Assembly: GCA_002796245.1 (NCBI GenBank)
Contig: PCWT01000064.1
Span: 19,822 to 83,821, forward strand
Source of the DNA: Gammaproteobacteria bacterium CG11_big_fil_rev_8_21_14_0_20_46_22
Lineage (GTDB): Bacteria; Pseudomonadota; Gammaproteobacteria; UBA12402
Length of the DNA: 64,000 nt
Reading direction: 5' to 3'
Below, piece by piece: positions 1 to 64,000 of this stretch. A model generated the notes under the pieces. It ran no database searches. It worked only from the letters and a program-made list of their open reading frames with translations, and was not told the origin of the DNA. The translations under genes and the position numbers were made by a program. How positions within the stretch are numbered: the first letter of the stretch is position 1; every line of letters begins with the position of its first letter.

Positions 1-95
1 CTCCAGAGGCCCTGCAGAAGAAAAACCCTCGCCCAAAGCAGCGAGCGAGTTGCAGCGAAGCGTTGGTGGAAATAATGGCACAAAAAGGCTTGTGA

Positions 96-560
96 TTAGC
101 TGCGATGATACTTAGCCTGATGCGCTTGTTGCTGCTTAAGATTTTCGTCCATCGGCCTTATGCATAGTTCTAAGGTATCAAACCACGCGCAAATCGTTTC
201 GCAAGGCAAGTGCCCGTGCTTGCCGGAAACAGAGTATTCGCAAAACAACACATTGTGAAATGTCATTTCATGAATGGCTCTGATTGATTCTTGTGAGTGC
301 AGTGTGGCGATTTTTATCGAATTGACCATTTCCCCTTGTGTGCACTGTTGAAACAAGACGCTGCTGGTTTTATCTAAGGGTTTGCTAAAACGCAGTGTTT
401 GAAAATCCGCTTTAGGTTTTAGTGAGTTGAGGGCGGGCTTATCGAGTGAATAAGTGTGTCGTTGCGCTGAACATTCAAAATCATGTAAGTAAATACCGCC
501 ATGAATGTCGCGTTGCTGAACATCGCCTTGTGTAAAAGGTGTGATCAAGTAATAAGGCAT
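96..560 (-). CDS. hcp: Hcp/TssD-like type VI secretion tube protein (154 aa)
   Basis: Complete ORF with a strong SD (AAGGAGA) just upstream of the ATG. The block FQTLRFSKPLDKTSSVLFQQCTQGEMVNSIKIA lines up with the conserved Hcp1 block (LSFTKYIDKSTPNLMMACSSGKHYPQAKLT in the Pseudomonas protein, from memory). A later block, MTFHNVLFCEYSVSG ... TICAWFDTLELCIRP, resembles the Hcp C-terminal strands. The size is typical of Hcp. Confidence 0.65.
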   Translation of the reverse strand: MPYYLITPFTQGDVQQRDIHGGIYLHDFECSAQRHTYSLDKPALNSLKPKADFQTLRFSKPLDKTSSVLFQQCTQGEMVNSIKIATLHSQESIRAIHEMTFHNVLFCEYSVSGKHGHLPCETICAWFDTLELCIRPMDENLKQQQAHQAKYHRS

Positions 561-630
561 AAAAAAGTCTCCTTGAAAGTTTTTTGAGTGGGGTTAATAT
601 CGGTGTTCTATTCTTTTTTGATATTTCCCC

Positions 631-1593
631 ATGGTTTATGAAGCTTTGCACGCCTTGTATTGGCGTGTGGATGGTGTCTTGCGAGAGAGTGTTCGCAGGG
701 TGTTATCTGATAAACAGTTCGAGGCATTGTCTCAGGCTTGGCATGCATTAAGGCAGTGTGAATTCATTGAAGACGGCGTGTCGCGTTGTCGAGTGTTCAA
801 TGTGCCTGTGTTTGAGTTTGAGCGTTTGCTGTGTGATGGTCGTCATTTAAAGCGCGTGTTGGTCAGTGGTGCGTATCAGCGAGCAGGAGCGGTAGGTTTG
901 ATGTGTCTCATTGTACAGTCTGCCTTAATAAAATCAATGCGTGATCGCAGTATGCTTGCCCCATTAATCTCGCTGTCTCGTGAATCTCATTTTTTACTGT
1001 GTCTGCCGATGTCTGATGTGCGTGAAGACAGCGTATGTGGTTTGCAGTCTGAGGTGATCGCAAGATCGTTTTATTCTCATTATGAAAAGCCTGAGCATGG
1101 TTATACCTGGATCAGTGCGTGGCCTGCGTTGCTCTCATGTTTGTATCAGCGTGTGGGCAGCCAGGGTTATTTTACGCCGTCGCGCTATAGCCTGTCGTGT
1201 GAGCGGGGTGTTTTGAATCAATGTTGTTTTCGTTATATCTCAGGTGAGCTTTTGTGTGATCAAGCCTCAGGACTTTATTTGTCTGAAGGCTTAAGTTATT
1301 CGCTATCAAGTTGGTTGACTGGTCTTTTGTTTGTTCACGCATTAAAAATCATGCTGCGAAATAAAGTGGGTGTTTCGGTGTCGGCTCAAACGTTAACGCA
1401 GGACTTATCCTATTGGCTGATGGCGTATTGCCAGGATGAGTGCAGCAGTGAATCACGATGGCCTTTGCGTCACGCCGAGGTGTCTGTGCATGAACAGGCT
1501 GACGGGTTTAGGCTTGTCGTTAAGTTAGTGTTAAGTGATGGCGTGAAAATGAATGTTGAGTGGGTGGTGGATCATGAAAACCGGGCCTTATGA
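631..1593 (+). CDS. Cys-rich hypothetical protein (320 aa), first gene of the T6SS-like operon. The C-terminal ~60 aa are weakly gp25/TssE-like.
   Basis: Long ORF with only short ORFs on the opposite strand. It is divergent from hcp and overlaps the next ORF. The C-terminal pattern RWPLRHAEVSVHEQADGFRLVVKLVLSDGVKMNVEWVVD resembles the EPRL...V.V...dg.L.f.I end of gp25-family proteins, but this is a weak visual match only. No SD precedes the ATG. Confidence 0.55.
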   Translation: MVYEALHALYWRVDGVLRESVRRVLSDKQFEALSQAWHALRQCEFIEDGVSRCRVFNVPVFEFERLLCDGRHLKRVLVSGAYQRAGAVGLMCLIVQSALIKSMRDRSMLAPLISLSRESHFLLCLPMSDVREDSVCGLQSEVIARSFYSHYEKPEHGYTWISAWPALLSCLYQRVGSQGYFTPSRYSLSCERGVLNQCCFRYISGELLCDQASGLYLSEGLSYSLSSWLTGLLFVHALKIMLRNKVGVSVSAQTLTQDLSYWLMAYCQDECSSESRWPLRHAEVSVHEQADGFRLVVKLVLSDGVKMNVEWVVDHENRAL

Positions 1594-3022
1594 TCGTTAT
1601 TATGATGTGATACTGCGTCAGCACACAGTGCCATTGCCGGCGATGATGGTGCTTGCACCCTCAGCAATCGATGAACCCATGGCGATTAATTGTGAGGATC
1701 ACTTTGAAGTGGGGGGTGCCATTTTTCGAGCCTTGTATCCTGTCAGTTGTCAGCCAATTGAATTGCTTGAGCTTGAGGTATTGCCGCAATCTCTACGCTT
1801 TCATTGTCGATCAACAGCGCATTCTGAGACTTGCTTGACGGCGTTTGATATGATGATCCGAGCAAGCCCTGAGCTAGCTTACCCCTGCCTTGATGCTTTG
1901 CTGCATCGTCGTGCTGACAGTGACTCTGATGAGGCGGGTCAGCTCATTGATTGCACCCTAAGAAGCAGTTTATCGGGTGGGCGCTTGTTGCCAAGCTCAG
2001 TCTGTTTGGCCAGTCCCTGGGTCTGGCTTCGAGAGCTGTTTCTATTCCCTGAAAAAGACCTGTGTTTGACGCTCACGCTTAATCCTATCATGGTTTCACC
2101 AGGTGAGGCGTTTAGTGTGTCGGTGCGGTTTTCCGAGCCTTTGCCTGAGCTACTTTTGAGTTTATCAGTGAAAGATTTTCTGTTTAACGCTTTTGCTGTT
2201 GCCAATCATTTTATCAAAGTGCCCGAAATGGCTGAGGCCGATTCGGGTGATGTCTGCTTTCCTTTGCGTTTTTTAGATGAACCCGGTGCTTCTCGTCTGT
2301 CGGTGCTTGATGTATGGGATGTTTGTTTTTCTGATGAGCAAGGGCAGGTTATCTCGAACATTTCCCCATTTTGTGCGCCGAACATATCGGTGGGTGATCA
2401 GCCTGTTTGGATCTTGCATCACGATACTTCTGTGTCTGAAGTGGCTTGGTGCAGTGAGCTGCGGCTGGAGTCATTTGAGAGCTTTTCAGGCCGGGTACAA
2501 ATGAAGGCGCTCGTCACACAGCCTAATGTCTTGTTTAATCCTCAGCGTTCTTTTCGGGTTCAACACAAACCGAGTCAAACAATCTTCACGACTTGCGAAG
2601 TATTCCGCCCTTTGCAGCGTATGTGGCTCGCAGACAGGCTGAGATTTTCATTGTGGTATGCACTGGCAGGCTGGTCGATTTTATTTTCATACGGTGAACA
2701 CCGCGAACGTCTGCTTGCTCTGTTACGCTGTTTTTTACCGGGGAATAAGTGCTGCGCCCTCGATGAGGGTGTCGTGTCTTTTCTGATGTCACCTGAGCAT
2801 CACCGCGTAGATGCGGCTTCCTTGTCTTTTTGTGTTGCAGGGTTTCGCGCACGTTTGGTGGTTAATGAGCGTGTGCTGGGTGAGGATTTTGTTTACAGGC
2901 TGGCTTTGTTTTTACGGGAGTTTCTGTTCTCAAGTGTTTTAGCTATGCCAGTTCTGTGTTTTGAGTTGCATTACTTGGGAAAAAGTCAGCTTCGGGAGTG
3001 GTTAGCTGATGTCAGCATTTGA
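1574..3022 (+). CDS. Divergent, short TssF-like baseplate protein (~482 aa)
   Basis: The ORF runs 1553..3022. I prefer the ATG at 1574 because a GGTGG SD lies 5-9 nt upstream, and it overlaps the upstream stop by 20 nt. AIFRALYPVSCQPIELLELEV resembles the TssF N-terminal LYPhylrPiPS block. GFRARLVVNERVLGEDFVYRLALFLREFLFSSV resembles the TssF C-terminal G.ev.L.ld...F.g.g.fLf..vLerFf block. Confidence 0.5.
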   Translation: MKTGPYDRYYDVILRQHTVPLPAMMVLAPSAIDEPMAINCEDHFEVGGAIFRALYPVSCQPIELLELEVLPQSLRFHCRSTAHSETCLTAFDMMIRASPELAYPCLDALLHRRADSDSDEAGQLIDCTLRSSLSGGRLLPSSVCLASPWVWLRELFLFPEKDLCLTLTLNPIMVSPGEAFSVSVRFSEPLPELLLSLSVKDFLFNAFAVANHFIKVPEMAEADSGDVCFPLRFLDEPGASRLSVLDVWDVCFSDEQGQVISNISPFCAPNISVGDQPVWILHHDTSVSEVAWCSELRLESFESFSGRVQMKALVTQPNVLFNPQRSFRVQHKPSQTIFTTCEVFRPLQRMWLADRLRFSLWYALAGWSILFSYGEHRERLLALLRCFLPGNKCCALDEGVVSFLMSPEHHRVDAASLSFCVAGFRARLVVNERVLGEDFVYRLALFLREFLFSSVLAMPVLCFELHYLGKSQLREWLADVSI

Positions 3023-3722
3023 GTGCTATTGTTTGGCGCATGTACCAAGCCTATCTTTGACGGCTTTATACCGGCGCCTGCGTTATATGGGCTATGAGAT
3101 TGATGTGTGTTTTGTCGATGCGCATGAGGCTGTTTGTGACATTCATTCGATCACCTTTGATAAACACCGTCGAGTGTTGATTCGAAGCTATCGTAAACTT
3201 TCTCGTCAATGTTTGGAGGCCAGTCTGGATTATGATGTTTTGGTCTCGAGCGAACAGTGTATTTGGCAAGGTATGGTATCGGATGAGTCACTCTTTGCGC
3301 TTGCGCAATTTGAGCGAAAGCTTTCGGTGGTGAAAAATTGCAGTCGTGAGACGCTGGCGCAGCGCTTGTCTGAGCTTTTCTCTGCCCGTTTTGCGAGCGT
3401 GTCGTCTTTTCATTTAGTGTCATACGATCACTCAGGCTCGGCCTGGCAGTTTCCAGATTTTTTGCTCGGTTCTTGGCGGTTGAGTCCTTGGTTGTCGTTG
3501 AAGGTGAGCCTTCAGGCTTGCCGAGAGCCCGGGGTGTTTGTGCGGCCAATTTTTTGCAAAGCGCTCTTAAAAAGCCTGGGCGTGCTTTTTCCTTTTGTGC
3601 GGGAGTGGGTGTTTGAGGTGAGCTTTTCGTCGACGTGTGCTTGGCGCTTGGGTGAGTCGGCTGGTGTGTTATCGGGCGCCCCTGGATTTTTTGTTCAAAA
3701 AATAAACGCATTTCAAGCCTGA
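3009..3722 (+). CDS. Divergent, short TssG-like baseplate protein (237 aa)
   Basis: The ATG overlaps the upstream stop by 14 nt, and a GGGAG SD lies about 10 nt upstream. The pattern LAQRLSELFSARFASVSSFHLVSYD...FLLGSWRLSPW...LKSLGVLFPFVREWVFEVSFSS...WRLGESAGVL follows the TssG layout (L..yf.g..v.v..f.g.W ... LG ... l..lvr.y.g..l.f.l.l ... LG). This is a visual match only. Confidence 0.45.
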   Translation: MSAFECYCLAHVPSLSLTALYRRLRYMGYEIDVCFVDAHEAVCDIHSITFDKHRRVLIRSYRKLSRQCLEASLDYDVLVSSEQCIWQGMVSDESLFALAQFERKLSVVKNCSRETLAQRLSELFSARFASVSSFHLVSYDHSGSAWQFPDFLLGSWRLSPWLSLKVSLQACREPGVFVRPIFCKALLKSLGVLFPFVREWVFEVSFSSTCAWRLGESAGVLSGAPGFFVQKINAFQA

Positions 3723-3793
3723 AAAAGGGCTGTACATTGGCGCTAATCATGCTGATAATAGATTTTTTTAATGAGTCAATGGAGGGGAGTCTC

Positions 3794-4126
3794 ATGAAAA
3801 AGCAACATCCTTGGTTTCACGTTTTATTTATTGCGATCGCTGTTATCGGTTTGCTCACCGACAAAGGCCTAATCTTCTTAGTGGGTCTAGTGTGTGAAAT
3901 CATTTACTTGTGGCGTATTTATCAGCAGAAGAAAACGCCGGCTGCTTCAGACAAGCCTGCCCATAAAGCGAAGCCTGCTGCTGCGACTCACGACAAGCCA
4001 AAGGTGGAGAAAACGCATCAGCATCAGGCTCAGAATGAGTCAAAAGATCACCTGGCGGCGGGTCATCAACAACAAGACCATCAGGGTGAACATCATGATG
4101 ATCAACACCATGATCAGCAAAAGTAA
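3794..4126 (+). CDS. Small two-TM membrane protein with a His/Gln/Asp-rich C-terminal tail (110 aa)
   Basis: The ATG at 3794 is preceded by a GGAGGGGA SD. Two hydrophobic segments (FHVLFIAIAVIGLL and LIFLVGLVCEIIYLW) are followed by HQHQAQNESKDHLAAGHQQQDHQGEHHDDQHHDQQK. An intrinsic terminator follows. Confidence 0.6.
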   Translation: MKKQHPWFHVLFIAIAVIGLLTDKGLIFLVGLVCEIIYLWRIYQQKKTPAASDKPAHKAKPAAATHDKPKVEKTHQHQAQNESKDHLAAGHQQQDHQGEHHDDQHHDQQK

Positions 4127-4146
4127 CTGCTTGTGTTATGTGTAAA

Positions 4147-4179
4147 GGCCGAAGTGATTCTTTTCGGCCTTTTTCTTTT
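4147..4179 (+). terminator. Rho-independent terminator closing the T6SS-like operon
   Basis: The stem is GGCCGAA (4147-4153) paired with TTCGGCC (4163-4169). A T-run follows at 4170-4179. Confidence 0.8.
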
Positions 4180-4191
4180 GTGGTTTGATAA

Positions 4192-5685
4192 ATGAGTGAA
4201 TTAGACAGTCAATCTCTCGGCGTCAAAGAGCAGTTTGCGCAGCAGCCTCGTGGCGTGTTGACCATGTTTGTCGTTCAACTATTTTCTGTGATGGGCTACG
4301 CGTATGTATATGCCTTGCTTCTCTTGCTTGCGGTGCGGGTTTTTGGCTTTGGTGATCATCAGGCCTTTGAGCTGACCGGCGCATTTAATGCTTTAAACTT
4401 TGCAACCAGTATTTTTGGCGGTTACTTGGCCGGTCGTTTCTTAGGTTACCGTTTTTCCACCGGTGTCGGTTTGTTTGTCGCCGCCGTTGCACTGGTTATT
4501 TTGTTGCTGCCACACCACTTGGCGCTTTATTGGGGTTTGTCGTTTCTAGTGTGCGCCGAAGGGATGTTGATTCCTTCTTTATTTGTTTTATTGGGTCGTT
4601 TGTACCCGCAAAATGACCCGCGTCGTTTGTCAGGGTTTATGCTGATTTATGTGGGGATTAATGTCGGCGCTTTTTTGGCTGAGGCTTCATCAGGCGCAAT
4701 TAGCCATCAGTTGGGTTATGGCTATGCCTTTTTTCTTGGCGCCTTATTTATGTTGGTCGCGCTGTTTGTATTTTTATTGCAGCACCGCTTGTTCAATGGT
4801 GCGGGTTTTGCTCCTCGCTTTGCGAAGCAGCGCCCAGAAGCGATTAAGCGCTCGCGCTTGACCGGCATGTGCTGGCTTTTGATTTCTTTGCCGGTTTTGG
4901 CGTTGATGCTGCATTTTGCTGTCTTAACACACTTTTTTTTAATGGCCTTGGGTGTGGCGGCTGTTCTATTTGTACTGCACCTTGCAAGACTTGAGGGTGA
5001 GATGTATCGCAAGCGCCTTTATGCGTTTGTACTGCTCTTATTAATTTCTTTTGTGTTTCTTGTCTTTTATATGCTGATTCCTTCGGTCTTGGTGTTGTTT
5101 ACCGTGCGAAATGTGAACCATGTTATTTTCGGTATGAGGGTGCATACCACAAGTTTTCTTGCTTTAAATCCATTTTTCGTGGTGATTCTTGGCATGTTGT
5201 TGGTTTTATTTTACTTGCCGAGGCTTCGGAGGAACTTTCGTCAGTCTTTGCCGTTAAAGTTTACTCTGGCCTGTTTTTTGATGGCTTTGTCGTACTTCGT
5301 TTTGGTTGTGGGTATACAGCTGGCCAATGTTAAAACGGGCCTCGTGAGCCCTTGGTGGGTTGTTGGTTCATATTTTCTGCAAACCTTGGCCGAGCTTTTT
5401 GTTGTGCCGACAAGCTTCGCCATGATTGGTGAGCTGGTGCCGATTCGTCTTGAGGGTTTGTTGATGGGTATTTGGCTGTTTTTAACGGGTGTGGCCTCAA
5501 GCACGGCCGTGGTTTGTTCGGGCTTGATTCGCATGCCGGCGCATATTACCACGCCTTCTATTACCAATGATCTCTACAACCAGGCTTTTTTGATTTACGG
5601 TAGTGTGATCATCGTGATGGCTTTGGCGTCTGCTTTGTTGATTCCCTTTTTGCAAAAATTGCTGCGAGATCCCTCAACAGCTTAG
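4192..5685 (+). CDS. MFS transporter, proton-dependent oligopeptide transporter (POT/PTR2)-like
   Basis: 497 aa with about 12-14 hydrophobic helices. The block FNALNFATSIFGGYLAGRFLGYRF resembles the POT signature around GG.laDr.lG, with Asp replaced by Gly. Confidence 0.6.
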   Translation: MSELDSQSLGVKEQFAQQPRGVLTMFVVQLFSVMGYAYVYALLLLLAVRVFGFGDHQAFELTGAFNALNFATSIFGGYLAGRFLGYRFSTGVGLFVAAVALVILLLPHHLALYWGLSFLVCAEGMLIPSLFVLLGRLYPQNDPRRLSGFMLIYVGINVGAFLAEASSGAISHQLGYGYAFFLGALFMLVALFVFLLQHRLFNGAGFAPRFAKQRPEAIKRSRLTGMCWLLISLPVLALMLHFAVLTHFFLMALGVAAVLFVLHLARLEGEMYRKRLYAFVLLLLISFVFLVFYMLIPSVLVLFTVRNVNHVIFGMRVHTTSFLALNPFFVVILGMLLVLFYLPRLRRNFRQSLPLKFTLACFLMALSYFVLVVGIQLANVKTGLVSPWWVVGSYFLQTLAELFVVPTSFAMIGELVPIRLEGLLMGIWLFLTGVASSTAVVCSGLIRMPAHITTPSITNDLYNQAFLIYGSVIIVMALASALLIPFLQKLLRDPSTA

Positions 5686-5727
5686 TGCTGTCGTGATACA
5701 CTGCACCTTTCGATGCTTGAGAGAACT

Positions 5728-6519
5728 ATGCGAACTAACGATATTAGCCAAAACCTGAAAAAGCCTGATGAAATCGAGAAAATGCGTATCGCTGGTCGCT
5801 TAGCGGCTGATGTGCTCATGATGATTGGACCGCACGTGCAGCCTGGGGTAACCACAGAAACTTTGGATCGCTTATGTCACGATTATATTGTCAACGAGCA
5901 GCAGGCGATTCCTGCTCCTTTGAATTATCATGGTTTTCCTAAATCAATTTGCACCTCGATTAACCATGTGGTGTGTCATGGTATTCCTAATGACAAACCG
6001 CTTAAAAATGGTGACATCATTAATATTGATGTGACGGTGATAAAAGATGGGTATCACGGTGACACCAGCAAGATGTTTCTGGTTGGCGATAAAGTCTCTG
6101 TTGCGGCAAAGCGTGTTGTGAAAGTTGCTCAGGAGTGTTTGTACCTTGGGATTGAGAGGGTTAAGCCTGGTGGCAGTCTAAAAGCAATTGGTGCGGCGAT
6201 TCAGGCCCATGCTAAGCAATACAATATGAGCTCAGTGCAAGAGTTCTGTGGCCACGGTATTGGTTCGCAGTTTCATGAAGATGGGTTTAACGTGCTGCAT
6301 TACGATGCGCCACATATTCCAGAAACGATATTGGAACCCGGGTTGACATTCACCATCGAGCCCATGATCAATGTTGGTAAGCGACAGGTTAAAGTGTTGC
6401 GTGATGGTTGGACGGCGGTCACAAAAGATCGCAGTCTTTCTGCGCAATGGGAGCACACCTTGCTGGTAACGGACAATGGTGTTGAGGTACTGACCTTGCG
6501 TCCTGACGAGAGCCTATAA
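5728..6519 (+). CDS. map: Type I methionine aminopeptidase
   Basis: Contains PDEIEKMRIAGRLAADVL, HGFPKSICTSINHVVCHGIP, DIINIDVTVIKDGYHGDTSKMF and the metal ligands HGIG ... EPM ... QWEHT. I prefer the start at 5728 (GAGAGA SD) over the ORF-track ATG at 5713. Confidence 0.95.
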   Translation: MRTNDISQNLKKPDEIEKMRIAGRLAADVLMMIGPHVQPGVTTETLDRLCHDYIVNEQQAIPAPLNYHGFPKSICTSINHVVCHGIPNDKPLKNGDIINIDVTVIKDGYHGDTSKMFLVGDKVSVAAKRVVKVAQECLYLGIERVKPGGSLKAIGAAIQAHAKQYNMSSVQEFCGHGIGSQFHEDGFNVLHYDAPHIPETILEPGLTFTIEPMINVGKRQVKVLRDGWTAVTKDRSLSAQWEHTLLVTDNGVEVLTLRPDESL

Positions 6520-6587
6520 GCTTTATCTGTTTGAATCGGGTTTGGTGTTTGTGGTATACAGGAGCCTGACTTCATAAGAGACATTGA

Positions 6588-8021
6588 GTGAAGGGTTTGT
6601 TTTTTTGGCAGCGTTTATTGTTGGCGGTTGTTGCGATCGCCACCTCCGCTTTGCTATTGAATGTTGCGACCGATGTCACCACGCTTTGGTATACTGCCTG
6701 GCTTGCGCCTGCGCCGCTTTTGCTGTTTGCTTACTATGGCCGTTTTTGGGAAGCTTGGCTGGTGCTCTTTCTCTCATTCAGCCTTGGCAGTGCAAGTTAT
6801 ATTCTGTTTTATCAAAATTTGTTACAAAGCCATCTGCTTTGGATAACGCTCTTATCCTCCGCGGCATTCGCCTTCTTTCTGATGTTGACTTGCTGGATTT
6901 GCCGAAACTATGCACGCTGGTGGATGGTCTTTATCCTGCCTTTGGTTTGGGTGTCTTGTGAATTTATGCAGGCCCGCCTGACAGGTTTGGGTACCTTGGG
7001 CGATTTGGCTTATACCCAAATTGGTTTTCTGCCCATGCTGCAAATTGCGTATTTAACGGGTATTTGGGGCGTGAGCTTCATGGTGGTGTTGCTCTCTAAT
7101 GCGATAGTTTTTTCTATTTTTATGATGAATAAGCCCGGAGGGCGCTTTTTGTGTTGGTTGTTGCCTTTATTGGTGGTTTTGTCCTCCTTAGTCTTTGGCA
7201 TGGCGCGCATCAGTCAACCTCAGTTGCAAGATCATGTGCATGTCGGCTTGATTGTGTTGCCACATGATCAGCGTAATTTACCCGTGGCGCAAAAAATTCA
7301 GCGTTATGGTGAATTAGTGAAAAGGCTTAATCGAGATCCTGTTCAGGTGGCGGTCATGCCTGAGCAAACTTTAACGCTCAATGACCATAATTGGGTTGAA
7401 GGTTTGGCAGGCTTTTCGGCCATTGCTAAGCGCTATAAAACGAATTTAATTCTGGGGGTGGACCGTCACTACCGAGCTCGCAAGATGCGCAAAGAAGTTT
7501 GGTTTATTAACGCGCAGGGTCAGCTGGCGGGCGTTTATGATAAGAATGCGTATTTGCCTAAAGCCTTATCACGTTACCACGAGGGCAACCGTTTGCTGGT
7601 TTTAAATAAGCCCTCTGGGCTTTGGGGCGTGGCCTTGTGTTCCGACATGGATTTTCAAGACGTGGCTCGTCGCTACAGTCGTTCGGGTGTGGGGCTGATG
7701 TTTGTCTTGGGGCGAGATAGCAATCTTCACGACGCGTATATTGAGACCGGCGGCGATATTTTTCGAGGTGTTGAGAATGATTTTGCTGTCGTGCGCGTGG
7801 CGCAAGGCGGCTTGGTGACGGTATCTGATGATCGAGGGCGTATCTTAAGTCTTGAAAAAGTTCGCCAAAAAGAGTCGACCTTGCTTAGGGTGTATGTACG
7901 CCTGGGGCGGGGTAAGAGTGTTTATGCTGATGCCGGCGATTGGTTTGCCTATGTCTGTTTGGTCCTTTCATTGCTGTTCTTGTTTCGATACCTTTCTCTA
8001 GAGCTGCCAAAGAATAAATGA
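6588..8021 (+). CDS. Lnt-like membrane protein: polytopic N-terminus plus a carbon-nitrogen hydrolase domain
   Basis: GTG start. The N-terminal ~215 aa are multi-TM. The C-terminal domain has candidate Glu-Lys-Cys triad motifs (VMPEQT, YDKNAYLP, ALCSDMDF), as in apolipoprotein N-acyltransferase. The canonical Lnt motifs (WPE, LVPFGE, ICYE) are not conserved. Confidence 0.55.
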   Translation: MKGLFFWQRLLLAVVAIATSALLLNVATDVTTLWYTAWLAPAPLLLFAYYGRFWEAWLVLFLSFSLGSASYILFYQNLLQSHLLWITLLSSAAFAFFLMLTCWICRNYARWWMVFILPLVWVSCEFMQARLTGLGTLGDLAYTQIGFLPMLQIAYLTGIWGVSFMVVLLSNAIVFSIFMMNKPGGRFLCWLLPLLVVLSSLVFGMARISQPQLQDHVHVGLIVLPHDQRNLPVAQKIQRYGELVKRLNRDPVQVAVMPEQTLTLNDHNWVEGLAGFSAIAKRYKTNLILGVDRHYRARKMRKEVWFINAQGQLAGVYDKNAYLPKALSRYHEGNRLLVLNKPSGLWGVALCSDMDFQDVARRYSRSGVGLMFVLGRDSNLHDAYIETGGDIFRGVENDFAVVRVAQGGLVTVSDDRGRILSLEKVRQKESTLLRVYVRLGRGKSVYADAGDWFAYVCLVLSLLFLFRYLSLELPKNK

Positions 8022-8029
8022 AGTTAAGT

Positions 8030-8057
8030 TTGCAGATCGCTCGGGCTGCTTTATACT
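8030..8057 (+). promoter_or_regulatory. Putative sigma70 promoter of the LuxR-family gene
   Basis: TTGCAG (8030-8035), a 16-nt spacer, then TATACT (8052-8057). Confidence 0.35.
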
Positions 8058-8073
8058 ACTGTACTCCGTAGCG

Positions 8074-8808
8074 GTGGCCTTCATGGTAAAGTTAGAATCG
8101 GTATTACAGTTTGCGGCAGGTGATGAGCGTTATGAGCGCATTAATGCTTTTCCTGTCACGGTGTATGCGAAGGACGGTACGGGCCGTTATCTCGCGGGTA
8201 ATCACTGTATTTCACGCTTGGCGGGCTTAAGTTCTGTCTCTGATCTATTAGATAAAACGGATCGTGAGCTTTGCTGGGGTGCGAGTTTTGATACCTTGAT
8301 CGCCAATGATCATGAGGTTATGGATCGAGGTGAGGCTTTGTTTCGTATTGAGCCTGTGGTGGATGCTCTGGGGCATGCGGTGAATATGTTGTCCTTGAAG
8401 CTGCCTGTTCAAAACTTGGCCGCAGAGTGTGTCGGTGTGCTGGGTATTTCTTTGAACCCCCTGGATTACAGGGCTTCAGACTTTTTTGATATGGTGGCCC
8501 AAATTGCTCAAAGCTTTGGTGCCAAGCAAGACTTACCTCAGTTTGCTCAGGCTGGTGCAGCGCCTGTGGTCGATGCTCGAGAAATCCTGTTAAAACGTTT
8601 AACCCCTAGAGAACAAGACTGTGTGCGATGTTTGGTCAAGGGCATGAGCGCCAAGGAAACCGCGCAAGTTTTGAATTTGTCGTATCGCACCATTGAAGTC
8701 TATTTCGAAAAAATCAAATCCAAGCTCGGTGTGCACAAGAAAACCGAGATTCTAAGCTTGTTGTATGACAACGAAGCCTTACTGCTTAACGAAACGTCGT
8801 TTAAATGA
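8074..8808 (+). CDS. LuxR/FixJ-family transcriptional regulator with an N-terminal PAS-like sensor domain
   Basis: The C-terminal HTH is LTPREQDCVRCLVKGMSAKETAQVLNLSYRTIEVYFEKIKSKLGV. The N-terminal ~120 aa have a PAS-like layout (VYAKDGTGRYLAGNHCISRLAGL...DKTDRELCW...DHEVMDRGEAL). The start may be the ATG at 8083 rather than the GTG at 8074. Confidence 0.8.
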   Translation: MAFMVKLESVLQFAAGDERYERINAFPVTVYAKDGTGRYLAGNHCISRLAGLSSVSDLLDKTDRELCWGASFDTLIANDHEVMDRGEALFRIEPVVDALGHAVNMLSLKLPVQNLAAECVGVLGISLNPLDYRASDFFDMVAQIAQSFGAKQDLPQFAQAGAAPVVDAREILLKRLTPREQDCVRCLVKGMSAKETAQVLNLSYRTIEVYFEKIKSKLGVHKKTEILSLLYDNEALLLNETSFK

Positions 8809-8945
8809 TCTAGCCCCGATTTTTTGTTCTGGTGTGGTATGTCTTCTTTGTGGGTTGCTTTGGGCTTAACTGCATAAAAGCGCTGTTCAACTCAGGCGCT
8901 TTTTGCTAGCATGCATTGCTAATTTCATTAGCAGGAGATCAGACC

Positions 8946-10409
8946 ATGATCCGCCTTTCGACCGATGCCCTGACCTTTGATGACGTGCTCTTGTTGCCCC
9001 GCGAATCTCATGTGTTACCCAAGGATGCCAAGCTCGGCACCCAGCTTACGCGCGGTCTGCGCCTCAATATTCCTTTGTTGTCTGCGGCTATGGATACCGT
9101 GTCCGAGGCGCGTTTGGCCGTGGCCTTGGCGCAGGAAGGTGGTTTGAGTGTGATCCATAAAAACATGAGCCTAGAGGCGCAAGCCGATGAGGTTCGACGG
9201 GTGAAGCGCTTTGAAAATGGCGTGATCAATGATCCGATCACGGTGGGCCCTGATTGCCGTGTGGGGGATCTCATGGCGCTCACGCAAAAGAATAATTTTT
9301 CTGGTGTGCCGGTGGTTGATGGCGATAATGATCTGATTGGTATCGTCACCAGTCGTGATATGCGCTTTGAAACCAACTTCGAGCAGCCTGTAAAAAATAT
9401 CATGACGCGTAAAGAGCAGCTCGTCACGGTGCGCGAAGGAGCGAGCAGTGAAGAGGTCATCGCCTTGATGCATGAGCATCGTATTGAAAAAATTCTAGTG
9501 GTGAACGAAGCCTTTAAACTGCGTGGCATGTACACCGTTACCGATATTCTAAAGGCTAAAGAAAAGCCGCAAGCGGCAAAAGATAATCGCGGGCGCTTAT
9601 TGGTGGGTGCGGCCGTGGGGGTGTCGGATAAAGAAAAGGCGCGAGTAGAAGCTTTAATCGCAGCGGATGTGGATGTGATTGTGATCGACACGGCGCACGG
9701 TCATTCAGCCGGTGTAATTGACCAAGTGGCTTGGGTGAAAAAACATTTTCCGAATGTGCAGCTTATCGGTGGCAATATTGCGACTGCTGATGCCGCTAAA
9801 GCGTTGCTCAAAGCGGGTGTGGATGCGGTGAAGGTTGGCATCGGTCCTGGCTCTATTTGCACCACGCGCATTGTCACGGGGGTGGGCGTGCCACAAATCA
9901 CGGCTATTTCCAGTGTGGCGAAAGCTTTAAAAGGCAGTGGTGTGCCTTTGATTGCCGATGGCGGTATTCGTTTTTCAGGCGATATTTGTAAAGCGATTGC
10001 CGCTGGTGCGAACACGGTGATGGTGGGCAGCTTGTTTGCTGGCACAGATGAAGCGCCAGGCGAGACGATTTTGTATCAAGGCCGATCCTACAAAACGTAT
10101 CGCGGCATGGGCTCTTTGGGGGCGATGACGCAAGGCTCTAGTGATCGTTATTTTCAATCGAATGTGGCCGAAGATAAGTTAGTGCCAGAAGGCATTGAGG
10201 GTCGCGTGCCGTATAAGGGCAGTATGTTGGGTGTGGTGTCTCAACTGATGGGTGGTTTGCGATCGTGCATGGGGTATTTGGGGTGTGAAAGTATTCCTGT
10301 GCTCCAAAACAATGCGGAGTTTGTGCGTATCTCTGCAGCCGGCATGCGCGAAAGTCATGTGCATGATATTACGATCACCAAACAAGCGCCGAACTATTGG
10401 GTGGAATAA
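8946..10409 (+). CDS. guaB: IMP dehydrogenase
   Basis: Contains [10 protein letters not shown], a tandem CBS insert, [11 protein letters not shown] (catalytic Cys loop), [11 protein letters not shown] and GSLFAG. The ATG at 8946 has a GGAG SD. The ORF-track start at 8916 is probably too long. Confidence 0.97.
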
Positions 10410-10411
10410 AC

Positions 10412-11950
10412 GTGCAACACGATACGATCATTGTTTTAGATTTTGGTTCACAGTACACACAGCTCATTGCCAGGCGTGTGAGAGAGCTTGGTGTGTATTG
10501 CGAGCTGTATCGTTATGATGTCGATGAGGCTGTGATACGGGCGTTATCCCCTAAAGGTATTATTTTATCCGGTGGGCCAGAAAGCGTGACGCTGGATCAT
10601 ACGCCACGCTCACCGCAATGGGTGTTTGATTTAGGCGTGCCGGTGCTTGGTATTTGCTACGGTATGCAAACCATGGCGGAGCAATTGGGCGGCAAGGTTC
10701 AAAGCGCTGCGGTTAGTGAGTTTGGTCATGCTGAGATTCAGCCCATGGCGGCGAGTCCTTTGTTTGGTGCGCTTAAAAATTTGAATGTTTGGATGAGTCA
10801 TGGCGATCAAGTAATAGAGGTGCCGCCAGGTTTTTCGGTGACGGCAAAAACCGCTGACGTGCCGATTGTTGCGATGGCCGATGAGTCGCGCAAACTTTAC
10901 GGCGTGCAATTTCACCCCGAAGTCACGCACACACCCGATGGCCAAGCTTTTTTGTCTGCTTTTGTACAAGAGCTTTGTGGTGCAGGTGCAAACTGGACGC
11001 TGGACAATATTATTGATACGCAAATTGCGCTGGTGCGCGAAAAGGTCGGGCGCGATCAGGTGTTGCTCGCATTATCTGGCGGCGTGGATTCATCGGTGGT
11101 TGCCATGCTCTTGCATCAAGCCATTGGTGAACAGTTGGTCTGTGTGTTTGTCGACACGGGGCTTTTGCGTTATCAAGAAGCCGAGCAGGTGATGGCAACG
11201 TTTTCTGAACATCAACATATTCGTGTCATCAAAGTTGATGCGCGCGAGCGTTTTTTTGAGGCTTTAAAAGGCGTCAGCGATCCTGAAGAGAAGCGCAAAG
11301 TGTGCGGTAAATTGTTTATTCGGATTTTTGAAGAAGAGGCGAGCAAGCTTAAAGGGATAAAATGGCTGGCGCAGGGTACGATTTACCCGGATGTGATTGA
11401 GTCGGCGGGCAACAGTACCCAAGCGGCGCACGTGATTAAATCACATCATAATGTGGGCGGTTTGCCCGAAGACATGCATTTAAAACTGATTGAGCCATTG
11501 CGTGATTTGTTTAAAGACGAAGTGCGCAAACTCGGTGTGAAGCTGGGCTTGCCGCACGCCATGTTGTATCGCCACCCTTTCCCGGGGCCGGGGTTAACGG
11601 TGCGTGTCTTGGGTGAGGTGAAGCCTGAGTCTGTCGAGATTTTGCAAAAGGCAGATCATATTTTTATTGAAGCACTGCGTGAGCACAATTTATATGACGC
11701 TGTTAGCCAGGCGTTCGCGGTATTTTTACCGGTGAAGAGTGTGGCGGTAAAGGGTGATGCGCGCGCGTATGAGTACGTGATTGCTCTGCGTGCGGTGGAA
11801 ACAGTGGATTTCATGACAGCCACTTGGGCAGAATTGCCGCACAGTTTTTTAGCGAAAGTCTCCAGCCGCATCTGCAATGAATTAAAGCATGTTTCTCGCG
11901 TAGTGTATGATATTACGGGCAAGCCACCGGGTACGATTGAGTGGGAATAA
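10412..11950 (+). CDS. guaA: GMP synthase (glutamine-hydrolysing)
   Basis: Contains [24 protein letters not shown], the GATase motifs GICYGMQ and VQFHPE, the ATP-PPase loop SGGVDSSV, and the C-terminal [10 protein letters not shown]. The GTG start lies 2 nt after the guaB stop. Confidence 0.97.
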
Positions 11951-12403
11951 ATGAAACCGCGTGACGAAGAATTTATGCACGAAGCCTTGGCGCAAGCGCG
12001 CTTGGCTGAACTCGCCGGTGAAGTGCCGGTCGGCGCGGTGCTGGTGAAAGAGGGTCATATCATCGCCAAAGCCCATAATCAGCCGATTAGCGAATGTGAC
12101 CCCACAGCCCATGCCGAGATTCAGGTTTTGCGCCAAGCTGCTAAAGCCTTGGGTAATTATCGCCTGCTGGACACCACCTTGTATGTAACCCTAGAACCTT
12201 GTGCAATGTGCGCCATGGCTTTGGTGCATGCTCGGGTTAAACGGCTGGTGTTTGCGGCTAGCGATCCGCGTACGGGTGCTTGCGGCAGCGTGTTTCAGCT
12301 TGCCAGCAATGAAGCCTTGAATCATCGTTTGAGTATTGAGTCAGGTGTGTTGGCAGAGTCAGCCTCATCACTGCTTCAGGCTTTTTTTAAGTCGCGACGC
12401 TAG
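11951..12403 (+). CDS. tadA: tRNA adenosine(34) deaminase
   Basis: Zinc motifs HAEI and LEPCAMCAMAL are present, and the gene abuts the guaA stop. Confidence 0.93.
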   Translation: MKPRDEEFMHEALAQARLAELAGEVPVGAVLVKEGHIIAKAHNQPISECDPTAHAEIQVLRQAAKALGNYRLLDTTLYVTLEPCAMCAMALVHARVKRLVFAASDPRTGACGSVFQLASNEALNHRLSIESGVLAESASSLLQAFFKSRR

Positions 12404-12427
12404 AAAGCCTTTTTTATTGCCGCTACA

Positions 12428-13570
12428 ATGAGTCATCTAAAAGGATCGTGTTCAATGACAGGGACCATCGAGTTTCAACAAACCAGTGCTGAGCTCTCTG
12501 TTGTATTGGCAGGTGAGATGACTAAGGCGACGGTGCCGGCTTTGTGGGCTGAGTTGCTTGCTCATGCCAAAATGCCTCACCCGGCCCAGCTTTCCATTGA
12601 TGTGTCCGCGGTGTCTCATTACGACCTTGCGGGCCTTATTCTCATTGACTCTATCCCCAGTTTTTTTTCGGCGCCAAAGCCAGTTATTCAGGGTGCAGAT
12701 CAGGCCTTACTCGATGGCTTAAAGCGCGTTGAACCCGAGGTAAAAAAAGCCGAGACCCTGGAAAAGAAAAAAATATTTGCCAGTATTCCAAGTGATATGG
12801 GTCGCGCAACTTTGTTTATTGTGGATCAGGTTTGCCAGAATTTAATTTACACGGGCGCAGTTTGTCATTTTCTTTGGCAGGCGATTAGGCGTCCGAAGCT
12901 TTTACGTTGGCGTGATGTGTTTCGTGTCATGGAAGATACGGGGCCGAATGCCTTGCCGATCATTGCTTTGCTCGGTTTTATTATTGGTTTAATTTTATCG
13001 TTTCAAGCCAGTGTTCAGTTGCAAAAATTTGGTGCGACGATTTTTGTCGTAAACCTTGTGGGCATTAGCTTGGTGCGTGAGCTCTCGGCCTTGTTCACAG
13101 CGATTATTTTAGCGGGGCGCACGGCCTCTTCGTTTGCGGCTGAAATTGGCACGATGAAGGTTAACCAAGAGTTGGATGCGCTGTCGACCATGGGCTTATC
13201 TTCTGTGCGCTTTTTGGTCATACCGCGCGTTATTGCAGTGACATTGATGCTGCCTTTGCTCAGTATCTTTATGAGTTTTTTTGGTTTGCTAGGTTGTGCG
13301 GTGTTTATGCGGGCAACAGAAGTGCCTTGGGAGATTTTCTTGCGCCAGCTTGAAGGCGCAGTAACCATGGGTGATTTTTGGGGTGGTTTGTTCAAGGCGG
13401 TTGTGTTTGGCATCTTGGTTGCAGCGATCGGCTGTGCCAATGGCTTGAAAACCGGCAATGGTGCAAGCGCAGTGGGTCAGTCCACCACGCGTGCGGTGGT
13501 GGGGACTATCGTCACATTGATTGTGGTCGATGGTTTGTTTGCGGTTTTATTTTACTGTTTGAGTTTATGA
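12428..13570 (+). CDS. MlaE/YrbE-family ABC permease with a fused N-terminal STAS-like domain
   Basis: The N-terminal ~100 aa (IEFQQTSAELSVVLAGEMTKATVPALWAELL...IDVSAVSHYDLAGLILI) look like an anti-sigma-antagonist/STAS fold. The C-terminal ~260 aa carry MlaE motifs (VRELSALFTAIILAGRTASSFAAEIGTMKVNQELDAL). Confidence 0.85.
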   Translation: MSHLKGSCSMTGTIEFQQTSAELSVVLAGEMTKATVPALWAELLAHAKMPHPAQLSIDVSAVSHYDLAGLILIDSIPSFFSAPKPVIQGADQALLDGLKRVEPEVKKAETLEKKKIFASIPSDMGRATLFIVDQVCQNLIYTGAVCHFLWQAIRRPKLLRWRDVFRVMEDTGPNALPIIALLGFIIGLILSFQASVQLQKFGATIFVVNLVGISLVRELSALFTAIILAGRTASSFAAEIGTMKVNQELDALSTMGLSSVRFLVIPRVIAVTLMLPLLSIFMSFFGLLGCAVFMRATEVPWEIFLRQLEGAVTMGDFWGGLFKAVVFGILVAAIGCANGLKTGNGASAVGQSTTRAVVGTIVTLIVVDGLFAVLFYCLSL

Positions 13571-14328
13571 GCAAGACGATGATTACAGTGAACGATTTGG
13601 TCGTTAGCTTTGGCGAAAAGCGTGTTCTGGACCGTATTTCCTTCGATGTAAGGCCTGGCGAGGTGTTTGTCATCCTCGGTGGTTCTGGTTGTGGTAAATC
13701 GACTTTATTGCGTCACTTAGTGGGTTTGCGTGAGCCGCAAGGTGGACAGATTATCATTAATGGCCATGATATTACGACTGACAGCTTAGAGAATATGGAT
13801 AAGGCGATTGAAAGTTTTGGTGTGATGTTTCAATCGGGCGCATTATTTGGCTCAATGACCTTGCTTGAAAATGTGCGTTTACCGCTAGAGGAAAAAACCG
13901 AGCTGCCACGCAAAGTGATGGATGAAATGGCGGCCCACAAGCTGCGTCAAGTGGGGCTTGGGGATTTTTTGCATTATGTGCCGGCTGAAATCAGTGGTGG
14001 GATGCAAAAGCGTGCGGCCATTGCACGTGCGATGGCGCTGGATCCGCCCATGTTGTTTCTGGATGAGCCGTCTGCTGGTTTGGACCCCATTACCTCGGCT
14101 AAGCTTGATGAGCTGATTCTAGAGCTTTCAAAAACTTTGGGTGTCACTTTTGTGGTGGTTTCGCATGAATTGCCGAGTATCTTTGCTATTGCAGATAGGG
14201 TCATTATGTTGCAAGATGGAAAAATTGTGGCCGAGGGCGATCCGCGGGATCTGCGAGATCATTGTGAACAACCTTTTGTGCGACAATTTTTTCATCGCGA
14301 GTCAGATAAGGCCAGTGTGAATGGATAG
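13567..14328 (+). CDS. MlaF/Mkl-like ABC transporter ATP-binding protein
   Basis: ATGA overlap with the permease stop. Walker A is GGSGCGKST, the signature is ISGGMQKRAAIARA, and Walker B is LFLDEP. Confidence 0.92.
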   Translation: MSKTMITVNDLVVSFGEKRVLDRISFDVRPGEVFVILGGSGCGKSTLLRHLVGLREPQGGQIIINGHDITTDSLENMDKAIESFGVMFQSGALFGSMTLLENVRLPLEEKTELPRKVMDEMAAHKLRQVGLGDFLHYVPAEISGGMQKRAAIARAMALDPPMLFLDEPSAGLDPITSAKLDELILELSKTLGVTFVVVSHELPSIFAIADRVIMLQDGKIVAEGDPRDLRDHCEQPFVRQFFHRESDKASVNG

Positions 14329-15091
14329 CCGACGAGAAACAGATTATTTTCGCATAGGGGTGTTTGTCGTCATTGCCATCGCGTTGATCGTTATCGCCAT
14401 TTTTGCTTTTACGGCAGGTAATTTATTTTCTTCACGCCTTTATGTGGAAACGTATTTCAATGAATCAGTGCAAGGGCTTTCGCCGGGTTCTGTTGTCAAG
14501 TATCGCGGTATTGATATTGGTGAAGTGAAGAAAATTAAACTCGTTTCGGCTGAGTACAATTTGCCTGAAAATGAAATGAATTCGAAGTTCGGCCGTTATA
14601 TTTATGTTCTACTTTCTTTGGATCCGCATTTTATGCCGGGGTTAACGACGAAAGAGTTGGCTGATACCTTGCGTGAAGATGTGGATGAGGGCTTGCGCGT
14701 TAAGATGAGTTTGAAAGCCTTAACGGGGGGCGCGTACGTTGAGCTTAATTTCGCAGATCCCGGTCAAGCGCCGATGCTGCCGATTTTATGGAAGCCACGT
14801 TATTTGTACATTCCCTCTGAAACCAGTACGTTGACGCGCGTGGGTGACAGTGTGCAGGATATTTTAAACGGTTTGAGCAAGGTGGATTTCCAGCGTTTAT
14901 TCACGAATATGCAGGACTTGGTGACGCGAAGTAATACCTTGGTCACAAAAGTCGATAACCTGTTGGATCGCACGCAAGATGGTGTGGTCGCCACGGTGAA
15001 TAATACACAAGCGATTACGTCTAGGCTTCGTAGCAGCCCGTCAAGTTTGTTGTTTAGTAAGCCTCAGCAAGTTAACCCGAGGGATTTATGA
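14321..15091 (+). CDS. MlaD/MCE-domain substrate-binding protein
   Basis: An N-terminal TM segment is followed by an MCE core (VQGLSPGSVVKYRGIDIGEVKKI). The gene overlaps the upstream gene by 8 nt. Confidence 0.85.
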   Translation: MDSRRETDYFRIGVFVVIAIALIVIAIFAFTAGNLFSSRLYVETYFNESVQGLSPGSVVKYRGIDIGEVKKIKLVSAEYNLPENEMNSKFGRYIYVLLSLDPHFMPGLTTKELADTLREDVDEGLRVKMSLKALTGGAYVELNFADPGQAPMLPILWKPRYLYIPSETSTLTRVGDSVQDILNGLSKVDFQRLFTNMQDLVTRSNTLVTKVDNLLDRTQDGVVATVNNTQAITSRLRSSPSSLLFSKPQQVNPRDL

Positions 15092-15702
15092 TGCGATGGT
15101 TAATGCTACCGGTTTTGTTGGCAAGCGTATTACTTTCGGCTTGTGTGAATTTTGGCGATAATTTGGCGCCGCAAAAAACCTACATGCTCGCTGTGCCTGC
15201 CCGTCAAACCCCTGAGAAAACACTCACGAAAGCGACACTCTCTGTGTCAGAAATATCAGCGGCCGCACCGTATAATATGAACTCTTTTATTTACCGTGTG
15301 AGTCAGTCGCAATATCTTAGCGATTATTTTCATGTGTTCATGGTGAATCCGGGTGAGCAAATGACGGACTTGTTCTCGCGTTATTTTGCTGGTCAAGGTT
15401 TGTTTGAGAATGTCAGCACATCGGGCACGCAGGTGTTAAACCCTGACTATACCCTGCAAGCGCGCATTTTGGATTTGTATGCCGATTATCGTGATCGTAC
15501 CCATCCAAAAGCAGTGTTGTCTTTGCGTGTTAAGTTGTATTATGGTCAAAATCATTTATTGAAATTAAATCATGTCTTCACGGCAATCACGCCCTTGTCG
15601 GATAAAACCAATCCGGCTTTGGTGAAGGCTTGGGATGCGGATTTGTTGAAGATTTTATCCCAATTAAGTGTCCGTGTTCGACACGTAGTCCTTGAGTCGT
15701 AG
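15088..15702 (+). CDS. ABC-type transport auxiliary lipoprotein (PqiC/YmbA-like)
   Basis: It has a lipobox signal peptide (LLASVLLSAC), is about 200 aa, and is the fourth gene of an Mce-type operon with a 4-nt overlap. Confidence 0.7.
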   Translation: MMRWLMLPVLLASVLLSACVNFGDNLAPQKTYMLAVPARQTPEKTLTKATLSVSEISAAAPYNMNSFIYRVSQSQYLSDYFHVFMVNPGEQMTDLFSRYFAGQGLFENVSTSGTQVLNPDYTLQARILDLYADYRDRTHPKAVLSLRVKLYYGQNHLLKLNHVFTAITPLSDKTNPALVKAWDADLLKILSQLSVRVRHVVLES

Positions 15703-15785
15703 CTATAGCCCACCTCATACTGTGTTGCAAGCTCATTCATCATCGGTCATGTGTTTCTCTGATAACCTGGGAACACAAAACCCGC

Positions 15786-15907
15786 CTGGCCTTGAGTGTT
15801 GCGTGTCCTCATTTCAAGGACGCCATAAACCCATCCCTGGGGGCTCTGGGTTCGGCTTCCTGCCTCACACAGCCTTGAAATGAGGACACGTAAATCTAGC
15901 GGCCAGG
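15786..15907. repeat. Long imperfect palindromic intergenic element
   Basis: A perfect 17-bp inverted repeat: GTGTCCTCATTTCAAGG (15803-15819) pairs with CCTTGAAATGAGGACAC (15873-15889). The outer arms are CTGGCC and GGCCAG. Confidence 0.7.
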
Positions 15908-15942
15908 CTACGTAAGACGGTATAAAATAAAAAAGAGATTGA

Positions 15943-15970
15943 TAAAAAAAGCCGGTCAGTGACCGGCTTT
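15943..15970 (-). terminator. Rho-independent terminator of the rpsP-rimM-trmD-rplS operon
   Basis: Stem AGCCGGTC / GACCGGCT. On the minus strand a T-run follows it (the complement of the A-run at 15944-15950). Confidence 0.8.
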
Positions 15971-15975
15971 CGAGA

Positions 15976-16350
15976 TTATTTCTTGTCGCCTTTCTTTTTC
16001 TTGTGATCAATGCGCTCTTTAATGCGCGCAGAACGACCACTGCGTTCACGAAGGTAATACAAGCGAGCTTGGTTTACATCGCCTAAGCGGTCAACACTGA
16101 TGGTGTCGATCAAAGGGCTGTGTGTTTGGAATGTACGTTCAATGCCTTGGCCGGCAGTGATTTTACGAACGATGAAGTTAGAGTTCACGCCGCGGTTACG
16201 TTTGCTGATGACAACGCCAGTAAAAGCCTGTAGACGCTCACGCTCACCTTCTTTCACTTTGACTTTCACAGTCACTGTGTCGCCTGCGCGAAATTTAGGG
16301 ATGTCGGTACGCATCTGTTCTTGTTCAAGTTGTTGGATAATGTTGCTCAT
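15976..16350 (-). CDS. rplS: 50S ribosomal protein L19
   Basis: [43 protein letters not shown] is the canonical L19 sequence. Confidence 0.97.
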
Positions 16351-17093
16351 TACTGTTTACCTTGTTCGTCAATAAATTCGTTTAATAACGTCGTTTGCTC
16401 TTTGCTCAATGTGAGCTTATCGAGCAGGTCTGGCCGCTTGAGCCAGGTCATCCCGAGAGCTTGTTTTTCACGCCAACGCGCGATCGCCCCGTGATTGCCG
16501 CGCAATAATACATCAGGAACCCCTTGATCTGCAAGCTTTTCTGGTCGAGTGTAGTGAGGATATTCCAACAAACCTTGGCAAAAGGAGTCTTGCTCGGCTG
16601 ATGTGTTGTCGCCTAGGGCGCCGGGCATCAGGCGCAGGCAGGCATCGATGACGGCCATGGCCGGAATTTCACCACCGGTGAGGACAAAGTCGCCGATCGA
16701 AAGCTCGGCATCAATGTCGGTTTTTAAAAGCCTGGCATCAATGCCCTCATAACGACCGCAGAGTAGTATCCACGGACCAGATTTACTCATTTTTTGAGCA
16801 ACGCCTTGTGTGAATGGCTCGCCTTGGGGGGAGAGGTAGATCACCTTGGCTTGTTCGCCAAGCGAGGTTTTTGCCGCAGTAATCGCTTTGCGCAAGGGCT
16901 CAACTTTCATGAGCATGCCGGGCCCGCCACCATAAGGCTTGTCATCCACTGTGCGGTGTTTGTCGTCGGTATAGTCTCTAGGGTTGAAAAAATGCAGCTC
17001 GGCGAGAGGTTTGTCTAAAATTTTGCCGGTGATGCTGTGCTTGAGGGTTTCAAACATCTCAGGAAACAGCGTAATCAGGCCGATGTTAAGCAT
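16350..17093 (-). CDS. trmD: tRNA (guanine37-N1)-methyltransferase
   Basis: [14 protein letters not shown] ... [12 protein letters not shown] ... [12 protein letters not shown]. The start at 17093 overlaps the rimM stop. The ORF-track start at 17162 is too long. Confidence 0.95.
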
Positions 17094-17604
17094 CGTCTTG
17101 TGCCTCATCCCAGTCAACACAGATGCGTCTCGCTTTTCGGTCAACCTGGGTGATGAAATCACCCAGGATGAAGGGGATCAGTTGGCGTTGTTTGCGGTTG
17201 GCTGATTTCACGGCTAGGATGTCGTTAGCCCCCGTGTTAAAAAGCTCATCGACAGCGCCCAAAAGTTGCCCATGCTGGTCGATGACTTCAAAGCCTTTCA
17301 GCTCGTGCCAGTAATATTCTCCTTCATCGAGGCTGGTTAGTGCGGTTTCTGGCACCCAGATTTCTCGGTTAGTGAATTCGCGGACCTGATCACGGTCATC
17401 AAAGCCCCGGATGTGGGCAATGATTTGGGAGCCTTTGGCTTGGCATTGTACACATTCGACGGCTTTGTATTCGCCATGTTTGGTTTGTATAAACCAAGGG
17501 TAGTCAATGATTGCCGAAGTAGGTTCGGTGTGAGATTGGACTTTGATGTCGCCCCGGATGCCAAAAGGGGCACAAAAGCGCCCCATGATCAAATAATTGG
17601 TCAT
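17086..17604 (-). CDS. rimM: 16S rRNA processing protein RimM
   Basis: Assigned from its position between rpsP and trmD, from GRFCAPFGIRGDIKV, and from a PRC-barrel-like C-terminus. Confidence 0.9.
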   Translation of the reverse strand: MTNYLIMGRFCAPFGIRGDIKVQSHTEPTSAIIDYPWFIQTKHGEYKAVECVQCQAKGSQIIAHIRGFDDRDQVREFTNREIWVPETALTSLDEGEYYWHELKGFEVIDQHGQLLGAVDELFNTGANDILAVKSANRKQRQLIPFILGDFITQVDRKARRICVDWDEAQDDA

Positions 17605-17612
17605 TATGAAAC

Positions 17613-17870
17613 TTATGCCGCTACAGTGGCTTTTTTCGCTTGTTTCAATAATTTGGCCACACGCTCAGACATTTTCGCGCCTTTAGCGATCCATTGCTCC
17701 AATAGATCAACGTTTAATGATAATTCTTGTTCTTGGCCTTGAGCGACAGGGTTGAAGAAACCCAATTTTTCGATGTTGCGGCCATCACGTGCATTGCGGC
17801 TGTCAGCTACAACGATATGATAGAAAGGCTTCTTTTTGGCGCCACCGCGTGAAAGTCGAATCGTTACCAT
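17613..17870 (-). CDS. rpsP: 30S ribosomal protein S16
   Basis: [31 protein letters not shown] is the canonical S16 sequence. Confidence 0.97.
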
Positions 17871-17929
17871 GATATTCCTCGTTTAAGATATAAGCTCTCG
17901 TAGAAAGGCGCCCATTCTACCAGATTTTT

Positions 17930-18880
17930 TTAATTTTGGAAGCCCGAATCGCTGTCGAACTGTTGATTTAAGCGGGTTATGAGGTTCTGATTGCACACCA
18001 AAATGCCTAATTCACGGTTGTGGTGGAAAGACGTGCTCGTGAAATTGTTTGAGCCTAGGTAGGCGATGCGATCGTCACTGATGATCAATTTGGCGTGTAA
18101 GGTCGGCGTTTGCAATGGTAAAACTGTGATGCCTTCATCTTTCAGTGATCGTATCATCACTCGATACCCTGTGCTTTGCTTTGGGCGGGTGAGCAGGGTG
18201 ATGCGCACACCGCGTTTGGCGGCATGCTTGAGTGCACGAATAAAAGCAGGGTCGCCAAAACCTGGGGCGTAGAGTTTGAGTGAATGCTGGCTGCTGTCGA
18301 TAAGGCGCAGAATATCCCGTCCATGGTTTTCTGGGCTAAACACTAAAGGCGATGCGCTCAGTGTGGGTGTTCGCTCAGACCAGTCGGCTTGAAAAACGGT
18401 CTCGATTTGCCCGACAAGCGCAGGCTTCGTGAGCTTAAGGTAAAGGTTGCGCTGTGTGTAAAAGCCTGAGTAGGTGAAGTTGCCTGTCATTAAAAAAGCC
18501 GTTTTTTTGTCGATAATGAGGGCTTTTTCGTGAAGATTGGTGAAGTACTGGGGTGCCGTTTTTACAGCGATGTGCTCTTCACGCAACCAGCGAATGGCTT
18601 TTTGGTTCGTGTTTGTCGCGTTATACGGCGCTTTGTCGAGCAGTACCTGGATGTTGGCGCCATGGTGTTTTGCCTGTATTAATGCCCGAATAATCTGTCT
18701 ATCCGTGAGCGTGTAGGTAATGACTTGCACCGATTGTTTGGCGCGCTCAATGGCTTGCGTCAAAGGTTGTGCGTGTGTTTGTGGTGTTACCCAAAGTGGC
18801 AAGTCAGTGTTTTCGCAGGGCAACGCGAAGCCACAGGCGCTCGCGCATAGAGCTGCCAGGGTGTAAAGCCAAGTTTTCAT
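17930..18880 (-). CDS. Secreted phospholipase D-family protein with two HKD motifs
   Basis: The HKD motifs are HEKALIIDKKTAFLMTGNFT and HAKLIISDDRIAYLGSNNFT. I prefer the start at 18880, which gives a signal peptide (MKTWLYTLAALCASACGFA). The ORF-track start at 19030 would overlap the divergent antiporter gene. Confidence 0.8.
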   Translation of the reverse strand: MKTWLYTLAALCASACGFALPCENTDLPLWVTPQTHAQPLTQAIERAKQSVQVITYTLTDRQIIRALIQAKHHGANIQVLLDKAPYNATNTNQKAIRWLREEHIAVKTAPQYFTNLHEKALIIDKKTAFLMTGNFTYSGFYTQRNLYLKLTKPALVGQIETVFQADWSERTPTLSASPLVFSPENHGRDILRLIDSSQHSLKLYAPGFGDPAFIRALKHAAKRGVRITLLTRPKQSTGYRVMIRSLKDEGITVLPLQTPTLHAKLIISDDRIAYLGSNNFTSTSFHHNRELGILVCNQNLITRLNQQFDSDSGFQN

Positions 18881-19021
18881 GAGGTTTATTTCGTGAGGTT
18901 TGTGTGAGCATAGTAAACGACGCGAGCCTTGCGCTGTCAAGTTTGGTTTGTTTTTCGCGACGGTGATTACTTTTACACCGTCTTTTGGTAGACTCTGCTC
19001 TCCAGTGTTTTGGGCGGTTTT

Positions 19022-20194
19022 ATGCATCATCTCGATACAGTTACCTTTACCTTGTTTTTGATTTTTTCAGGTGCCGCGATCATTTCAACAGCAGCATTGT
19101 TCACGCGCCAATCGATGTTGGTCGCCTATATTGTGTTAGGTGCGCTCTTAGGCCCCTTTGGTTTTAATATTTTGAAAAAGGTGGAGATCGTTCAGCAAAC
19201 CGGCGATATTGGCATCATGTTTTTGTTGTTCTTATTGGGTCTAAATCTTCACCCTCAAAAGCTTGTGCAAATGTTTTCAAAAATGACCTGGGTGGCCTTG
19301 GCGAGCTCTGTGGTTTTTGCGCTGATTGGTTTTGGGCTTGGTGTGTTGTTTGGCTACGATGTGACGACGTCTTGGGTGATCGGCTTGGGTATGATGTTTT
19401 CGAGCACCATTATTGGTTTGAAGTTATTGCCTACAACGGTGCTGCACCATCAACATACGGGTGAGGTCATGATTTCCGTGCTGCTTTTGCAGGACATTAT
19501 TGCGATTATGGTGTTGATGATTCTGGAAATGGTGTCCCAAGGCCATGTGTCGTTTGGCCGGATCAGTTTGTTTATTGTTGCGCTACCTTTGCTCTTAGTG
19601 TTTGCATTTTTTATGCAGCGTTTTGTCTTAATTAAACTTTTAGCTAAGTTTGATCGCGTGCATGAATACATTTTTTTGCTGTCCGTGGGTTGGTGCTTGG
19701 CCATGGCGATTCTAGCCGAGGTCTTGGGTTTGTCTGCCAATATTGGCGCGTTTATCGCAGGTGTAGCCTTGGCGGCGCACCCCATCTCGCAATATATTTC
19801 GGAAAACCTAAAACCCTTGCGTGATTTTTTCCTAATTATGTTTTTCTTCTCGATTGGTGCGCAGTTCGACTCGCATTATTTGCCTGAAATTTTAGCGCCT
19901 GCCATTTTGTTGGCCATCGTGATGCTGGTGGTCAAGCCTTTGGTGTTTCGTTTTTTGATCCATCAAGTCAAAGAAACCAAACCCGTGGCCTGGGAAGTCG
20001 GTGCCCGCCTAGGGCAAGCCAGTGAGTTCACCTTGTTGCTCGCCTACTTGGCGTTAAGTACAGGCCTAATTTCAGCGCAAGCTTCCTGTCTAATTCAAGC
20101 AGCAACGCTGATTACGTTCATTGTTTCATCCTACGTCGTGGTCTTGAGGTATCCCTCGCCACTGGCATTCTCTGATAAACTGCGTAGAAACTAA
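19022..20194 (+). CDS. Cation:proton antiporter (CPA2/Kef-like membrane domain)
   Basis: A polytopic protein of about 390 aa. The N-terminus AYIVLGALLGPFGFNIL is typical of the Na+/H+ exchanger family. Confidence 0.8.
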   Translation: MHHLDTVTFTLFLIFSGAAIISTAALFTRQSMLVAYIVLGALLGPFGFNILKKVEIVQQTGDIGIMFLLFLLGLNLHPQKLVQMFSKMTWVALASSVVFALIGFGLGVLFGYDVTTSWVIGLGMMFSSTIIGLKLLPTTVLHHQHTGEVMISVLLLQDIIAIMVLMILEMVSQGHVSFGRISLFIVALPLLLVFAFFMQRFVLIKLLAKFDRVHEYIFLLSVGWCLAMAILAEVLGLSANIGAFIAGVALAAHPISQYISENLKPLRDFFLIMFFFSIGAQFDSHYLPEILAPAILLAIVMLVVKPLVFRFLIHQVKETKPVAWEVGARLGQASEFTLLLAYLALSTGLISAQASCLIQAATLITFIVSSYVVVLRYPSPLAFSDKLRRN

Positions 20195-20225
20195 ACTGGC
20201 GTCGATAAACTATGCAAAATCTTCC

Positions 20226-20312
20226 TGTAGCCTGGGTTGAAATGCGAAGCATTGAAAACCCGGAAAATAGAAACCCGGATTATCGCCCCTTCGGTGCTCA
20301 ATCCAGCCTACA
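20226..20312. repeat. REPIN-like doublet of REP hairpins
   Basis: The termini are TGTAGCCTGG ... CCAGCCTACA. The two inner hairpins are CTGGGTT..AACCCGG and CCCGGATTA..AATCCAG. The unit GTAGSCYGGATT..ATAATCCGGG recurs at 63164-63197. Confidence 0.65.
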
Positions 20313-20325
20313 TTTTATGGCTAAT

Positions 20326-20410
20326 GTCATTGCGAGCGAACGCCAGTGAGCGCGGCAATCTGGTCCATTAATCTTGGGATTGCTTCGTCGATTCGCTCCT
20401 CGCAAAGACG
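20326..20410. repeat. Second palindromic intergenic repeat (GTCATTGCGAGCGAA type)
   Basis: Imperfect inverted repeats: CATTGCGAGCGAA pairs with TTCGCTCCTCGCAAAG, and GCGGCAATC pairs with GATTGCTTCG. Confidence 0.55.
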
Positions 20411-20437
20411 GTTGCTACGTCCAACTTGGGGGCTATT

Positions 20438-20956
20438 ATGGAGTTGATCAACGGTTGGCTGGATGGCATCAAGCATCAATATTCTCCAAACTACGATGCG
20501 CGTGATGAGCGTCCGACACTGGTCGTGATTCACTGTGCCAGCTTGCCCTTGGGTGAATTTGGTAACGGGCTGATGGAGAAACTTTTTATGGATGAAATCA
20601 CTGCGAAGACCCATCCAGAGCTCGCCCACTGGCTTGCTGGTCGTGTCTCGGCGCATGTTTGGATTGATCGCCAAGGCGAGCTGACTCAGTTCGTCTCTTG
20701 TGATGACAAAGCCTGGCATGCGGGGCGCTCAAGTTTTAACGGGCGTGAAGCCTGCAATGATTTTTCTATTGGGATTGAGTTGGAAGGCTGTGATCATTTG
20801 CCGTATACTGACGCACAGTATGTCAGTCTCAATGCAGTGTTGAAGGCGCTCAAGGCGGTGTACCCCATTAAGGCCGTCGTGGGGCATGAGCATATTGCGC
20901 CGGGGCGTAAAACAGACCCGGGGCCGTTGTTCGACTGGTCTCGCGTCATTAAGTGA
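20438..20956 (+). CDS. ampD: 1,6-anhydro-N-acetylmuramyl-L-alanine amidase AmpD
   Basis: Contains SPNYDARDERPTLVVIHCASLP, AWHAGRSSFNGREACNDFSIGIELEG and VVGHEHIAPGRKTDPGPLFDW. Confidence 0.93.
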   Translation: MELINGWLDGIKHQYSPNYDARDERPTLVVIHCASLPLGEFGNGLMEKLFMDEITAKTHPELAHWLAGRVSAHVWIDRQGELTQFVSCDDKAWHAGRSSFNGREACNDFSIGIELEGCDHLPYTDAQYVSLNAVLKALKAVYPIKAVVGHEHIAPGRKTDPGPLFDWSRVIK

Positions 20957-20966
20957 TAGGAAGTGT

Positions 20967-21659
20967 ATGCGTTTTTTAGTATTAGCCGTTGCTTTATTTT
21001 TAGAGAAAACTTTTTCATTAAGCCAATGGCGTAAACGCTTTTTTGTGAACTCCTTATACCTTCGCCGCGCTGAGACGGTTTTTTCAAAATACGCTTTTTA
21101 TCGAGGCTATATTGGCGTGTTGTGTTTGGTGGTGCCAGCGGCTGTAGTCGTTTTGCTGCTTGAGATTCTCATTTTTCGCAACCTGCATGGGCTTTTGTTA
21201 CCTATTTTTAATTTACTCGTGGTGATGTACTGCTTGGAAGGCTGTGATTTTCGTTGCCAGTATTCTTTGGATACGCAGATGGAGAAAAGCCAATATCAAT
21301 TTACCCTGATTTTTTGGTTTATGCTGTTGGGCGCGTTCGGTGCTGTGTTTGCCCGCTTATTACAAACCTTGAGCGAAGAGGGCGATCATCGTTTGCGTGA
21401 GGCTGCCAACCGCCTGTACGCCTATTTAGCCTGGGTGCCTTCGCGCCTGCTGAGTCTAAGCTTTGCATTGGTGGGTAATTTCAGTGAAGTGTTAAATCGA
21501 TGGGCGGCTGATGCAAAATCTGCCGGTAATCACGAGCTGTTGTGTGCTAGCGCGAGCTTGGCGATGAATGAGCAGTATGAAACAGTTAAGTTATCGCAGT
21601 TAGTGAACCGAGCCTTGTTAATTTGGCTTGCGGTTTACGCGATATTAATTTTGATATAG
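20967..21659 (+). CDS. ampE: AmpE-like inner-membrane protein
   Basis: It lies immediately downstream of ampD. The N-terminus MRFLVLAVALFLEKTF and the motif LAWVPSRLLSLSFALVGNF match the AmpE layout. Confidence 0.75.
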   Translation: MRFLVLAVALFLEKTFSLSQWRKRFFVNSLYLRRAETVFSKYAFYRGYIGVLCLVVPAAVVVLLLEILIFRNLHGLLLPIFNLLVVMYCLEGCDFRCQYSLDTQMEKSQYQFTLIFWFMLLGAFGAVFARLLQTLSEEGDHRLREAANRLYAYLAWVPSRLLSLSFALVGNFSEVLNRWAADAKSAGNHELLCASASLAMNEQYETVKLSQLVNRALLIWLAVYAILILI

Positions 21660-21668
21660 GAGAAAAAG

Positions 21669-23111
21669 ATGACAACAAAAACACCGATTACAGTGGCCTA
21701 TGGTGACGGTATTGGCCCGGAAATTATGGCCGCTACACTGCGCATTTTAGAGGCTGCGGGTGCGAACATTGCGCCTGAAGTGATTGAGGTTGGTGAAAAA
21801 GTCTATCTTTCTGGTAATACCACCGGTATTCCGCAAGCAGCCTGGGATTCATTGGCGCGCACACGTGTGTTGTTAAAAGCGCCAATCACGACGCCACAAG
21901 GCGGCGGCTACAAAAGCTTGAACGTGACCTTGCGAAAGTCTTTGGGTTTGTATGCGAACGTTCGCCCTTGCCGTTCTTTGTCGCCGTTTGTGCCGACAAA
22001 CCATCCTGATATGGACTTGGTGATCGTGCGAGAAAACGAAGAAGACTTGTACGCCGGTATTGAGCATCGCCAAACCGATGGCGCTTATCAATGTTTAAAA
22101 ATTATCACACGTGAAGGTTGTGAGCGCATTGTGAAATACGCGTTTGAATATGCTCGTAAATTTAATCGCAAAAAAGTCACTTGCATGATCAAAGACAATA
22201 TCATGAAGATGACGGATGGTTTGTTTCATCAAGTGTTTAAACAAATTGCGCCTTTGTATCCTGAAATTCAAACGGACAGCATCATTATTGATATCGGCAC
22301 CGCGCGCTTAGCGTGCAAGCCTGAGTTGTTTGATGTGATCGTCACGGAAAACTTGTACGGTGATATTATTTCCGATGTGGCGGCTGAAGTGGTCGGTTCT
22401 GTCGGTTTGGCCGGTTCTGCGAACGTCGGCGACAAGGTCGCGATGTTTGAAGCGATTCACGGCTCTGCCCCAGATATCGCGGGCAAGAAAATTGCCAACC
22501 CATCGGGCTTGCTAAACGGCGCGATTCAGATGCTGATTCATATCGGTCAGCCAGATGTCGCGGCGAAAATTGAAAATGCTTGGTTAAAAACCTTAGAAGA
22601 TGGTATTCACACGGGCGATATTTACAATGAAAAGTTAAGTAAGCAAAAAGTGGGTACGGATGGATTTGCTGATGCGGTGATTGAGCGCTTGGGTCAGGCG
22701 CCTAGCAATTTCGAAAAAGCGCAGTATGAATCTAAATCGTGTGAGCCAGTGCAGTTGCCTGTAGCGCCTATGCAAGAAAAACGCTTGGTGGGCGTGGATG
22801 TGTTTATCAATGTGAACATGTGTAACCCAGAAGCTTTGGGCGAACAGGTTTCATCTTTGGTGAGCACGCTACATTTGAAAATGATTTCTAATCGTGGTGT
22901 GAAAGTCTACCCCGATGGCCAGGCTGAAACACATTGTTCGGATCACTGGTGCTGCCGTTTTCAGAAAGACGAGTCTTTTTCAACGATTGCGCCACACGAT
23001 GTGTTAAGCGTGATGCGTGAGTTGATTGACGGCGGTGTGGATGTGATCAAGTCAGAGAATCTGTATTTCTTTGATCAAGATCGTGGGTTTACGTTGGCTC
23101 AAGGTGAGTAA
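21669..23111 (+). CDS. icd: Isocitrate dehydrogenase (long, ~480-aa isocitrate/isopropylmalate dehydrogenase family form)
   Basis: Contains YGDGIGPEI, LRKSLGLYANVRP, IVRENEEDLYAGIEH, NLYGDIISD and FEAIHGSAPDIAGK, plus a C-terminal extension of about 140 aa. Confidence 0.85.
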   Translation: MTTKTPITVAYGDGIGPEIMAATLRILEAAGANIAPEVIEVGEKVYLSGNTTGIPQAAWDSLARTRVLLKAPITTPQGGGYKSLNVTLRKSLGLYANVRPCRSLSPFVPTNHPDMDLVIVRENEEDLYAGIEHRQTDGAYQCLKIITREGCERIVKYAFEYARKFNRKKVTCMIKDNIMKMTDGLFHQVFKQIAPLYPEIQTDSIIIDIGTARLACKPELFDVIVTENLYGDIISDVAAEVVGSVGLAGSANVGDKVAMFEAIHGSAPDIAGKKIANPSGLLNGAIQMLIHIGQPDVAAKIENAWLKTLEDGIHTGDIYNEKLSKQKVGTDGFADAVIERLGQAPSNFEKAQYESKSCEPVQLPVAPMQEKRLVGVDVFINVNMCNPEALGEQVSSLVSTLHLKMISNRGVKVYPDGQAETHCSDHWCCRFQKDESFSTIAPHDVLSVMRELIDGGVDVIKSENLYFFDQDRGFTLAQGE

Positions 23112-23155
23112 GTGAAACTGGATTTTTTCGACTATTCTATTTCGAACCCGAAGCA

Positions 23156-23322
23156 TTAGGGCCTGTTTATAATTCATTTTTGCAAGCGAAAACTGAGGGG
23201 GTTGAGACCAAATTGTTTATTATTCGAGGCGAATAGCCAGTCCTATTTAACGAGAAGAATGAACAAATTGGACCAACTTTACTCAGTTTACAGCGTGAAA
23301 ATGAATTATAAACAGGCCCTAA
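23156..23322. mobile_element. MITE-like element, 167 bp, with perfect 25-bp terminal inverted repeats
   Basis: The left end TTAGGGCCTGTTTATAATTCATTTT (23156-23180) is the exact reverse complement of the right end (23298-23322). The interior is also palindromic. TA dinucleotides at both termini are compatible with a TA target duplication. There is no coding capacity. Confidence 0.8.
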
Positions 23323-24526
23323 GGGCTTTGCTTACTTTTTTAAAGCAAAACACTCCGTAGGCTAGCACTAAAAATCCGCATGATAGTAACAGTGGGCTCA
23401 TGGCGTTATAGAGTGTGATCCAGCCCGCTAAAAATCCCGTGATGGCAAACGCGAGCGACAAGGCAGAGTCGCTTACGCCCATCACGAGCCCCTGTTTATT
23501 ATCTGCGTTCTCATTTGAAAGCAGCGTAATTAGTGTTGAGTAAACATTCGCCGTCATAATGGTCACGGGAATGGCTAGAAGGCACTGCTGCCAAAGTTTA
23601 TGTGCAAAAAATGCGAGCAACAAACTGACGATGCCTAGCCACAAACTGAAGCTCAATAATTTTTTGGGTTTTAAAAGACGTGCGCAAGCGCGCAGTACAA
23701 ACATTAAGCTCAGTGAAAGCATTAAACCAATATAGGTTGAGAAATAACCGACTTCGCTACCATCCAAGTGAAACGCTTGCACGGCGGTCACGGCAATGCC
23801 CTGGTAATACAGGCTCCAGCTGAGTTCAAAGAAGAAAAAAATTGTGAGCAAGTGTTGATTAGGACGATGGCTTAGAAATTGCTTTAAGCTTTTTCGCAAA
23901 GGGATGTGGGATAAGTCGCTGTGTGTTTCTTTCAGGTAAAACACTAATAATAAAAAATTAAGCGCGGTTAGGCCGGCTGCAGCATAAAATGGGGTGCTTA
24001 AGCCAAACCAGTGCACATAGTGTGCATTGGATAAAACGCCGCCGAGTAGGGGGCCTGCTAGTAAGCCTATGGTCATGGCGAGCGCGATTACGCCAATGTT
24101 CAAAAGCTTTGCTGTACCGCTTGAAATATCGGTCATGGCGGCTTGTGCAACAGCTTGGCTGCCTGTTGTGAAGCCGCCGATGATGCGCGCGATGATCAGC
24201 AGGCTTAAACTCATCCAACGAAAGCTGATGACGTACATCACATACGCGATAAAGGTGCCGAGTAAGCAATACCCGAGTAGGGTTTTTCGGCCGAAACGAT
24301 CCGAGCAATAGCCTACAATGGGTGCGCCAAAAAAATACGCGAACGGCGGTAAAAATAAAATAATGCCAAAGAGTATATGTCGCCGCTCTAATGATGCATG
24401 CGCGCCAAAGATGCTGGCGCCGGTTTTGGTGAGCAAAGGGGCTAACACGGGCAGTGTCATGCCAAAACTCATGCCGTCGATGATGATTAATAGAAATAGG
24501 GGGATAATGCTTTTCGCATGGTTCAT
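23306..24526 (-). CDS. MFS transporter (Tet/TCR-like efflux type)
   Basis: 12-TM layout. The N-terminus is IIPLFLLIIIDGMSFGMTLPVLAPLL, with the motif GYCSDRFGRKTLL. The ATG at 24526 has a GAGGAG SD. The last 5 sense codons and the stop lie inside the MITE right arm. Confidence 0.85.
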   Translation of the reverse strand: MNHAKSIIPLFLLIIIDGMSFGMTLPVLAPLLTKTGASIFGAHASLERRHILFGIILFLPPFAYFFGAPIVGYCSDRFGRKTLLGYCLLGTFIAYVMYVISFRWMSLSLLIIARIIGGFTTGSQAVAQAAMTDISSGTAKLLNIGVIALAMTIGLLAGPLLGGVLSNAHYVHWFGLSTPFYAAAGLTALNFLLLVFYLKETHSDLSHIPLRKSLKQFLSHRPNQHLLTIFFFFELSWSLYYQGIAVTAVQAFHLDGSEVGYFSTYIGLMLSLSLMFVLRACARLLKPKKLLSFSLWLGIVSLLLAFFAHKLWQQCLLAIPVTIMTANVYSTLITLLSNENADNKQGLVMGVSDSALSLAFAITGFLAGWITLYNAMSPLLLSCGFLVLAYGVFCFKKVSKALRACL

Positions 24527-24667
24527 AAAATTCTCCTCATACCGTTCCGTTCGGATACAGTTGGTGTTGGTCATTATAAGCGTATTTTTGAGAAAGCCAA
24601 GTTGTCTTAAAGCTTGTGTGGCACCCAATAGACAGGCGGGTTTTTGTGGAAGGGAAGGCAGGCGGGC

Positions 24668-24937
24668 TTATTCGCTCTCGCCAAAGCGATTATGAATTAG
24701 CGCTTTCACGGCGCCAAAAGCCGCTTGCTCATCGTCACCTTCAACTCGCAAGGTGAGTTCTGTGCCGCAAGGAGCGCCTAATAACATTAGGTTCATAATG
24801 CTTTTCGCATCAGCGGTTTTGTCGCTTCTGATTAGTTCGATTTTGCTATTGAATCGTTGACAAGTGTTAACCAACACATTGCTCGCGCGAATGTGTAGGC
24901 CAAGTTTGTTAATCAGGGTGATGCGTTCTTCAATCAT
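24668..24937 (-). CDS. ptsO: HPr-family phosphocarrier protein NPr
   Basis: 89 aa, with INKLGLHIRASNVL (active-site His). It overlaps ptsN by 4 nt. Confidence 0.88.
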   Translation of the reverse strand: MIEERITLINKLGLHIRASNVLVNTCQRFNSKIELIRSDKTADAKSIMNLMLLGAPCGTELTLRVEGDDEQAAFGAVKALIHNRFGESE

Positions 24938-25443
24938 TCAATGACTACATCGGCTTGGCAAAGTGTGAGTAGGCGATAGGCCTCCTCAATGCCGTGGGTG
25001 TCATTGAGCTGGGCAATGCGCGTTTGGCATTGAAAGCATTCAGCCAGGCAGCTCAAGACGCTGATGTGTTCTTGTTTGTTGTTTTCAGGCATCACTAAGC
25101 CGAACAACATGCTGACGTTGTGTTCATCATGGTTGTCAAAGGCGATGGGCTCGTGCAACTTGATGAAGGCGCCAATGGGTCGTTCAACCTGAGCCAGACG
25201 CGTGTGAGGCACGGCAATACCTTTGGTGATCACAGTGCTGCCCAGGCGCTCTCGGGCTAGAAAACCATGAAGGATGTCTTGGTGAGTCACACCCTCCAGG
25301 TTTAAATCTTCAGCAATCATTTTGCTTAAAAGCTCAAGGGCACGCTTTTTGCTGCTGATGTGGCAGTCCACCAACACGCGGTGTGGGGAGAGGATATCTT
25401 GAATTTTAGTCACGGTGTTTGCTGATCTTTTCTTTATGCTCAA
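24934..25443 (-). CDS. ptsN: Nitrogen-related PTS enzyme IIA (IIA-Ntr)
   Basis: Contains SKKRALELLSKMI and GIAVPHTRL (phospho-His loop). The length and layout match E. coli PtsN. The start overlaps the hpf 3' end. Confidence 0.88.
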   Translation of the reverse strand: MSIKKRSANTVTKIQDILSPHRVLVDCHISSKKRALELLSKMIAEDLNLEGVTHQDILHGFLARERLGSTVITKGIAVPHTRLAQVERPIGAFIKLHEPIAFDNHDEHNVSMLFGLVMPENNKQEHISVLSCLAECFQCQTRIAQLNDTHGIEEAYRLLTLCQADVVIE

Positions 25444-25702
25444 CGACTTGGCGATTCAAAATCTTCATCATTTCATCGATGGATTTGTACATATCGTCAG
25501 AGCTGGCTTTGGCGTGAAATTGATGGCCAGGCACGGCGATAGTGATCTCTGCGATATTGTCGAGTTTTTCAACATGAATGGTCATGTGTGCGCTGGTGAT
25601 GTGGTCAAAGTGGCGCTGCACTTTTTCAAAACGTTGATTGGTGTGATCCTTGATGGCATCGGTTACGTCGATAGTGTGGCCAGTGAATGTGATGTGAGTC
25701 AT
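25406..25702 (-). CDS. hpf: Ribosome hibernation promoting factor (short HPF/YhbH)
   Basis: MTHITFTGHTIDVTDAIKDHTNQRFEKVQRHFDHITSAHMTIHVEK. It has an AAGGAGAG SD. Confidence 0.92.
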   Translation of the reverse strand: MTHITFTGHTIDVTDAIKDHTNQRFEKVQRHFDHITSAHMTIHVEKLDNIAEITIAVPGHQFHAKASSDDMYKSIDEMMKILNRQVVEHKEKISKHRD

Positions 25703-25734
25703 TGTTGCTCTCCTTGTTATCGCTACGTGGGCCG

Positions 25735-25763
25735 ATTATAACAAGCTTATTTGCGGCCTGTCA
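25735..25763 (-). promoter_or_regulatory. Putative sigma70 promoter of hpf-ptsN-ptsO
   Basis: Read on the minus strand: TGACAG (25758-25763), a 17-nt spacer, then TGTTATAAT, an extended -10 with the hexamer at 25735-25740. It lies about 30 nt upstream of the hpf ATG. Confidence 0.5.
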
Positions 25764-25825
25764 CTCATTCTGTTTTAGAGTTCAGTTTCAAAATAAAGCG
25801 CCGTATTTTCTTGGCTTAATTTTGC

Positions 25826-26764
25826 TCATCTAGGGCTGCGGGTTGAGCTGAGTTCCTTAACTTTTTTTGTTGTTTGACTATTTCTGATTTCACCGGGTTC
25901 AAGCGATGGGCTGTGTGGGGCGCGCTTTAGATCTGAGTTGTCGTTTGAATCGCTGGGGATATCATCAAGATTCAAATCGACGCCACCAAGACAGCATGAG
26001 TTCAGCCGTTTTTTGCCCAGTAGTCCGTTTTGTGGGTATGCGACGTGCATGAGTGGGCTTGGCGGCGGCGCCGGGCGTTCGTGCTCTCTTTGCCTTGTGT
26101 CTGGCTTGAAGGCTTGTGGGTCGATAAACGCCAATAGTGACTGACTGTTCTCTTTCGGTTCGCTGCTGCAGAGCTCACTGAGTTGCTGGCCTAGGCTAGC
26201 CCATGTTTCGTTGCGTGGTTCAATGTTTGCCAATCTTAGGGCTCTGGTGATGAGGGGGGAGAGGTCATCTTGTGAGAGACCGCTGATGAGTTTGTCTTCA
26301 ATTATCGTATTGAGGTTGAACAGTACGCGGGTCATGCTGCGGCAGTCTAGTGTTTGATTTGGCCTGTAATTTTCGGCTAGAGTTTTTATTAACGCTTTGG
26401 GATTGTGTACTTTCTCGTTACGGTATTTTAACCATAAGAGAAGTAAGTGGGATGCTTTGACAGGATGGGAGTTGCTTATTAGTTCTCTTGTGGGTAGGTC
26501 GTTTAAAAACAGCAGGTTTTCATGGTGTTGTGGTTTTTTGCTCGCTATGAATATGAAGATGTCGCATAGGTGCGAATAAGTCTGAGTATCTATGTCGCCA
26601 GTAGGCCTGTTCAAGAGAAGGCGGTTAATATAGGTCAGCACCTGCTTCACATAGGCCGTATTAATGGTTTCAAGCGGTTCGGGTTTATTGCCTTGAAAGC
26701 GCTGAATGTAGTGAAACAGCTGGTCGGTGTGATGCTGGGGATTGGGTGTTTGATAAGTTGGCAT
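25826..26764 (-). CDS. Orphan hypothetical protein (312 aa), a candidate secreted effector, sitting at the position normally held by rpoN
   Basis: Long ORF in which I recognise no family. The C-terminal third is Pro/Ser/Asp-rich and looks disordered. I prefer the ATG at 26764 (AAGAG SD) because a TATAAT box sits at 26799-26804, on top of the TTG start at 26797 used in the ORF track. Confidence 0.6.
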   Translation of the reverse strand: MPTYQTPNPQHHTDQLFHYIQRFQGNKPEPLETINTAYVKQVLTYINRLLLNRPTGDIDTQTYSHLCDIFIFIASKKPQHHENLLFLNDLPTRELISNSHPVKASHLLLLWLKYRNEKVHNPKALIKTLAENYRPNQTLDCRSMTRVLFNLNTIIEDKLISGLSQDDLSPLITRALRLANIEPRNETWASLGQQLSELCSSEPKENSQSLLAFIDPQAFKPDTRQREHERPAPPPSPLMHVAYPQNGLLGKKRLNSCCLGGVDLNLDDIPSDSNDNSDLKRAPHSPSLEPGEIRNSQTTKKVKELSSTRSPR

Positions 26765-26798
26765 AAAGTTGACTCTTATTGCTTTATTCTGGTCCAAA

Positions 26799-26827
26799 AT
26801 TATACAGATATTAAACCAAAATGAAAA
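26799..26827 (-). promoter_or_regulatory. Putative sigma70 promoter of the orphan gene
   Basis: Read on the minus strand: TTTTCA (26822-26827), a 17-nt spacer, then TGTATAAT, an extended -10 with the hexamer at 26799-26804. Confidence 0.4.
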
Positions 26828-26834
26828 GAAAAAC

Positions 26835-26855
26835 GAGTTTAGGGATGCGCTCTAG
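26835..26855. repeat. Solo MITE terminal-repeat remnant overlapping the lptB stop codon
   Basis: GAGTTTAGGGATGCGCTCTAGATC resembles the right end of the 57815-57980 element (GAGACTTTAGGGACGCAGCCTAGATC). It shares TTTAGGGA and CTAGATC at the same spacing. Confidence 0.45.
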
Positions 26856-27580
26856 ATCGCAAACTGATCGCCCAAGTACACATCGCGCACTTGCTGATTG
26901 CTGAGGATGGTGTTGGTGTCGCCTTCGCAGAGAATTTTACCTTCGGACATAATATAGGCATGATCACAGATATCTAAGGTTTCACGCACATTGTGGTCAG
27001 TAATCAATACACCAATATTTCGCACTTCACACAGGTGGCGAACGATTTGTTTGATGTCGATGACTGAGATGGGATCAACGCCGGCGAAGGGTTCGTCCAG
27101 GCAAATAAATTTAGGATCGCGAGCCAGTGCGCGGGCGATTTCGACACGGCGGCGCTCACCGCCTGAGAGTGTCATGCCGATGTTGTTACGAATATGCGTG
27201 ATGTGAAATTCTTTGAGTAAGTCTTCAAGCTTTTCTTGGCGTTGCTCGAGTGAGAGTTCTTTACGAAGCTCCAAAATGGCCATGATGTTATCGTGTACCG
27301 ATAGTTTTCTGAAAATAGAGGCTTCTTGCGGCAGGTAGCCCAGGCCTTTGAGTGCGCGTTTGTGAATGGGTAGCTTGGTGATGTTTTCACCGTCGAGTAT
27401 GACATGGCCCTGGTCAGCTCCGACTAGACCCACGATCACATAAAATGCGGTGGTTTTGCCAGCACCATTCGGGCCTAAAAGGCTCACAATTTGGCCGCTT
27501 TTGACGTTGAGCGATACCTCGTTGACCACCGTGCGGGCGGCGTAAGATTTGTTGATGCTATTAACGACTAATTCACTCAT
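26852..27580 (-). CDS. lptB: LPS export ABC transporter ATP-binding protein LptB
   Basis: Walker A is GPNGAGKTT, the signature is [15 protein letters not shown], and Walker B is [13 protein letters not shown]. About 240 aa, in the expected locus. Confidence 0.93.
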
Positions 27581-27698
27581 AGCCGGACATTCTAAAGGAG
27601 GAATTGAAATTTGGCGATGCTTTTCTGTTTGGGGGCTGAGTTTTTAGCGCTTTTGAGCTATGCTTGCGCCCAGGTCTTTGGAGGCGATTGAGAACGCT

Positions 27699-29552
27699 AT
27701 GCTGTTAAAACTTGTGAACATGAGCTTGCGCTATGCCGATCGAATTTTGCTCGATGGCGTGAATCTGCAAATCGAAAAAGGCGATCGTTTGTGCTTATTG
27801 GGCCGTAATGGTTCGGGTAAATCCAGTTTGTTGAAAATCATTACCGGCGAGGTTCAGCCGGATGCCGGCAATATCGAAGTAAGGCAAAATATTCGGATTG
27901 CAGCCCTAGCCCAAGATGTGCCGCGCGCACAAGACGCGAGCGTGTTTGAGGTGGTCTTGCAGGGGTTTGCTGAGGCTGCGCCCCTATTAACTGCGTATGA
28001 AAAATTAAGCCGAAACTTGCAGCCTGAGCGCATCGGCGAGTTTGAAAAACTGCAGCAAGCCATCGAGGCGAATGATTGGTGGCAGCTTCAGAACAAGGTT
28101 CAAACGGTGCTTTCACGTTTGGGTCTTGATGGCGAGGTGAATTTTTCAGGTTTATCGGGTGGCTGGAAGCGCCGCGTGTTGCTGGCGCAAGCCTTGGTCA
28201 CCGAGCCGGATATTCTTTTGCTCGATGAGCCTACCAATCACTTGGATGTGGCGGCGATTGAATGGCTAGAGAGTTTCTTGCAACAATATCAAGGCGCGGT
28301 GTTATTCATTTCGCACGATAGGCGTTTTTTGGAAAAAGTGGCTAATCGCATTGTCGAATTGGATCGCGGGCATTTGCACGCTTACCCCGGCAGTTACCCA
28401 GCTTTTTTAGCACACAAAGAAGAGTTTCTGGCGGCGCAAGAATCTGAGAATGCTAGGTTTGATAAAAAATTAGCGGAAGAAGAAGTGTGGATTCGCCAGG
28501 GTATTAAAGCCAGAAGAACGCGCAATGAAGGGCGTGTGCGCGCCTTGAAAGCGATGCGTGAAGAGCGCACGTTGCGTCGTGAGCGACAAAAAACGGCAGC
28601 ACTTGCGATTGATGCGGGCGATAAGTCGGGCAAACTTGTGATCGAAGCTGAGCATGTCAGCGTAAGCTACGATGAGGTGAAACCTATTGATAACTTTAGT
28701 TGCAGAATCATGCGTGGCGATAAGATTGCCATCATCGGCCCTAATGGTTGTGGTAAAACGACACTCTTGAAAATTTTACTCAAAGAGCTTGAAGCAGATG
28801 CGGGCACTGTGCGCCACGGCACACAGCTTGAGATTGCGTACTTCGATCAGCTGCGCGATCAACTTAATTTAGATGAAACCGTGCTGGATAATGTTGCCGG
28901 CGGTAGGTTGTTTATTGAAGTGAATGGCAAAAATCAACATGCCATTAGTTACTTGCAGGACTTTTTATTTCCCGCTTCGCGCGCCATGCAGCTCGCGAGA
29001 GTTTTGTCGGGCGGTGAGCGCAATCGCTTATTGTTGGCAAAGCTCTTCACAAAACCTGCGAATGTTTTGGTGTTCGATGAGCCCACTAACGATTTGGACA
29101 TTGAAACCCTGGAGTTGCTGGAATCATTGCTGGTGGATTATAAAGGCACCGTGTTGTTAGTGTGTCACGATCGCGCTTTTGTCGATAATGTGGCGAGCAC
29201 GGCGTTTGTGTTTGAAGGCCATGGCAAAGTGCAAGAATACATTGGTGGGTATACAGAATCGAAGCAGCAGCGTGCGGTTGAGGCAAAAAAGATTGCAGAG
29301 CCCAAGTCTGTTGAGAAAAAGCCAGTCCAAGCTAAAACGAAACTGAGCTATAACGAGCAGCGTGAGCTTGAGCAATTGCCTGCTGACATTGAGAGGCTCG
29401 AAAATGATATTGCTTCGCGTCACGAAGCCATGGCGCAAGCTGATTTTTATCAGCAGCCTGCAGATACACTCGTTAAAGCCAGCGACGAGCTGAAAGCACT
29501 GGAAACACGTTTGGCTGAAAAGTACCGGCGTTGGGAAGCCTTGGATCAATAG
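27699..29552 (+). CDS. uup: ABC-F family ATPase (Uup-like)
   Basis: Two ABC cassettes (GRNGSGKSS and GPNGCGKTT, with LSGGWKRR and LSGGERNR), an interdomain linker and a C-terminal coiled coil. The start could be 27660, 27699 or 27720. Confidence 0.85.
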   Translation: MLLKLVNMSLRYADRILLDGVNLQIEKGDRLCLLGRNGSGKSSLLKIITGEVQPDAGNIEVRQNIRIAALAQDVPRAQDASVFEVVLQGFAEAAPLLTAYEKLSRNLQPERIGEFEKLQQAIEANDWWQLQNKVQTVLSRLGLDGEVNFSGLSGGWKRRVLLAQALVTEPDILLLDEPTNHLDVAAIEWLESFLQQYQGAVLFISHDRRFLEKVANRIVELDRGHLHAYPGSYPAFLAHKEEFLAAQESENARFDKKLAEEEVWIRQGIKARRTRNEGRVRALKAMREERTLRRERQKTAALAIDAGDKSGKLVIEAEHVSVSYDEVKPIDNFSCRIMRGDKIAIIGPNGCGKTTLLKILLKELEADAGTVRHGTQLEIAYFDQLRDQLNLDETVLDNVAGGRLFIEVNGKNQHAISYLQDFLFPASRAMQLARVLSGGERNRLLLAKLFTKPANVLVFDEPTNDLDIETLELLESLLVDYKGTVLLVCHDRAFVDNVASTAFVFEGHGKVQEYIGGYTESKQQRAVEAKKIAEPKSVEKKPVQAKTKLSYNEQRELEQLPADIERLENDIASRHEAMAQADFYQQPADTLVKASDELKALETRLAEKYRRWEALDQ

Positions 29553-29731
29553 GCAACGTCCCTAAAGTCGTCGCCGGTTTTCAGGGCCGCATGCATAAAG
29601 GATTTGGCCCCACTTTGGCGAGCAGTCAGCACAAGAGCATAGCCGAGACTACAGGCTCGGCGAAGCGGGTGAGCGAGACAAGGCGGGGGCAAATCCAAAA
29701 GCATGCGGTGCAAACGCGGCGGGTATTTAGT
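29550..29731. repeat. MITE-family copy filling the convergent uup / lptC gap, with a degenerate right end
   Basis: The left end TAGGCAACGTCCCTAAAGTCGTCGCC is nearly identical to 57815-57840. There is a long internal inverted repeat (29584-29610 with 29686-29712). The uup TAG stop is made of the first bases of the element. Confidence 0.6.
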
Positions 29732-30338
29732 CCATCACGTGCTTGGGCGAGTTTTTACTGCTGACATGATATTTAGCATGTGCTTGAGACAAGAAATCCA
29801 CTTTGTCTGTTTTAAGGTTTGCAATCATGCCCACGGCGTGGATCACAGAGCCTTGTTGATACACGACGACAGGGGCTTGTGTTTTTGCGAGTTGCGTGTC
29901 CGGGTAGTAGTTCAGTGTGGATGTTTGTATCTCGGTTTCTTTGCTGCCGGGGCCAGGCAGTTGTTTGATCACGACATTATCTTGCAGATGCAGGTAAGTG
30001 GCTTGCGGGTTTTTTTTGTTTTCATAGTAGTCGCCGAAATTGGCTGTGATGCGCCAAGGCACATGTTGTTTGTCGTAAGAGAAAAAAACCGGTGAGGTTA
30101 AATGTAGCTTGTCTTCTTTTGCATAATGATCAACGGTGGGTGAATTCACTTTGCTTTTGAGCTGGCCATCTGTATTGGTTGAAAAGCCATGCGTTTGAGT
30201 CATATACCAATCGGGCGGCTGTTTTTTATTGGCTTCGTTTTTTAGCTTGGATGAGCCGCTGGTGGTCAGTAGATCGCGTGCGGCGATGAGTGTGAGCAGG
30301 GCGAGTGCAATGACTAATGTGATACGGCGCCAGCTCAT
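29727..30338 (-). CDS. lptC: LPS export system protein LptC
   Basis: An N-terminal TM anchor, about 200 aa, immediately downstream of kdsC with a 4-nt overlap. The beta-jellyroll-like layout is comparable to E. coli LptC. Confidence 0.8.
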   Translation of the reverse strand: MSWRRITLVIALALLTLIAARDLLTTSGSSKLKNEANKKQPPDWYMTQTHGFSTNTDGQLKSKVNSPTVDHYAKEDKLHLTSPVFFSYDKQHVPWRITANFGDYYENKKNPQATYLHLQDNVVIKQLPGPGSKETEIQTSTLNYYPDTQLAKTQAPVVVYQQGSVIHAVGMIANLKTDKVDFLSQAHAKYHVSSKNSPKHVMD

Positions 30339-30880
30339 ACGATGTAGCCTCGTGTGGCTAAGTACTGTTGGATGACGGTGTCGTAGTTGTTTTGTGCGTG
30401 CAAAATCATTTCACAAGCTTCTCTGACAGCACCGTGGCCACCCGCGTTTTGAGTGATCCATTGTGCATGTTGCTTGGCAAGCTCACAAGCGTTCGGCACG
30501 GTAATGGCAAGTCCTGACAGTTGTAAGCAGGGGATGTCGGTTAAATCATCACCCATGTAGGCGCACTCATTGGCTGAAAGATTTAAGGTGTTTTGTAAGG
30601 ATTCAAACACCGGTTTTTTGATGTCTTGTCCCATGAACACGTGTTTAATGCCAAGCTCTTGTGCGCGCTTTTCCACCATGGCTGAGCGACGCGCGGTGAT
30701 GAGCGCGACGCTCACACCAGTCTGCATCAGCAGTCGAACACCCATGCCATCGTGCGTATGAAAGCGTTTAAGAGTTTCTCCAGACTCGCCGTAGAGTAAG
30801 CTGCCATCTGTAAGGATGCCATCAACGTCTAACACCAGTAGCTTTATGTTTTTTGCAAGGGTTAAGTCGTTATGGCTCAT
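30335..30880 (-). CDS. kdsC: 3-deoxy-D-manno-octulosonate 8-phosphate phosphatase
   Basis: The HAD motifs are LLVLDVDGILTDG, FHTHDGMGVRLL and YMGDDLTD. Confidence 0.93.
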   Translation of the reverse strand: MSHNDLTLAKNIKLLVLDVDGILTDGSLLYGESGETLKRFHTHDGMGVRLLMQTGVSVALITARRSAMVEKRAQELGIKHVFMGQDIKKPVFESLQNTLNLSANECAYMGDDLTDIPCLQLSGLAITVPNACELAKQHAQWITQNAGGHGAVREACEMILHAQNNYDTVIQQYLATRGYIV

Positions 30881-31843
30881 TTACACTACTCCTGCGTGAA
30901 AAAGGTCGTGAATGTTCAGCGCACCTACGATGCGATTTTTTTCATCGCAGACGACAAGCCCTGTGATTTTGTGAGATTCCATCAGTTGAGCGGCTTGTGC
31001 AGCTAGCATGCCGCTTTTGGCAACCACGCCACCTTGTGTCATCGCTTCTTGGATGGGGGTGGTTTTTACGTTAATGTCTTTGTCGAGCGCGCGTCGTAAG
31101 TCACCATCGGTGAAAACGCCCAACAGTTGTTTATTTTCGTCAACCACCGCCGTAAAGCCAAGTTTCTTGCTGCTGACTTCTAAAATGGCATCGATCACTT
31201 TGGCTGAGGGTGAAACGCAAGGGATGGTTGGTCCGGTGTGCATGATATCGTCAACGCGCAACAGTAGTCGTTTGCCTAAGTTGCCACCAGGGTGTGAGCG
31301 TGCGAAATCTTCTTTGGTGAAGCCGCGAGCGTTGAGCAAGGCAATGGCCAGCGCATCGCCCCACATGAGCGCGACCGTGGTGCTTGATGTGGGTGCAAGG
31401 TTGTGAGGACAGGCTTCTTTGTCGACATGGCCGTCAAGATGCACATTGGCATGTTTTGCAATACTCGAGTGCGCGTCGCCTGTGATGGCAATCATGGGAA
31501 TGTTAAATCGTTTAATTAAGGGTAATAGCGTGATGACTTCAGGCGTGTTACCTGAGTAGGAAAAAACCAGCACCACGTCTTGTACGGTGATCATGCCAAG
31601 ATCTCCGTGGCTGGCCTCACCGGGGTGCACAAAAAAAGCCGGTGTGCCGGTGCTGGCCAATGTGGCAGCCACTTTGTTGCCAATATGACCTGACTTGCCC
31701 ATGCCTAGTACAATGACACGCCCTTTGCATGCCAGCATAAGTTCGCAGGCGCGGTCAAACGCGCTGTCTAAGCGTTCAGGCAGGCTGTTGGCGGCCTCGA
31801 GCTCTGTTTTGATGGCTTGTAAACCAAACTCACGAAATGTCAT
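30881..31843 (-). CDS. kdsD: Arabinose-5-phosphate isomerase (SIS domain plus tandem CBS)
   Basis: Contains GRVIVLGMGKSGHIGNKVAATLASTGTPAFFVHPGEASHGDLG followed by a CBS pair. I prefer the start at 31843. Confidence 0.93.
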   Translation of the reverse strand: MTFREFGLQAIKTELEAANSLPERLDSAFDRACELMLACKGRVIVLGMGKSGHIGNKVAATLASTGTPAFFVHPGEASHGDLGMITVQDVVLVFSYSGNTPEVITLLPLIKRFNIPMIAITGDAHSSIAKHANVHLDGHVDKEACPHNLAPTSSTTVALMWGDALAIALLNARGFTKEDFARSHPGGNLGKRLLLRVDDIMHTGPTIPCVSPSAKVIDAILEVSSKKLGFTAVVDENKQLLGVFTDGDLRRALDKDINVKTTPIQEAMTQGGVVAKSGMLAAQAAQLMESHKITGLVVCDEKNRIVGALNIHDLFHAGVV

Positions 31844-31952
31844 GGGGTGTCCTGATTCTTTTGTGGAAAAAAGGTGTCTTTTTTCAATCATGAACGCTAA
31901 TATACCAACTTTGGTTTGGTTTATTAAGTCAATTCTTTAGGGAACGTTTTTT

Positions 31953-32762
31953 GTGACAGACGGGGGTAATATCATTGAGGTCAAGGACTTGACCTTTAGG
32001 CGTGGGCGGCGAAAGATTTTCAACCGTATTTCCATGGTGATTCCTCGCGGGAAAATTATTGCTGTTATGGGCCCAAGTGGTACTGGTAAAACGACCTTAT
32101 TGAAGCTTATCGGTGGACAATTGGCTCCTGAGCACGGTCATATTCTATTCAATGGTAAAAATGTCCACGAGCAATCGCGCCACGATTTGTTCGAGCTTCG
32201 CAAAAGCATGGGCATGTTGTTTCAAAGCGGCGCCTTGTTCACCAATTTAAGCGTGTATGATAATGTGGCTTTCCCTTTGCGCGAGCATACGAACTTATCC
32301 GAAGCCCTAATTCGCACGTTGGTACTCATGAAATTACAAACGGTGGGTTTGCGCAATGCGCGATTTTTTATGCCGAATGAATTATCAGGTGGTATGGCCC
32401 GGCGTGTGGCATTTGCGCGCGCGATTGCGCTCGATCCTGAGGTGATCATGTACGATGAGCCTTTAACAGGGCTGGACCCGATCTCGATGGCCATGCTGTT
32501 ACGCTTGATGAAAAAAATTAATGAGACCTTGGGTTTGACTAGTATTATCGTTTCACATGATGTTAAAGAGGTCGCAGGTATTGCTGACTATATTTACGTC
32601 TTGTCTGAGGGTAAAGTCATTGGCGAAGGTGATGGCCAGACGATGTTGAAAAGCAACAACCCTGAGGTGAAACAATTTATGCACGGCTTGCCCGATGGCC
32701 CGGTGCCGTTTCATTACCCAGGCTGTGAGTATTTGCGTGACTTGATGGGGGATGAAATATGA
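31953..32762 (+). CDS. mlaF: Phospholipid ABC transporter ATP-binding protein MlaF
   Basis: GTG start. Contains [23 protein letters not shown] and IMYDEP. It is the first gene of a canonical five-gene mla operon. Confidence 0.93.
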
Positions 32763-33538
32763 CCTTTGTCGAGAGTTTGGGCCGCATGGCAATTTATTTT
32801 TGCTGGCGTGTCGGTGTAGCAGGGCTTATTCTTTTTCGTTCGATTATTCGAAAGCCTGACTTTAAACATGGTTTTGTTGAGTTAGTCGGCCAGCTGTATT
32901 CCGTGGGTGTGTTATCGCTTGTGATTATTGTGGTCTCGGGTTTGTTTATTGGGATGGTGGTTGGCCTTCAAGGCTATAATACGCTCGATAAATTTGGCGC
33001 CACACAAGCGCTGGGCCAGCTTTTGGCTTTAAGCGTGGTGCGCGAGTTAGGTCCTGTGGTTACAGGTTTGCTGTTTGCTGGTCGTGCAGGCTCTGCGCTT
33101 ACTGCGGAAATTGGTTTGATGAAGGCGACAGAGCAATTGTCCGGCATGGAAATGATGGCTGTTGACCCTTTGCATCGCGTCATCGCGCCGCGTTTTTGGG
33201 CCGGCTTTATTAGTATGCCCTTGTTGGCGATTATTTTTTCGGCCGTGGCTATTTATGGCGGTTATTTGGTCGGTGTAAAGTGGTTGGGTTTGGATGCCGG
33301 CTCGTTTTGGTCGAACATGCGAGGCTCAGTGGCATTTGGCGCCGACCTGATGAATGGGGTCGTCAAAAGCATTGTGTTTGGTTTTGTGGTCGTTTGGATC
33401 GCCGTGTTTCAAGGGTATGAGTGTGTGCCCACTTCAGAAGGCATTGGCCGTGCCACAACACGCACGGTGGTGTTTTCATCACTCGCTATTTTAGGCTTAG
33501 ATTTTATATTAACCGCAATGATGCTCGGGGGCTGGTAG
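32759..33538 (+). CDS. mlaE: Phospholipid ABC transporter permease MlaE
   Basis: 259 aa, with [35 protein letters not shown]. It overlaps mlaF by 4 nt. Confidence 0.93.
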
Positions 33539-33539
33539 C

Positions 33540-34058
33540 ATGCAAAAGCAACGTGTGACTGAAATGGTCGTGGGAATATTTATTATTATCGCGATTTTGT
33601 GTTTTATTTTTTTGGCGTTTAAGGTCAGCGGCTTGACGTCTTTTTCGCATGCCAATACCTACAGGGTGAAAGCTGAGTTTCAAAACATTGGTGATTTGAA
33701 AGTGCGTGCGCCAGTGACCATCGCAGGTGTGGCCATTGGCCAGGTTTCGCACATTGATTTAGACCCGGAAACCTATCAAGCGGTCGTGACAATGAAAATT
33801 GCTCAGAGAGATCAAATTCCTGTGGATTCGACAGCGAATATTTTCACGGCAGGTTTGATTGGTTCTAACTATGTGAGTATTACGCCAGGCTTTAGTCCGG
33901 TGTTTGTTAAGAACGGCGGCAATATCTTGCGCACGAACCAAGCAATGATTTTACAAGACGTGATTGGTCAGCTACTGTTTAGTTTAAAGGGCGGTGATGA
34001 TAAAGCCGATGATAAAGCGAAAGCATCGACATCAACAGTGAAGGATGGGGTAAAATGA
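33540..34058 (+). CDS. mlaD: MCE-domain protein MlaD
   Basis: A TM anchor plus LKVRAPVTIAGVAIGQV. Confidence 0.9.
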   Translation: MQKQRVTEMVVGIFIIIAILCFIFLAFKVSGLTSFSHANTYRVKAEFQNIGDLKVRAPVTIAGVAIGQVSHIDLDPETYQAVVTMKIAQRDQIPVDSTANIFTAGLIGSNYVSITPGFSPVFVKNGGNILRTNQAMILQDVIGQLLFSLKGGDDKADDKAKASTSTVKDGVK

Positions 34059-34681
34059 GACGTTTGAAAAAAATTATTTGCACAGTGTTGTGTGGCTTAA
34101 GTGTCTTAGGATTTTCGGCCACGCCTAATCCGACCACTATGTTAAACACTATGACTCAGCAATTGTTGTCATCGTTAAAGCAAAATCGCGCCAAACTCAA
34201 AAGCCATCCGACCTTTGTTTACAGCTTGGTCGATAAGATTTTATTGCCGCATGTCGATAAAGTCACAATGGCGCAATCAGTGCTGGGTCGACAAGGTTGG
34301 ATGCGGGCTACGCCGGCTGAGCGCAAAGCCTTTACGGATGAATTTACCAACACAGTCATTCGCACGTATGCATCAGCACTCAATGCGTATACCGATGAAA
34401 CGGTGAAGTATTTTCCGATTCGCGGTGGTTATGAAGGCAAGCAATTTGTGCAGGTCAACAGCCAAATTGTGCGCCCGGATGGTCCGCCAGTGCCAATCAT
34501 CTACAGCATGATTTTAAAGGGTGAGGCTTGGAAAGTGTTTGATATGAATGTGGAAGGCATCAGTCTTTTGCAAAGCTTCCGTTCGCAATTTTCCGCACAA
34601 CTGTCACAAGGCATGAGTGTGGCGAGTATTATTTCAAACTTGAAAGCACACAATCAAAAAATTGGCGTGAAGAAATCATAA
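34055..34681 (+). CDS. mlaC: Periplasmic phospholipid-binding protein MlaC (Ttg2D family)
   Basis: It has a signal peptide, is about 200 aa, and shows the pattern LLPHVDKVTMAQSVLGRQGW. Its position follows mlaD. Confidence 0.85.
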   Translation: MRRLKKIICTVLCGLSVLGFSATPNPTTMLNTMTQQLLSSLKQNRAKLKSHPTFVYSLVDKILLPHVDKVTMAQSVLGRQGWMRATPAERKAFTDEFTNTVIRTYASALNAYTDETVKYFPIRGGYEGKQFVQVNSQIVRPDGPPVPIIYSMILKGEAWKVFDMNVEGISLLQSFRSQFSAQLSQGMSVASIISNLKAHNQKIGVKKS

Positions 34682-34684
34682 TCT

Positions 34685-34981
34685 ATGGCTGAGTTAAGCT
34701 TTGACAACAACACGCTGTCGCTCAAAGGCGATATCACTTTTCAAACGGCCACCGCGTGTTATGAATCGGGCCTTGCCCATTTTCAAAAAGGCCGGGCCTT
34801 AGTCGTGGATTTCTCTGGGATCGAAAAAGTCGACAGCTCTGCTTTGGCTGTTTTGCTCGCCTGGCTTAAAGAGGCTAAAATCCGCGAGGTCGCGCTCAGT
34901 TATCGCGCGCTACCCGCCTCGCTTAAACAACTTGCCGCCTTGTGCGAGTTAACCATGGTGTTTAATACGCTCTATACCTAA
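34685..34981 (+). CDS. mlaB: STAS-domain protein MlaB
   Basis: 98 aa with a STAS layout (VVDFSGIEKVDSSALAVLLAWL). It is the last gene of the mla operon. Confidence 0.85.
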   Translation: MAELSFDNNTLSLKGDITFQTATACYESGLAHFQKGRALVVDFSGIEKVDSSALAVLLAWLKEAKIREVALSYRALPASLKQLAALCELTMVFNTLYT

Positions 34982-35060
34982 ATATCTAACGCGCCGAAAG
35001 ACCTCCTCATTATGCAACAACGCCCCTTTGTGCGTGTCCTGCGCCGAAAAATGCCCCCGT

Positions 35061-35091
35061 TAAGAAAAGCATAAGAAAAGTATGGCATACT
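35061..35091 (+). promoter_or_regulatory. Tandem direct repeat (11-nt period) abutting a -10-like box upstream of the first island gene
   Basis: TAAGAAAAG (35061-35069), then CA, then TAAGAAAAG (35072-35080), then TATGG CATACT (hexamer at 35086-35091). The ATG at 35119 has an AAGAGGA SD. Confidence 0.3.
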
Positions 35092-35118
35092 GATTTCAAA
35101 CGCCAAGAGGATAATAAT

Positions 35119-37026
35119 ATGCCAAAACGTAGGGTTAAAGAGAAGAAGGCTAAAGAGAATAAGGCTAAAGCACTCGAAAAAGAAATCAAGGCACTTAAGC
35201 CTGCTTTTCACAAGTGGGCGAGGGCGATGTGCCGGCATAACGCTGCTGGAGACCCCACGCACTGGACCGCCACGCCTCGCCCTACTGCGGACTTGGCTGT
35301 TGTAGCCATGCTGGAAGCTTTTTACGCACTTCAAACTGCCTTGTCAAAGGCTTTGGCGGCTAGAGAGGATACTGAGCAGAATATTGAACAGAATGCTCGT
35401 TCAGCCCCTGGTAATCCCCCTTCCTTCGAGACACCCATTGGTTTTTGGAAGCCGCCAAGGCAGAAGCTCTCAGCGATTATGAAGCTCCCAGCGATTGAAA
35501 GGACAGCAGCGTTTGCTCAAGAACTGTATGATCTTACTCAACAAGCAAGCAGGCTCGCCGGACAGGTTGCTTCTGAGGGCGTTAACACGGAAGAGCAGCG
35601 TTCTGCTATTTCCGATGCGCTGACTGGGCTGATTAATTTTATGGAAGAGGCCGTTGAGCCTGCACGCAAGGCCCTCGATTTCATGAGAGATTTTCTTTTG
35701 AAAAGTGTCGGCAATGTTCAAGCGCGTAGCAATGCTCAACCACCGTCCACAGCCGTTGCTTTAGAGACACCTGCCGACGCGCTGTCGAATAATGATGCTC
35801 GTCTCGCTGGGCTGCTTGCAGAGGCTGTGACGACGCTCAGCGCTCTGGCTGACCAGCTTGATGATGATGGCGTTGTCTCTGAGACGATGCGTGCTACTGT
35901 TAAACAAACCATTGCTGATATACGCTGCTTCCATTTGATCGCTTTTGGTTATTTGCCAGAGGTTTTAGCTGCCCCTGATCGTTTGGCGCTTCAGGCTAGT
36001 CTTGAGGCTCAGTCTGATGATTCTTGCGATAATCCGTTCAAACTGCTTAAAGCTCACATTACGAACTTCTCAAGGGAAGCGCTTAAGCTGTCTATGGCTC
36101 ATCTTCCTTCTGCTCTTGATCCTGATCTTGAGCCTGATCTTTCTGCTGCTGTTGGAGATCAGAAGTTTATGGGGAGGTGTCTTCTTGTGGCTGGGGTTTT
36201 TTTGGGTCTGAAGAGTTCTCTAACGAGTTTTCAACAGGCGAGTTTTCAACAGGCGAGTCTTCTGCAGGCTGATAGCGAGGCCGCCGCGAGAGCCTGTGAC
36301 TATGGTAGCGATGACGATGACAGTGATGATGCCTCCTCCCAGGCGCGCAGCAATGGTCAACCACCACCGTCCACAGCCGTTGCTTTAGAGACACCTGCCG
36401 ACGCGCTGTCGAATGATGCTCGTCTTGCTCGGCTGCTTGCAGAGGCTGTGGCGCTCAGCGCTCTGGCTGACCAGCTTGATGATAATTTGTTTTCTAATGG
36501 CGTTGTCTCTAAGGTGCGTACTGCTGTTGCACGAGCCATTCAAGCCATTAATGATATATGCCGCATCCAATCGACTGGTCCTGTGTCAGCTGTTCTAGCT
36601 GACCCTGGTCTTTTGGCGCCTCAGGCTCGTCTTAAGCCTCAGTCTGATGATTCTTGCGAGGATCTGTTCAAACGGCTTGAAGCTGGCGTTACGAGGCTTT
36701 CAAGAAAAGCGTTTGAGCTGTCTAAGTCTAATACTCCTTCTGATGTTGATTTTGCTGAGCGCTGTCTTCTTGTGTGTCAGGTTTTTTTGAGTCTGCAGCG
36801 TTCTCTACATAGTCTTCTGCAAGCTGAGCTAAACGCCACGAAAGTCTGCATTGCTGCCCTCCACAGTGCTGCTGCCCATGCTGCCCGCCGCAGCGAGGAC
36901 GATGACAGCAATAGCGATGACAGCGATGATGACTATGACAGCGATGACGATGACAGCGATGACGATGACAGCAATAACGTCGGCAGCAATAACGTCGGCA
37001 GCCCCCTTAATAAGAAGGGTGCCTGA
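35119..37026 (+). CDS. Orphan repeat protein (635 aa): Lys-rich N-terminus, two tandem ~207-aa repeats, poly-Asp/Ser tail. A candidate secreted effector.
   Basis: Long ORF with a good SD. The internal duplication is visible at both DNA and protein level. I recognise no family. Confidence 0.7.
   Translation: MPKRRVKEKKAKENKAKALEKEIKALKPAFHKWARAMCRHNAAGDPTHWTATPRPTADLAVVAMLEAFYALQTALSKALAAREDTEQNIEQNARSAPGNPPSFETPIGFWKPPRQKLSAIMKLPAIERTAAFAQELYDLTQQASRLAGQVASEGVNTEEQRSAISDALTGLINFMEEAVEPARKALDFMRDFLLKSVGNVQARSNAQPPSTAVALETPADALSNNDARLAGLLAEAVTTLSALADQLDDDGVVSETMRATVKQTIADIRCFHLIAFGYLPEVLAAPDRLALQASLEAQSDDSCDNPFKLLKAHITNFSREALKLSMAHLPSALDPDLEPDLSAAVGDQKFMGRCLLVAGVFLGLKSSLTSFQQASFQQASLLQADSEAAARACDYGSDDDDSDDASSQARSNGQPPPSTAVALETPADALSNDARLARLLAEAVALSALADQLDDNLFSNGVVSKVRTAVARAIQAINDICRIQSTGPVSAVLADPGLLAPQARLKPQSDDSCEDLFKRLEAGVTRLSRKAFELSKSNTPSDVDFAERCLLVCQVFLSLQRSLHSLLQAELNATKVCIAALHSAAAHAARRSEDDDSNSDDSDDDYDSDDDDSDDDDSNNVGSNNVGSPLNKKGA
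35719..36960 (+). repeat. In-frame tandem duplication, 2 x 621 nt, inside the 635-aa gene
   Basis: Unit 1 starts CAAGCGCGTAGCAAT at 35719 and unit 2 starts CAGGCGCGCAGCAAT at 36340. The first ~150 nt are nearly identical, apart from a few substitutions and 3-nt indels. Each unit ends in an acidic GAT/GAC/AGC tract. Nested 15-nt tandem repeats lie at 36940-36969 and 36970-36999. Confidence 0.85.
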
Positions 37027-37147
37027 TTTGAATCGCAAGAGGCGTTTGCCAGAAACGACTGAGTCCGCGTACAGGTGGTATTGTAAACTGCAAGAGGCGT
37101 TATGGCATCTCTGCGAGTGCTTCTGCCGCGAGAAAAACATTGATTGT

Positions 37148-39871
37148 ATGGGTTTAGCAAACCTATTCTTTGCTCGAAAATCGCGTACTGTTTATTGGCC
37201 AGGATTTCCTGTTATTTTACTCTTTGGTTTTTTTAGGGAGATTGAGTGGTGGATTCGCGCAAAACGCGAGTTGCAGCGAAGCGATCCAAAAGCTGTCAAT
37301 GCAGAGCTTAAAATAAGTCTCGATGCTTTATATGCCTCATATACCTCTATCAGGAAATCTAGACTGAGTAAGGAGCAGAATTTCTTTTTAATGGCTTTCG
37401 GGAATAGTTATCAGCATAGGGTGTATACAGGTAATGTACCAGTAGAGGGTTTTCCCGCTGCCTTGTTGGAGTATATCGGTACAAGAGCAGTCGTGTACGC
37501 GCAGAACGAATGGATTATCACATTGATTCGTGACCTGGAATGTAATGTTTTACCACCAATGAAGAGCACAATAGAAATTGTTTTGCCCGTTCTGCGCGAC
37601 TTGAAAATAGCTCTCGATGACAAGAAGCCTTGGGTGATAAATGCTTTAGCTAAGCTTGTGCCTACAAATATTCTTCTCTTGCAACACTTAGTAAGAGACG
37701 GGCGTATTGATCTTCTTGAAGCAATGCAAAGCTCACTCCAAAGTGACGAAGCAGGAGAGGAGTTTCGCTTAATCCTTCAATCAAGCCAGAATAGCGCGGG
37801 CGTAACGTTGCTTGGCTATGCAATTGTAGAAAAAAACTTTTTGATGATCCAATGGCTGCATAATAAGGGGGTTGATTTTCGTGCGTTAGTTGATTATCAA
37901 TATGGGCTGGATGCGTATGCCTTGGCTGTAGAGGAGGATGCGGCTAATGTTTTGCTGCAGTTATTGCGACTCCAGCCGACAAACTTAGAATCAGAAAAAA
38001 TCGAAATAGCAGCGCCTACCGCGCCCGCCTCGCCACCTGCGGCCAGTCCTTGTGACAGAGTGCTGAATCCTTTTCCTTTGGGTGATGATGGTCCATTCAG
38101 ACAAGAAGCGAAACCAGCGGGTAGAAAGTTTGTTAACGTAACGCCAATAGTCACGTGTAGAGCTAAAACAAAAGCGGTCATGGACGCGCTTGATTCCTTT
38201 CTTTCTACCTGTAAGCCTAGCGGCAACTTGGTGGACTTACTAAGAAAAAAGGGCGTAATTAAAAAAAAATTATCCGAAATGCAAGGCTTACTGGCTGAGT
38301 TTATTGCTGTTTCCGTGAAGGACACTGGCGCAGAGACGGGGGAATTTATACAGCGCGTAGAGGACTCTGTTGAGACAATTAAGGAACGGCTGAGGCTTGT
38401 TTCAGAGCAGGGGGAGCTGTGTAAAAAGAAAATTAAGAGGCTTTGTGCCAAACTAGCCGATCGTCGAAAAGCAGTCGAGGATACACTGCAACCCTTGGAT
38501 GCTGCTATACGTCAAGCCAAAACCAGGCTGCCTACGGAGGAATGCGATGTTGTCCATTTTTCACCGATCAATATTAAGGCGAGCCAGGACTGCTTTTCTG
38601 AGGGTTGCGTGATCCTCCAAGAAGAACTCACCCAGTTATACAAGGTAGCAGGCAATACGCGCCAGTATGCGGACCAAAAAGCCCAGTGTAACCTATGGCA
38701 TGCTAGGGTTGCGTCGCTTATTGAAGCGGCCAACACTATTGCTCGAAAGATAACTGAGCAGAAAGAAGAAGCGCTTAGAAAAGCGTTGCATGAGCGCGAA
38801 GAAAAACAAAAAGAAGCAAAGCTCTTAGAGGATTTATTGGGTATTGAAGGGCAGTTAAACACAATCTCTCAAGATCTTTTAACCTATCAGCAGCAGGCGA
38901 GCAGCAAAGCTGGTCTGAAACGTGGCGATAAAGCAGAGCTGGACGAGTTGAATCAAGACGTGCGCAGGTTGGAAGCAGTGCTCGAGCAGCTTCCAGTAGT
39001 CAATAAAAAGCCAATTTTGGACATAAGGGCTAGGATAGCAAGGCAGCTCAGTAACATTAAACAGACGCAAATTAAGACGGGTGAGGCTGTCTGTGTGTTG
39101 CTTGCTAAAAAGACTGCGGCACTAGAAGCTGCTTACCACGATATCGATGCATTGCTTGCGAGATTAGACAAGTTTGGGAATACAGATACAGTAAATCTCA
39201 CAACGCATCTTTTTGATCAGATTAAAAGCGAGTTAAAAGAAGCCAGTGAGTTGATTAACTATATTGCAGAATTTGGTGGGTTTGAAGACCCTTCTCAGGC
39301 AAGTGCTCGTTTAGAAGCAATGCGCAAGGCCCTCTTATTAAGGAGGCAACAGTGTACAGCTGCACAACCATCCAGCGCTCAAGCAAAAGCGGCTCAATCG
39401 GAAGTGCCTCAACCGGAAGTGCCTCAACCGAAAGCAGCTCAACCGAGAGTGTCTCAACGGAAGTCATCAAGGAGGCCACCGTGTACAGCGGCACAACCAT
39501 CCAGCGCTCAAGCAAAAGCGGCTCAGCCGAAAGCGACTCAACCGACGTCATCAGTGGCTCAGTTTTTTGAGCCCCGTCCGCAAGCTAAGCGAGAAGAAGC
39601 TGAGCGAGCCCGCACTGTACAGAGCGAGATAACGGCATTTGAGCGCTCTCTAGTTAAATTAATTGACTCTCAAATAATTGACTCTCAAAGCTGGGGGGAG
39701 ATTGTTTTGGAGGCGAACCGCTTATTACAGCTTGTTGAGCAAGCGGCGGGGAATGCTTTTTTAAAGAAGGAGGCAATGGACGAGACAATCCGTCGCTTGG
39801 AGGAACTGATCGCCAGCATAGCTGAGTTTAGTGAGGAGGCTGCCCCTCCTGCACAAAGCAAGACAAGCTAG
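37148..39871 (+). CDS. Orphan ankyrin-repeat / coiled-coil protein with Pro-Gln repeats (~907 aa from the first ATG). A candidate secreted effector.
   Basis: The ORF is open from 36851. The first ATG after the upstream stop is at 37148, and alternative in-frame GTG 37019 or TTG 37028 starts are possible. The ankyrin-like segment is NSAGVTLLGYAIVEKNFLMIQWLHNKGVDFRALVDYQYGLDAYALAVEEDAANVLLQLL. A long heptad-rich region spans roughly 38200-39330. Confidence 0.7.
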   Translation: MGLANLFFARKSRTVYWPGFPVILLFGFFREIEWWIRAKRELQRSDPKAVNAELKISLDALYASYTSIRKSRLSKEQNFFLMAFGNSYQHRVYTGNVPVEGFPAALLEYIGTRAVVYAQNEWIITLIRDLECNVLPPMKSTIEIVLPVLRDLKIALDDKKPWVINALAKLVPTNILLLQHLVRDGRIDLLEAMQSSLQSDEAGEEFRLILQSSQNSAGVTLLGYAIVEKNFLMIQWLHNKGVDFRALVDYQYGLDAYALAVEEDAANVLLQLLRLQPTNLESEKIEIAAPTAPASPPAASPCDRVLNPFPLGDDGPFRQEAKPAGRKFVNVTPIVTCRAKTKAVMDALDSFLSTCKPSGNLVDLLRKKGVIKKKLSEMQGLLAEFIAVSVKDTGAETGEFIQRVEDSVETIKERLRLVSEQGELCKKKIKRLCAKLADRRKAVEDTLQPLDAAIRQAKTRLPTEECDVVHFSPINIKASQDCFSEGCVILQEELTQLYKVAGNTRQYADQKAQCNLWHARVASLIEAANTIARKITEQKEEALRKALHEREEKQKEAKLLEDLLGIEGQLNTISQDLLTYQQQASSKAGLKRGDKAELDELNQDVRRLEAVLEQLPVVNKKPILDIRARIARQLSNIKQTQIKTGEAVCVLLAKKTAALEAAYHDIDALLARLDKFGNTDTVNLTTHLFDQIKSELKEASELINYIAEFGGFEDPSQASARLEAMRKALLLRRQQCTAAQPSSAQAKAAQSEVPQPEVPQPKAAQPRVSQRKSSRRPPCTAAQPSSAQAKAAQPKATQPTSSVAQFFEPRPQAKREEAERARTVQSEITAFERSLVKLIDSQIIDSQSWGEIVLEANRLLQLVEQAAGNAFLKKEAMDETIRRLEELIASIAEFSEEAAPPAQSKTS
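39340..39526 (+). repeat. Intragenic repeats: a 57-nt unit repeated with a 129-nt period, enclosing four 15-nt tandem units
   Basis: AAGGAGGCAACAGTGTACAGCTGCACAACCATCCAGCGCTCAAGCAAAAGCGGCTCA at 39340 recurs at 39469 with a few mismatches. The 15-mers GAAGTGCCTCAACCG (x2), AAAGCAGCTCAACCG and AGAGTGTCTCAACGG occupy 39401-39460. Confidence 0.85.
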
Positions 39872-39944
39872 GGGTTCTCATCCTTGGCTTTGGTCTTTTT
39901 TATCCTTGTGTTAGCATGAGCGAAATCGAGTTGAGAGTGAAAAT

Positions 39945-41204
39945 ATGACTCAAAAAATCCAAGCCGTGCGTGGTATGAACGATATTTTGCCCAGTGAAAC
40001 GCATCGTTGGCAGGCCTTTGAAGCGATTGTGCGCGAACACTTAGCACACTATGCTTACCGTGAAATTCGTTTTCCGATTGTTGAAAAAACGGCGTTGTTT
40101 AAGCGTGGCGTGGGTGAGGTGACGGATATCGTCGAGAAAGAGATGTATACCTTCGACGATCGCAATGGTGAGAGTTTGAGCTTGCGTCCGGAAGGCACGG
40201 CAGGCTGCGTGCGTGCAGCCGTTGAACATGGTTTGTTGCACAATCAGATTCAACGATTATGGTATATGGGCCCTTTGTTTCGTCATGAGCGACCGCAAAA
40301 AGGGCGTTATCGTCAATTTCATCAGGTGGGTGTAGAGGCTTTTGGTATGGACTCGCCGATGATTGATGCTGAGCTGATTGCATTGTCGGCCAGCCTTTGG
40401 AAAAAACTGGGCATCGCAGAGTCGGTCACATTAGAAATCAATACCCTTGGCAGTTTTGAATCACGCCAACGTTATCGTGAGAAATTGATTGCGTATTTTT
40501 CAGGGCATATAGATGCATTGGATGAAGATAGTCGGCGTCGCTTGCAAAGTAATCCTTTGCGGATTTTAGATTCTAAAAACCCTGATATGAAAGCGGTGAC
40601 TGTAGGTGCGCCGAAAATGCTTGATAGCCTCGATGAAGCATCGAAAGTTCATTTTGATCGGGTTTGTGCGCTGCTGGATGAGTTGGGTATTACCTACACA
40701 TTAAACCCTAACTTGGTCCGCGGTTTGGATTATTATTGCCACACGGTGTTTGAGTGGACAACAAATGAATTAGGTGCACAAGGTACTGTGTGTGCCGGCG
40801 GGCGCTACGATGCTTTGGTTGAGCAGCTGGGTGGGCGTGCGACCCCGGCGGTGGGCTTTGCCATGGGCATTGAGCGATTATTGTTGCTGTGCGAATTGGG
40901 CGATACCTCGCCTGCGCCCGAGGCTTATTTTTTATTGCTCGGCGAGTCAGTTCAGGCGGCAGGCCTCACGATGGCTGAGCAATTGCGCTCAAGTGGGGTT
41001 CCTATTCAAGTTGACTGCACGGGCGGCAGCCTGAAATCTCAGATGAAAAAAGCCGATGCCAGTGGTGTGGCGTATGCGCTCATTTTGGGTGAAAATGAGC
41101 TTAAAGCGGGTGAGGTCATTGTGAAGCCTTTGCGCGATGAGGGTAAGCAGAAGACAGTTGCGCTGTCGTTGAAACCGTTGCTTGAAGCCATAAAGTGCGT
41201 ATAA
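39945..41204 (+). CDS. hisS: Histidine--tRNA ligase
   Basis: Contains GMNDILPSE, the class II motifs [16 protein letters not shown] and GGGRYD, and the anticodon-binding C-terminus. Confidence 0.96.
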
Positions 41205-41236
41205 TGGGTCTGTTTTTGAACAACAAGGATGCGAGC

Positions 41237-41725
41237 ATGGATGTTGAGCAACAGTCACTGAGCGGTATGTCGCTAGCAAAGGCCTTAATAGATGCAAGGA
41301 TTGCGCAGGGTTTGTCCGAAGAAGATGTGGCCAATGAATTACGCATTGCTACCTCCACGGTAAAAGCCATTGAAGCGAATCACTACCCCCCTGAGAAAAT
41401 GGATGTTTACGTTAAAGGCTATATTCGTGGCTATGCTAAACTGGTGCGCGTGCCACTAGAATCCGTTGATCATCACCTTTCTGACCTTGGTGTGCTCGAT
41501 TGCCCGCAAGCCGCACCTGTGCATACTTTTCGCTATGATAAGTCCCGCCAACGCCGTAAGCCTATGAAGTGGGCAACGTTTGCCATGTCTGGTATTTTGT
41601 TGGTCATGGTGATCAGTTGGGTCCAGTGGCAGCGTTCAGCGCCTCTCGGCGCTGCTGCAAATGACTCGGCGAGCTCCGCGAGTCTCGTCCTGAGGCAATC
41701 GGCCAAACATCAAGAATCCGCGTGA
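41237..41725 (+). CDS. Short RodZ-like protein (XRE-type HTH plus a single TM, no periplasmic domain)
   Basis: Contains LAKALIDARIAQGLSEEDVANELRIATSTVKAIE, then YVKGYIRGYAKLV, then the TM segment WATFAMSGILLVMVISWVQW and a tail of about 30 aa. Confidence 0.6.
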   Translation: MDVEQQSLSGMSLAKALIDARIAQGLSEEDVANELRIATSTVKAIEANHYPPEKMDVYVKGYIRGYAKLVRVPLESVDHHLSDLGVLDCPQAAPVHTFRYDKSRQRRKPMKWATFAMSGILLVMVISWVQWQRSAPLGAAANDSASSASLVLRQSAKHQESA

Positions 41726-41782
41726 CTTCAAGCCCTTGGTTTGACATAATGCCGGCTTGATTTTTCCTTAAAAGAGCGCGGT

Positions 41783-42451
41783 ATGTCTTATTACACAACG
41801 GATGCGGAGCAAAAAGAAAAACTCTTAAAGTGGTGGAAAGAATACGGTTGGGCCACTATTTTAGGGGTTGTTTTGGCCGTTGTTATTGTTGTGGGTTGGC
41901 AGGTCTATCGTCGGCATCAGCTTCACCAGGCTCAGCAGGCTTCATTGGTTTATGCTACCATGATGAGCAGCAGCTATGCGCATGATCTTTCCTCGGCCAA
42001 GTCGGCTGCAAACGCTTTAAGCACGCAGTATTCAGGCACGTCCTATGCGGATATGGCCCATTTGTGGCTCGCTGCTCAGGCGGCCAACGCTAAGCACTAT
42101 CAGCAAGCCTTAAGCGAGCTTAAACAGGTTTCGGAGCATGGCCATATGAAGGCTTTGCGACAAATCGCGGTGTTGCGTGAAGCCTCAATCCAGCTTCAAC
42201 TTAAACAACCAAGCCTCGCGCTCAAGGCTTTAGACACTGTCTATGATAAAGGCTTTATTGCGCGCGTGAATGAGTACAAAGGTGATGCGTATTGGCAGAT
42301 GAATCAGCCAGAGAAAGCCAGGGCGCATTATCAGCAGGCGGTTGCGCAATACCAAAAAGCCGGTGTGCCAGCGCCAGCGGTGGCAATGAAGCTTGCCGGT
42401 GTGCCCAATATTACGCCGCATCACCTAAACACTACGGGGTCTAACGCTTAA
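41783..42451 (+). CDS. yfgM: YfgM-like TPR membrane protein
   Basis: The N-terminus is EQKEKLLKWWKEYGWATILGVVLAVVIVVGW. The gene lies upstream of bamB-der. Confidence 0.8.
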   Translation: MSYYTTDAEQKEKLLKWWKEYGWATILGVVLAVVIVVGWQVYRRHQLHQAQQASLVYATMMSSSYAHDLSSAKSAANALSTQYSGTSYADMAHLWLAAQAANAKHYQQALSELKQVSEHGHMKALRQIAVLREASIQLQLKQPSLALKALDTVYDKGFIARVNEYKGDAYWQMNQPEKARAHYQQAVAQYQKAGVPAPAVAMKLAGVPNITPHHLNTTGSNA

Positions 42452-43605
42452 TGAACATTTTAATTCGTCTTGCTGTTATCGTTTTCGGTGTGACCTTGTT
42501 GTCTGCCTGCAGTTCTGATGCGGATAATGCAATGGCGCCTTCGCCGTTGCAGTCCTACACGCCGAGCGTTCAAGCTGTGACAGCCTGGAAGACTGGTGTC
42601 GGTAATGGCAATGGCGGTTATTATTTTCGCATGCGCCCTGCGGTACGCCATGGCGTGTTGTTTGTCGCTAGTCGCAATGGTGATGTGAGTGCAGTCAATG
42701 CAAAAACAGGTCGCACTTTGTGGAATGAAAACATTGGCGCGAATATCACCAGTGGTGTGGGTGTTGGTGGTGGTAATGTGTATGTGGGCACAGATAACGC
42801 GCGTATTGTGGCGCTTTCAGCACAAGACGGGCATTTGGTTTGGCATGCGCCTGTGACCAGCGAAGTCTGGGCTGCGCCTGAATATGCACGAGGTATTGTG
42901 CTTGCGCACACCATCACGGGTAACTTAAGCGCTTTTTCGGCTAGCACGGGCCATCTGATCTGGCGCTATGACGAAGCGGTTCCTAGTATGACTTTGCATG
43001 CAGCCAGTCAGCCAGAAGTGGCGGGCAATACGGTTGTGGCCGGTTTCTCTGATGGTCATTTGGTCGTGTTGAATTTGCAAACAGGCAATATGCTTTGGCA
43101 GCAGCAAGTGGCTTTGCCACGAGGCAATAATGTGATTGATCGCATGGTGGATATCACCGTCGACCCGGTCGTGGTCAATGGTGTGGCTTATGTGGCAACG
43201 TATCAAGGTCGTGTGGCGGCCTATGATTTGGATAAAGGCCAACTAATTTGGTCGCATAAAATTTCATCGTATGCCGGTATTACCGCAGATCGCCATCAAG
43301 TCTATGTGACCGATGCCGATGGTCGTGTGTGGTGCTTTGATGAAGCCACTGGGGCGGTGGCATGGCGCCAAACCGCCTTAAAAGGCCGACAGCTTACAGG
43401 TCCGGCGTTAATCGGTCAAAGTGTTGCCGTGGCTGATCGTTATGGTTTTGTGCATTTTCTTTCGCGCTCTAGCGGCAAGCTTCAGGGGCGTGCGCCGATC
43501 AGTGCTGATGCTATTGCGCAGCCCGTGGCCGATAACAGCCAATTGTTTGTGCTAGGTACAAACGGCACGGTCTGGTCTTTTGTGTTGAGACCCTTTAAGG
43601 CTTAA
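42451..43605 (+). CDS. bamB: Outer membrane protein assembly factor BamB
   Basis: It has a lipobox (LLSAC), PQQ-like beta-propeller repeats (GRTLWNE, GHLVWHA, GHLIWRY, GNMLWQQ, GQLIWSH, GAVAWRQ) and the expected synteny. Confidence 0.9.
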
Positions 43606-43610
43606 ATCCT

Positions 43611-44933
43611 ATGTTGCCACTCATTGCTATTGTCGGTCGTCCTAACGTCGGTAAGTCCACGCTGTTTAACCACATGACACGCTCGCGTGATGCTTTGGTT
43701 GTCGACCAGCCGGGGGTGACGCGCGATCGTCACTACGGTGAGGCGCGTTTCGAAGGCAAGCGCTTTTTGCTGGTTGACACCGGCGGTATCGGTGAAACAC
43801 CTGAAGGCGAAATTGATGAATTAATGCTGGCGCAGTCTTGGCTTGCAGTGCAAGAGGCCGATGTGGTGTTGTTTATGGTCGATGGTCGCGCCGGTGTTGT
43901 TGCGGCTGACGAAGAGATTGCGCGCAAGCTTCGTGAGTTGAATAAGCCGATGCATTTGGTGGTGAATAAAACTGACGGTATCGACGAAAACGTTGCGGCT
44001 TCGGACTTTTATGCCCTAGGTATTGGTGAGCCCTTGGCTATTGCTGCTAGTCATAACCGTGGTGTGCGTGGCCTTTTAGAGATGATCACGCAGAATTTTG
44101 AACAAGCTAGTGATGAGCCAGAAGAAACTGATGGTCGAATCCGTATGGCGATTATTGGTAAGCCTAATGTCGGCAAGTCGACCTTGGTTAATCGTATGTT
44201 GGGTGAGGAACGGGTGATTGTGTGTGATATGCCAGGCACCACGCGCGACAGCATTGAAATTGATTTTGAGCGTCAAGGCGAAGAGTACACCTTGATCGAC
44301 ACAGCCGGCGTGCGTCGACGCGGTCGCATCAAAGACACGGTTGAGAAATTTTCTGTTGTGAAAACCTTGCAAGCGATCGAGTCTGCCAATGTGGTGGTGT
44401 TTGTGTTTGACGCACAGGATGGCTTGTCTGAGCAGGATGAGCGCTTGTTAGGCTTTGTGCTTGAGACCGGCAAAGCGTTGGTGCTTGCGGTGAATAAGTG
44501 GGACGGCATGGAAAGTGATGAGCGTGATCGCATCAAATCTGAAATGCTGCGTCGTTTAGAATTTGTAGACTTTGCCCGCAAACACTTTATCTCGGCATTG
44601 CATGGCTCAGGTGTCGGCAATCTTTTTGAGTCGGTGCAGGAAGCCTATCGCTCGGCCATGCGTCAAATCACTACGGCTAAGGCCACGGAAATATTGCAAG
44701 ACGCCATCGTGCAACATCAGCCACCGTTATCTAAAGGGCGACGCATTAAAATTCGTTACGCACATTTGGGCGGAAAAAATCCTCCTATCTTGGTCTTGCA
44801 CGGTACACAGCTTGACGCGCTGCCTAACACTTACCAACGCTACTTGATTAATTTCTACCGTAAGCGTTTGCACCTGGTTGGTACACCCATCAAGCTTCAG
44901 TTGAAGTCTGCAAAAAACCCTTACGTTAAGTAG
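43611..44933 (+). CDS. der: Ribosome-associated GTPase Der/EngA
   Basis: Two G domains (GRPNVGKST and GKPNVGKST, with DTGG and DTAG, NKTD and NKWD) plus a KH-like C-terminus. Confidence 0.96.
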
Positions 44934-44967
44934 AGAGATTTATTCTCGATCATGGCCTTGTTTCTGC

Positions 44968-44996
44968 TTCACGCCTGAAAAAAGCTTTGATAGAAT
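44968..44996 (+). promoter_or_regulatory. Putative sigma70 promoter of the small coiled-coil gene
   Basis: TTCACG (44968-44973), a 17-nt spacer, then the extended -10 TGATAGAAT (hexamer at 44991-44996). Confidence 0.4.
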
Positions 44997-45030
44997 CCAG
45001 ACTTTAATGACCGATATGAGGGGAACAATA

Positions 45031-45219
45031 ATGTTAAATGAATTACAACGCTTAGAAGACAAAATCCTAGCCTTGGTCGACGAACTTGAAAAATTGCGTG
45101 GCGAAAACCAACAGCTTCGTGCTGAAAGCGGCGAGCTTAAACAGCAAAATACCAACGAAAGTGAAAAGCTGCGCGGTATCTTGAGTCTACTTGAAGGCGT
45201 GGAAACGCAAGGTGCTTAA
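45031..45219 (+). CDS. Small coiled-coil protein, ZapB-like
   Basis: 62 aa and entirely heptad-like (LQRLEDKILALVDELEKLRGENQQLRAE). A GAGGGG SD lies upstream. Confidence 0.45.
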   Translation: MLNELQRLEDKILALVDELEKLRGENQQLRAESGELKQQNTNESEKLRGILSLLEGVETQGA

Positions 45220-45274
45220 GCGCTGCTTCTCAAGAGAGTTCTATTTTTGGCAGGTTTCATGTTAGCATGCCTTT

Positions 45275-46402
45275 ATGGGCATGACACGTTACCAACAAGC
45301 TAAGCGTATCACCTTATGGGGCATTGTGATCAATGGCTTGTTAAGTGTGATCAAACTCATCGTCGGTTTTTTCGGGCATTCTCAAGCCCTGGTTGCTGAC
45401 GGTGTGCACTCCCTATCAGATTTATTCACCGACGCCATGGTGCTTTTGGCGACCCGCGCGGCCAATCAAGCGCCGGATGAGGCTCATCCCTATGGTCATG
45501 GGCGATTTGAAACGGTGGCGGCTGTCGGGCTTGCCATTGTTTTATTGTTCGTTGGTGTGGGTATTGGTGTTAGCGCCATAAAAAGCATGGTCACGGGCCA
45601 CGCTTTGCCTAAGCCTGATATGTGGGTGTTAATCGTTGCGCTTATTTCAGTGGTGGCCAATGAATTTTTGTTTCAAATCACACTGCGCGTGGCTAAACGA
45701 ATTCGCTCGGAATTGTTAAATGCCAATGCCTGGCATAATCGAGGTGATGCCTTGTCATCCTTGGTGGTGCTCATTGGTGCGCTGTTGTCGATTGTGGGAT
45801 TTCATTGGGGCGATGCGATTGCTGCAGTGATTGTGGCCGCTTTGATTGTTAAAATGGCGCTCGGGATGGTGTGGCGCAGTCTTCGTGAACTTGTGGATAC
45901 GGGTATCGACGATGAGCTTCGCGAGAAGATTTATCAAGCGGTTTTAAAGGTTAGCGGTGTGGCGGCTGTGCATCAGTTGAGAAGCCGCTTGCTAGCTGGC
46001 GAGGTTTATTTGGATTTACACGTGCAAGTTGCACCCCTGATTAGCGTGTCGGAAGGGCATTTTATTAGCGAAGAAGTGATGCGTATGCTGCGTGCGAAAT
46101 TTGATCACGTCAAAGATATCACGGTGCATATTGACCCAGAGGATGATAACGTCGCGCTTGCGACCAATGCAAGAATGCCTGATCGCAAGGTCGTTGAAGC
46201 CGTGTTGCATCAAGCTGACTCGAAGGCTTTTGCTCAAGTCTCGTACAGTGTGTTGCATTATTGGCATGGCGAGCTGTTTGTGGTGTGTATTTTAAAGCCG
46301 GATGCTGTTGTGGTTAATGAGAGCAGAGCCCGCTTTGAGGCGGCGCTGGCTAAATGTTACACACCTGTAAAAGTGGCTTTTTTATCAGAATCACGTCTTT
46401 AA
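45275..46402 (+). CDS. Cation diffusion facilitator family transporter with a C-terminal extension
   Basis: Contains [17 protein letters not shown] and HPYGHGRFE, six TM segments, a cytoplasmic domain, and about 80 extra residues. Confidence 0.88.
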
Positions 46403-46463
46403 AATCCCCTTGCATTTGGCTTTGGGCTTGCTACAGTATGCCTTTCCACTCAAGGGCAATTCC

Positions 46464-47870
46464 ATGATCAAAACTTTACTTTCCATGATTAAAGAGCATG
46501 AAGCTAAATACTTGGAGCTTCGTTTTTGTGATACTGTCGGTGTTGAGCACTTTTTATCAGTGCCAACCAACACTGTCGATGAAAACTTTATGGAGAATGT
46601 GAAGTTATTCGATGGTTCGTCTATTCGTGGTTGGCAAACCATCGATAAGTCCGACATGATGTTGCGCCCGGATTTAAGCACCGTCTTTTTAGACCCGTTC
46701 GCTAAACTGGCCACATTGGCTGTGCGCTGCGATGTGTTTGATCCTTATGCGAATAAGCCGTATCTGCGCGATCCACGTTCTATTGCGAAACGCGCTGAAG
46801 CGTATTTGAAACAAACCGGTATTGCCGATACGTGCTATGTGGGTCCTGAACCTGAATTTTTCATTTTTGATGATGTGCGCTGGCATGTGGGGATGGCCAC
46901 AGCATCTTATCAAATCGATAGCGAAGAGGGCGCTTGGAATTCGAATGCTGAATACTCTTATGGCAATATGGGGCATCGTCCAGGTGTGAAAGGCGGTTAT
47001 TTCCCTGTACCGCCGGTCGATTCTTCGCGCGACTTCCGCGCTGAAGTCTCAGAAGTAATGCAGCATTTTGGTATCACGATTGAATCACACCACCACGAAG
47101 TGGCCACTGCAAACCAAAACGAAATCACAATGGCATTCGATAGCCTGGTGAAAGAGGCGGATAACTTACAGTTGTTTAAATACGTGGTGCGCAATGTCGC
47201 CCATGAGAATGGCAAGTCAGCCACGTTTTTACCTAAGCCGCTCAATGGCGATAACGGCAGCGGTATGCACTGTCACCAATCGTTGGCCAAAGACGGCAAA
47301 AATATTTTCGCCGGCAAAGAGTACGATGGCTTGTCAAAAGAAGCCTTGTATTACATGGGCGGGATCATTAAACATGCTCGTGCTTTAAATGCTTTCACGA
47401 ATCCAACGACCAATAGTTACCGCCGTTTGATCGCCGGTTACGAGGCCCCAGTGGTATTGGCGTACTCGTCGGCAAACCGTTCTGCAGCGATTCGTATTCC
47501 GCGCGTGCATTCTGATAAAGCACGTCGTATCGAAGTCCGTTTCCCAGACCCTATGGCGAACCCTTACTTGGCGTTTTCTGCTTTGTTGATGGCAGGCTTA
47601 GATGGCATTAAAAACAAAATTCACCCAGGCGAAGCACAAGATGAAGATTTGTTTGCTTTAAGCAGTGAAGAGTTGAGCCAATGCCCGACAGTGTGTCGCT
47701 CGCTCGAGGAAGCCTTGGATGAATTGAATGCAGACCGTGAATTTTTGCTAGCGGGTGATGTGTTTACCAATGACATGATCGATGCCTACATCGCATTGAA
47801 ACGCGAAGAAGTGGATCGTGTGCGCATGGTGCCGAGTCCGCAAGAGTTTGCTGAGTACTATAGCCAGTAA
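46464..47870 (+). CDS. glnA: Type I glutamine synthetase
   Basis: Contains [45 protein letters not shown], and the adenylylation-loop region NPY. Confidence 0.96.
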
Positions 47871-48016
47871 AGCACTCCAGATAGCTGCATTTATGACTCG
47901 CTGCCCAAAGCTTATGCTGGGGCAGCCTGTTCGCGCTCGCCTATTCCTTCGTCCAAGGCAGGCGCGTGAGTGAGCACCCTCTGGCGTTGTTTTAACGCCC
48001 ATCTGGGTTATCTTTG

Positions 48017-48475
48017 CTAGCTTCCGCAAAATTCCAATTGCCGCCAGGCTTCGTAAAGCACCAAGGCGGCGCAGTTTGAGAGGTTTAAGCTGCGCGTGCA
48101 AGATTGCATAGGGATGCGCAAGTTGGCTGTAGGCTGTATCGCTGCGATCATTTCATCGCTTAAGCCAGGGCCCTCTGATCCGAAAATAAACGTGTCACTC
48201 TCTTGAAAATGCACTTCGCTGTAGACCGTGTCGCCGTTGGTTTCGACAGTGAACAAACGTCCAGGTGGTTTTTTTAAAAACGCGTCTAAATTATCGTGGT
48301 GTTGCACGCGCGCAAATTCGTGGTAGTCAAGCCCTGCGCGCCGCAGTTGTTTGTCGCTAAATTCAAACGCTGCAGGATGAATAATGTGAAGATTTGCTCC
48401 GCTGTTGGCGCATAGGCGAATGATATTGCCTGTGTTGGGCGGTATTTCAGGCTGGACTAAGGCGATGTTAAACAT
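48017..48475 (-). CDS. trmL: tRNA (cytidine/uridine-2'-O)-methyltransferase TrmL
   Basis: MFNIALVQPEIPPNTGNIIRLCANSGANLHIIHP ... SLNLSNCAALVLYEAWRQL. This is near-colinear with E. coli TrmL. Confidence 0.93.
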   Translation of the reverse strand: MFNIALVQPEIPPNTGNIIRLCANSGANLHIIHPAAFEFSDKQLRRAGLDYHEFARVQHHDNLDAFLKKPPGRLFTVETNGDTVYSEVHFQESDTFIFGSEGPGLSDEMIAAIQPTANLRIPMQSCTRSLNLSNCAALVLYEAWRQLEFCGS

Positions 48476-49366
48476 TTAATTGTATAAATAGTACGGATTG
48501 TGGTACTGCAATGTTTGTTTGATCGTGTTCGGGTTGTCCAGTTCTGTGTTGCGCTTAATCAAGTACGCTTCATGTTGCAAATAAGCATCGCGTTGGAAAA
48601 CGTAAGGGTCGATGGCCGCGCTGTCGTACACATCTTGAAAGCCTAAAAGCTGCACGCGCTCGTCCAGCAAGTCCCAAGCATAGAGACCTAAGCTTGCATA
48701 CCAGGGGGTGATGTAGCCGTAGATCGTCATATAGCGAATGTTAATGGCGCCACCAATCATGCTTCTGACCGTACCGGGTCCGAACACGGGTAGTACAAAA
48801 TATGCCGAATCAGACCAGCCCCATTTAGCCAGCGTTAGGCCGAAGTCTTCTTCGTTTTGCATGAGGCCAATATCGTGAGCCGGATCGTACAAGCCTGCGA
48901 TACCCACGGTTGAGTTTACCGCAAAGCGCCAGCCGTCTGATGAGGCTTGGTAAAAGTTGCCTTGCAGTACATCGTTGATCACTGCTGGGATATTGCGCAG
49001 ATTCTCAAAGGCGTTGTGGATCATGTGGTTTAAAGGCTTTGGCATCACGCGGTCATAAAACGTAGCCACCGGTTTGGCGACGTATTTATCGAGCTTGGTA
49101 TTAAAGCGCGTCATTGAGCGATTGTACTGAATGTAAGGGTCGTTGACTTCGTGGGTTTGTTCTAGTGAATCATTATGCACAGTCACAGCCTCGGGTAGGT
49201 TGAAACCACCGGCGTAAGGATCCGCGGCGGCCGCTTCTACTGCGGCGTCACTGGTGTGTGCGGTTGACGTGGTGACTGCGGTTGTTGCAGGCGCTGGCGT
49301 CGCAGGGGTGTTTGCAAAAGCTGATAGGCTTAAACTTGTTAGAAAAATCAATCCAATGCGACGCAT
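48476..49366 (-). CDS. mlaA: MlaA/VacJ-family outer-membrane protein
   Basis: The core is NDPYIQYNRSMTRFNTKLDKYVAKPVATFY ... NLRNIPAVINDVLQGNF. It has a signal peptide, but the protein contains no Cys at all, so there is no lipobox. Confidence 0.88.
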   Translation of the reverse strand: MRRIGLIFLTSLSLSAFANTPATPAPATTAVTTSTAHTSDAAVEAAAADPYAGGFNLPEAVTVHNDSLEQTHEVNDPYIQYNRSMTRFNTKLDKYVAKPVATFYDRVMPKPLNHMIHNAFENLRNIPAVINDVLQGNFYQASSDGWRFAVNSTVGIAGLYDPAHDIGLMQNEEDFGLTLAKWGWSDSAYFVLPVFGPGTVRSMIGGAINIRYMTIYGYITPWYASLGLYAWDLLDERVQLLGFQDVYDSAAIDPYVFQRDAYLQHEAYLIKRNTELDNPNTIKQTLQYHNPYYLYN

Positions 49367-49400
49367 GTGTTCAGTCCCTTTAAAATGTCAAAACAGTCTA

Positions 49401-49892
49401 CTATTCAACGTAGGCTTTTTCAATAATCACGTCTTCAACGGGTACGTCGTCATGACCACGACGTGAAGTGGTGCTGACACCTTTGATGATGTCAACCACG
49501 TCCATGCCATCGGTTACGCGACCGAATACGCAGTAACCCCAGCCGTGCATGTCTTTGCTTTTGTGGTTCAAAAAGTCGTTGTCTTTGACGTTGATAAAAA
49601 ACTGTGCCGAGGCAGAGTGCGGGTCCATGGTGCGTGCCATGGCGAGTGTGCCGCGCAAGTTTTTGCCGCCTTTGTCGGCTTCATTTTCAATCAGTGATTT
49701 TGTGGATTTCTGTTCCATGCCAGGCTCAAAGCCGCCGCCTTGCACCATGAAGCCATCAATCACTCGATGGAAAATCGTGCCATTGTAAAAACCGTCTTTG
49801 ACATACTCTTCAAAGTTTTTAGCAGTGACGGGTGTGTTCTCGTGGTCGAGTTCGATTTTAAGGGTGCCTTTGTTGGTTTCGAAAATGATCAT
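49401..49892 (-). CDS. ppiB: Cytoplasmic cyclophilin-type peptidyl-prolyl isomerase
   Basis: Contains [33 protein letters not shown] and HGWGYCVFG. Confidence 0.95.
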
Positions 49893-49966
49893 GGCTTGCT
49901 CCTGGTCGTTGGCCTGTTTAGAATGCGAAGCAGTGTAACAGCTCTTACGAGTTCTAGGAAGATTGA

Positions 49967-50737
49967 ATGAAAATCGCGAGTTGGAATGTGAACTCTCTCA
50001 ATGTTCGCCTGCCGCAGGTGTTGGATTGGTTAAAAGCCCATCAGCCGGATGTTTTGTGTCTACAAGAAACAAAAATAATTGATGAAAAATTTCCTCGTGA
50101 GGCGATTGAGGCGGCGGGCTATCACGTCTCGTTCACGGGCCAGAAAACCTACAATGGTGTGGCGACGCTGTCAAAACTGCCCGTGGATATGCTCGTGTTT
50201 GATTTACCGGATTTTGACGATGAGCAAAAGCGTTTTTTGGCCTGTACCATCGACGGCGTGCATGTGGTTAATGTGTATGTGCCCAATGGCAGTGAAGTGG
50301 GCTCGGATAAATATGATTACAAGCTAGCCTGGCTGCGTGGGCTTAAAGCCTATTTAACTAAAGCGCTTGAGCAGCATGATCGAGTTGTGGTTCTGGGGGA
50401 TTTCAATATCGCCCCCTACGATAACGATGTGTATGATCCTAAGAAGTGGCGTGATGTGGTCTTGGTGAGTGCGCCGGAGCGTGAGGCTTTGTACGCTTTA
50501 TTTGACCTGGGTTTTCACGATAGCTTTCGGCTTTTTGATCAGCCGGATGAGCGTTACAGTTGGTGGGATTATCGCACGCGCGCTTTCTCGGGTAATCGCG
50601 GCTTAAGAATTGACCTAATATTGGTCAGCGAGGCTTTGAAGTCGGCTTGTTCGGAGGCTTTTATTGATATTGAGCCGCGCCATCATGAGCGCCCCTCGGA
50701 TCATGCGCCTGTTGTTTTAAGGCTTGACTCAAAATAA
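49967..50737 (+). CDS. xthA: Exodeoxyribonuclease III
   Basis: Contains [28 protein letters not shown] and PSDHAPV. Confidence 0.95.
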
Positions 50738-50782
50738 GCTTTTGGGTATGATCACGCCCATATTGAGAGAGGTATAACAACG

Positions 50783-51016
50783 ATGCGTGAAAATATTCAT
50801 CCAAAATACGAATCTATCAACGTTGCTTGCAGTTGTGGCAACACGTTTGAAACACGCTCTACTTGCGGTAAAGATGAGCTTCAAGTTGAAATCTGCTCTC
50901 AGTGTCACCCCTTCTACACAGGCAAGCAAAAAATTATTGATACAGCCGGTCGAGTTGATCGTTTCAATAAGAAATTTGCGGGCCTTGCTAAACGTAAAAC
51001 CAAAACTGCTGAATAA
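50783..51016 (+). CDS. rpmE: 50S ribosomal protein L31 (Zn-ribbon type A)
   Basis: [27 protein letters not shown] ... [13 protein letters not shown]. Confidence 0.96.
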
Positions 51017-51115
51017 GCTGTTTTGCGCGCTGTCTAATCACGTAATGTATCAGGAAGTCATGGATCGACCTCGATTTTACATGGCCCTTTGGGCTTGTTA
51101 ACAGGAGTCACACGC

Positions 51116-52411
51116 ATGAATCGATATTCAAACTCAAGTACCTCTCGCTCGCGAGTCTATACCTGGCCTAAATACTACGGCTGGTTTGTCGTCGCTTTGG
51201 CCGCGTGTTTTTATTGTTACGAATACTTTCTGCGGATTTCGCCGAGTGTGATGTCTGATCAATTGCGCCAGGCATTTCACTTGGATGGCGCAGGCTTTGG
51301 TAATCTTGCCGATTTCTACTATTACATTTATACGCCATTGCAGTTTTTTGTCGGCATTTTGATGGACCGCTTTGGTCCCAGAAAGCTTTTGTCGCTGGCG
51401 TGCCTTTCTTGTGCCTTGGGTGCTTTTTTGTTTTCAGCGAGCCATGTGTTTGCTCTGGCCGCTTTGGGTCGTTTCTTGATTGGTTTTGGCTCGGCCTTTG
51501 CCTTTGTGGGCGCATTAAAAATCGCCACTATTTGGTTGCCTAAGAATCGTTTTGCAATGGTGTCTGGTGGTATCACAGCACTTGGCATGGTGGGTGCAAT
51601 GATTGGTGATGTCGGTTTAACGGCGCTCGTGGCTCATCAAGGCTGGCGTGGTACGATGGTCGATGCGGCAGTTGCGGGTCTCTGCTTGGCAGTGGTGTTA
51701 TTCATTTTTATTCATGATAAAGGTGATGAGCACAAGCGTAGTATGACGGAGAAGATGGAAGCGACCTTTCCGTATTTGTTGCGCGGTCTTCTGCATGCCT
51801 TAAGAAAGCCTAGGATGTGGCTCTATGGCATTATTGGTACCACTTTGTATATGTCGTTGACAGTCTTTGCTGAGCTATGGTCTATCCCTTATTATCATGT
51901 GGTTGAACGTATCAGCCCAATTCATGCGGCTTCGCTTAACACCGCCGTGTTTTTAGGTTGGGCGGTCGGCGGCCCAATTTTGGGTTTCCTTTCTGATCGT
52001 ATTCGTTCCCGTCAAAAGGTTTTGCTGATCAGCTCTGTTTTTGCTTTTTTTGTCAGCGTCTATTTGTTCGTGTTTCACCCGTATCTTAGTTATACGGCGA
52101 TGTACACCACGTTGTTTATTTTTGGCTTGTCGACCAGCGCTCAGGTCTTGGTATTTGCGGCCGGTAAAGAGCTTAATAGCGAGAAAATGGCCGGTACCTC
52201 TATCGCCTTGATTAATGGTTTTGTGATGATCGGTGGCTTGGTCTTCCAGCCCTTGATTGGCTGGATTTTGGACCTGGAGTGGCACGGCAAAATGGCCCAT
52301 GGCCTGCGTGTTTTCAGCGCCCATGACTACGAGCATGCTATGTTGGTGATACCTGTCTGCATGCTGATTTCAGTGGCATGCTGCTTATTTTTGAAGCGCG
52401 ACCGAATATAA
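51116..52411 (+). CDS. MFS transporter
   Basis: 12-TM layout with the motif GILMDRFGPRKLL. The ATG at 51116 has an AGGAG SD. Confidence 0.8.
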   Translation: MNRYSNSSTSRSRVYTWPKYYGWFVVALAACFYCYEYFLRISPSVMSDQLRQAFHLDGAGFGNLADFYYYIYTPLQFFVGILMDRFGPRKLLSLACLSCALGAFLFSASHVFALAALGRFLIGFGSAFAFVGALKIATIWLPKNRFAMVSGGITALGMVGAMIGDVGLTALVAHQGWRGTMVDAAVAGLCLAVVLFIFIHDKGDEHKRSMTEKMEATFPYLLRGLLHALRKPRMWLYGIIGTTLYMSLTVFAELWSIPYYHVVERISPIHAASLNTAVFLGWAVGGPILGFLSDRIRSRQKVLLISSVFAFFVSVYLFVFHPYLSYTAMYTTLFIFGLSTSAQVLVFAAGKELNSEKMAGTSIALINGFVMIGGLVFQPLIGWILDLEWHGKMAHGLRVFSAHDYEHAMLVIPVCMLISVACCLFLKRDRI

Positions 52412-52482
52412 GCGCTTTTTTCACCTAAAAGCCTTCAAAGACAGTGGTTTTATTTCAGGGTTTTGTGTTACCATTTTCCTCC

Positions 52483-52507
52483 ACGCGGTGCAAAGGGGCC
52501 GCGTTTT
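52483..52507 (+). terminator. Putative intrinsic terminator upstream of hfq
   Basis: Stem ACGCGG / CCGCGT with a 10-nt loop, followed by TTTT. Confidence 0.4.
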
Positions 52508-52544
52508 AGCAATCATAAGATAAAAGCGTAAAGGAGTAAGAATA

Positions 52545-52778
52545 ATGAATAAAGGGGGTGGTGCTTCCATTCAAGATCCATTCTTGAATGCGTTGCGCAA
52601 AGAAGGCGTTGGCGTTGCCATTTACTTGGTTAACGGTATCAAATTACAAGGACAAGTAGAGTCTTTTGACCAATACGTGGTTTTCTTGAAAAACAATGTG
52701 ACTCAAATGGTTTACAAGCACGCGATTTCCACGATTGTGCCGTCGCAAAATGTGTATGTACCTGAGCATGTTGAATAA
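52545..52778 (+). CDS. hfq: RNA chaperone Hfq
   Basis: [59 protein letters not shown]. Confidence 0.97.
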
Positions 52779-52797
52779 ACCAAAAGGTTTTTAGCGA

Positions 52798-54054
52798 TTG
52801 TTCGATCGTCCAGATGCAGGTGAGCGAGTTCTGATTGTTCACCTGCAATTATCCCACGCCGTTTCCGGCGATTTATCAGAGTGTAAAATTTTAGCCGAAT
52901 CAGCTGGCGCTACCGTTTTAGGTGAAATTACCGGTCGGCGTGATCGTCCTGACCCCAAGTTTTTTATCGGTTCAGGCAAGGTGAAGGAAATTGCAGAAGT
53001 GATCGAGGCGCAAAATATTGACCTTGTGATTTTTGATCATCCTCTAAGCCCTGCGCAAGAGCGCAACTTGGAGCGTGAGCTTAAATGCCGTGTCTTGGAT
53101 CGCGCGGGTTTGATTCTGGATATTTTTGCTCAGCGTGCACGCACCCATGAGGGTAAGCTGCAAGTTGAGTTGGCGCAGCTGCAGCATTTGTCCACACGCT
53201 TGGTACGAGGTTGGACGCATCTTGAGCGCCAAAAGGGCGGGATTGGTTTGCGTGGCCCCGGTGAAACCCAGCTTGAAACCGATCGTCGCTTGCTGCGTGA
53301 TCGAATTAAAATGATCCAGCGAAAGCTTGAGAAGGTCAGAATGCAGCGTGCGCAAAGTCGTCGCCTGCGCGAGCGAGCGGCTACACCTACGGTGGCGTTT
53401 GTGGGCTACACCAATGCCGGTAAATCCACTTTGTTTAATCGACTCACGGCATCGGATGTTTATGCGGCAGACCAGCTCTTTGCAACCTTAGACCCAACGC
53501 TTAGGCGCTTGAAGTTGCCGCATTTGGGCGAGGTGGTCTTAGCTGACACGGTGGGCTTTATTCGCCACTTACCCCATGACTTGGTGGAGGCCTTCAAGGC
53601 AACCTTAGAAGAGGCAGCCAGTGCTGATCTCTTGGTTCATGTGGTTGACAGCGCGCGCGCAGACTTTTACGACATGGTGGACACGGTGCATGACGTGCTC
53701 AAGCAAATAGGTGCTGATCAAGTGCCCGAGTTGATGGTCATGAATAAAATTGATTTGACGGGTGAGGGCGTGCACGCCGTTCGAAACCATGCGGGTGATC
53801 TGGATAAGGTTTGGTTGTCTGCTGTGACGGGTGAAGGTATTGATTTGTTGAAGCGCACGATGGCAGAGCGTTTGTCGGCGCACATTATTCACGCCTGCCT
53901 TCGCTTGCAGCCGAGTGAAGCGGCCATTCGTGCTAAATTGTTTGAGTTCGGTGCCGTTCAAAGTGAGACGATTGCAGCCAATGGCGACAGCCTTTTGGAG
54001 CTGCGCCTTAACAGTGAACAGTGGCGGCTTGTGTTTGCAGGGCTAAGTCGATAA
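52798..54054 (+). CDS. hflX: GTPase HflX
   Basis: TTG start. Contains FDRPDAGERVLIVHL, the G domain GYTNAGKSTLFN, DTVGF and NKID. Confidence 0.94.
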   Translation: MFDRPDAGERVLIVHLQLSHAVSGDLSECKILAESAGATVLGEITGRRDRPDPKFFIGSGKVKEIAEVIEAQNIDLVIFDHPLSPAQERNLERELKCRVLDRAGLILDIFAQRARTHEGKLQVELAQLQHLSTRLVRGWTHLERQKGGIGLRGPGETQLETDRRLLRDRIKMIQRKLEKVRMQRAQSRRLRERAATPTVAFVGYTNAGKSTLFNRLTASDVYAADQLFATLDPTLRRLKLPHLGEVVLADTVGFIRHLPHDLVEAFKATLEEAASADLLVHVVDSARADFYDMVDTVHDVLKQIGADQVPELMVMNKIDLTGEGVHAVRNHAGDLDKVWLSAVTGEGIDLLKRTMAERLSAHIIHACLRLQPSEAAIRAKLFEFGAVQSETIAANGDSLLELRLNSEQWRLVFAGLSR

Positions 54055-55371
<1,317 letters not shown>

Positions 55372-55373
55372 GC

Positions 55374-57425
55374 ATGTCCGGGCGTTTGTGGCAACAACCC
55401 CTCCGGCAGTTTAAGGGGGTTGGCGATGCACTAGCCAAGCGTTTCGCCCAGCACGGTTTGCACACTTACTGGGATTTATTATTAGAGCTTCCCCTGCGCT
55501 ACCAAGATCGCACGCGAGTCAGTGCAATTTCACGCTTGCAAGACCAAAACTTCGCGCTTGTTAGGGGCAAAGTCACCCATGCGGAAGTTTCAGGGTTTCG
55601 TAAAAAAATGTTCTTGGTGTATATTGCTGACGCATCCGGTCAAATGCTATTACGTTTTTTTCGTTTCTACCCAAGTCAGGTTCAACAATTTCAAGTGGGC
55701 TCTTATGTGCAGTGTGTGGGTGATGTTAAGCGTGTGGGCTTTCAGTTTGAGATGATTCATCCGGAGTATCAGTTTTTTGATCCAGATGCTCCGCCTGAAT
55801 TATTCAAGTCATTAACGCCGCTCTATTCTTCGCATAAAGGCGTTCCCGCGAATCTGCTGCGTCAGTTAATTGAAAGCGTTGTTTTGTCGCTTCCTGAGTC
55901 TGATGAGTTGCCTGAAACGTTTAGGTCAGCTTATGGGTTAGGTGATCTTTATGATTTGTTCAGGCAAGCCCATAAGCCATTAGTCGGTATTGATAAAGCT
56001 TCATGTGATCGTTTACGTTATCGTTTGGCCTTTGAAGAGCTTCTGGCACATCAGCTAACCTTAAACAGTTGGCGTGCTGAGTATCAAGCTTTTCCGGCTA
56101 AAGCTTATGCGCCTGATGAGTCCATGCAAAAAGCTTTTTTGTCGCAATTAGCGTTTAGTTTAACGGCTGCACAGCAGCGTGTGCTTACTGAAATACACGG
56201 TGATTTGCTGCGTGAGTGTGCGATGATGCGTTTGGTCCAAGGTGATGTGGGCTCGGGTAAAACCGTGGTCGCAGCTCTCAGCGCATTGCCGGTATTGGCG
56301 GCAGGTGATCAGGTTGCGCTCATGGCGCCCACTGAGATTCTTGCTGAGCAGCATGTGCAAAAGTTTCAAGTGTGGTTTGAGGCATTGGGTTATCGCGTGG
56401 CTTTCTTAGCCTCTAAGCTCACGGCTAAACATAAGCGTGAGCAGCTTGCCGCGATTGAATTGGGTGAGGTTGATTGGGTGATAGGTACGCATGCTTTATT
56501 TCAAGATTCAGTTGCCTTCAAATCTTTGGGCTTGGTGATTATCGATGAGCAACATCGCTTTGGCGTTCATCAGCGTTTGTTGTTGCGGGATAAGGGTGCG
56601 CGCGAGGGGCGGGTGCCTCACCAGCTTATTATGACGGCCACACCGATACCGCGCACATTGGCGATGTGCGCCTACGCGGACTTGGATCAATCGATTATTG
56701 ATGAGCTGCCACCTGGGCGAAAGCCGATTAAAACCGTGGTGCTGGATGAGCAAAAGCGTGATGAGCTTGTTGTGCGTATTCGCTCGATTGTTGAAAGAGG
56801 GCGGCAGGTGTACTGGGTGTGTACATTGATCGAAGCTTCTGAAGTCTTGGAGTGTCAGGCAGCACAAGATCGCTTTGTGGCTTTGTCTGAAAGCTTGCCG
56901 GATTTGCGATTGGCTTTGTTGCATGGCCGTATGAAGCCTGCTGAGAAAGCGAATATCATGGCTGATTTTGTGCGCGGCGAGGTTGATGTTTTGGTGGCAA
57001 CCAGTGTGATTGAGGTGGGTGTGGATGTCCCGAATGCCTGCTTGATGATCATTGAAAATGCTGAGCGCTTAGGGCTTTCTCAGCTTCACCAGCTTCGTGG
57101 TCGTATTGGTCGAGGTGCGCACGAGAGTTTTTGCGTGCTTTTGTATAAAGCGCCATTGGGGAAAATCGCGAAGTCGCGTTTGCGCGTCATGCGTGAAACA
57201 CAGGATGGTTTTAAGGTCGCTGAAGAAGATTTAAAACTTCGTGGACCAGGTGAAATGCTAGGCACTCGCCAGGCGGGTGAGGTGGGTTTCCGTTTTGCCG
57301 ACATTGAAACGCATGAGGATTTGCTTTCTGATATGCCATTGATTGCCAGCCGTTTAGACAGTGACTCGGCTGCTTTATTGCTTGATCGCTGGCAAAGCGA
57401 TAAAGCGAAATATGCTTCAGTTTAG
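55374..57425 (+). CDS. recG: ATP-dependent DNA helicase RecG
   Basis: Wedge domain, GDVGSGKT, DEQHRFG, TATPIPRT, and LHGRMK ... QLRGRIGRG. Confidence 0.95.
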   Translation: MSGRLWQQPLRQFKGVGDALAKRFAQHGLHTYWDLLLELPLRYQDRTRVSAISRLQDQNFALVRGKVTHAEVSGFRKKMFLVYIADASGQMLLRFFRFYPSQVQQFQVGSYVQCVGDVKRVGFQFEMIHPEYQFFDPDAPPELFKSLTPLYSSHKGVPANLLRQLIESVVLSLPESDELPETFRSAYGLGDLYDLFRQAHKPLVGIDKASCDRLRYRLAFEELLAHQLTLNSWRAEYQAFPAKAYAPDESMQKAFLSQLAFSLTAAQQRVLTEIHGDLLRECAMMRLVQGDVGSGKTVVAALSALPVLAAGDQVALMAPTEILAEQHVQKFQVWFEALGYRVAFLASKLTAKHKREQLAAIELGEVDWVIGTHALFQDSVAFKSLGLVIIDEQHRFGVHQRLLLRDKGAREGRVPHQLIMTATPIPRTLAMCAYADLDQSIIDELPPGRKPIKTVVLDEQKRDELVVRIRSIVERGRQVYWVCTLIEASEVLECQAAQDRFVALSESLPDLRLALLHGRMKPAEKANIMADFVRGEVDVLVATSVIEVGVDVPNACLMIIENAERLGLSQLHQLRGRIGRGAHESFCVLLYKAPLGKIAKSRLRVMRETQDGFKVAEEDLKLRGPGEMLGTRQAGEVGFRFADIETHEDLLSDMPLIASRLDSDSAALLLDRWQSDKAKYASV

Positions 57426-57559
57426 AGTATGATATCTTCCTCAAAAAAACGCTTCTGATTTTTTCGATAACATTCTGTATTTGATTGTTGAGCTTAAGCC
57501 AGTAAGCTAAATTTATATTCTTCTTTCTAAGCAAAGGTCATGCGAATGACAAGCAGCAA

Positions 57560-57814
57560 GTGTTCAACACCATCGTTGCGAGTTTACAAAATGAGGAGAG
57601 TCTTGTGGGTAGAATGACAATGGCGCAAGAGTGGCGCTACGAAGGTCGGCAAGAAGGTCGGCAAGAAGGTCTGAAAGTCGCAAGTCGTAATGCTGCTTTT
57701 AACTTGTTCATGATGGGTGTGGATGATGTGTTTATCGCTCAAGCACTCGATTTGAGCATGAGAGAAGTGACCAGGCTTCGTGTTCAGTATCAGAAAAAAT
57801 CCCACTCGGGCTAG
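57560..57814 (+). pseudogene. C-terminal remnant of an Rpn/YhgA-like (PD-(D/E)XK) recombination-promoting nuclease / putative transposase
   Basis: MTMAQEWRYEGRQEGRQEGLKVASRNAAFNLFMMGVDDVFIAQALDLSMREVTRL matches the characteristic C-terminal tail of that family. The ~230-aa nuclease domain is absent upstream, and a MITE abuts the stop. Confidence 0.5.
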
Positions 57815-57980
57815 TAGGCAACGTCCCTAAGGTCGTCGCTGGCCTGCAAAACAAGCAAAATCGGTGAAAATACCTGAGGCTTTTCGTTAAGTAGGTTCAA
57901 TATTCGCCTCGAACCTTCAGGTATTTTTCCTCGATTATCTTATTTTTCGCTCCTGCCGAGACTTTAGGGACGCAGCCTAG
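57815..57980. mobile_element. MITE-like element, 166 bp (TAGGCAACGTCCCTAA subfamily)
   Basis: The ends TAGGCAACGTCCCTAAGGTC and GACTTTAGGGACGCAGCCTA are imperfect inverted repeats. There is an internal inverted repeat, GAAAATACCTGAGG / CCTTCAGGTATTTTTC. TA lies at both termini. The central TTCGCCTCGAA motif is shared, in the opposite orientation, with the 23156 element. Confidence 0.75.
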
Positions 57981-57983
57981 ATC

Positions 57984-58808
57984 TCATGAGGGTTTTTTTG
58001 CGGCGACCATCACGAACTCTTTGTCGGAATAATTTTTCAACCAGCGGTGCACAAATTCGTATGCAAAGTACCGGCTCTCGTTGATTTCAAAGCCAGCTTT
58101 TTTCAGTAGATGTTCCAGGGCTTCTTGTTTAAAGATTTGCATATAGTCAGGTGAGTGTTGATTCCAGGCTTGCTCACTCACTTCATGCGGATTGAATTCG
58201 CAAGGGAAGGTTTTGCCTTGTTTCACATTTTCATCGTATAGCGCATCAAAACGCTGATAGGTATTAAAATAGGGCGTGTATGCGCACACCCAAAGCGTGC
58301 CGCCGGGCGCTAGCCAATCAAAACATTTTTTGAAGCCTTCTGTAATCTCATCGGGCTTTAAGTAGTTGATCACATTCGCCATGAGGATGCCGGATAGACT
58401 ATCTGCTGGGAATGATAGTTGATTGGGAAAGCGCTGTGTGGTCGTGCGAAGGCGTGAGTGCCATTCTTCTGGAATTGCCTCGCGCAAGTAGTCCAGATGC
58501 TCTTTATCAATGTCGCAAGCGGTGATTCGGGCTCTGTCGCTTAGAAGGGCTGCGCGTGTCGCTGCACCGTAGGCACAGCCAATGTCTAGCAGTGGTTTTT
58601 TGGCGGTTTTGGCAAGCTGGATAAATTGCCGCTCAGCGGGGCCAAAGTCGGTAAACATGACACCCATGCGATTTTGGGTTTTGATCATGCCTTTGTACCA
58701 CTCCAGCGGCCAGGCAGGAGAGTGCTGATAATTAAGGTCAATGTCGACTTCTTTCTCGGGAAAGAGTTGGTCAAATGCGTTGGCAAGAAATTGTTTAATG
58801 CTCATCAT
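57984..58808 (-). CDS. Class I SAM-dependent methyltransferase
   Basis: Motif I is LLDIGCAYGAAT, with the post-I acidic residue in ITACDID and motif II-like LAPGGTLWV. Confidence 0.75.
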   Translation of the reverse strand: MMSIKQFLANAFDQLFPEKEVDIDLNYQHSPAWPLEWYKGMIKTQNRMGVMFTDFGPAERQFIQLAKTAKKPLLDIGCAYGAATRAALLSDRARITACDIDKEHLDYLREAIPEEWHSRLRTTTQRFPNQLSFPADSLSGILMANVINYLKPDEITEGFKKCFDWLAPGGTLWVCAYTPYFNTYQRFDALYDENVKQGKTFPCEFNPHEVSEQAWNQHSPDYMQIFKQEALEHLLKKAGFEINESRYFAYEFVHRWLKNYSDKEFVMVAAKKPS

Positions 58809-58873
58809 GGCCTGCCTTCATCCTGAAACTATCACTATGCCAGGAAACAGGCAGCCAGACAATATTCAACCAC

Positions 58874-59551
58874 TCAAGGGATGCTGTAAAAAGGGTCGGG
58901 GAGTTTGTAACCTCGGTCTGCATAGCCGCCTAGGCTATCGCTGTATTGATCGCCCATCGACAAGACGATGTCAAAGCCCTGCTCTTCGATGAGCTTGCGT
59001 GCGTGTGCTTTGTAAGGAATGGCGGAGGGTTGATGATAGCTCATTGGTTTGAAGTAAATACCTTGCCAGTGATGATAGCCGGCGTCTTTTAAATTCAAGA
59101 CGGTGGGTTTGCGTAAATTACTTCGTCGTCCAGTGATGAAAAATACAGCCACGCCGTGATTGATGGCAAAATCATAGAGTTTACGCACAGGTTTGAGTGC
59201 TGGATCATTGGCTTGGCAAATATGTTGACTGAATGGTTTAGATGCAAAGCCAAAACTATCGCTTTTCATGTAGGGGTAATTGGATAGTGTGGTTTCATCG
59301 ATATCAAAAACAATCGCGAGCTTTTTGGGGTGTTTAAGCTGCTGATTGCTGCGAATGCGCGCCTCTAAGTACTTCATGGCTTTATTGCTGGCTTGGGTTA
59401 GTTGTTGATTGTAGCAGCCTGATGAAACGTAGTGTTCCACTTGTTTTTTTGCTGCCACTAGCGAGGTGGTGTGGCTGCGTTCGGTGATAATTGGATAAGC
59501 AAAGCTAGTGAGTGCTGCGGATAAAGTGATGAGTGAGAGTATTGCGCGCAT
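58874..59551 (-). CDS. Secreted HAD-superfamily acid phosphatase (class B/C, subfamily IIIB-like)
   Basis: It has a signal peptide (MRAILSLITLSAALTSFA) and the HAD motifs FDIDETTLSN, VFFITGRR and MGDQYSD. Confidence 0.8.
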   Translation of the reverse strand: MRAILSLITLSAALTSFAYPIITERSHTTSLVAAKKQVEHYVSSGCYNQQLTQASNKAMKYLEARIRSNQQLKHPKKLAIVFDIDETTLSNYPYMKSDSFGFASKPFSQHICQANDPALKPVRKLYDFAINHGVAVFFITGRRSNLRKPTVLNLKDAGYHHWQGIYFKPMSYHQPSAIPYKAHARKLIEEQGFDIVLSMGDQYSDSLGGYADRGYKLPDPFYSIP

Positions 59552-59781
59552 TGTAATGCCCCTGACTTTTTATGCTGCGCATAGTCTAGGGGATCGCCTC
59601 GCACTATTCAAATCCTGGCTATCGTTTTTGGTTTTGAAGCGCGTTAGGATCGTTTTGAAAACGCGCTGTTTCTGGTGCTTGGGTGGATTGTTGCATGAGT
59701 TGAGCGATACGTTGCCAGGTTTTTTGCCCGAGGAGGTTTTCTTGGAAGAATATCATGTTGTCGATTATTTTTTTCGCAGAT

Positions 59782-59799
59782 TGTAAGATATTTCTTACA
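59782..59799. promoter_or_regulatory. Perfect GacA/UvrY/LetA-type palindrome, TGTAAGATATTTCTTACA
   Basis: An exact match to the TGTAAG-N6-CTTACA upstream activating sequence known for Gac/Rsm sRNA genes. It has one mismatch to the Legionella LetA form TNAGAAATTTCTNA. It lies in the 306-bp divergent region between the acid phosphatase gene and lptF. Confidence 0.4.
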
Positions 59800-59857
59800 T
59801 CAAGGCAAGCATTTTAGCGGCCTGGCAATTGTGATACCATGTCGCAAAATTTAAGGC

Positions 59858-60976
59858 TTGCCAACCTTGTACACGATTGCCCGTTATCTCACAAAAGAAG
59901 TCACCATCACGATGCTGTCTGTGACCTTGATTCTTTTGTTTATTTTTATGTGTAACAACATCGTTCGTTATCTTGGGTTTATTGCCAACGGAAAGTACGC
60001 CGTTTGGGTGTTAATTCATTTAATCCTGCTCGAAATTCCAGTGACCCTGGGGCTTTTGCTGCCCTTGGGTTTGTATATCGGTATTTTGTTGGCGTATGGG
60101 CGTTTATTTGTCGATTCTGAAATGACCGTATTGTTTGCCTGTGGTTTTGGTCGCAAGCAGCTTTTCTGGGTCAATATGGGCTGTGCTGGCATCATCTTTT
60201 TCATTTCTTTGTTTTTTTCCTGCTGGTTGCAGCCCGCCTTGAATCTTCGTATGCACCAGGTTTTAGCAGAAGCTAAGGCTGGCAGCATCATCGATACCAT
60301 CATGCCGGGTCGCTTTCGCGTGGTGAACTCAGGTGATACTCAACATGTTTATTATGTTAAGAAAGTCTCACGTGGTCATAAACACGTAGAAGCGATTTTC
60401 AGTGCGGAACGAAAATTGGATAACCCGATGGCGCCTTGGCAGGTGATCGTGGCTAAGCGCGGTAAGGATGTGTATTTTCCTGCTTCACAAAGCGATTACT
60501 TCCAAATGTCGGAGGGAGCCGTGTATAAGGGCTTGCCGGGTCAACAGAATTTCCAGGTTTTACGCTTTGATACCTACGGTGTGCGGGTGGATCAAGACCC
60601 GCTCAAGGGCTTTACCATTGACCCGCAGCTAATGCCGATGCGCCAGCTCATTCCTGTGGCCATGAAAGATCATAGCGCGATGTCAGAATTGCAGTGGCGA
60701 ATTTCCGTGCCCATTGCTGTCTTGTTGCTCGCGTTTGTCGGTTTACCTTTAAGTCGCATTCGCCCACGTCAAGGTCGTTATGCTAAGTTTTTGCCCGCGA
60801 TTTTGATTTTTATTGTGTACTTTAATTTATTGATATTGGCGCGCGGTTGGCTATCGTCGGGTGCTGTGCCGGCCTATCTTGGTCTTTGGTGGGTTCATGT
60901 AGCTATGTTGTTGTTTGGTTTATTGCTGTATCGCTCTGATGGTTCATGGCGGATTTGGCAGCGGGCGGGCGTGTGA
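59858..60976 (+). CDS. lptF: LPS export ABC transporter permease LptF
   Basis: TTG start. IARYLTKEVTITMLSVTLILLFIF ... is colinear with the E. coli LptF N-terminus. Six TM segments and a periplasmic domain. Confidence 0.9.
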   Translation: MPTLYTIARYLTKEVTITMLSVTLILLFIFMCNNIVRYLGFIANGKYAVWVLIHLILLEIPVTLGLLLPLGLYIGILLAYGRLFVDSEMTVLFACGFGRKQLFWVNMGCAGIIFFISLFFSCWLQPALNLRMHQVLAEAKAGSIIDTIMPGRFRVVNSGDTQHVYYVKKVSRGHKHVEAIFSAERKLDNPMAPWQVIVAKRGKDVYFPASQSDYFQMSEGAVYKGLPGQQNFQVLRFDTYGVRVDQDPLKGFTIDPQLMPMRQLIPVAMKDHSAMSELQWRISVPIAVLLLAFVGLPLSRIRPRQGRYAKFLPAILIFIVYFNLLILARGWLSSGAVPAYLGLWWVHVAMLLFGLLLYRSDGSWRIWQRAGV

Positions 60977-62043
60977 TGAAGATCTTAGATCGCTATTTAA
61001 TGGGTACATTACTTCGCTTTACCTTAATGGTTCTGGTGATTGTGGCTGCGGTGGATGCCTTTATTTATTTGATTGGCGAGTTTGGCAGTATTGGGCAAGG
61101 TGATTATGGTATCGGCCATGCTTTTGTTTACGTCTTGTCAGTATTGCCTGGCCAGCTCTATGGTCTTTTTCCGATGATTGGTTTGTTAGGTGCACTAATA
61201 GGCTTGGGCTTGTTGGCGCAAAACTCTGAGCTTGTGGTGATGCGCGCAGCAGGCATGCAGTTAACGCGCATGATGCGTATGGTCTTTCGTTTAGCGATAG
61301 TGCTTATCGTGGTTGTCACCTGTATAGGCGAACTTTTTGCGCCACGCTTAACCGCTTACGCAGAGCAAATGAAGCTCATGGCCACTAGTGGTGGGCAAGC
61401 AGCTAAAACGCGCTATGGCTTATGGTTAAAGGACGCTGAGCGCTTTATTTTTGTGGGCGCTGTGTTGCCCAATGGTCATGTGCGCAATGTCACGGTCTAC
61501 AGTTTTGCCCCAGATCAAACGCTAAAAAAAGCATTGCATGCAAAGCAAGCGGTAAAAATTGCCGATGATGAGTGGCGCTTACAAGATGTGACTGAAAGCC
61601 AGCTGCAAGGCGAGACTGTGCGCTCTCAATCTGTGCCGAATATGGATGTGACATTAAGGATGAGTACAAAGTCGGCTAATGATGCTGGTGGGTTTGCGTC
61701 GCAATTATCGTTACTTGAACTGTATCAAGATATTCGCCAGCAAATTGCCGTGGGGATGAGTCCCGCGCAGTTCGAGCTAGCCTTCTGGCAGCGACTGGTG
61801 CAGCCTTTCTCAAGCCTGGTGATGATTTTATTGGCTGTGCCGTTTATCTTTGGGCCATTGCGCAGTGTGACGATGGGTTTGCGAATTGTGACGGGTGCTG
61901 CGGTGGGGCTGGCTTTTTATTTGTTGAATCAATTTTTTGGCCCGTTTTGTTTAGTCTACCAAGTCCCGGCGTTTCTGGGTGCGGCATTGCCCACGGTATT
62001 GTTTGCTTTTTTGGGTTTGATGCTAATGCGCCGTGTTAAATAG
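60976..62043 (+). CDS. lptG: LPS export ABC transporter permease LptG
   Basis: MKILDRYLMGTLLRFTLMVLVIV. It overlaps the lptF stop by 1 nt. The ORF-track start at 60946 is too long. Confidence 0.9.
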   Translation: MKILDRYLMGTLLRFTLMVLVIVAAVDAFIYLIGEFGSIGQGDYGIGHAFVYVLSVLPGQLYGLFPMIGLLGALIGLGLLAQNSELVVMRAAGMQLTRMMRMVFRLAIVLIVVVTCIGELFAPRLTAYAEQMKLMATSGGQAAKTRYGLWLKDAERFIFVGAVLPNGHVRNVTVYSFAPDQTLKKALHAKQAVKIADDEWRLQDVTESQLQGETVRSQSVPNMDVTLRMSTKSANDAGGFASQLSLLELYQDIRQQIAVGMSPAQFELAFWQRLVQPFSSLVMILLAVPFIFGPLRSVTMGLRIVTGAAVGLAFYLLNQFFGPFCLVYQVPAFLGAALPTVLFAFLGLMLMRRVK

Positions 62044-62053
62044 GGGCTGCCCT

Positions 62054-63028
62054 TTACTGTTGGCGTTCGATCACAAAGTTTGCCAAAGCTTCTAAGGCTG
62101 TTTTTGACGCTGAGTCTGGCAAGGTGTTGAGTTGATCCATGCCAATATGAATCGTCTGTGCTGCAAGCTCTTTGCAATAGGTCAATGCTTGGGTTTCGTT
62201 GAGAATTTTTTGAATTTGAGCCAGGTCGGCTTGTTCCGGGTTTTTGATGGCTTGCGCAATTGTGGTGCGAAAATGGTTCGCGCCTTGTTGCATGACGTAA
62301 ATGAGGGGCAGGGTGGGCTTGCCTTCTTGAAGATCGTCGCCGAGGTTTTTCCCTGTCAATTCTGGGTCACCTTCGTAGTCTAGAGCGTCATCGAGCATTT
62401 GAAATGCGGCGCCCAGGTTTTGTCCGTAGGTGCGCATGGCTTCTTGGGTTTCAAGGCTTGCGTCTGCAAGAATCGGGCCGGAGATGGCGGCGATCTCAAA
62501 CAGTACGCCGGTTTTACGTTTAACGATATCAATGTAGGTGGCTTCTTGTGTCGCAGGGTCATGGCAGTGCATGAGTTGCAAGACTTCACCTTCGACAATG
62601 TCACTGCTGCCTTTGGCGATAATTTCAGTGAAGCGGTGGTGTTTTAAGCTTGCGATCAACTGAAAGGCGCGCGAATAGAGCAGGTCGCCGACCAGTACGC
62701 TGGCTTCATTGCCAAAGCTTGCGTTGGCCGTAGGGCGGCCTCGGCGTTGTTTCGATTCGTCAATGACATCGTCATGCAGCAGAGTTGCTGTGTGTAGCAG
62801 TTCAATGATGGCGGCTACAGTGATGGCTTTTTGATCAAGCACGCCGCAGGCTTTGGCCGATAAGAGCACGAGCATGGGGCGAACTTGCTTGCCAGGACTT
62901 TGGATAATGTGGTCGGCGATGGCCTTGGCCAGCGGGATATCAGAAGCAATGCTTTCTTTAATCAAGATATTAGCTTGGTCTAGCTCGGAAGACACAAGCC
63001 CGCGTATGGCCTCTAGGGTGCTCGTCAT
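62054..63028 (-). CDS. ispB: Octaprenyl diphosphate synthase
   Basis: The two Asp-rich motifs are LLHDDVIDES and FQMLDDALDY. 324 aa. Confidence 0.94.
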   Translation of the reverse strand: MTSTLEAIRGLVSSELDQANILIKESIASDIPLAKAIADHIIQSPGKQVRPMLVLLSAKACGVLDQKAITVAAIIELLHTATLLHDDVIDESKQRRGRPTANASFGNEASVLVGDLLYSRAFQLIASLKHHRFTEIIAKGSSDIVEGEVLQLMHCHDPATQEATYIDIVKRKTGVLFEIAAISGPILADASLETQEAMRTYGQNLGAAFQMLDDALDYEGDPELTGKNLGDDLQEGKPTLPLIYVMQQGANHFRTTIAQAIKNPEQADLAQIQKILNETQALTYCKELAAQTIHIGMDQLNTLPDSASKTALEALANFVIERQQ

Positions 63029-63163
63029 GGCAATCTCTAGTTTGAAAGTTTAGGGCATACTAGGGGCGCGAGGATGGCTTGTCAACCTAATGAAACGCCC
63101 CACATCGCGCGATGACGTGGTTGTGCAGGGATCACGAAAGAGGCGTATTGTTCGTGTTGAGCG

Positions 63164-63197
63164 GTAGCCCGGATTAGCACGCAGCGCATAATCCGGG
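63164..63197. repeat. REP-like hairpin
   Basis: GTAGCCCGGATTAGCACGCAGCGCATAATCCGGG has a 9-bp stem (CCCGGATTA / TAATCCGGG). It is the same unit as in the REPIN at 20226-20312. Confidence 0.65.
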
Positions 63198-63256
63198 AAA
63201 TACAAGAAGAGCCTTCACGCCAACAAGCCGCAATACTAAATTCCATAAACTGTTCC

Positions 63257-63811
63257 TTAGTCATAATGCGTCAAAGTCATGGATATAAATTTAAAGTTTC
63301 CCCCTTGAACAGGCGGTGACTCTTTTTTCATGTACCAGACTCGTTTGAGCGCTTTAAGCGGTAGGTTTTTCGTGTCATTCTGATTTCCCGATTGATAAAG
63401 AATATTTACTGATTTTGTGTTTTTAAAGGATGTATTGCATGGGATTGTAAATCCAACGTAGTTTAGCTTTGGGTTGTCCCCAAGTTTTGAGTCGCTCAGG
63501 GAGTAGCGATAGTTTTTTCCACCAGTTTCGTTGAAAAGCAATTCAATGTTTTTAGGGTTTCCATTGAAGTAGCCTTTTGTCATTGAAAAACAAAGCCCGC
63601 ATTGATTAAAGTCTGGGTACTTCATTTTGTAAATAGAAAATAGGTTTTCTGGGAGTTTGGCTGTATAAACGCCGTATATCTGAAAATCACGCACCATTTT
63701 TTGGCTATAAACCGCATAAAATAATTGATTGCTGAAGCCATGAAACACCGGCGCCTTGCAAAATCCAGCAACAGCTATCGCCCCAATCAGAAAAGCACTG
63801 TATTTTTTCAT
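63257..63811 (-). CDS. AT-rich orphan secreted protein (184 aa)
   Basis: It has a signal peptide (MKKYSAFLIGAIAVAGFC) and an Asn/Lys/Tyr-rich mature part. I recognise no family. By eye it is clearly more AT-rich than the flanking genes. Confidence 0.6.
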   Translation of the reverse strand: MKKYSAFLIGAIAVAGFCKAPVFHGFSNQLFYAVYSQKMVRDFQIYGVYTAKLPENLFSIYKMKYPDFNQCGLCFSMTKGYFNGNPKNIELLFNETGGKNYRYSLSDSKLGDNPKLNYVGFTIPCNTSFKNTKSVNILYQSGNQNDTKNLPLKALKRVWYMKKESPPVQGGNFKFISMTLTHYD

Positions 63812-64000
63812 GCAAGCAAACCCACTCTTTCGGAGTCAGAGTCAGTTTTGTCATGATGGGGTGATAAATCAAGCGAACTATCCAACAGAATTCTTTAGAA
63901 TATTTTTCATTAGAAATTTGCTTAAAAATTATGTAATTATTCGTGCGCCAAGACGAAGTCTGGCAAATCTTATGGGTGAAAGTCCCATTACAGAAGGAGA

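Follow-up and report, generated by a model that had tools for sequence, protein, structure and literature searches.

A discrete four-gene cassette with strongly diverged type VI secretion system homologues in a gammaproteobacterium

The analysed window, a stretch of DNA of 64,000 nucleotides, carries between about position 50 and position 3722 a self-contained four-gene cassette, which is present or absent as a discrete unit. According to profile comparisons, its genes encode an Hcp homologue, shortened homologues of TssC and TssF (mini-TssC and mini-TssF) and a protein, ORF3, in the position of TssG. [quoted passage not shown] The cassette alone cannot work as a firing T6SS: TssB, TssE, the spike, TssK, the membrane complex and the ATPase are all missing from it. 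We see about an even chance that it represents a rare, selected and pared-down T6SS derivative that traces back to the core genes of a T6SS operon in proteobacteria.

The features of the locus are listed in Table 1. The source organism is an uncultured groundwater bacterium. All open reading frames named in the initial annotation were found at their coordinates and with the sizes given there. Its description of a strongly diverged T6SS-related module, in which Hcp is divergent from three overlapping ORFs, is supported by Pfam matches above curated cut-offs and by hhalign (96.5-99.7%). The hcp gene has an AAGGAG Shine-Dalgarno sequence 8 nt before its ATG; no recognisable Shine-Dalgarno sequence precedes ORF1. 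A sigma-70-like match on the plus strand (573-600, consensus match alone) lies in the spacer between the two genes. On the other side, a 271-bp spacer containing the first hairpin separates the hcp stop from that of a convergent fadD-like gene (locus L001). ORF1 and ORF2 overlap by 20 nt, ORF2 and ORF3 by 14 nt. An alternative upstream ATG of ORF2 at 1553 would give a product of 489 aa; homologues favour the start listed in the table. Both junctions overlap in all three complete loci, the mini-tssF/ORF3 overlap being 17 nt in L012 and 31 nt in L010. Through these start/stop overlaps, synthesis of mini-TssC, mini-TssF and ORF3 could be translationally coupled.

Table 1. Features of the cassette and its 3' neighbourhood in the window.
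Feature	Position	Strand	Basis or remark
Terminator-like hairpin and T-run	28..49	-	just 3' of hcp; consensus scan
hcp, Hcp/TssD-like tube protein, 154 aa	96..560	-	Pfam T6SS_HCP; hhalign
Divergent intergenic region hcp/ORF1, 70 bp	561..630		presumed promoters
ORF1 (mini-tssC), shortened TssC/VipB sheath large-subunit homologue, 320 aa	631..1593	+	Pfam VipB_2; hhalign
ORF2 (mini-tssF), TssF baseplate-wedge homologue, 482 aa	1574..3022	+	Pfam T6SS_TssF; hhalign
ORF3, 237 aa, in tssG position	3009..3722	+	position relative to mini-tssF
ORF4, small two-TM protein, His/Gln-rich tail, 110 aa	3794..4126	+	adjoining backbone gene, outside cassette
Strong intrinsic-terminator-like hairpin, 11-bp stem, and T-run	4144..4172	+	before POT permease gene

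The hcp product contains the motif LRFSKPLDKTSSVLFQQCTQGE, as quoted in the initial annotation. It matched Pfam T6SS_HCP (PF05638) with 48 bits (cut-off 23.5, E=1.9e-12), residues 11-129 aligning to positions 8-124 of the 129 in the profile. Alignment to five canonical Hcp proteins in hhalign reached 96.5% (E=9e-10, 137 columns). The score for the narrower NCBIfam subfamily TIGR03344 was below its cut-off (23.7 vs 58.9). L010 and L012 have partial hcp homologues that are divergently placed in the same way. By these comparisons the protein is a true Hcp/TssD homologue; Hcp/TssD proteins form hexameric rings, stacked as a tube.

ORF1 matched Pfam VipB_2 with 38.8 bits (cut-off 27), and its 358-aa homologue in L010 matched both VipB (PF05943) and VipB_2 (PF18945). 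Against canonical TssC, hhalign gave 99.6% (E=6.8e-24), aligning query residues 5-299 to template residues 67-461. Further support is provided by the family profile, which found TssC, EvpB, IglB and VipB chains of the PDB with E-values from 8e-20 to 1e-11, N- and C-terminal stretches of TssC chains both being matched. ORF1 is thus identified, at the level of its sequence, as a shortened TssC sheath subunit. It has 320 aa compared to ~490 aa in canonical TssC and lacks canonical residues 1 to ~63 as well as internal segments of 11, 37, 10, 8 and 26 aa. Its score is below the equivalog cut-off of TIGR03355 (36.1 vs 271.5 bits), and no PHROG match was obtained. The N-terminal residues of canonical TssC carry the ClpV-docking helix (TssC1 domain description, PMC5807055); read against this work, the alignment indicates that mini-TssC has lost the ClpV handle. 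According to the alignment, mini-TssC keeps the N-terminal helix through which canonical TssC pairs with TssB in the sheath. A tssB gene is absent from the cassette and its flanks in every lineage, and only 70 bp lie between hcp and ORF1.

ORF1 had initially been read as TssE. A TssE is recognised by a GPW_gp25 profile match and a length of ~130-190 aa. Against ten TssE proteins hhalign returned 0.1%, and Pfam GPW_gp25 (PF04965) was not matched. Instead, ORF1 matches TssC end to end (residues 2 to 312), and the match takes in the N-terminal helix of the TssC-specific ILHxxxFQxLExxW type. The "gp25-like C-terminus" noticed at that time is the TssC C-terminal domain (VipB_2), which the Pfam description places in the gp25-like fold class.

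The TssF-like character proposed for ORF2 was confirmed by a Pfam T6SS_TssF (PF05947) match of 30.6 bits (cut-off 25) and by hhalign against 11 canonical TssF proteins (99.7%, E=3.5e-26, query 6-489 to template 72-603). Its profile also matched the TssF chain 6giy_A in the PDB (E=0.019), and the NCBIfam TssF equivalog score was below cut-off (21.5 vs 260.3). On the strength of these alignments ORF2 is a TssF homologue. With 482 aa compared to ~600 aa in canonical TssF, mini-TssF is devoid of ~69 N-terminal residues and two 15-aa segments. In TssF, the N-terminal helical region supplies part of the wedge's three-helix stem (PMC6300606). No equivalent of the first ~69 canonical residues is present in mini-TssF; the distal part of this region alone may remain. 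Among 1.84 billion representative proteins, just two further clusters at 50% identity exist.

In canonical loci (L017-L027), tssG lies directly 3' of tssF in 11 of 11 cases, overlapping it in 10, and the start of ORF3 overlaps the mini-tssF stop in the same arrangement. No match to ORF3 was found in Pfam, NCBIfam, PDB or hhalign, and none of its four homologues matched Pfam or NCBIfam at E<=10. Compared with TssG (PF06996), the family reached 0.1-3.3% in hhalign across all queries, the best being the L010 homologue (P=0.013). A single-sequence AlphaFold model of ORF3 had a pLDDT of 38. TssG has a TssF-like C-terminal fold with two TssK-binding loops (PMC6300606). It is by position and size that this fast-evolving protein has been read as TssG, and the relation is unproven.

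Other T6SS genes were searched for with Pfam in ~74 kb around the cassette. No further T6SS family was detected within 10 kb to the left of hcp or 60 kb to the right, and none of TssA, B, E, J, K, L, M, VgrG or ClpV is encoded with the cluster in this range. Phage or pyocin tail genes (tape measure, spike, gpJ/gpI) were likewise not found nearby. The absence of ClpV after the cassette, remarked on at the outset, extends through these 60 kb. That the remaining T6SS genes lie to the left, as had been expected, is refuted within the range covered: longer contigs of the same organism show in these 10 kb no T6SS gene and, instead, housekeeping genes, namely two acyl-CoA synthetase genes, a chagasin-like inhibitor, lpxK, msbA, comEC and a porin.

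In three further lineages the cassette occupies the same chromosomal site, immediately before ORF4 and the POT permease gene. L010/L011 and L012 have the identical order hcp(-)/mini-tssC/mini-tssF/ORF3/ORF4/POT with overlapping starts, and L013 covers the 3' half of the cassette alone, from mid-tssF onwards. The shortened forms of mini-TssC and mini-TssF are common to all lineages. In a more distant relative (L015/L016) the cassette is absent: the fadD C-terminus (71% identical, E=2.7e-12) is followed after 126 bp by ORF4 and POT, so that ORF4 lies directly between fadD and POT. ORF4 is therefore a backbone gene and the unit comprises four genes. The N-terminal 47 aa of ORF4 are 51-89% identical in five lineages, and the gene has its own ribosome-binding site, GGAGGGGAG. 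The initial annotation was right that a strong terminator and housekeeping genes (POT permease, Map and Lnt) follow. Its placement of the His-rich protein at the end of the operon is not upheld, this being the backbone gene next to POT in the cassette-less relative.

Cassette proteins are 20-29% identical between lineages, compared to 61-71% for POT and 76% for Map, and the genes evolve ~5-10 times faster than their neighbours. Mini-TssC in particular is 20-26% identical between lineages, compared to 32-60% for canonical TssC across alpha-, beta-, gamma- and epsilonproteobacterial loci. Window and L013 aligned with zero gaps in 311 residues of the TssF part and 233 residues of ORF3 (52% identical), with pN of 0.22-0.29 and pS of 0.60-0.69. 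The resulting dN/dS values, which are rough because dS is near saturation (1.2-1.9), were 0.14 for the TssF C-terminal part, 0.31 for ORF3, 0.09 for ORF4 and 0.014-0.07 for POT, Map and Lnt; they cover two of the four cassette genes, because hcp and mini-tssC have no close relative. For both of these genes the value is far under 1 in spite of their fast evolution. All recovered copies are open in four lineages (for L013, the tssF 3' part and ORF3 only). Protein lengths differ by lineage (mini-TssC 358/320/314 aa; ORF3 265/237/234 aa). The proteins are Cys- and Ser-rich and Lys-poor, with ~4% Cys at non-conserved positions. This Cys enrichment and the stepwise length differences resemble ongoing erosion.

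The order tssB-tssC-hcp-tssE-tssF-tssG, which we take as ancestral, is seen in L029 and in plasmid loci. A reduction from this order would have occurred once, before the cassette-bearing lineages split, and selection would have kept the four genes since then. The TssF-like protein probably continues to assemble with ORF3 into a wedge-like heterotrimer, which may engage Hcp rings and mini-TssC, the latter via its retained gp25-like C-terminal domain. The outcome would be a pared-down assembly of tube, sheath and wedge that could not be recycled by ClpV. For such a derivative, a repurposed and largely stand-alone role is slightly favoured over dependence on unlinked canonical partners. The stronger proposal is a self-sufficient minimal apparatus in which a mini-sheath lacking TssB and independent of ClpV, a tube of Hcp and a wedge of TssF and ORF3 would function with neither spike nor TssK nor membrane complex; we regard it as unlikely. 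If true, it would constitute a new class of contractile-injection-system derivative with a non-secretory or otherwise non-canonical cellular role. The retained TssB-pairing helix, the interlacing of TssB with TssC in solved sheaths, the missing Shine-Dalgarno sequence of ORF1, the undemonstrated relation of ORF3 to TssG and the erosion-like Cys enrichment and length differences count against a selected, pared-down derivative, and tssB, vgrG, tssK, tssJLM and other genes may lie beyond the ~74 kb searched.

The cassette might instead be a piece of a T6SS that is complete but scattered over the genome. TssB, TssE, VgrG/PAAR, TssK, TssA, TssJLM (and ClpV or ClpB) would then be encoded elsewhere, perhaps in forms that Pfam no longer recognises, and the four proteins would do their canonical jobs. 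In all solved sheaths TssB strands interlace with TssC and complete its fold (PMC5807055); a TssC lacking TssB might thus fail to fold or polymerise, and this points to an unseen partner. Mini-TssC also keeps the helix that bundles with TssB. Purifying selection on the cassette genes fits this reading too, as do the multi-locus partial T6SSs reported for a Legionellales symbiont (bioRxiv 10.64898/2026.04.11.717937). Moreover, T6SS proteins of this lineage are so diverged that partners could escape recognition, ORF3 itself matching nothing. However, the surrounding -10 kb and +60 kb are free of other T6SS genes recognisable by Pfam, tssC stands apart from tssB, and the ClpV-docking N-terminus is gone together with about one third of TssC and the TssF N-terminus. 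In addition, mini-TssC evolves faster than canonical TssC does across the four proteobacterial classes named above, which is unexpected for a working contractile lattice, and the cassette behaves as a four-gene presence/absence unit. A scattered T6SS appears possible, if on the unlikely side.

That the four genes are functionless, slowly decaying leftovers of a lost T6SS seems improbable. Their shortened products with lineage-specific lengths, the very fast divergence, the drifted composition with its non-conserved Cys positions, the lack of a ribosome-binding site on ORF1 and the one relative without the cassette would all be expected from decay. Against it stand reading frames that remain open in every recovered copy despite saturated divergence; ~480 stop-free codons would arise by chance with a probability of ~1e-10 per gene (rough estimate). 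The low pN relative to pS without any indel between window and L013, the start/stop overlaps at both junctions in 3/3 complete loci and the strong Shine-Dalgarno sequence on hcp argue in the same direction. An atypical TssE/TssF/TssG wedge trio, whose sheath, spike and membrane complex would lie directly beyond the left edge of the window, is very hard to credit: the gene order resembles tssE-tssF-tssG and the ORF1 C-terminal domain is of the gp25-like fold class, yet the alignment of ORF1 along TssC, the 0.1% for TssE, the lack of a GPW_gp25 match and the 10 kb to the left free of T6SS genes all speak against it.

Among the closest known systems is the canonical proteobacterial T6SS core operon (subtype i), with whose counterparts Hcp, TssC and TssF are homologous and collinear; tssC is followed by tssF and then by an overlapping gene, as in L017-L027 and L029. 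The cassette differs in the absence of nearby tssB, tssE, clpV, vgrG, tssK, tssA and tssJLM, in the inverted hcp, in the unrecognisable protein in the TssG slot, in the reduced lengths of TssC and TssF and in scores far below the NCBIfam equivalog cut-offs. The T6SS of the Francisella pathogenicity island (subtype ii, IglA/IglB/IglC and others) is likewise highly diverged and is not known to have a dedicated ClpV. IglB (3j9o_B) is among the PDB matches of the mini-TssC profile (E=5e-12); however, it is full length (506 aa), and the best PDB matches are TssC/EvpB of the subtype i type. The Francisella island encodes a full machine, to which IglA/TssB, VgrG, a TssK-like IglD and a membrane complex belong (see also PMC9600919). 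R-type pyocin sheaths consist of domains 1-2 only and are not recycled (PMC5807055). Mini-TssC shares with these and with phage tail sheaths the lack of the N-terminal element used by ClpV, but is derived from TssC, matches no PHROG and has no tail genes nearby. An incomplete T6SS complement is also found in partial or degenerate sets of host-associated bacteria and in orphan hcp islands. 'Ca. Centrionella anaeramoebae' (Legionellales) lacks ClpV, TssA, TssE and TssL and retains, spread over three loci, 8/13 core genes, with TssB/C, VgrG and TssJKM among them (bioRxiv 10.64898/2026.04.11.717937). What distinguishes the present case from such sets is a discrete four-gene cassette with shortening shared across lineages, a relative with an empty site and measured purifying selection.

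An ORF list of the window bore out the coordinates, sizes and Hcp motif of the initial annotation, and its expectation of a terminator before housekeeping genes held as well: past the hairpin and T-tract lie a POT-family peptide permease gene and then those for methionine aminopeptidase (Map) and Lnt.

Coordinates of the cassette genes, of other features of the window and of related features on further contigs
Feature	Sequence	Position	Strand	Basis or remark
Hcp-family ORF, 154 aa	window	96-560	-	ORF list
ORF1, 320 aa	window	631-1593	+	ORF list; overlaps ORF2
ORF2, 489/482 aa (two candidate starts)	window	1553/1574-3022	+	ORF list; overlaps ORF1 and ORF3
ORF3, 237 aa	window	3009-3722	+	ORF list
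ORF4, small ORF (two candidate starts)	window	3737/3794-4126	+	ORF list
Strong hairpin and T-tract	window	4144-4172	+	sequence scan
PAS-LuxR/GerE-type regulator	window	8074-8808	+	between lnt and guaB
Mla-type gene set	window	12428-15702	+	
Mla-type gene set	window	31953-34980	+	
635-aa ORF	window	35119-37026	+	no Pfam family
907-aa ORF	window	37148-39871	+	no Pfam family
mlaA	window	48476-49366		separate from both Mla sets
ORF4 homologue	L010	3849-4202		
ORF4 homologue	L012	3670-4014		
ORF4 homologue	L013	1707-2036		
ORF4 homologue	L015	234-599		
Imperfect inverted repeat	L001	10524-10631		33 nt, 76% complementary, 42-nt spacer
360-aa gene overlapping the tssF stop	L029	11779-12861		no Pfam match
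Second TssG	L029	15301-16392		Pfam-positive

The minus-strand protein matched the Pfam family T6SS_HCP (48 bits, cut-off 23.5), ORF1 matched VipB_2 (38.8 bits, cut-off 27), which represents the gp25-like domain at the C-terminus of TssC, the large sheath subunit, and ORF2 matched T6SS_TssF (30.6 bits, cut-off 25). Canonical profiles, built from 11 annotated plasmid-borne T6SS loci, were also compared by hhalign with alignments that combined each window protein with its homologues. The Hcp family aligned with canonical Hcp (probability 96.5%, E=9e-10, query 2-138 to template 4-142) and the ORF2 family with TssF (99.7%, E=3.5e-26, 6-489 to 72-603), in line with the earlier TssF-like call. ORF1 had been taken for an unusually long TssE. 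This is excluded, since its family matched TssC with 99.6% probability (E=6.8e-24, 5-299 to 67-461) versus 0.1% for TssE, the latter without an E-value or aligned range, and Pfam gave no GPW_gp25 match. Moreover, TssC, VipB and IglB sequences in the PDB matched the two ends of ORF1 (residues 7-43 to TssC 68-104; 234-288 to 400-458), and the ORF1-family profile recovered solved TssC chains with E=8e-20 to 1e-11. By sequence, ORF1 is a shortened TssC (mini-TssC).

Relative to canonical TssC, mini-TssC has no counterpart of residues 1 to about 63, nor of five internal segments (11, 37, 10, 8 and 26 residues). In P. aeruginosa TssC1, residues 1-65 comprise helix H1 at the N-terminus together with a loop that belongs to the outer 'domain 3', and pyocin sheaths, which are not recycled, have no 'domain 3' (PMC5807055). 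In ORF2, about 69 residues at the N-terminus of canonical TssF are missing, as are two segments of 15 residues each. The helical N-terminus of TssF contributes to the three-helix stem of the wedge, so that part of this element is gone (PMC6300606). Single-sequence AlphaFold models of ORF1 (pLDDT 40.5) and ORF3 (pLDDT 38) were not good enough to support a fold comparison.

ORF3 gave nothing significant in Pfam, NCBIfam, PDB, PHROGs or PADLOC, nor in hhalign comparisons with TssG, TssE and the TssF C-terminal domain; the best result of its family was that of the L010 homologue with TssG (P=0.013). Its sole link to TssG is position. The ORF3 start falls inside the stop region of the tssF-like gene, and in the canonical plasmid loci tssG directly follows tssF in all 11 cases, with an overlap in 10. 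The ordered part of EAEC TssG (residues 122-365) is near ORF3 in size (PMC6300606). L029 is a canonical T6SS locus (GCA_027450225.1); there, too, the gene that overlaps the end of tssF has no Pfam match, and a second, Pfam-positive TssG is encoded 3.5 kb downstream. Even ordinary clusters can thus carry a TssG-slot protein that profiles miss.

This is a very rare family: with ORF2 as query, an exhaustive HMMER search through 1.84 billion representative proteins retrieved only two other clusters (28% and 23% identity), giving three 50%-identity clusters in total, and a word-indexed search with ORF1 returned ORF1 alone. Alignments of the TssF family and of the well-conserved POT permease had no match in the genome and metagenome contig collections, from which the lineage is evidently absent. 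Four or five lineages are known. The contigs of the two other ORF2 clusters have the order hcp (minus strand), mini-TssC, TssF-like gene, ORF3, small membrane protein, POT permease, with start/stop overlaps at both junctions; the three central proteins measure 314, 492 and 234 aa in L012 and 358, 497 and 265 aa in L010/L011. A closer relative, L013, was reached via the small membrane protein and covers the 3' part of tssF and ORF3 of the cassette. All lineages share the shortened N-termini of TssC and TssF, which places the reduction before their divergence.

The limits of the unit are set by L015/L016, the most distant lineage by POT and ORF4 similarity. Here, the C-terminus of a fadD-like synthetase, sharing 71% identity (E=2.7e-12) with the left-hand neighbour of hcp in the window organism, is followed on the same strand by 126 bp, an ORF4 homologue (P0009) and POT; hcp and ORF1-3 are absent between the fadD-like gene and ORF4. 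ORF4, the small His-rich protein with which the operon had been thought to end, is thus a gene of the fadD-ORF4-POT backbone, and the T6SS-derived unit comprises exactly four genes. Either the cassette was acquired before the lineages that bear it split, or the L015 lineage has lost it. ORF4 itself lies directly upstream of POT in five lineages, with or without the cassette. Its two-TM N-terminus is strongly conserved (51-89% identical across 47 aa in five lineages) and its tail is variable and His/Gln/Lys-rich; the protein may be a metal-binding or permease-associated factor.

Protein identity between the window and L013 was 65% for the C-terminal part of the TssF-like protein, 52% for ORF3, 80% for ORF4, 93% for POT and 96% for Map. 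Among distant lineages, cassette proteins were 20-29% identical, compared with 61-71% for POT and 76% for Map. Within this small clade, mini-TssC (20-26% identity) has diverged further than canonical TssC has among alpha-, beta-, gamma- and epsilonproteobacterial loci (32-60%). Nei-Gojobori dN/dS estimates for the window and L013 were 0.14 (TssF-like, C-terminal part), 0.31 (ORF3), 0.09 (ORF4 N-terminus), 0.07 (Lnt), 0.03 (POT) and 0.014 (Map), ratios that are rough because dS is near saturation (1.2-1.9), though clearly below 1. The alignments contained no indels, and all recovered cassette copies are open in four lineages. Judged from these comparisons, the cassette genes are kept by selection, much less tightly than their neighbours. 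Cassette proteins of the window, L010, L012 and L013 contain about 4% Cys, with values of about 3-4.6%, except for the partial L010 Hcp, which has none; window housekeeping proteins have about 1.2% and canonical T6SS proteins 0.6-1.1%. They are also Ser-rich and Lys-poor, and their Cys positions are not conserved between lineages. We interpret the Cys enrichment as a drift in composition that weak constraint allows on a G+T-rich coding strand.

The rest of a secretion system had been predicted to the left of the window. The organism is an uncultured Gram-negative bacterium, and the JGI contigs probably derive from Crystal Geyser groundwater. On longer contigs of the same organism, the 10 kb to the left of hcp carry two genes for acyl-CoA synthetases (AMP-binding), one for a chagasin-type inhibitor, lpxK, msbA, comEC and a porin gene, and no T6SS gene. 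An inverted repeat on one of these, L001, has one arm at window positions of about 5-37, inside the 271 bp that separate hcp from the convergent fadD-like gene, and may be a bidirectional terminator. The other 60 kb of the window contain the housekeeping genes guaBA, mla, lpt, rpsP-trmD-rplS, icd, hisS, der, glnA, hfq-hflX, purA, recG and a few ORFs without a Pfam match, none of which, including the 635-aa and 907-aa ORFs, gave a T6SS signal. These two are adjacent, between the mla operon and hisS; a sub-threshold ankyrin-repeat match of the larger one is a hint of a eukaryote-like effector and of life in association with a host. One Mla-type lipid-transport set consists of MlaE/ABC/MlaD and an ABC_trans_aux lipoprotein, the other of MlaF/E/D/C/B. 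The cassette is followed 4 kb downstream by the PAS-LuxR/GerE-type regulator gene. Over the first 12 kb, nearly all 500-nt bins show positive GC skew, and the plus strand carries most genes, which suggests that the window is on the leading strand of one replichore. A mobile element was considered and rejected: the cassette has no convincing flanking direct or inverted repeats, its base composition resembles that of its surroundings, and the whole 64-kb window has no tRNA genes and no Rfam families at gathering score.

Taken together, the comparisons show an isolated, conserved and selected four-gene derivative of the tssBC-hcp-tssEFG core. L029 and the plasmid loci display the canonical order of that core. 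The cassette alone cannot be a firing T6SS. That it is a selected, reduced and non-canonical T6SS derivative is the reading to which we give about an even chance. Translation of mini-TssC, mini-TssF and ORF3 could be coupled by the overlapping start and stop codons. The TssF-like protein and ORF3 would probably form a wedge-like heterotrimer; its contact with mini-TssC would be made by the gp25-like domain that mini-TssC retains, and Hcp would supply the tube. As the ClpV handle, which canonical TssC carries in the missing N-terminal residues, is absent, ClpV-type recycling would not take place.

A possible but less probable explanation is that the cassette is a fragment of a complete T6SS scattered over the genome. 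In solved sheaths, TssB strands are required to complete the TssC fold (PMC5807055), which speaks for such partners; a canonical contractile lattice is disfavoured by the extreme evolutionary rate of the cassette proteins, by the TssC and TssF truncations and by the split of tssC from tssB. Functionless decay is improbable given dN/dS below 1, the lack of indels and the open reading frames. Least credible is the original model of a TssE/F/G trio with its T6SS in the left flank, of which the TssF-like assignment survives.

T6SS gene sets without core components are usually written off as debris. Shared truncations, a single chromosomal site, a relative with an empty site and purifying selection despite extreme divergence suggest that tube, sheath-large-subunit and wedge genes alone have been retained here over the long term. 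If the cassette works alone, it would be the smallest known T6SS-derived module, with a sheath protein functioning without TssB; if unlinked partners are needed, it would be part of a T6SS fragmented and diverged to an unusual degree. In both cases, the cassette serves as a natural experiment on the dispensable parts of TssC and TssF. A literature search found no description of a comparable cassette; the nearest reported case, the partial multi-locus T6SS of a Legionellales symbiont, still has 8 of 13 core genes (bioRxiv 10.64898/2026.04.11.717937).
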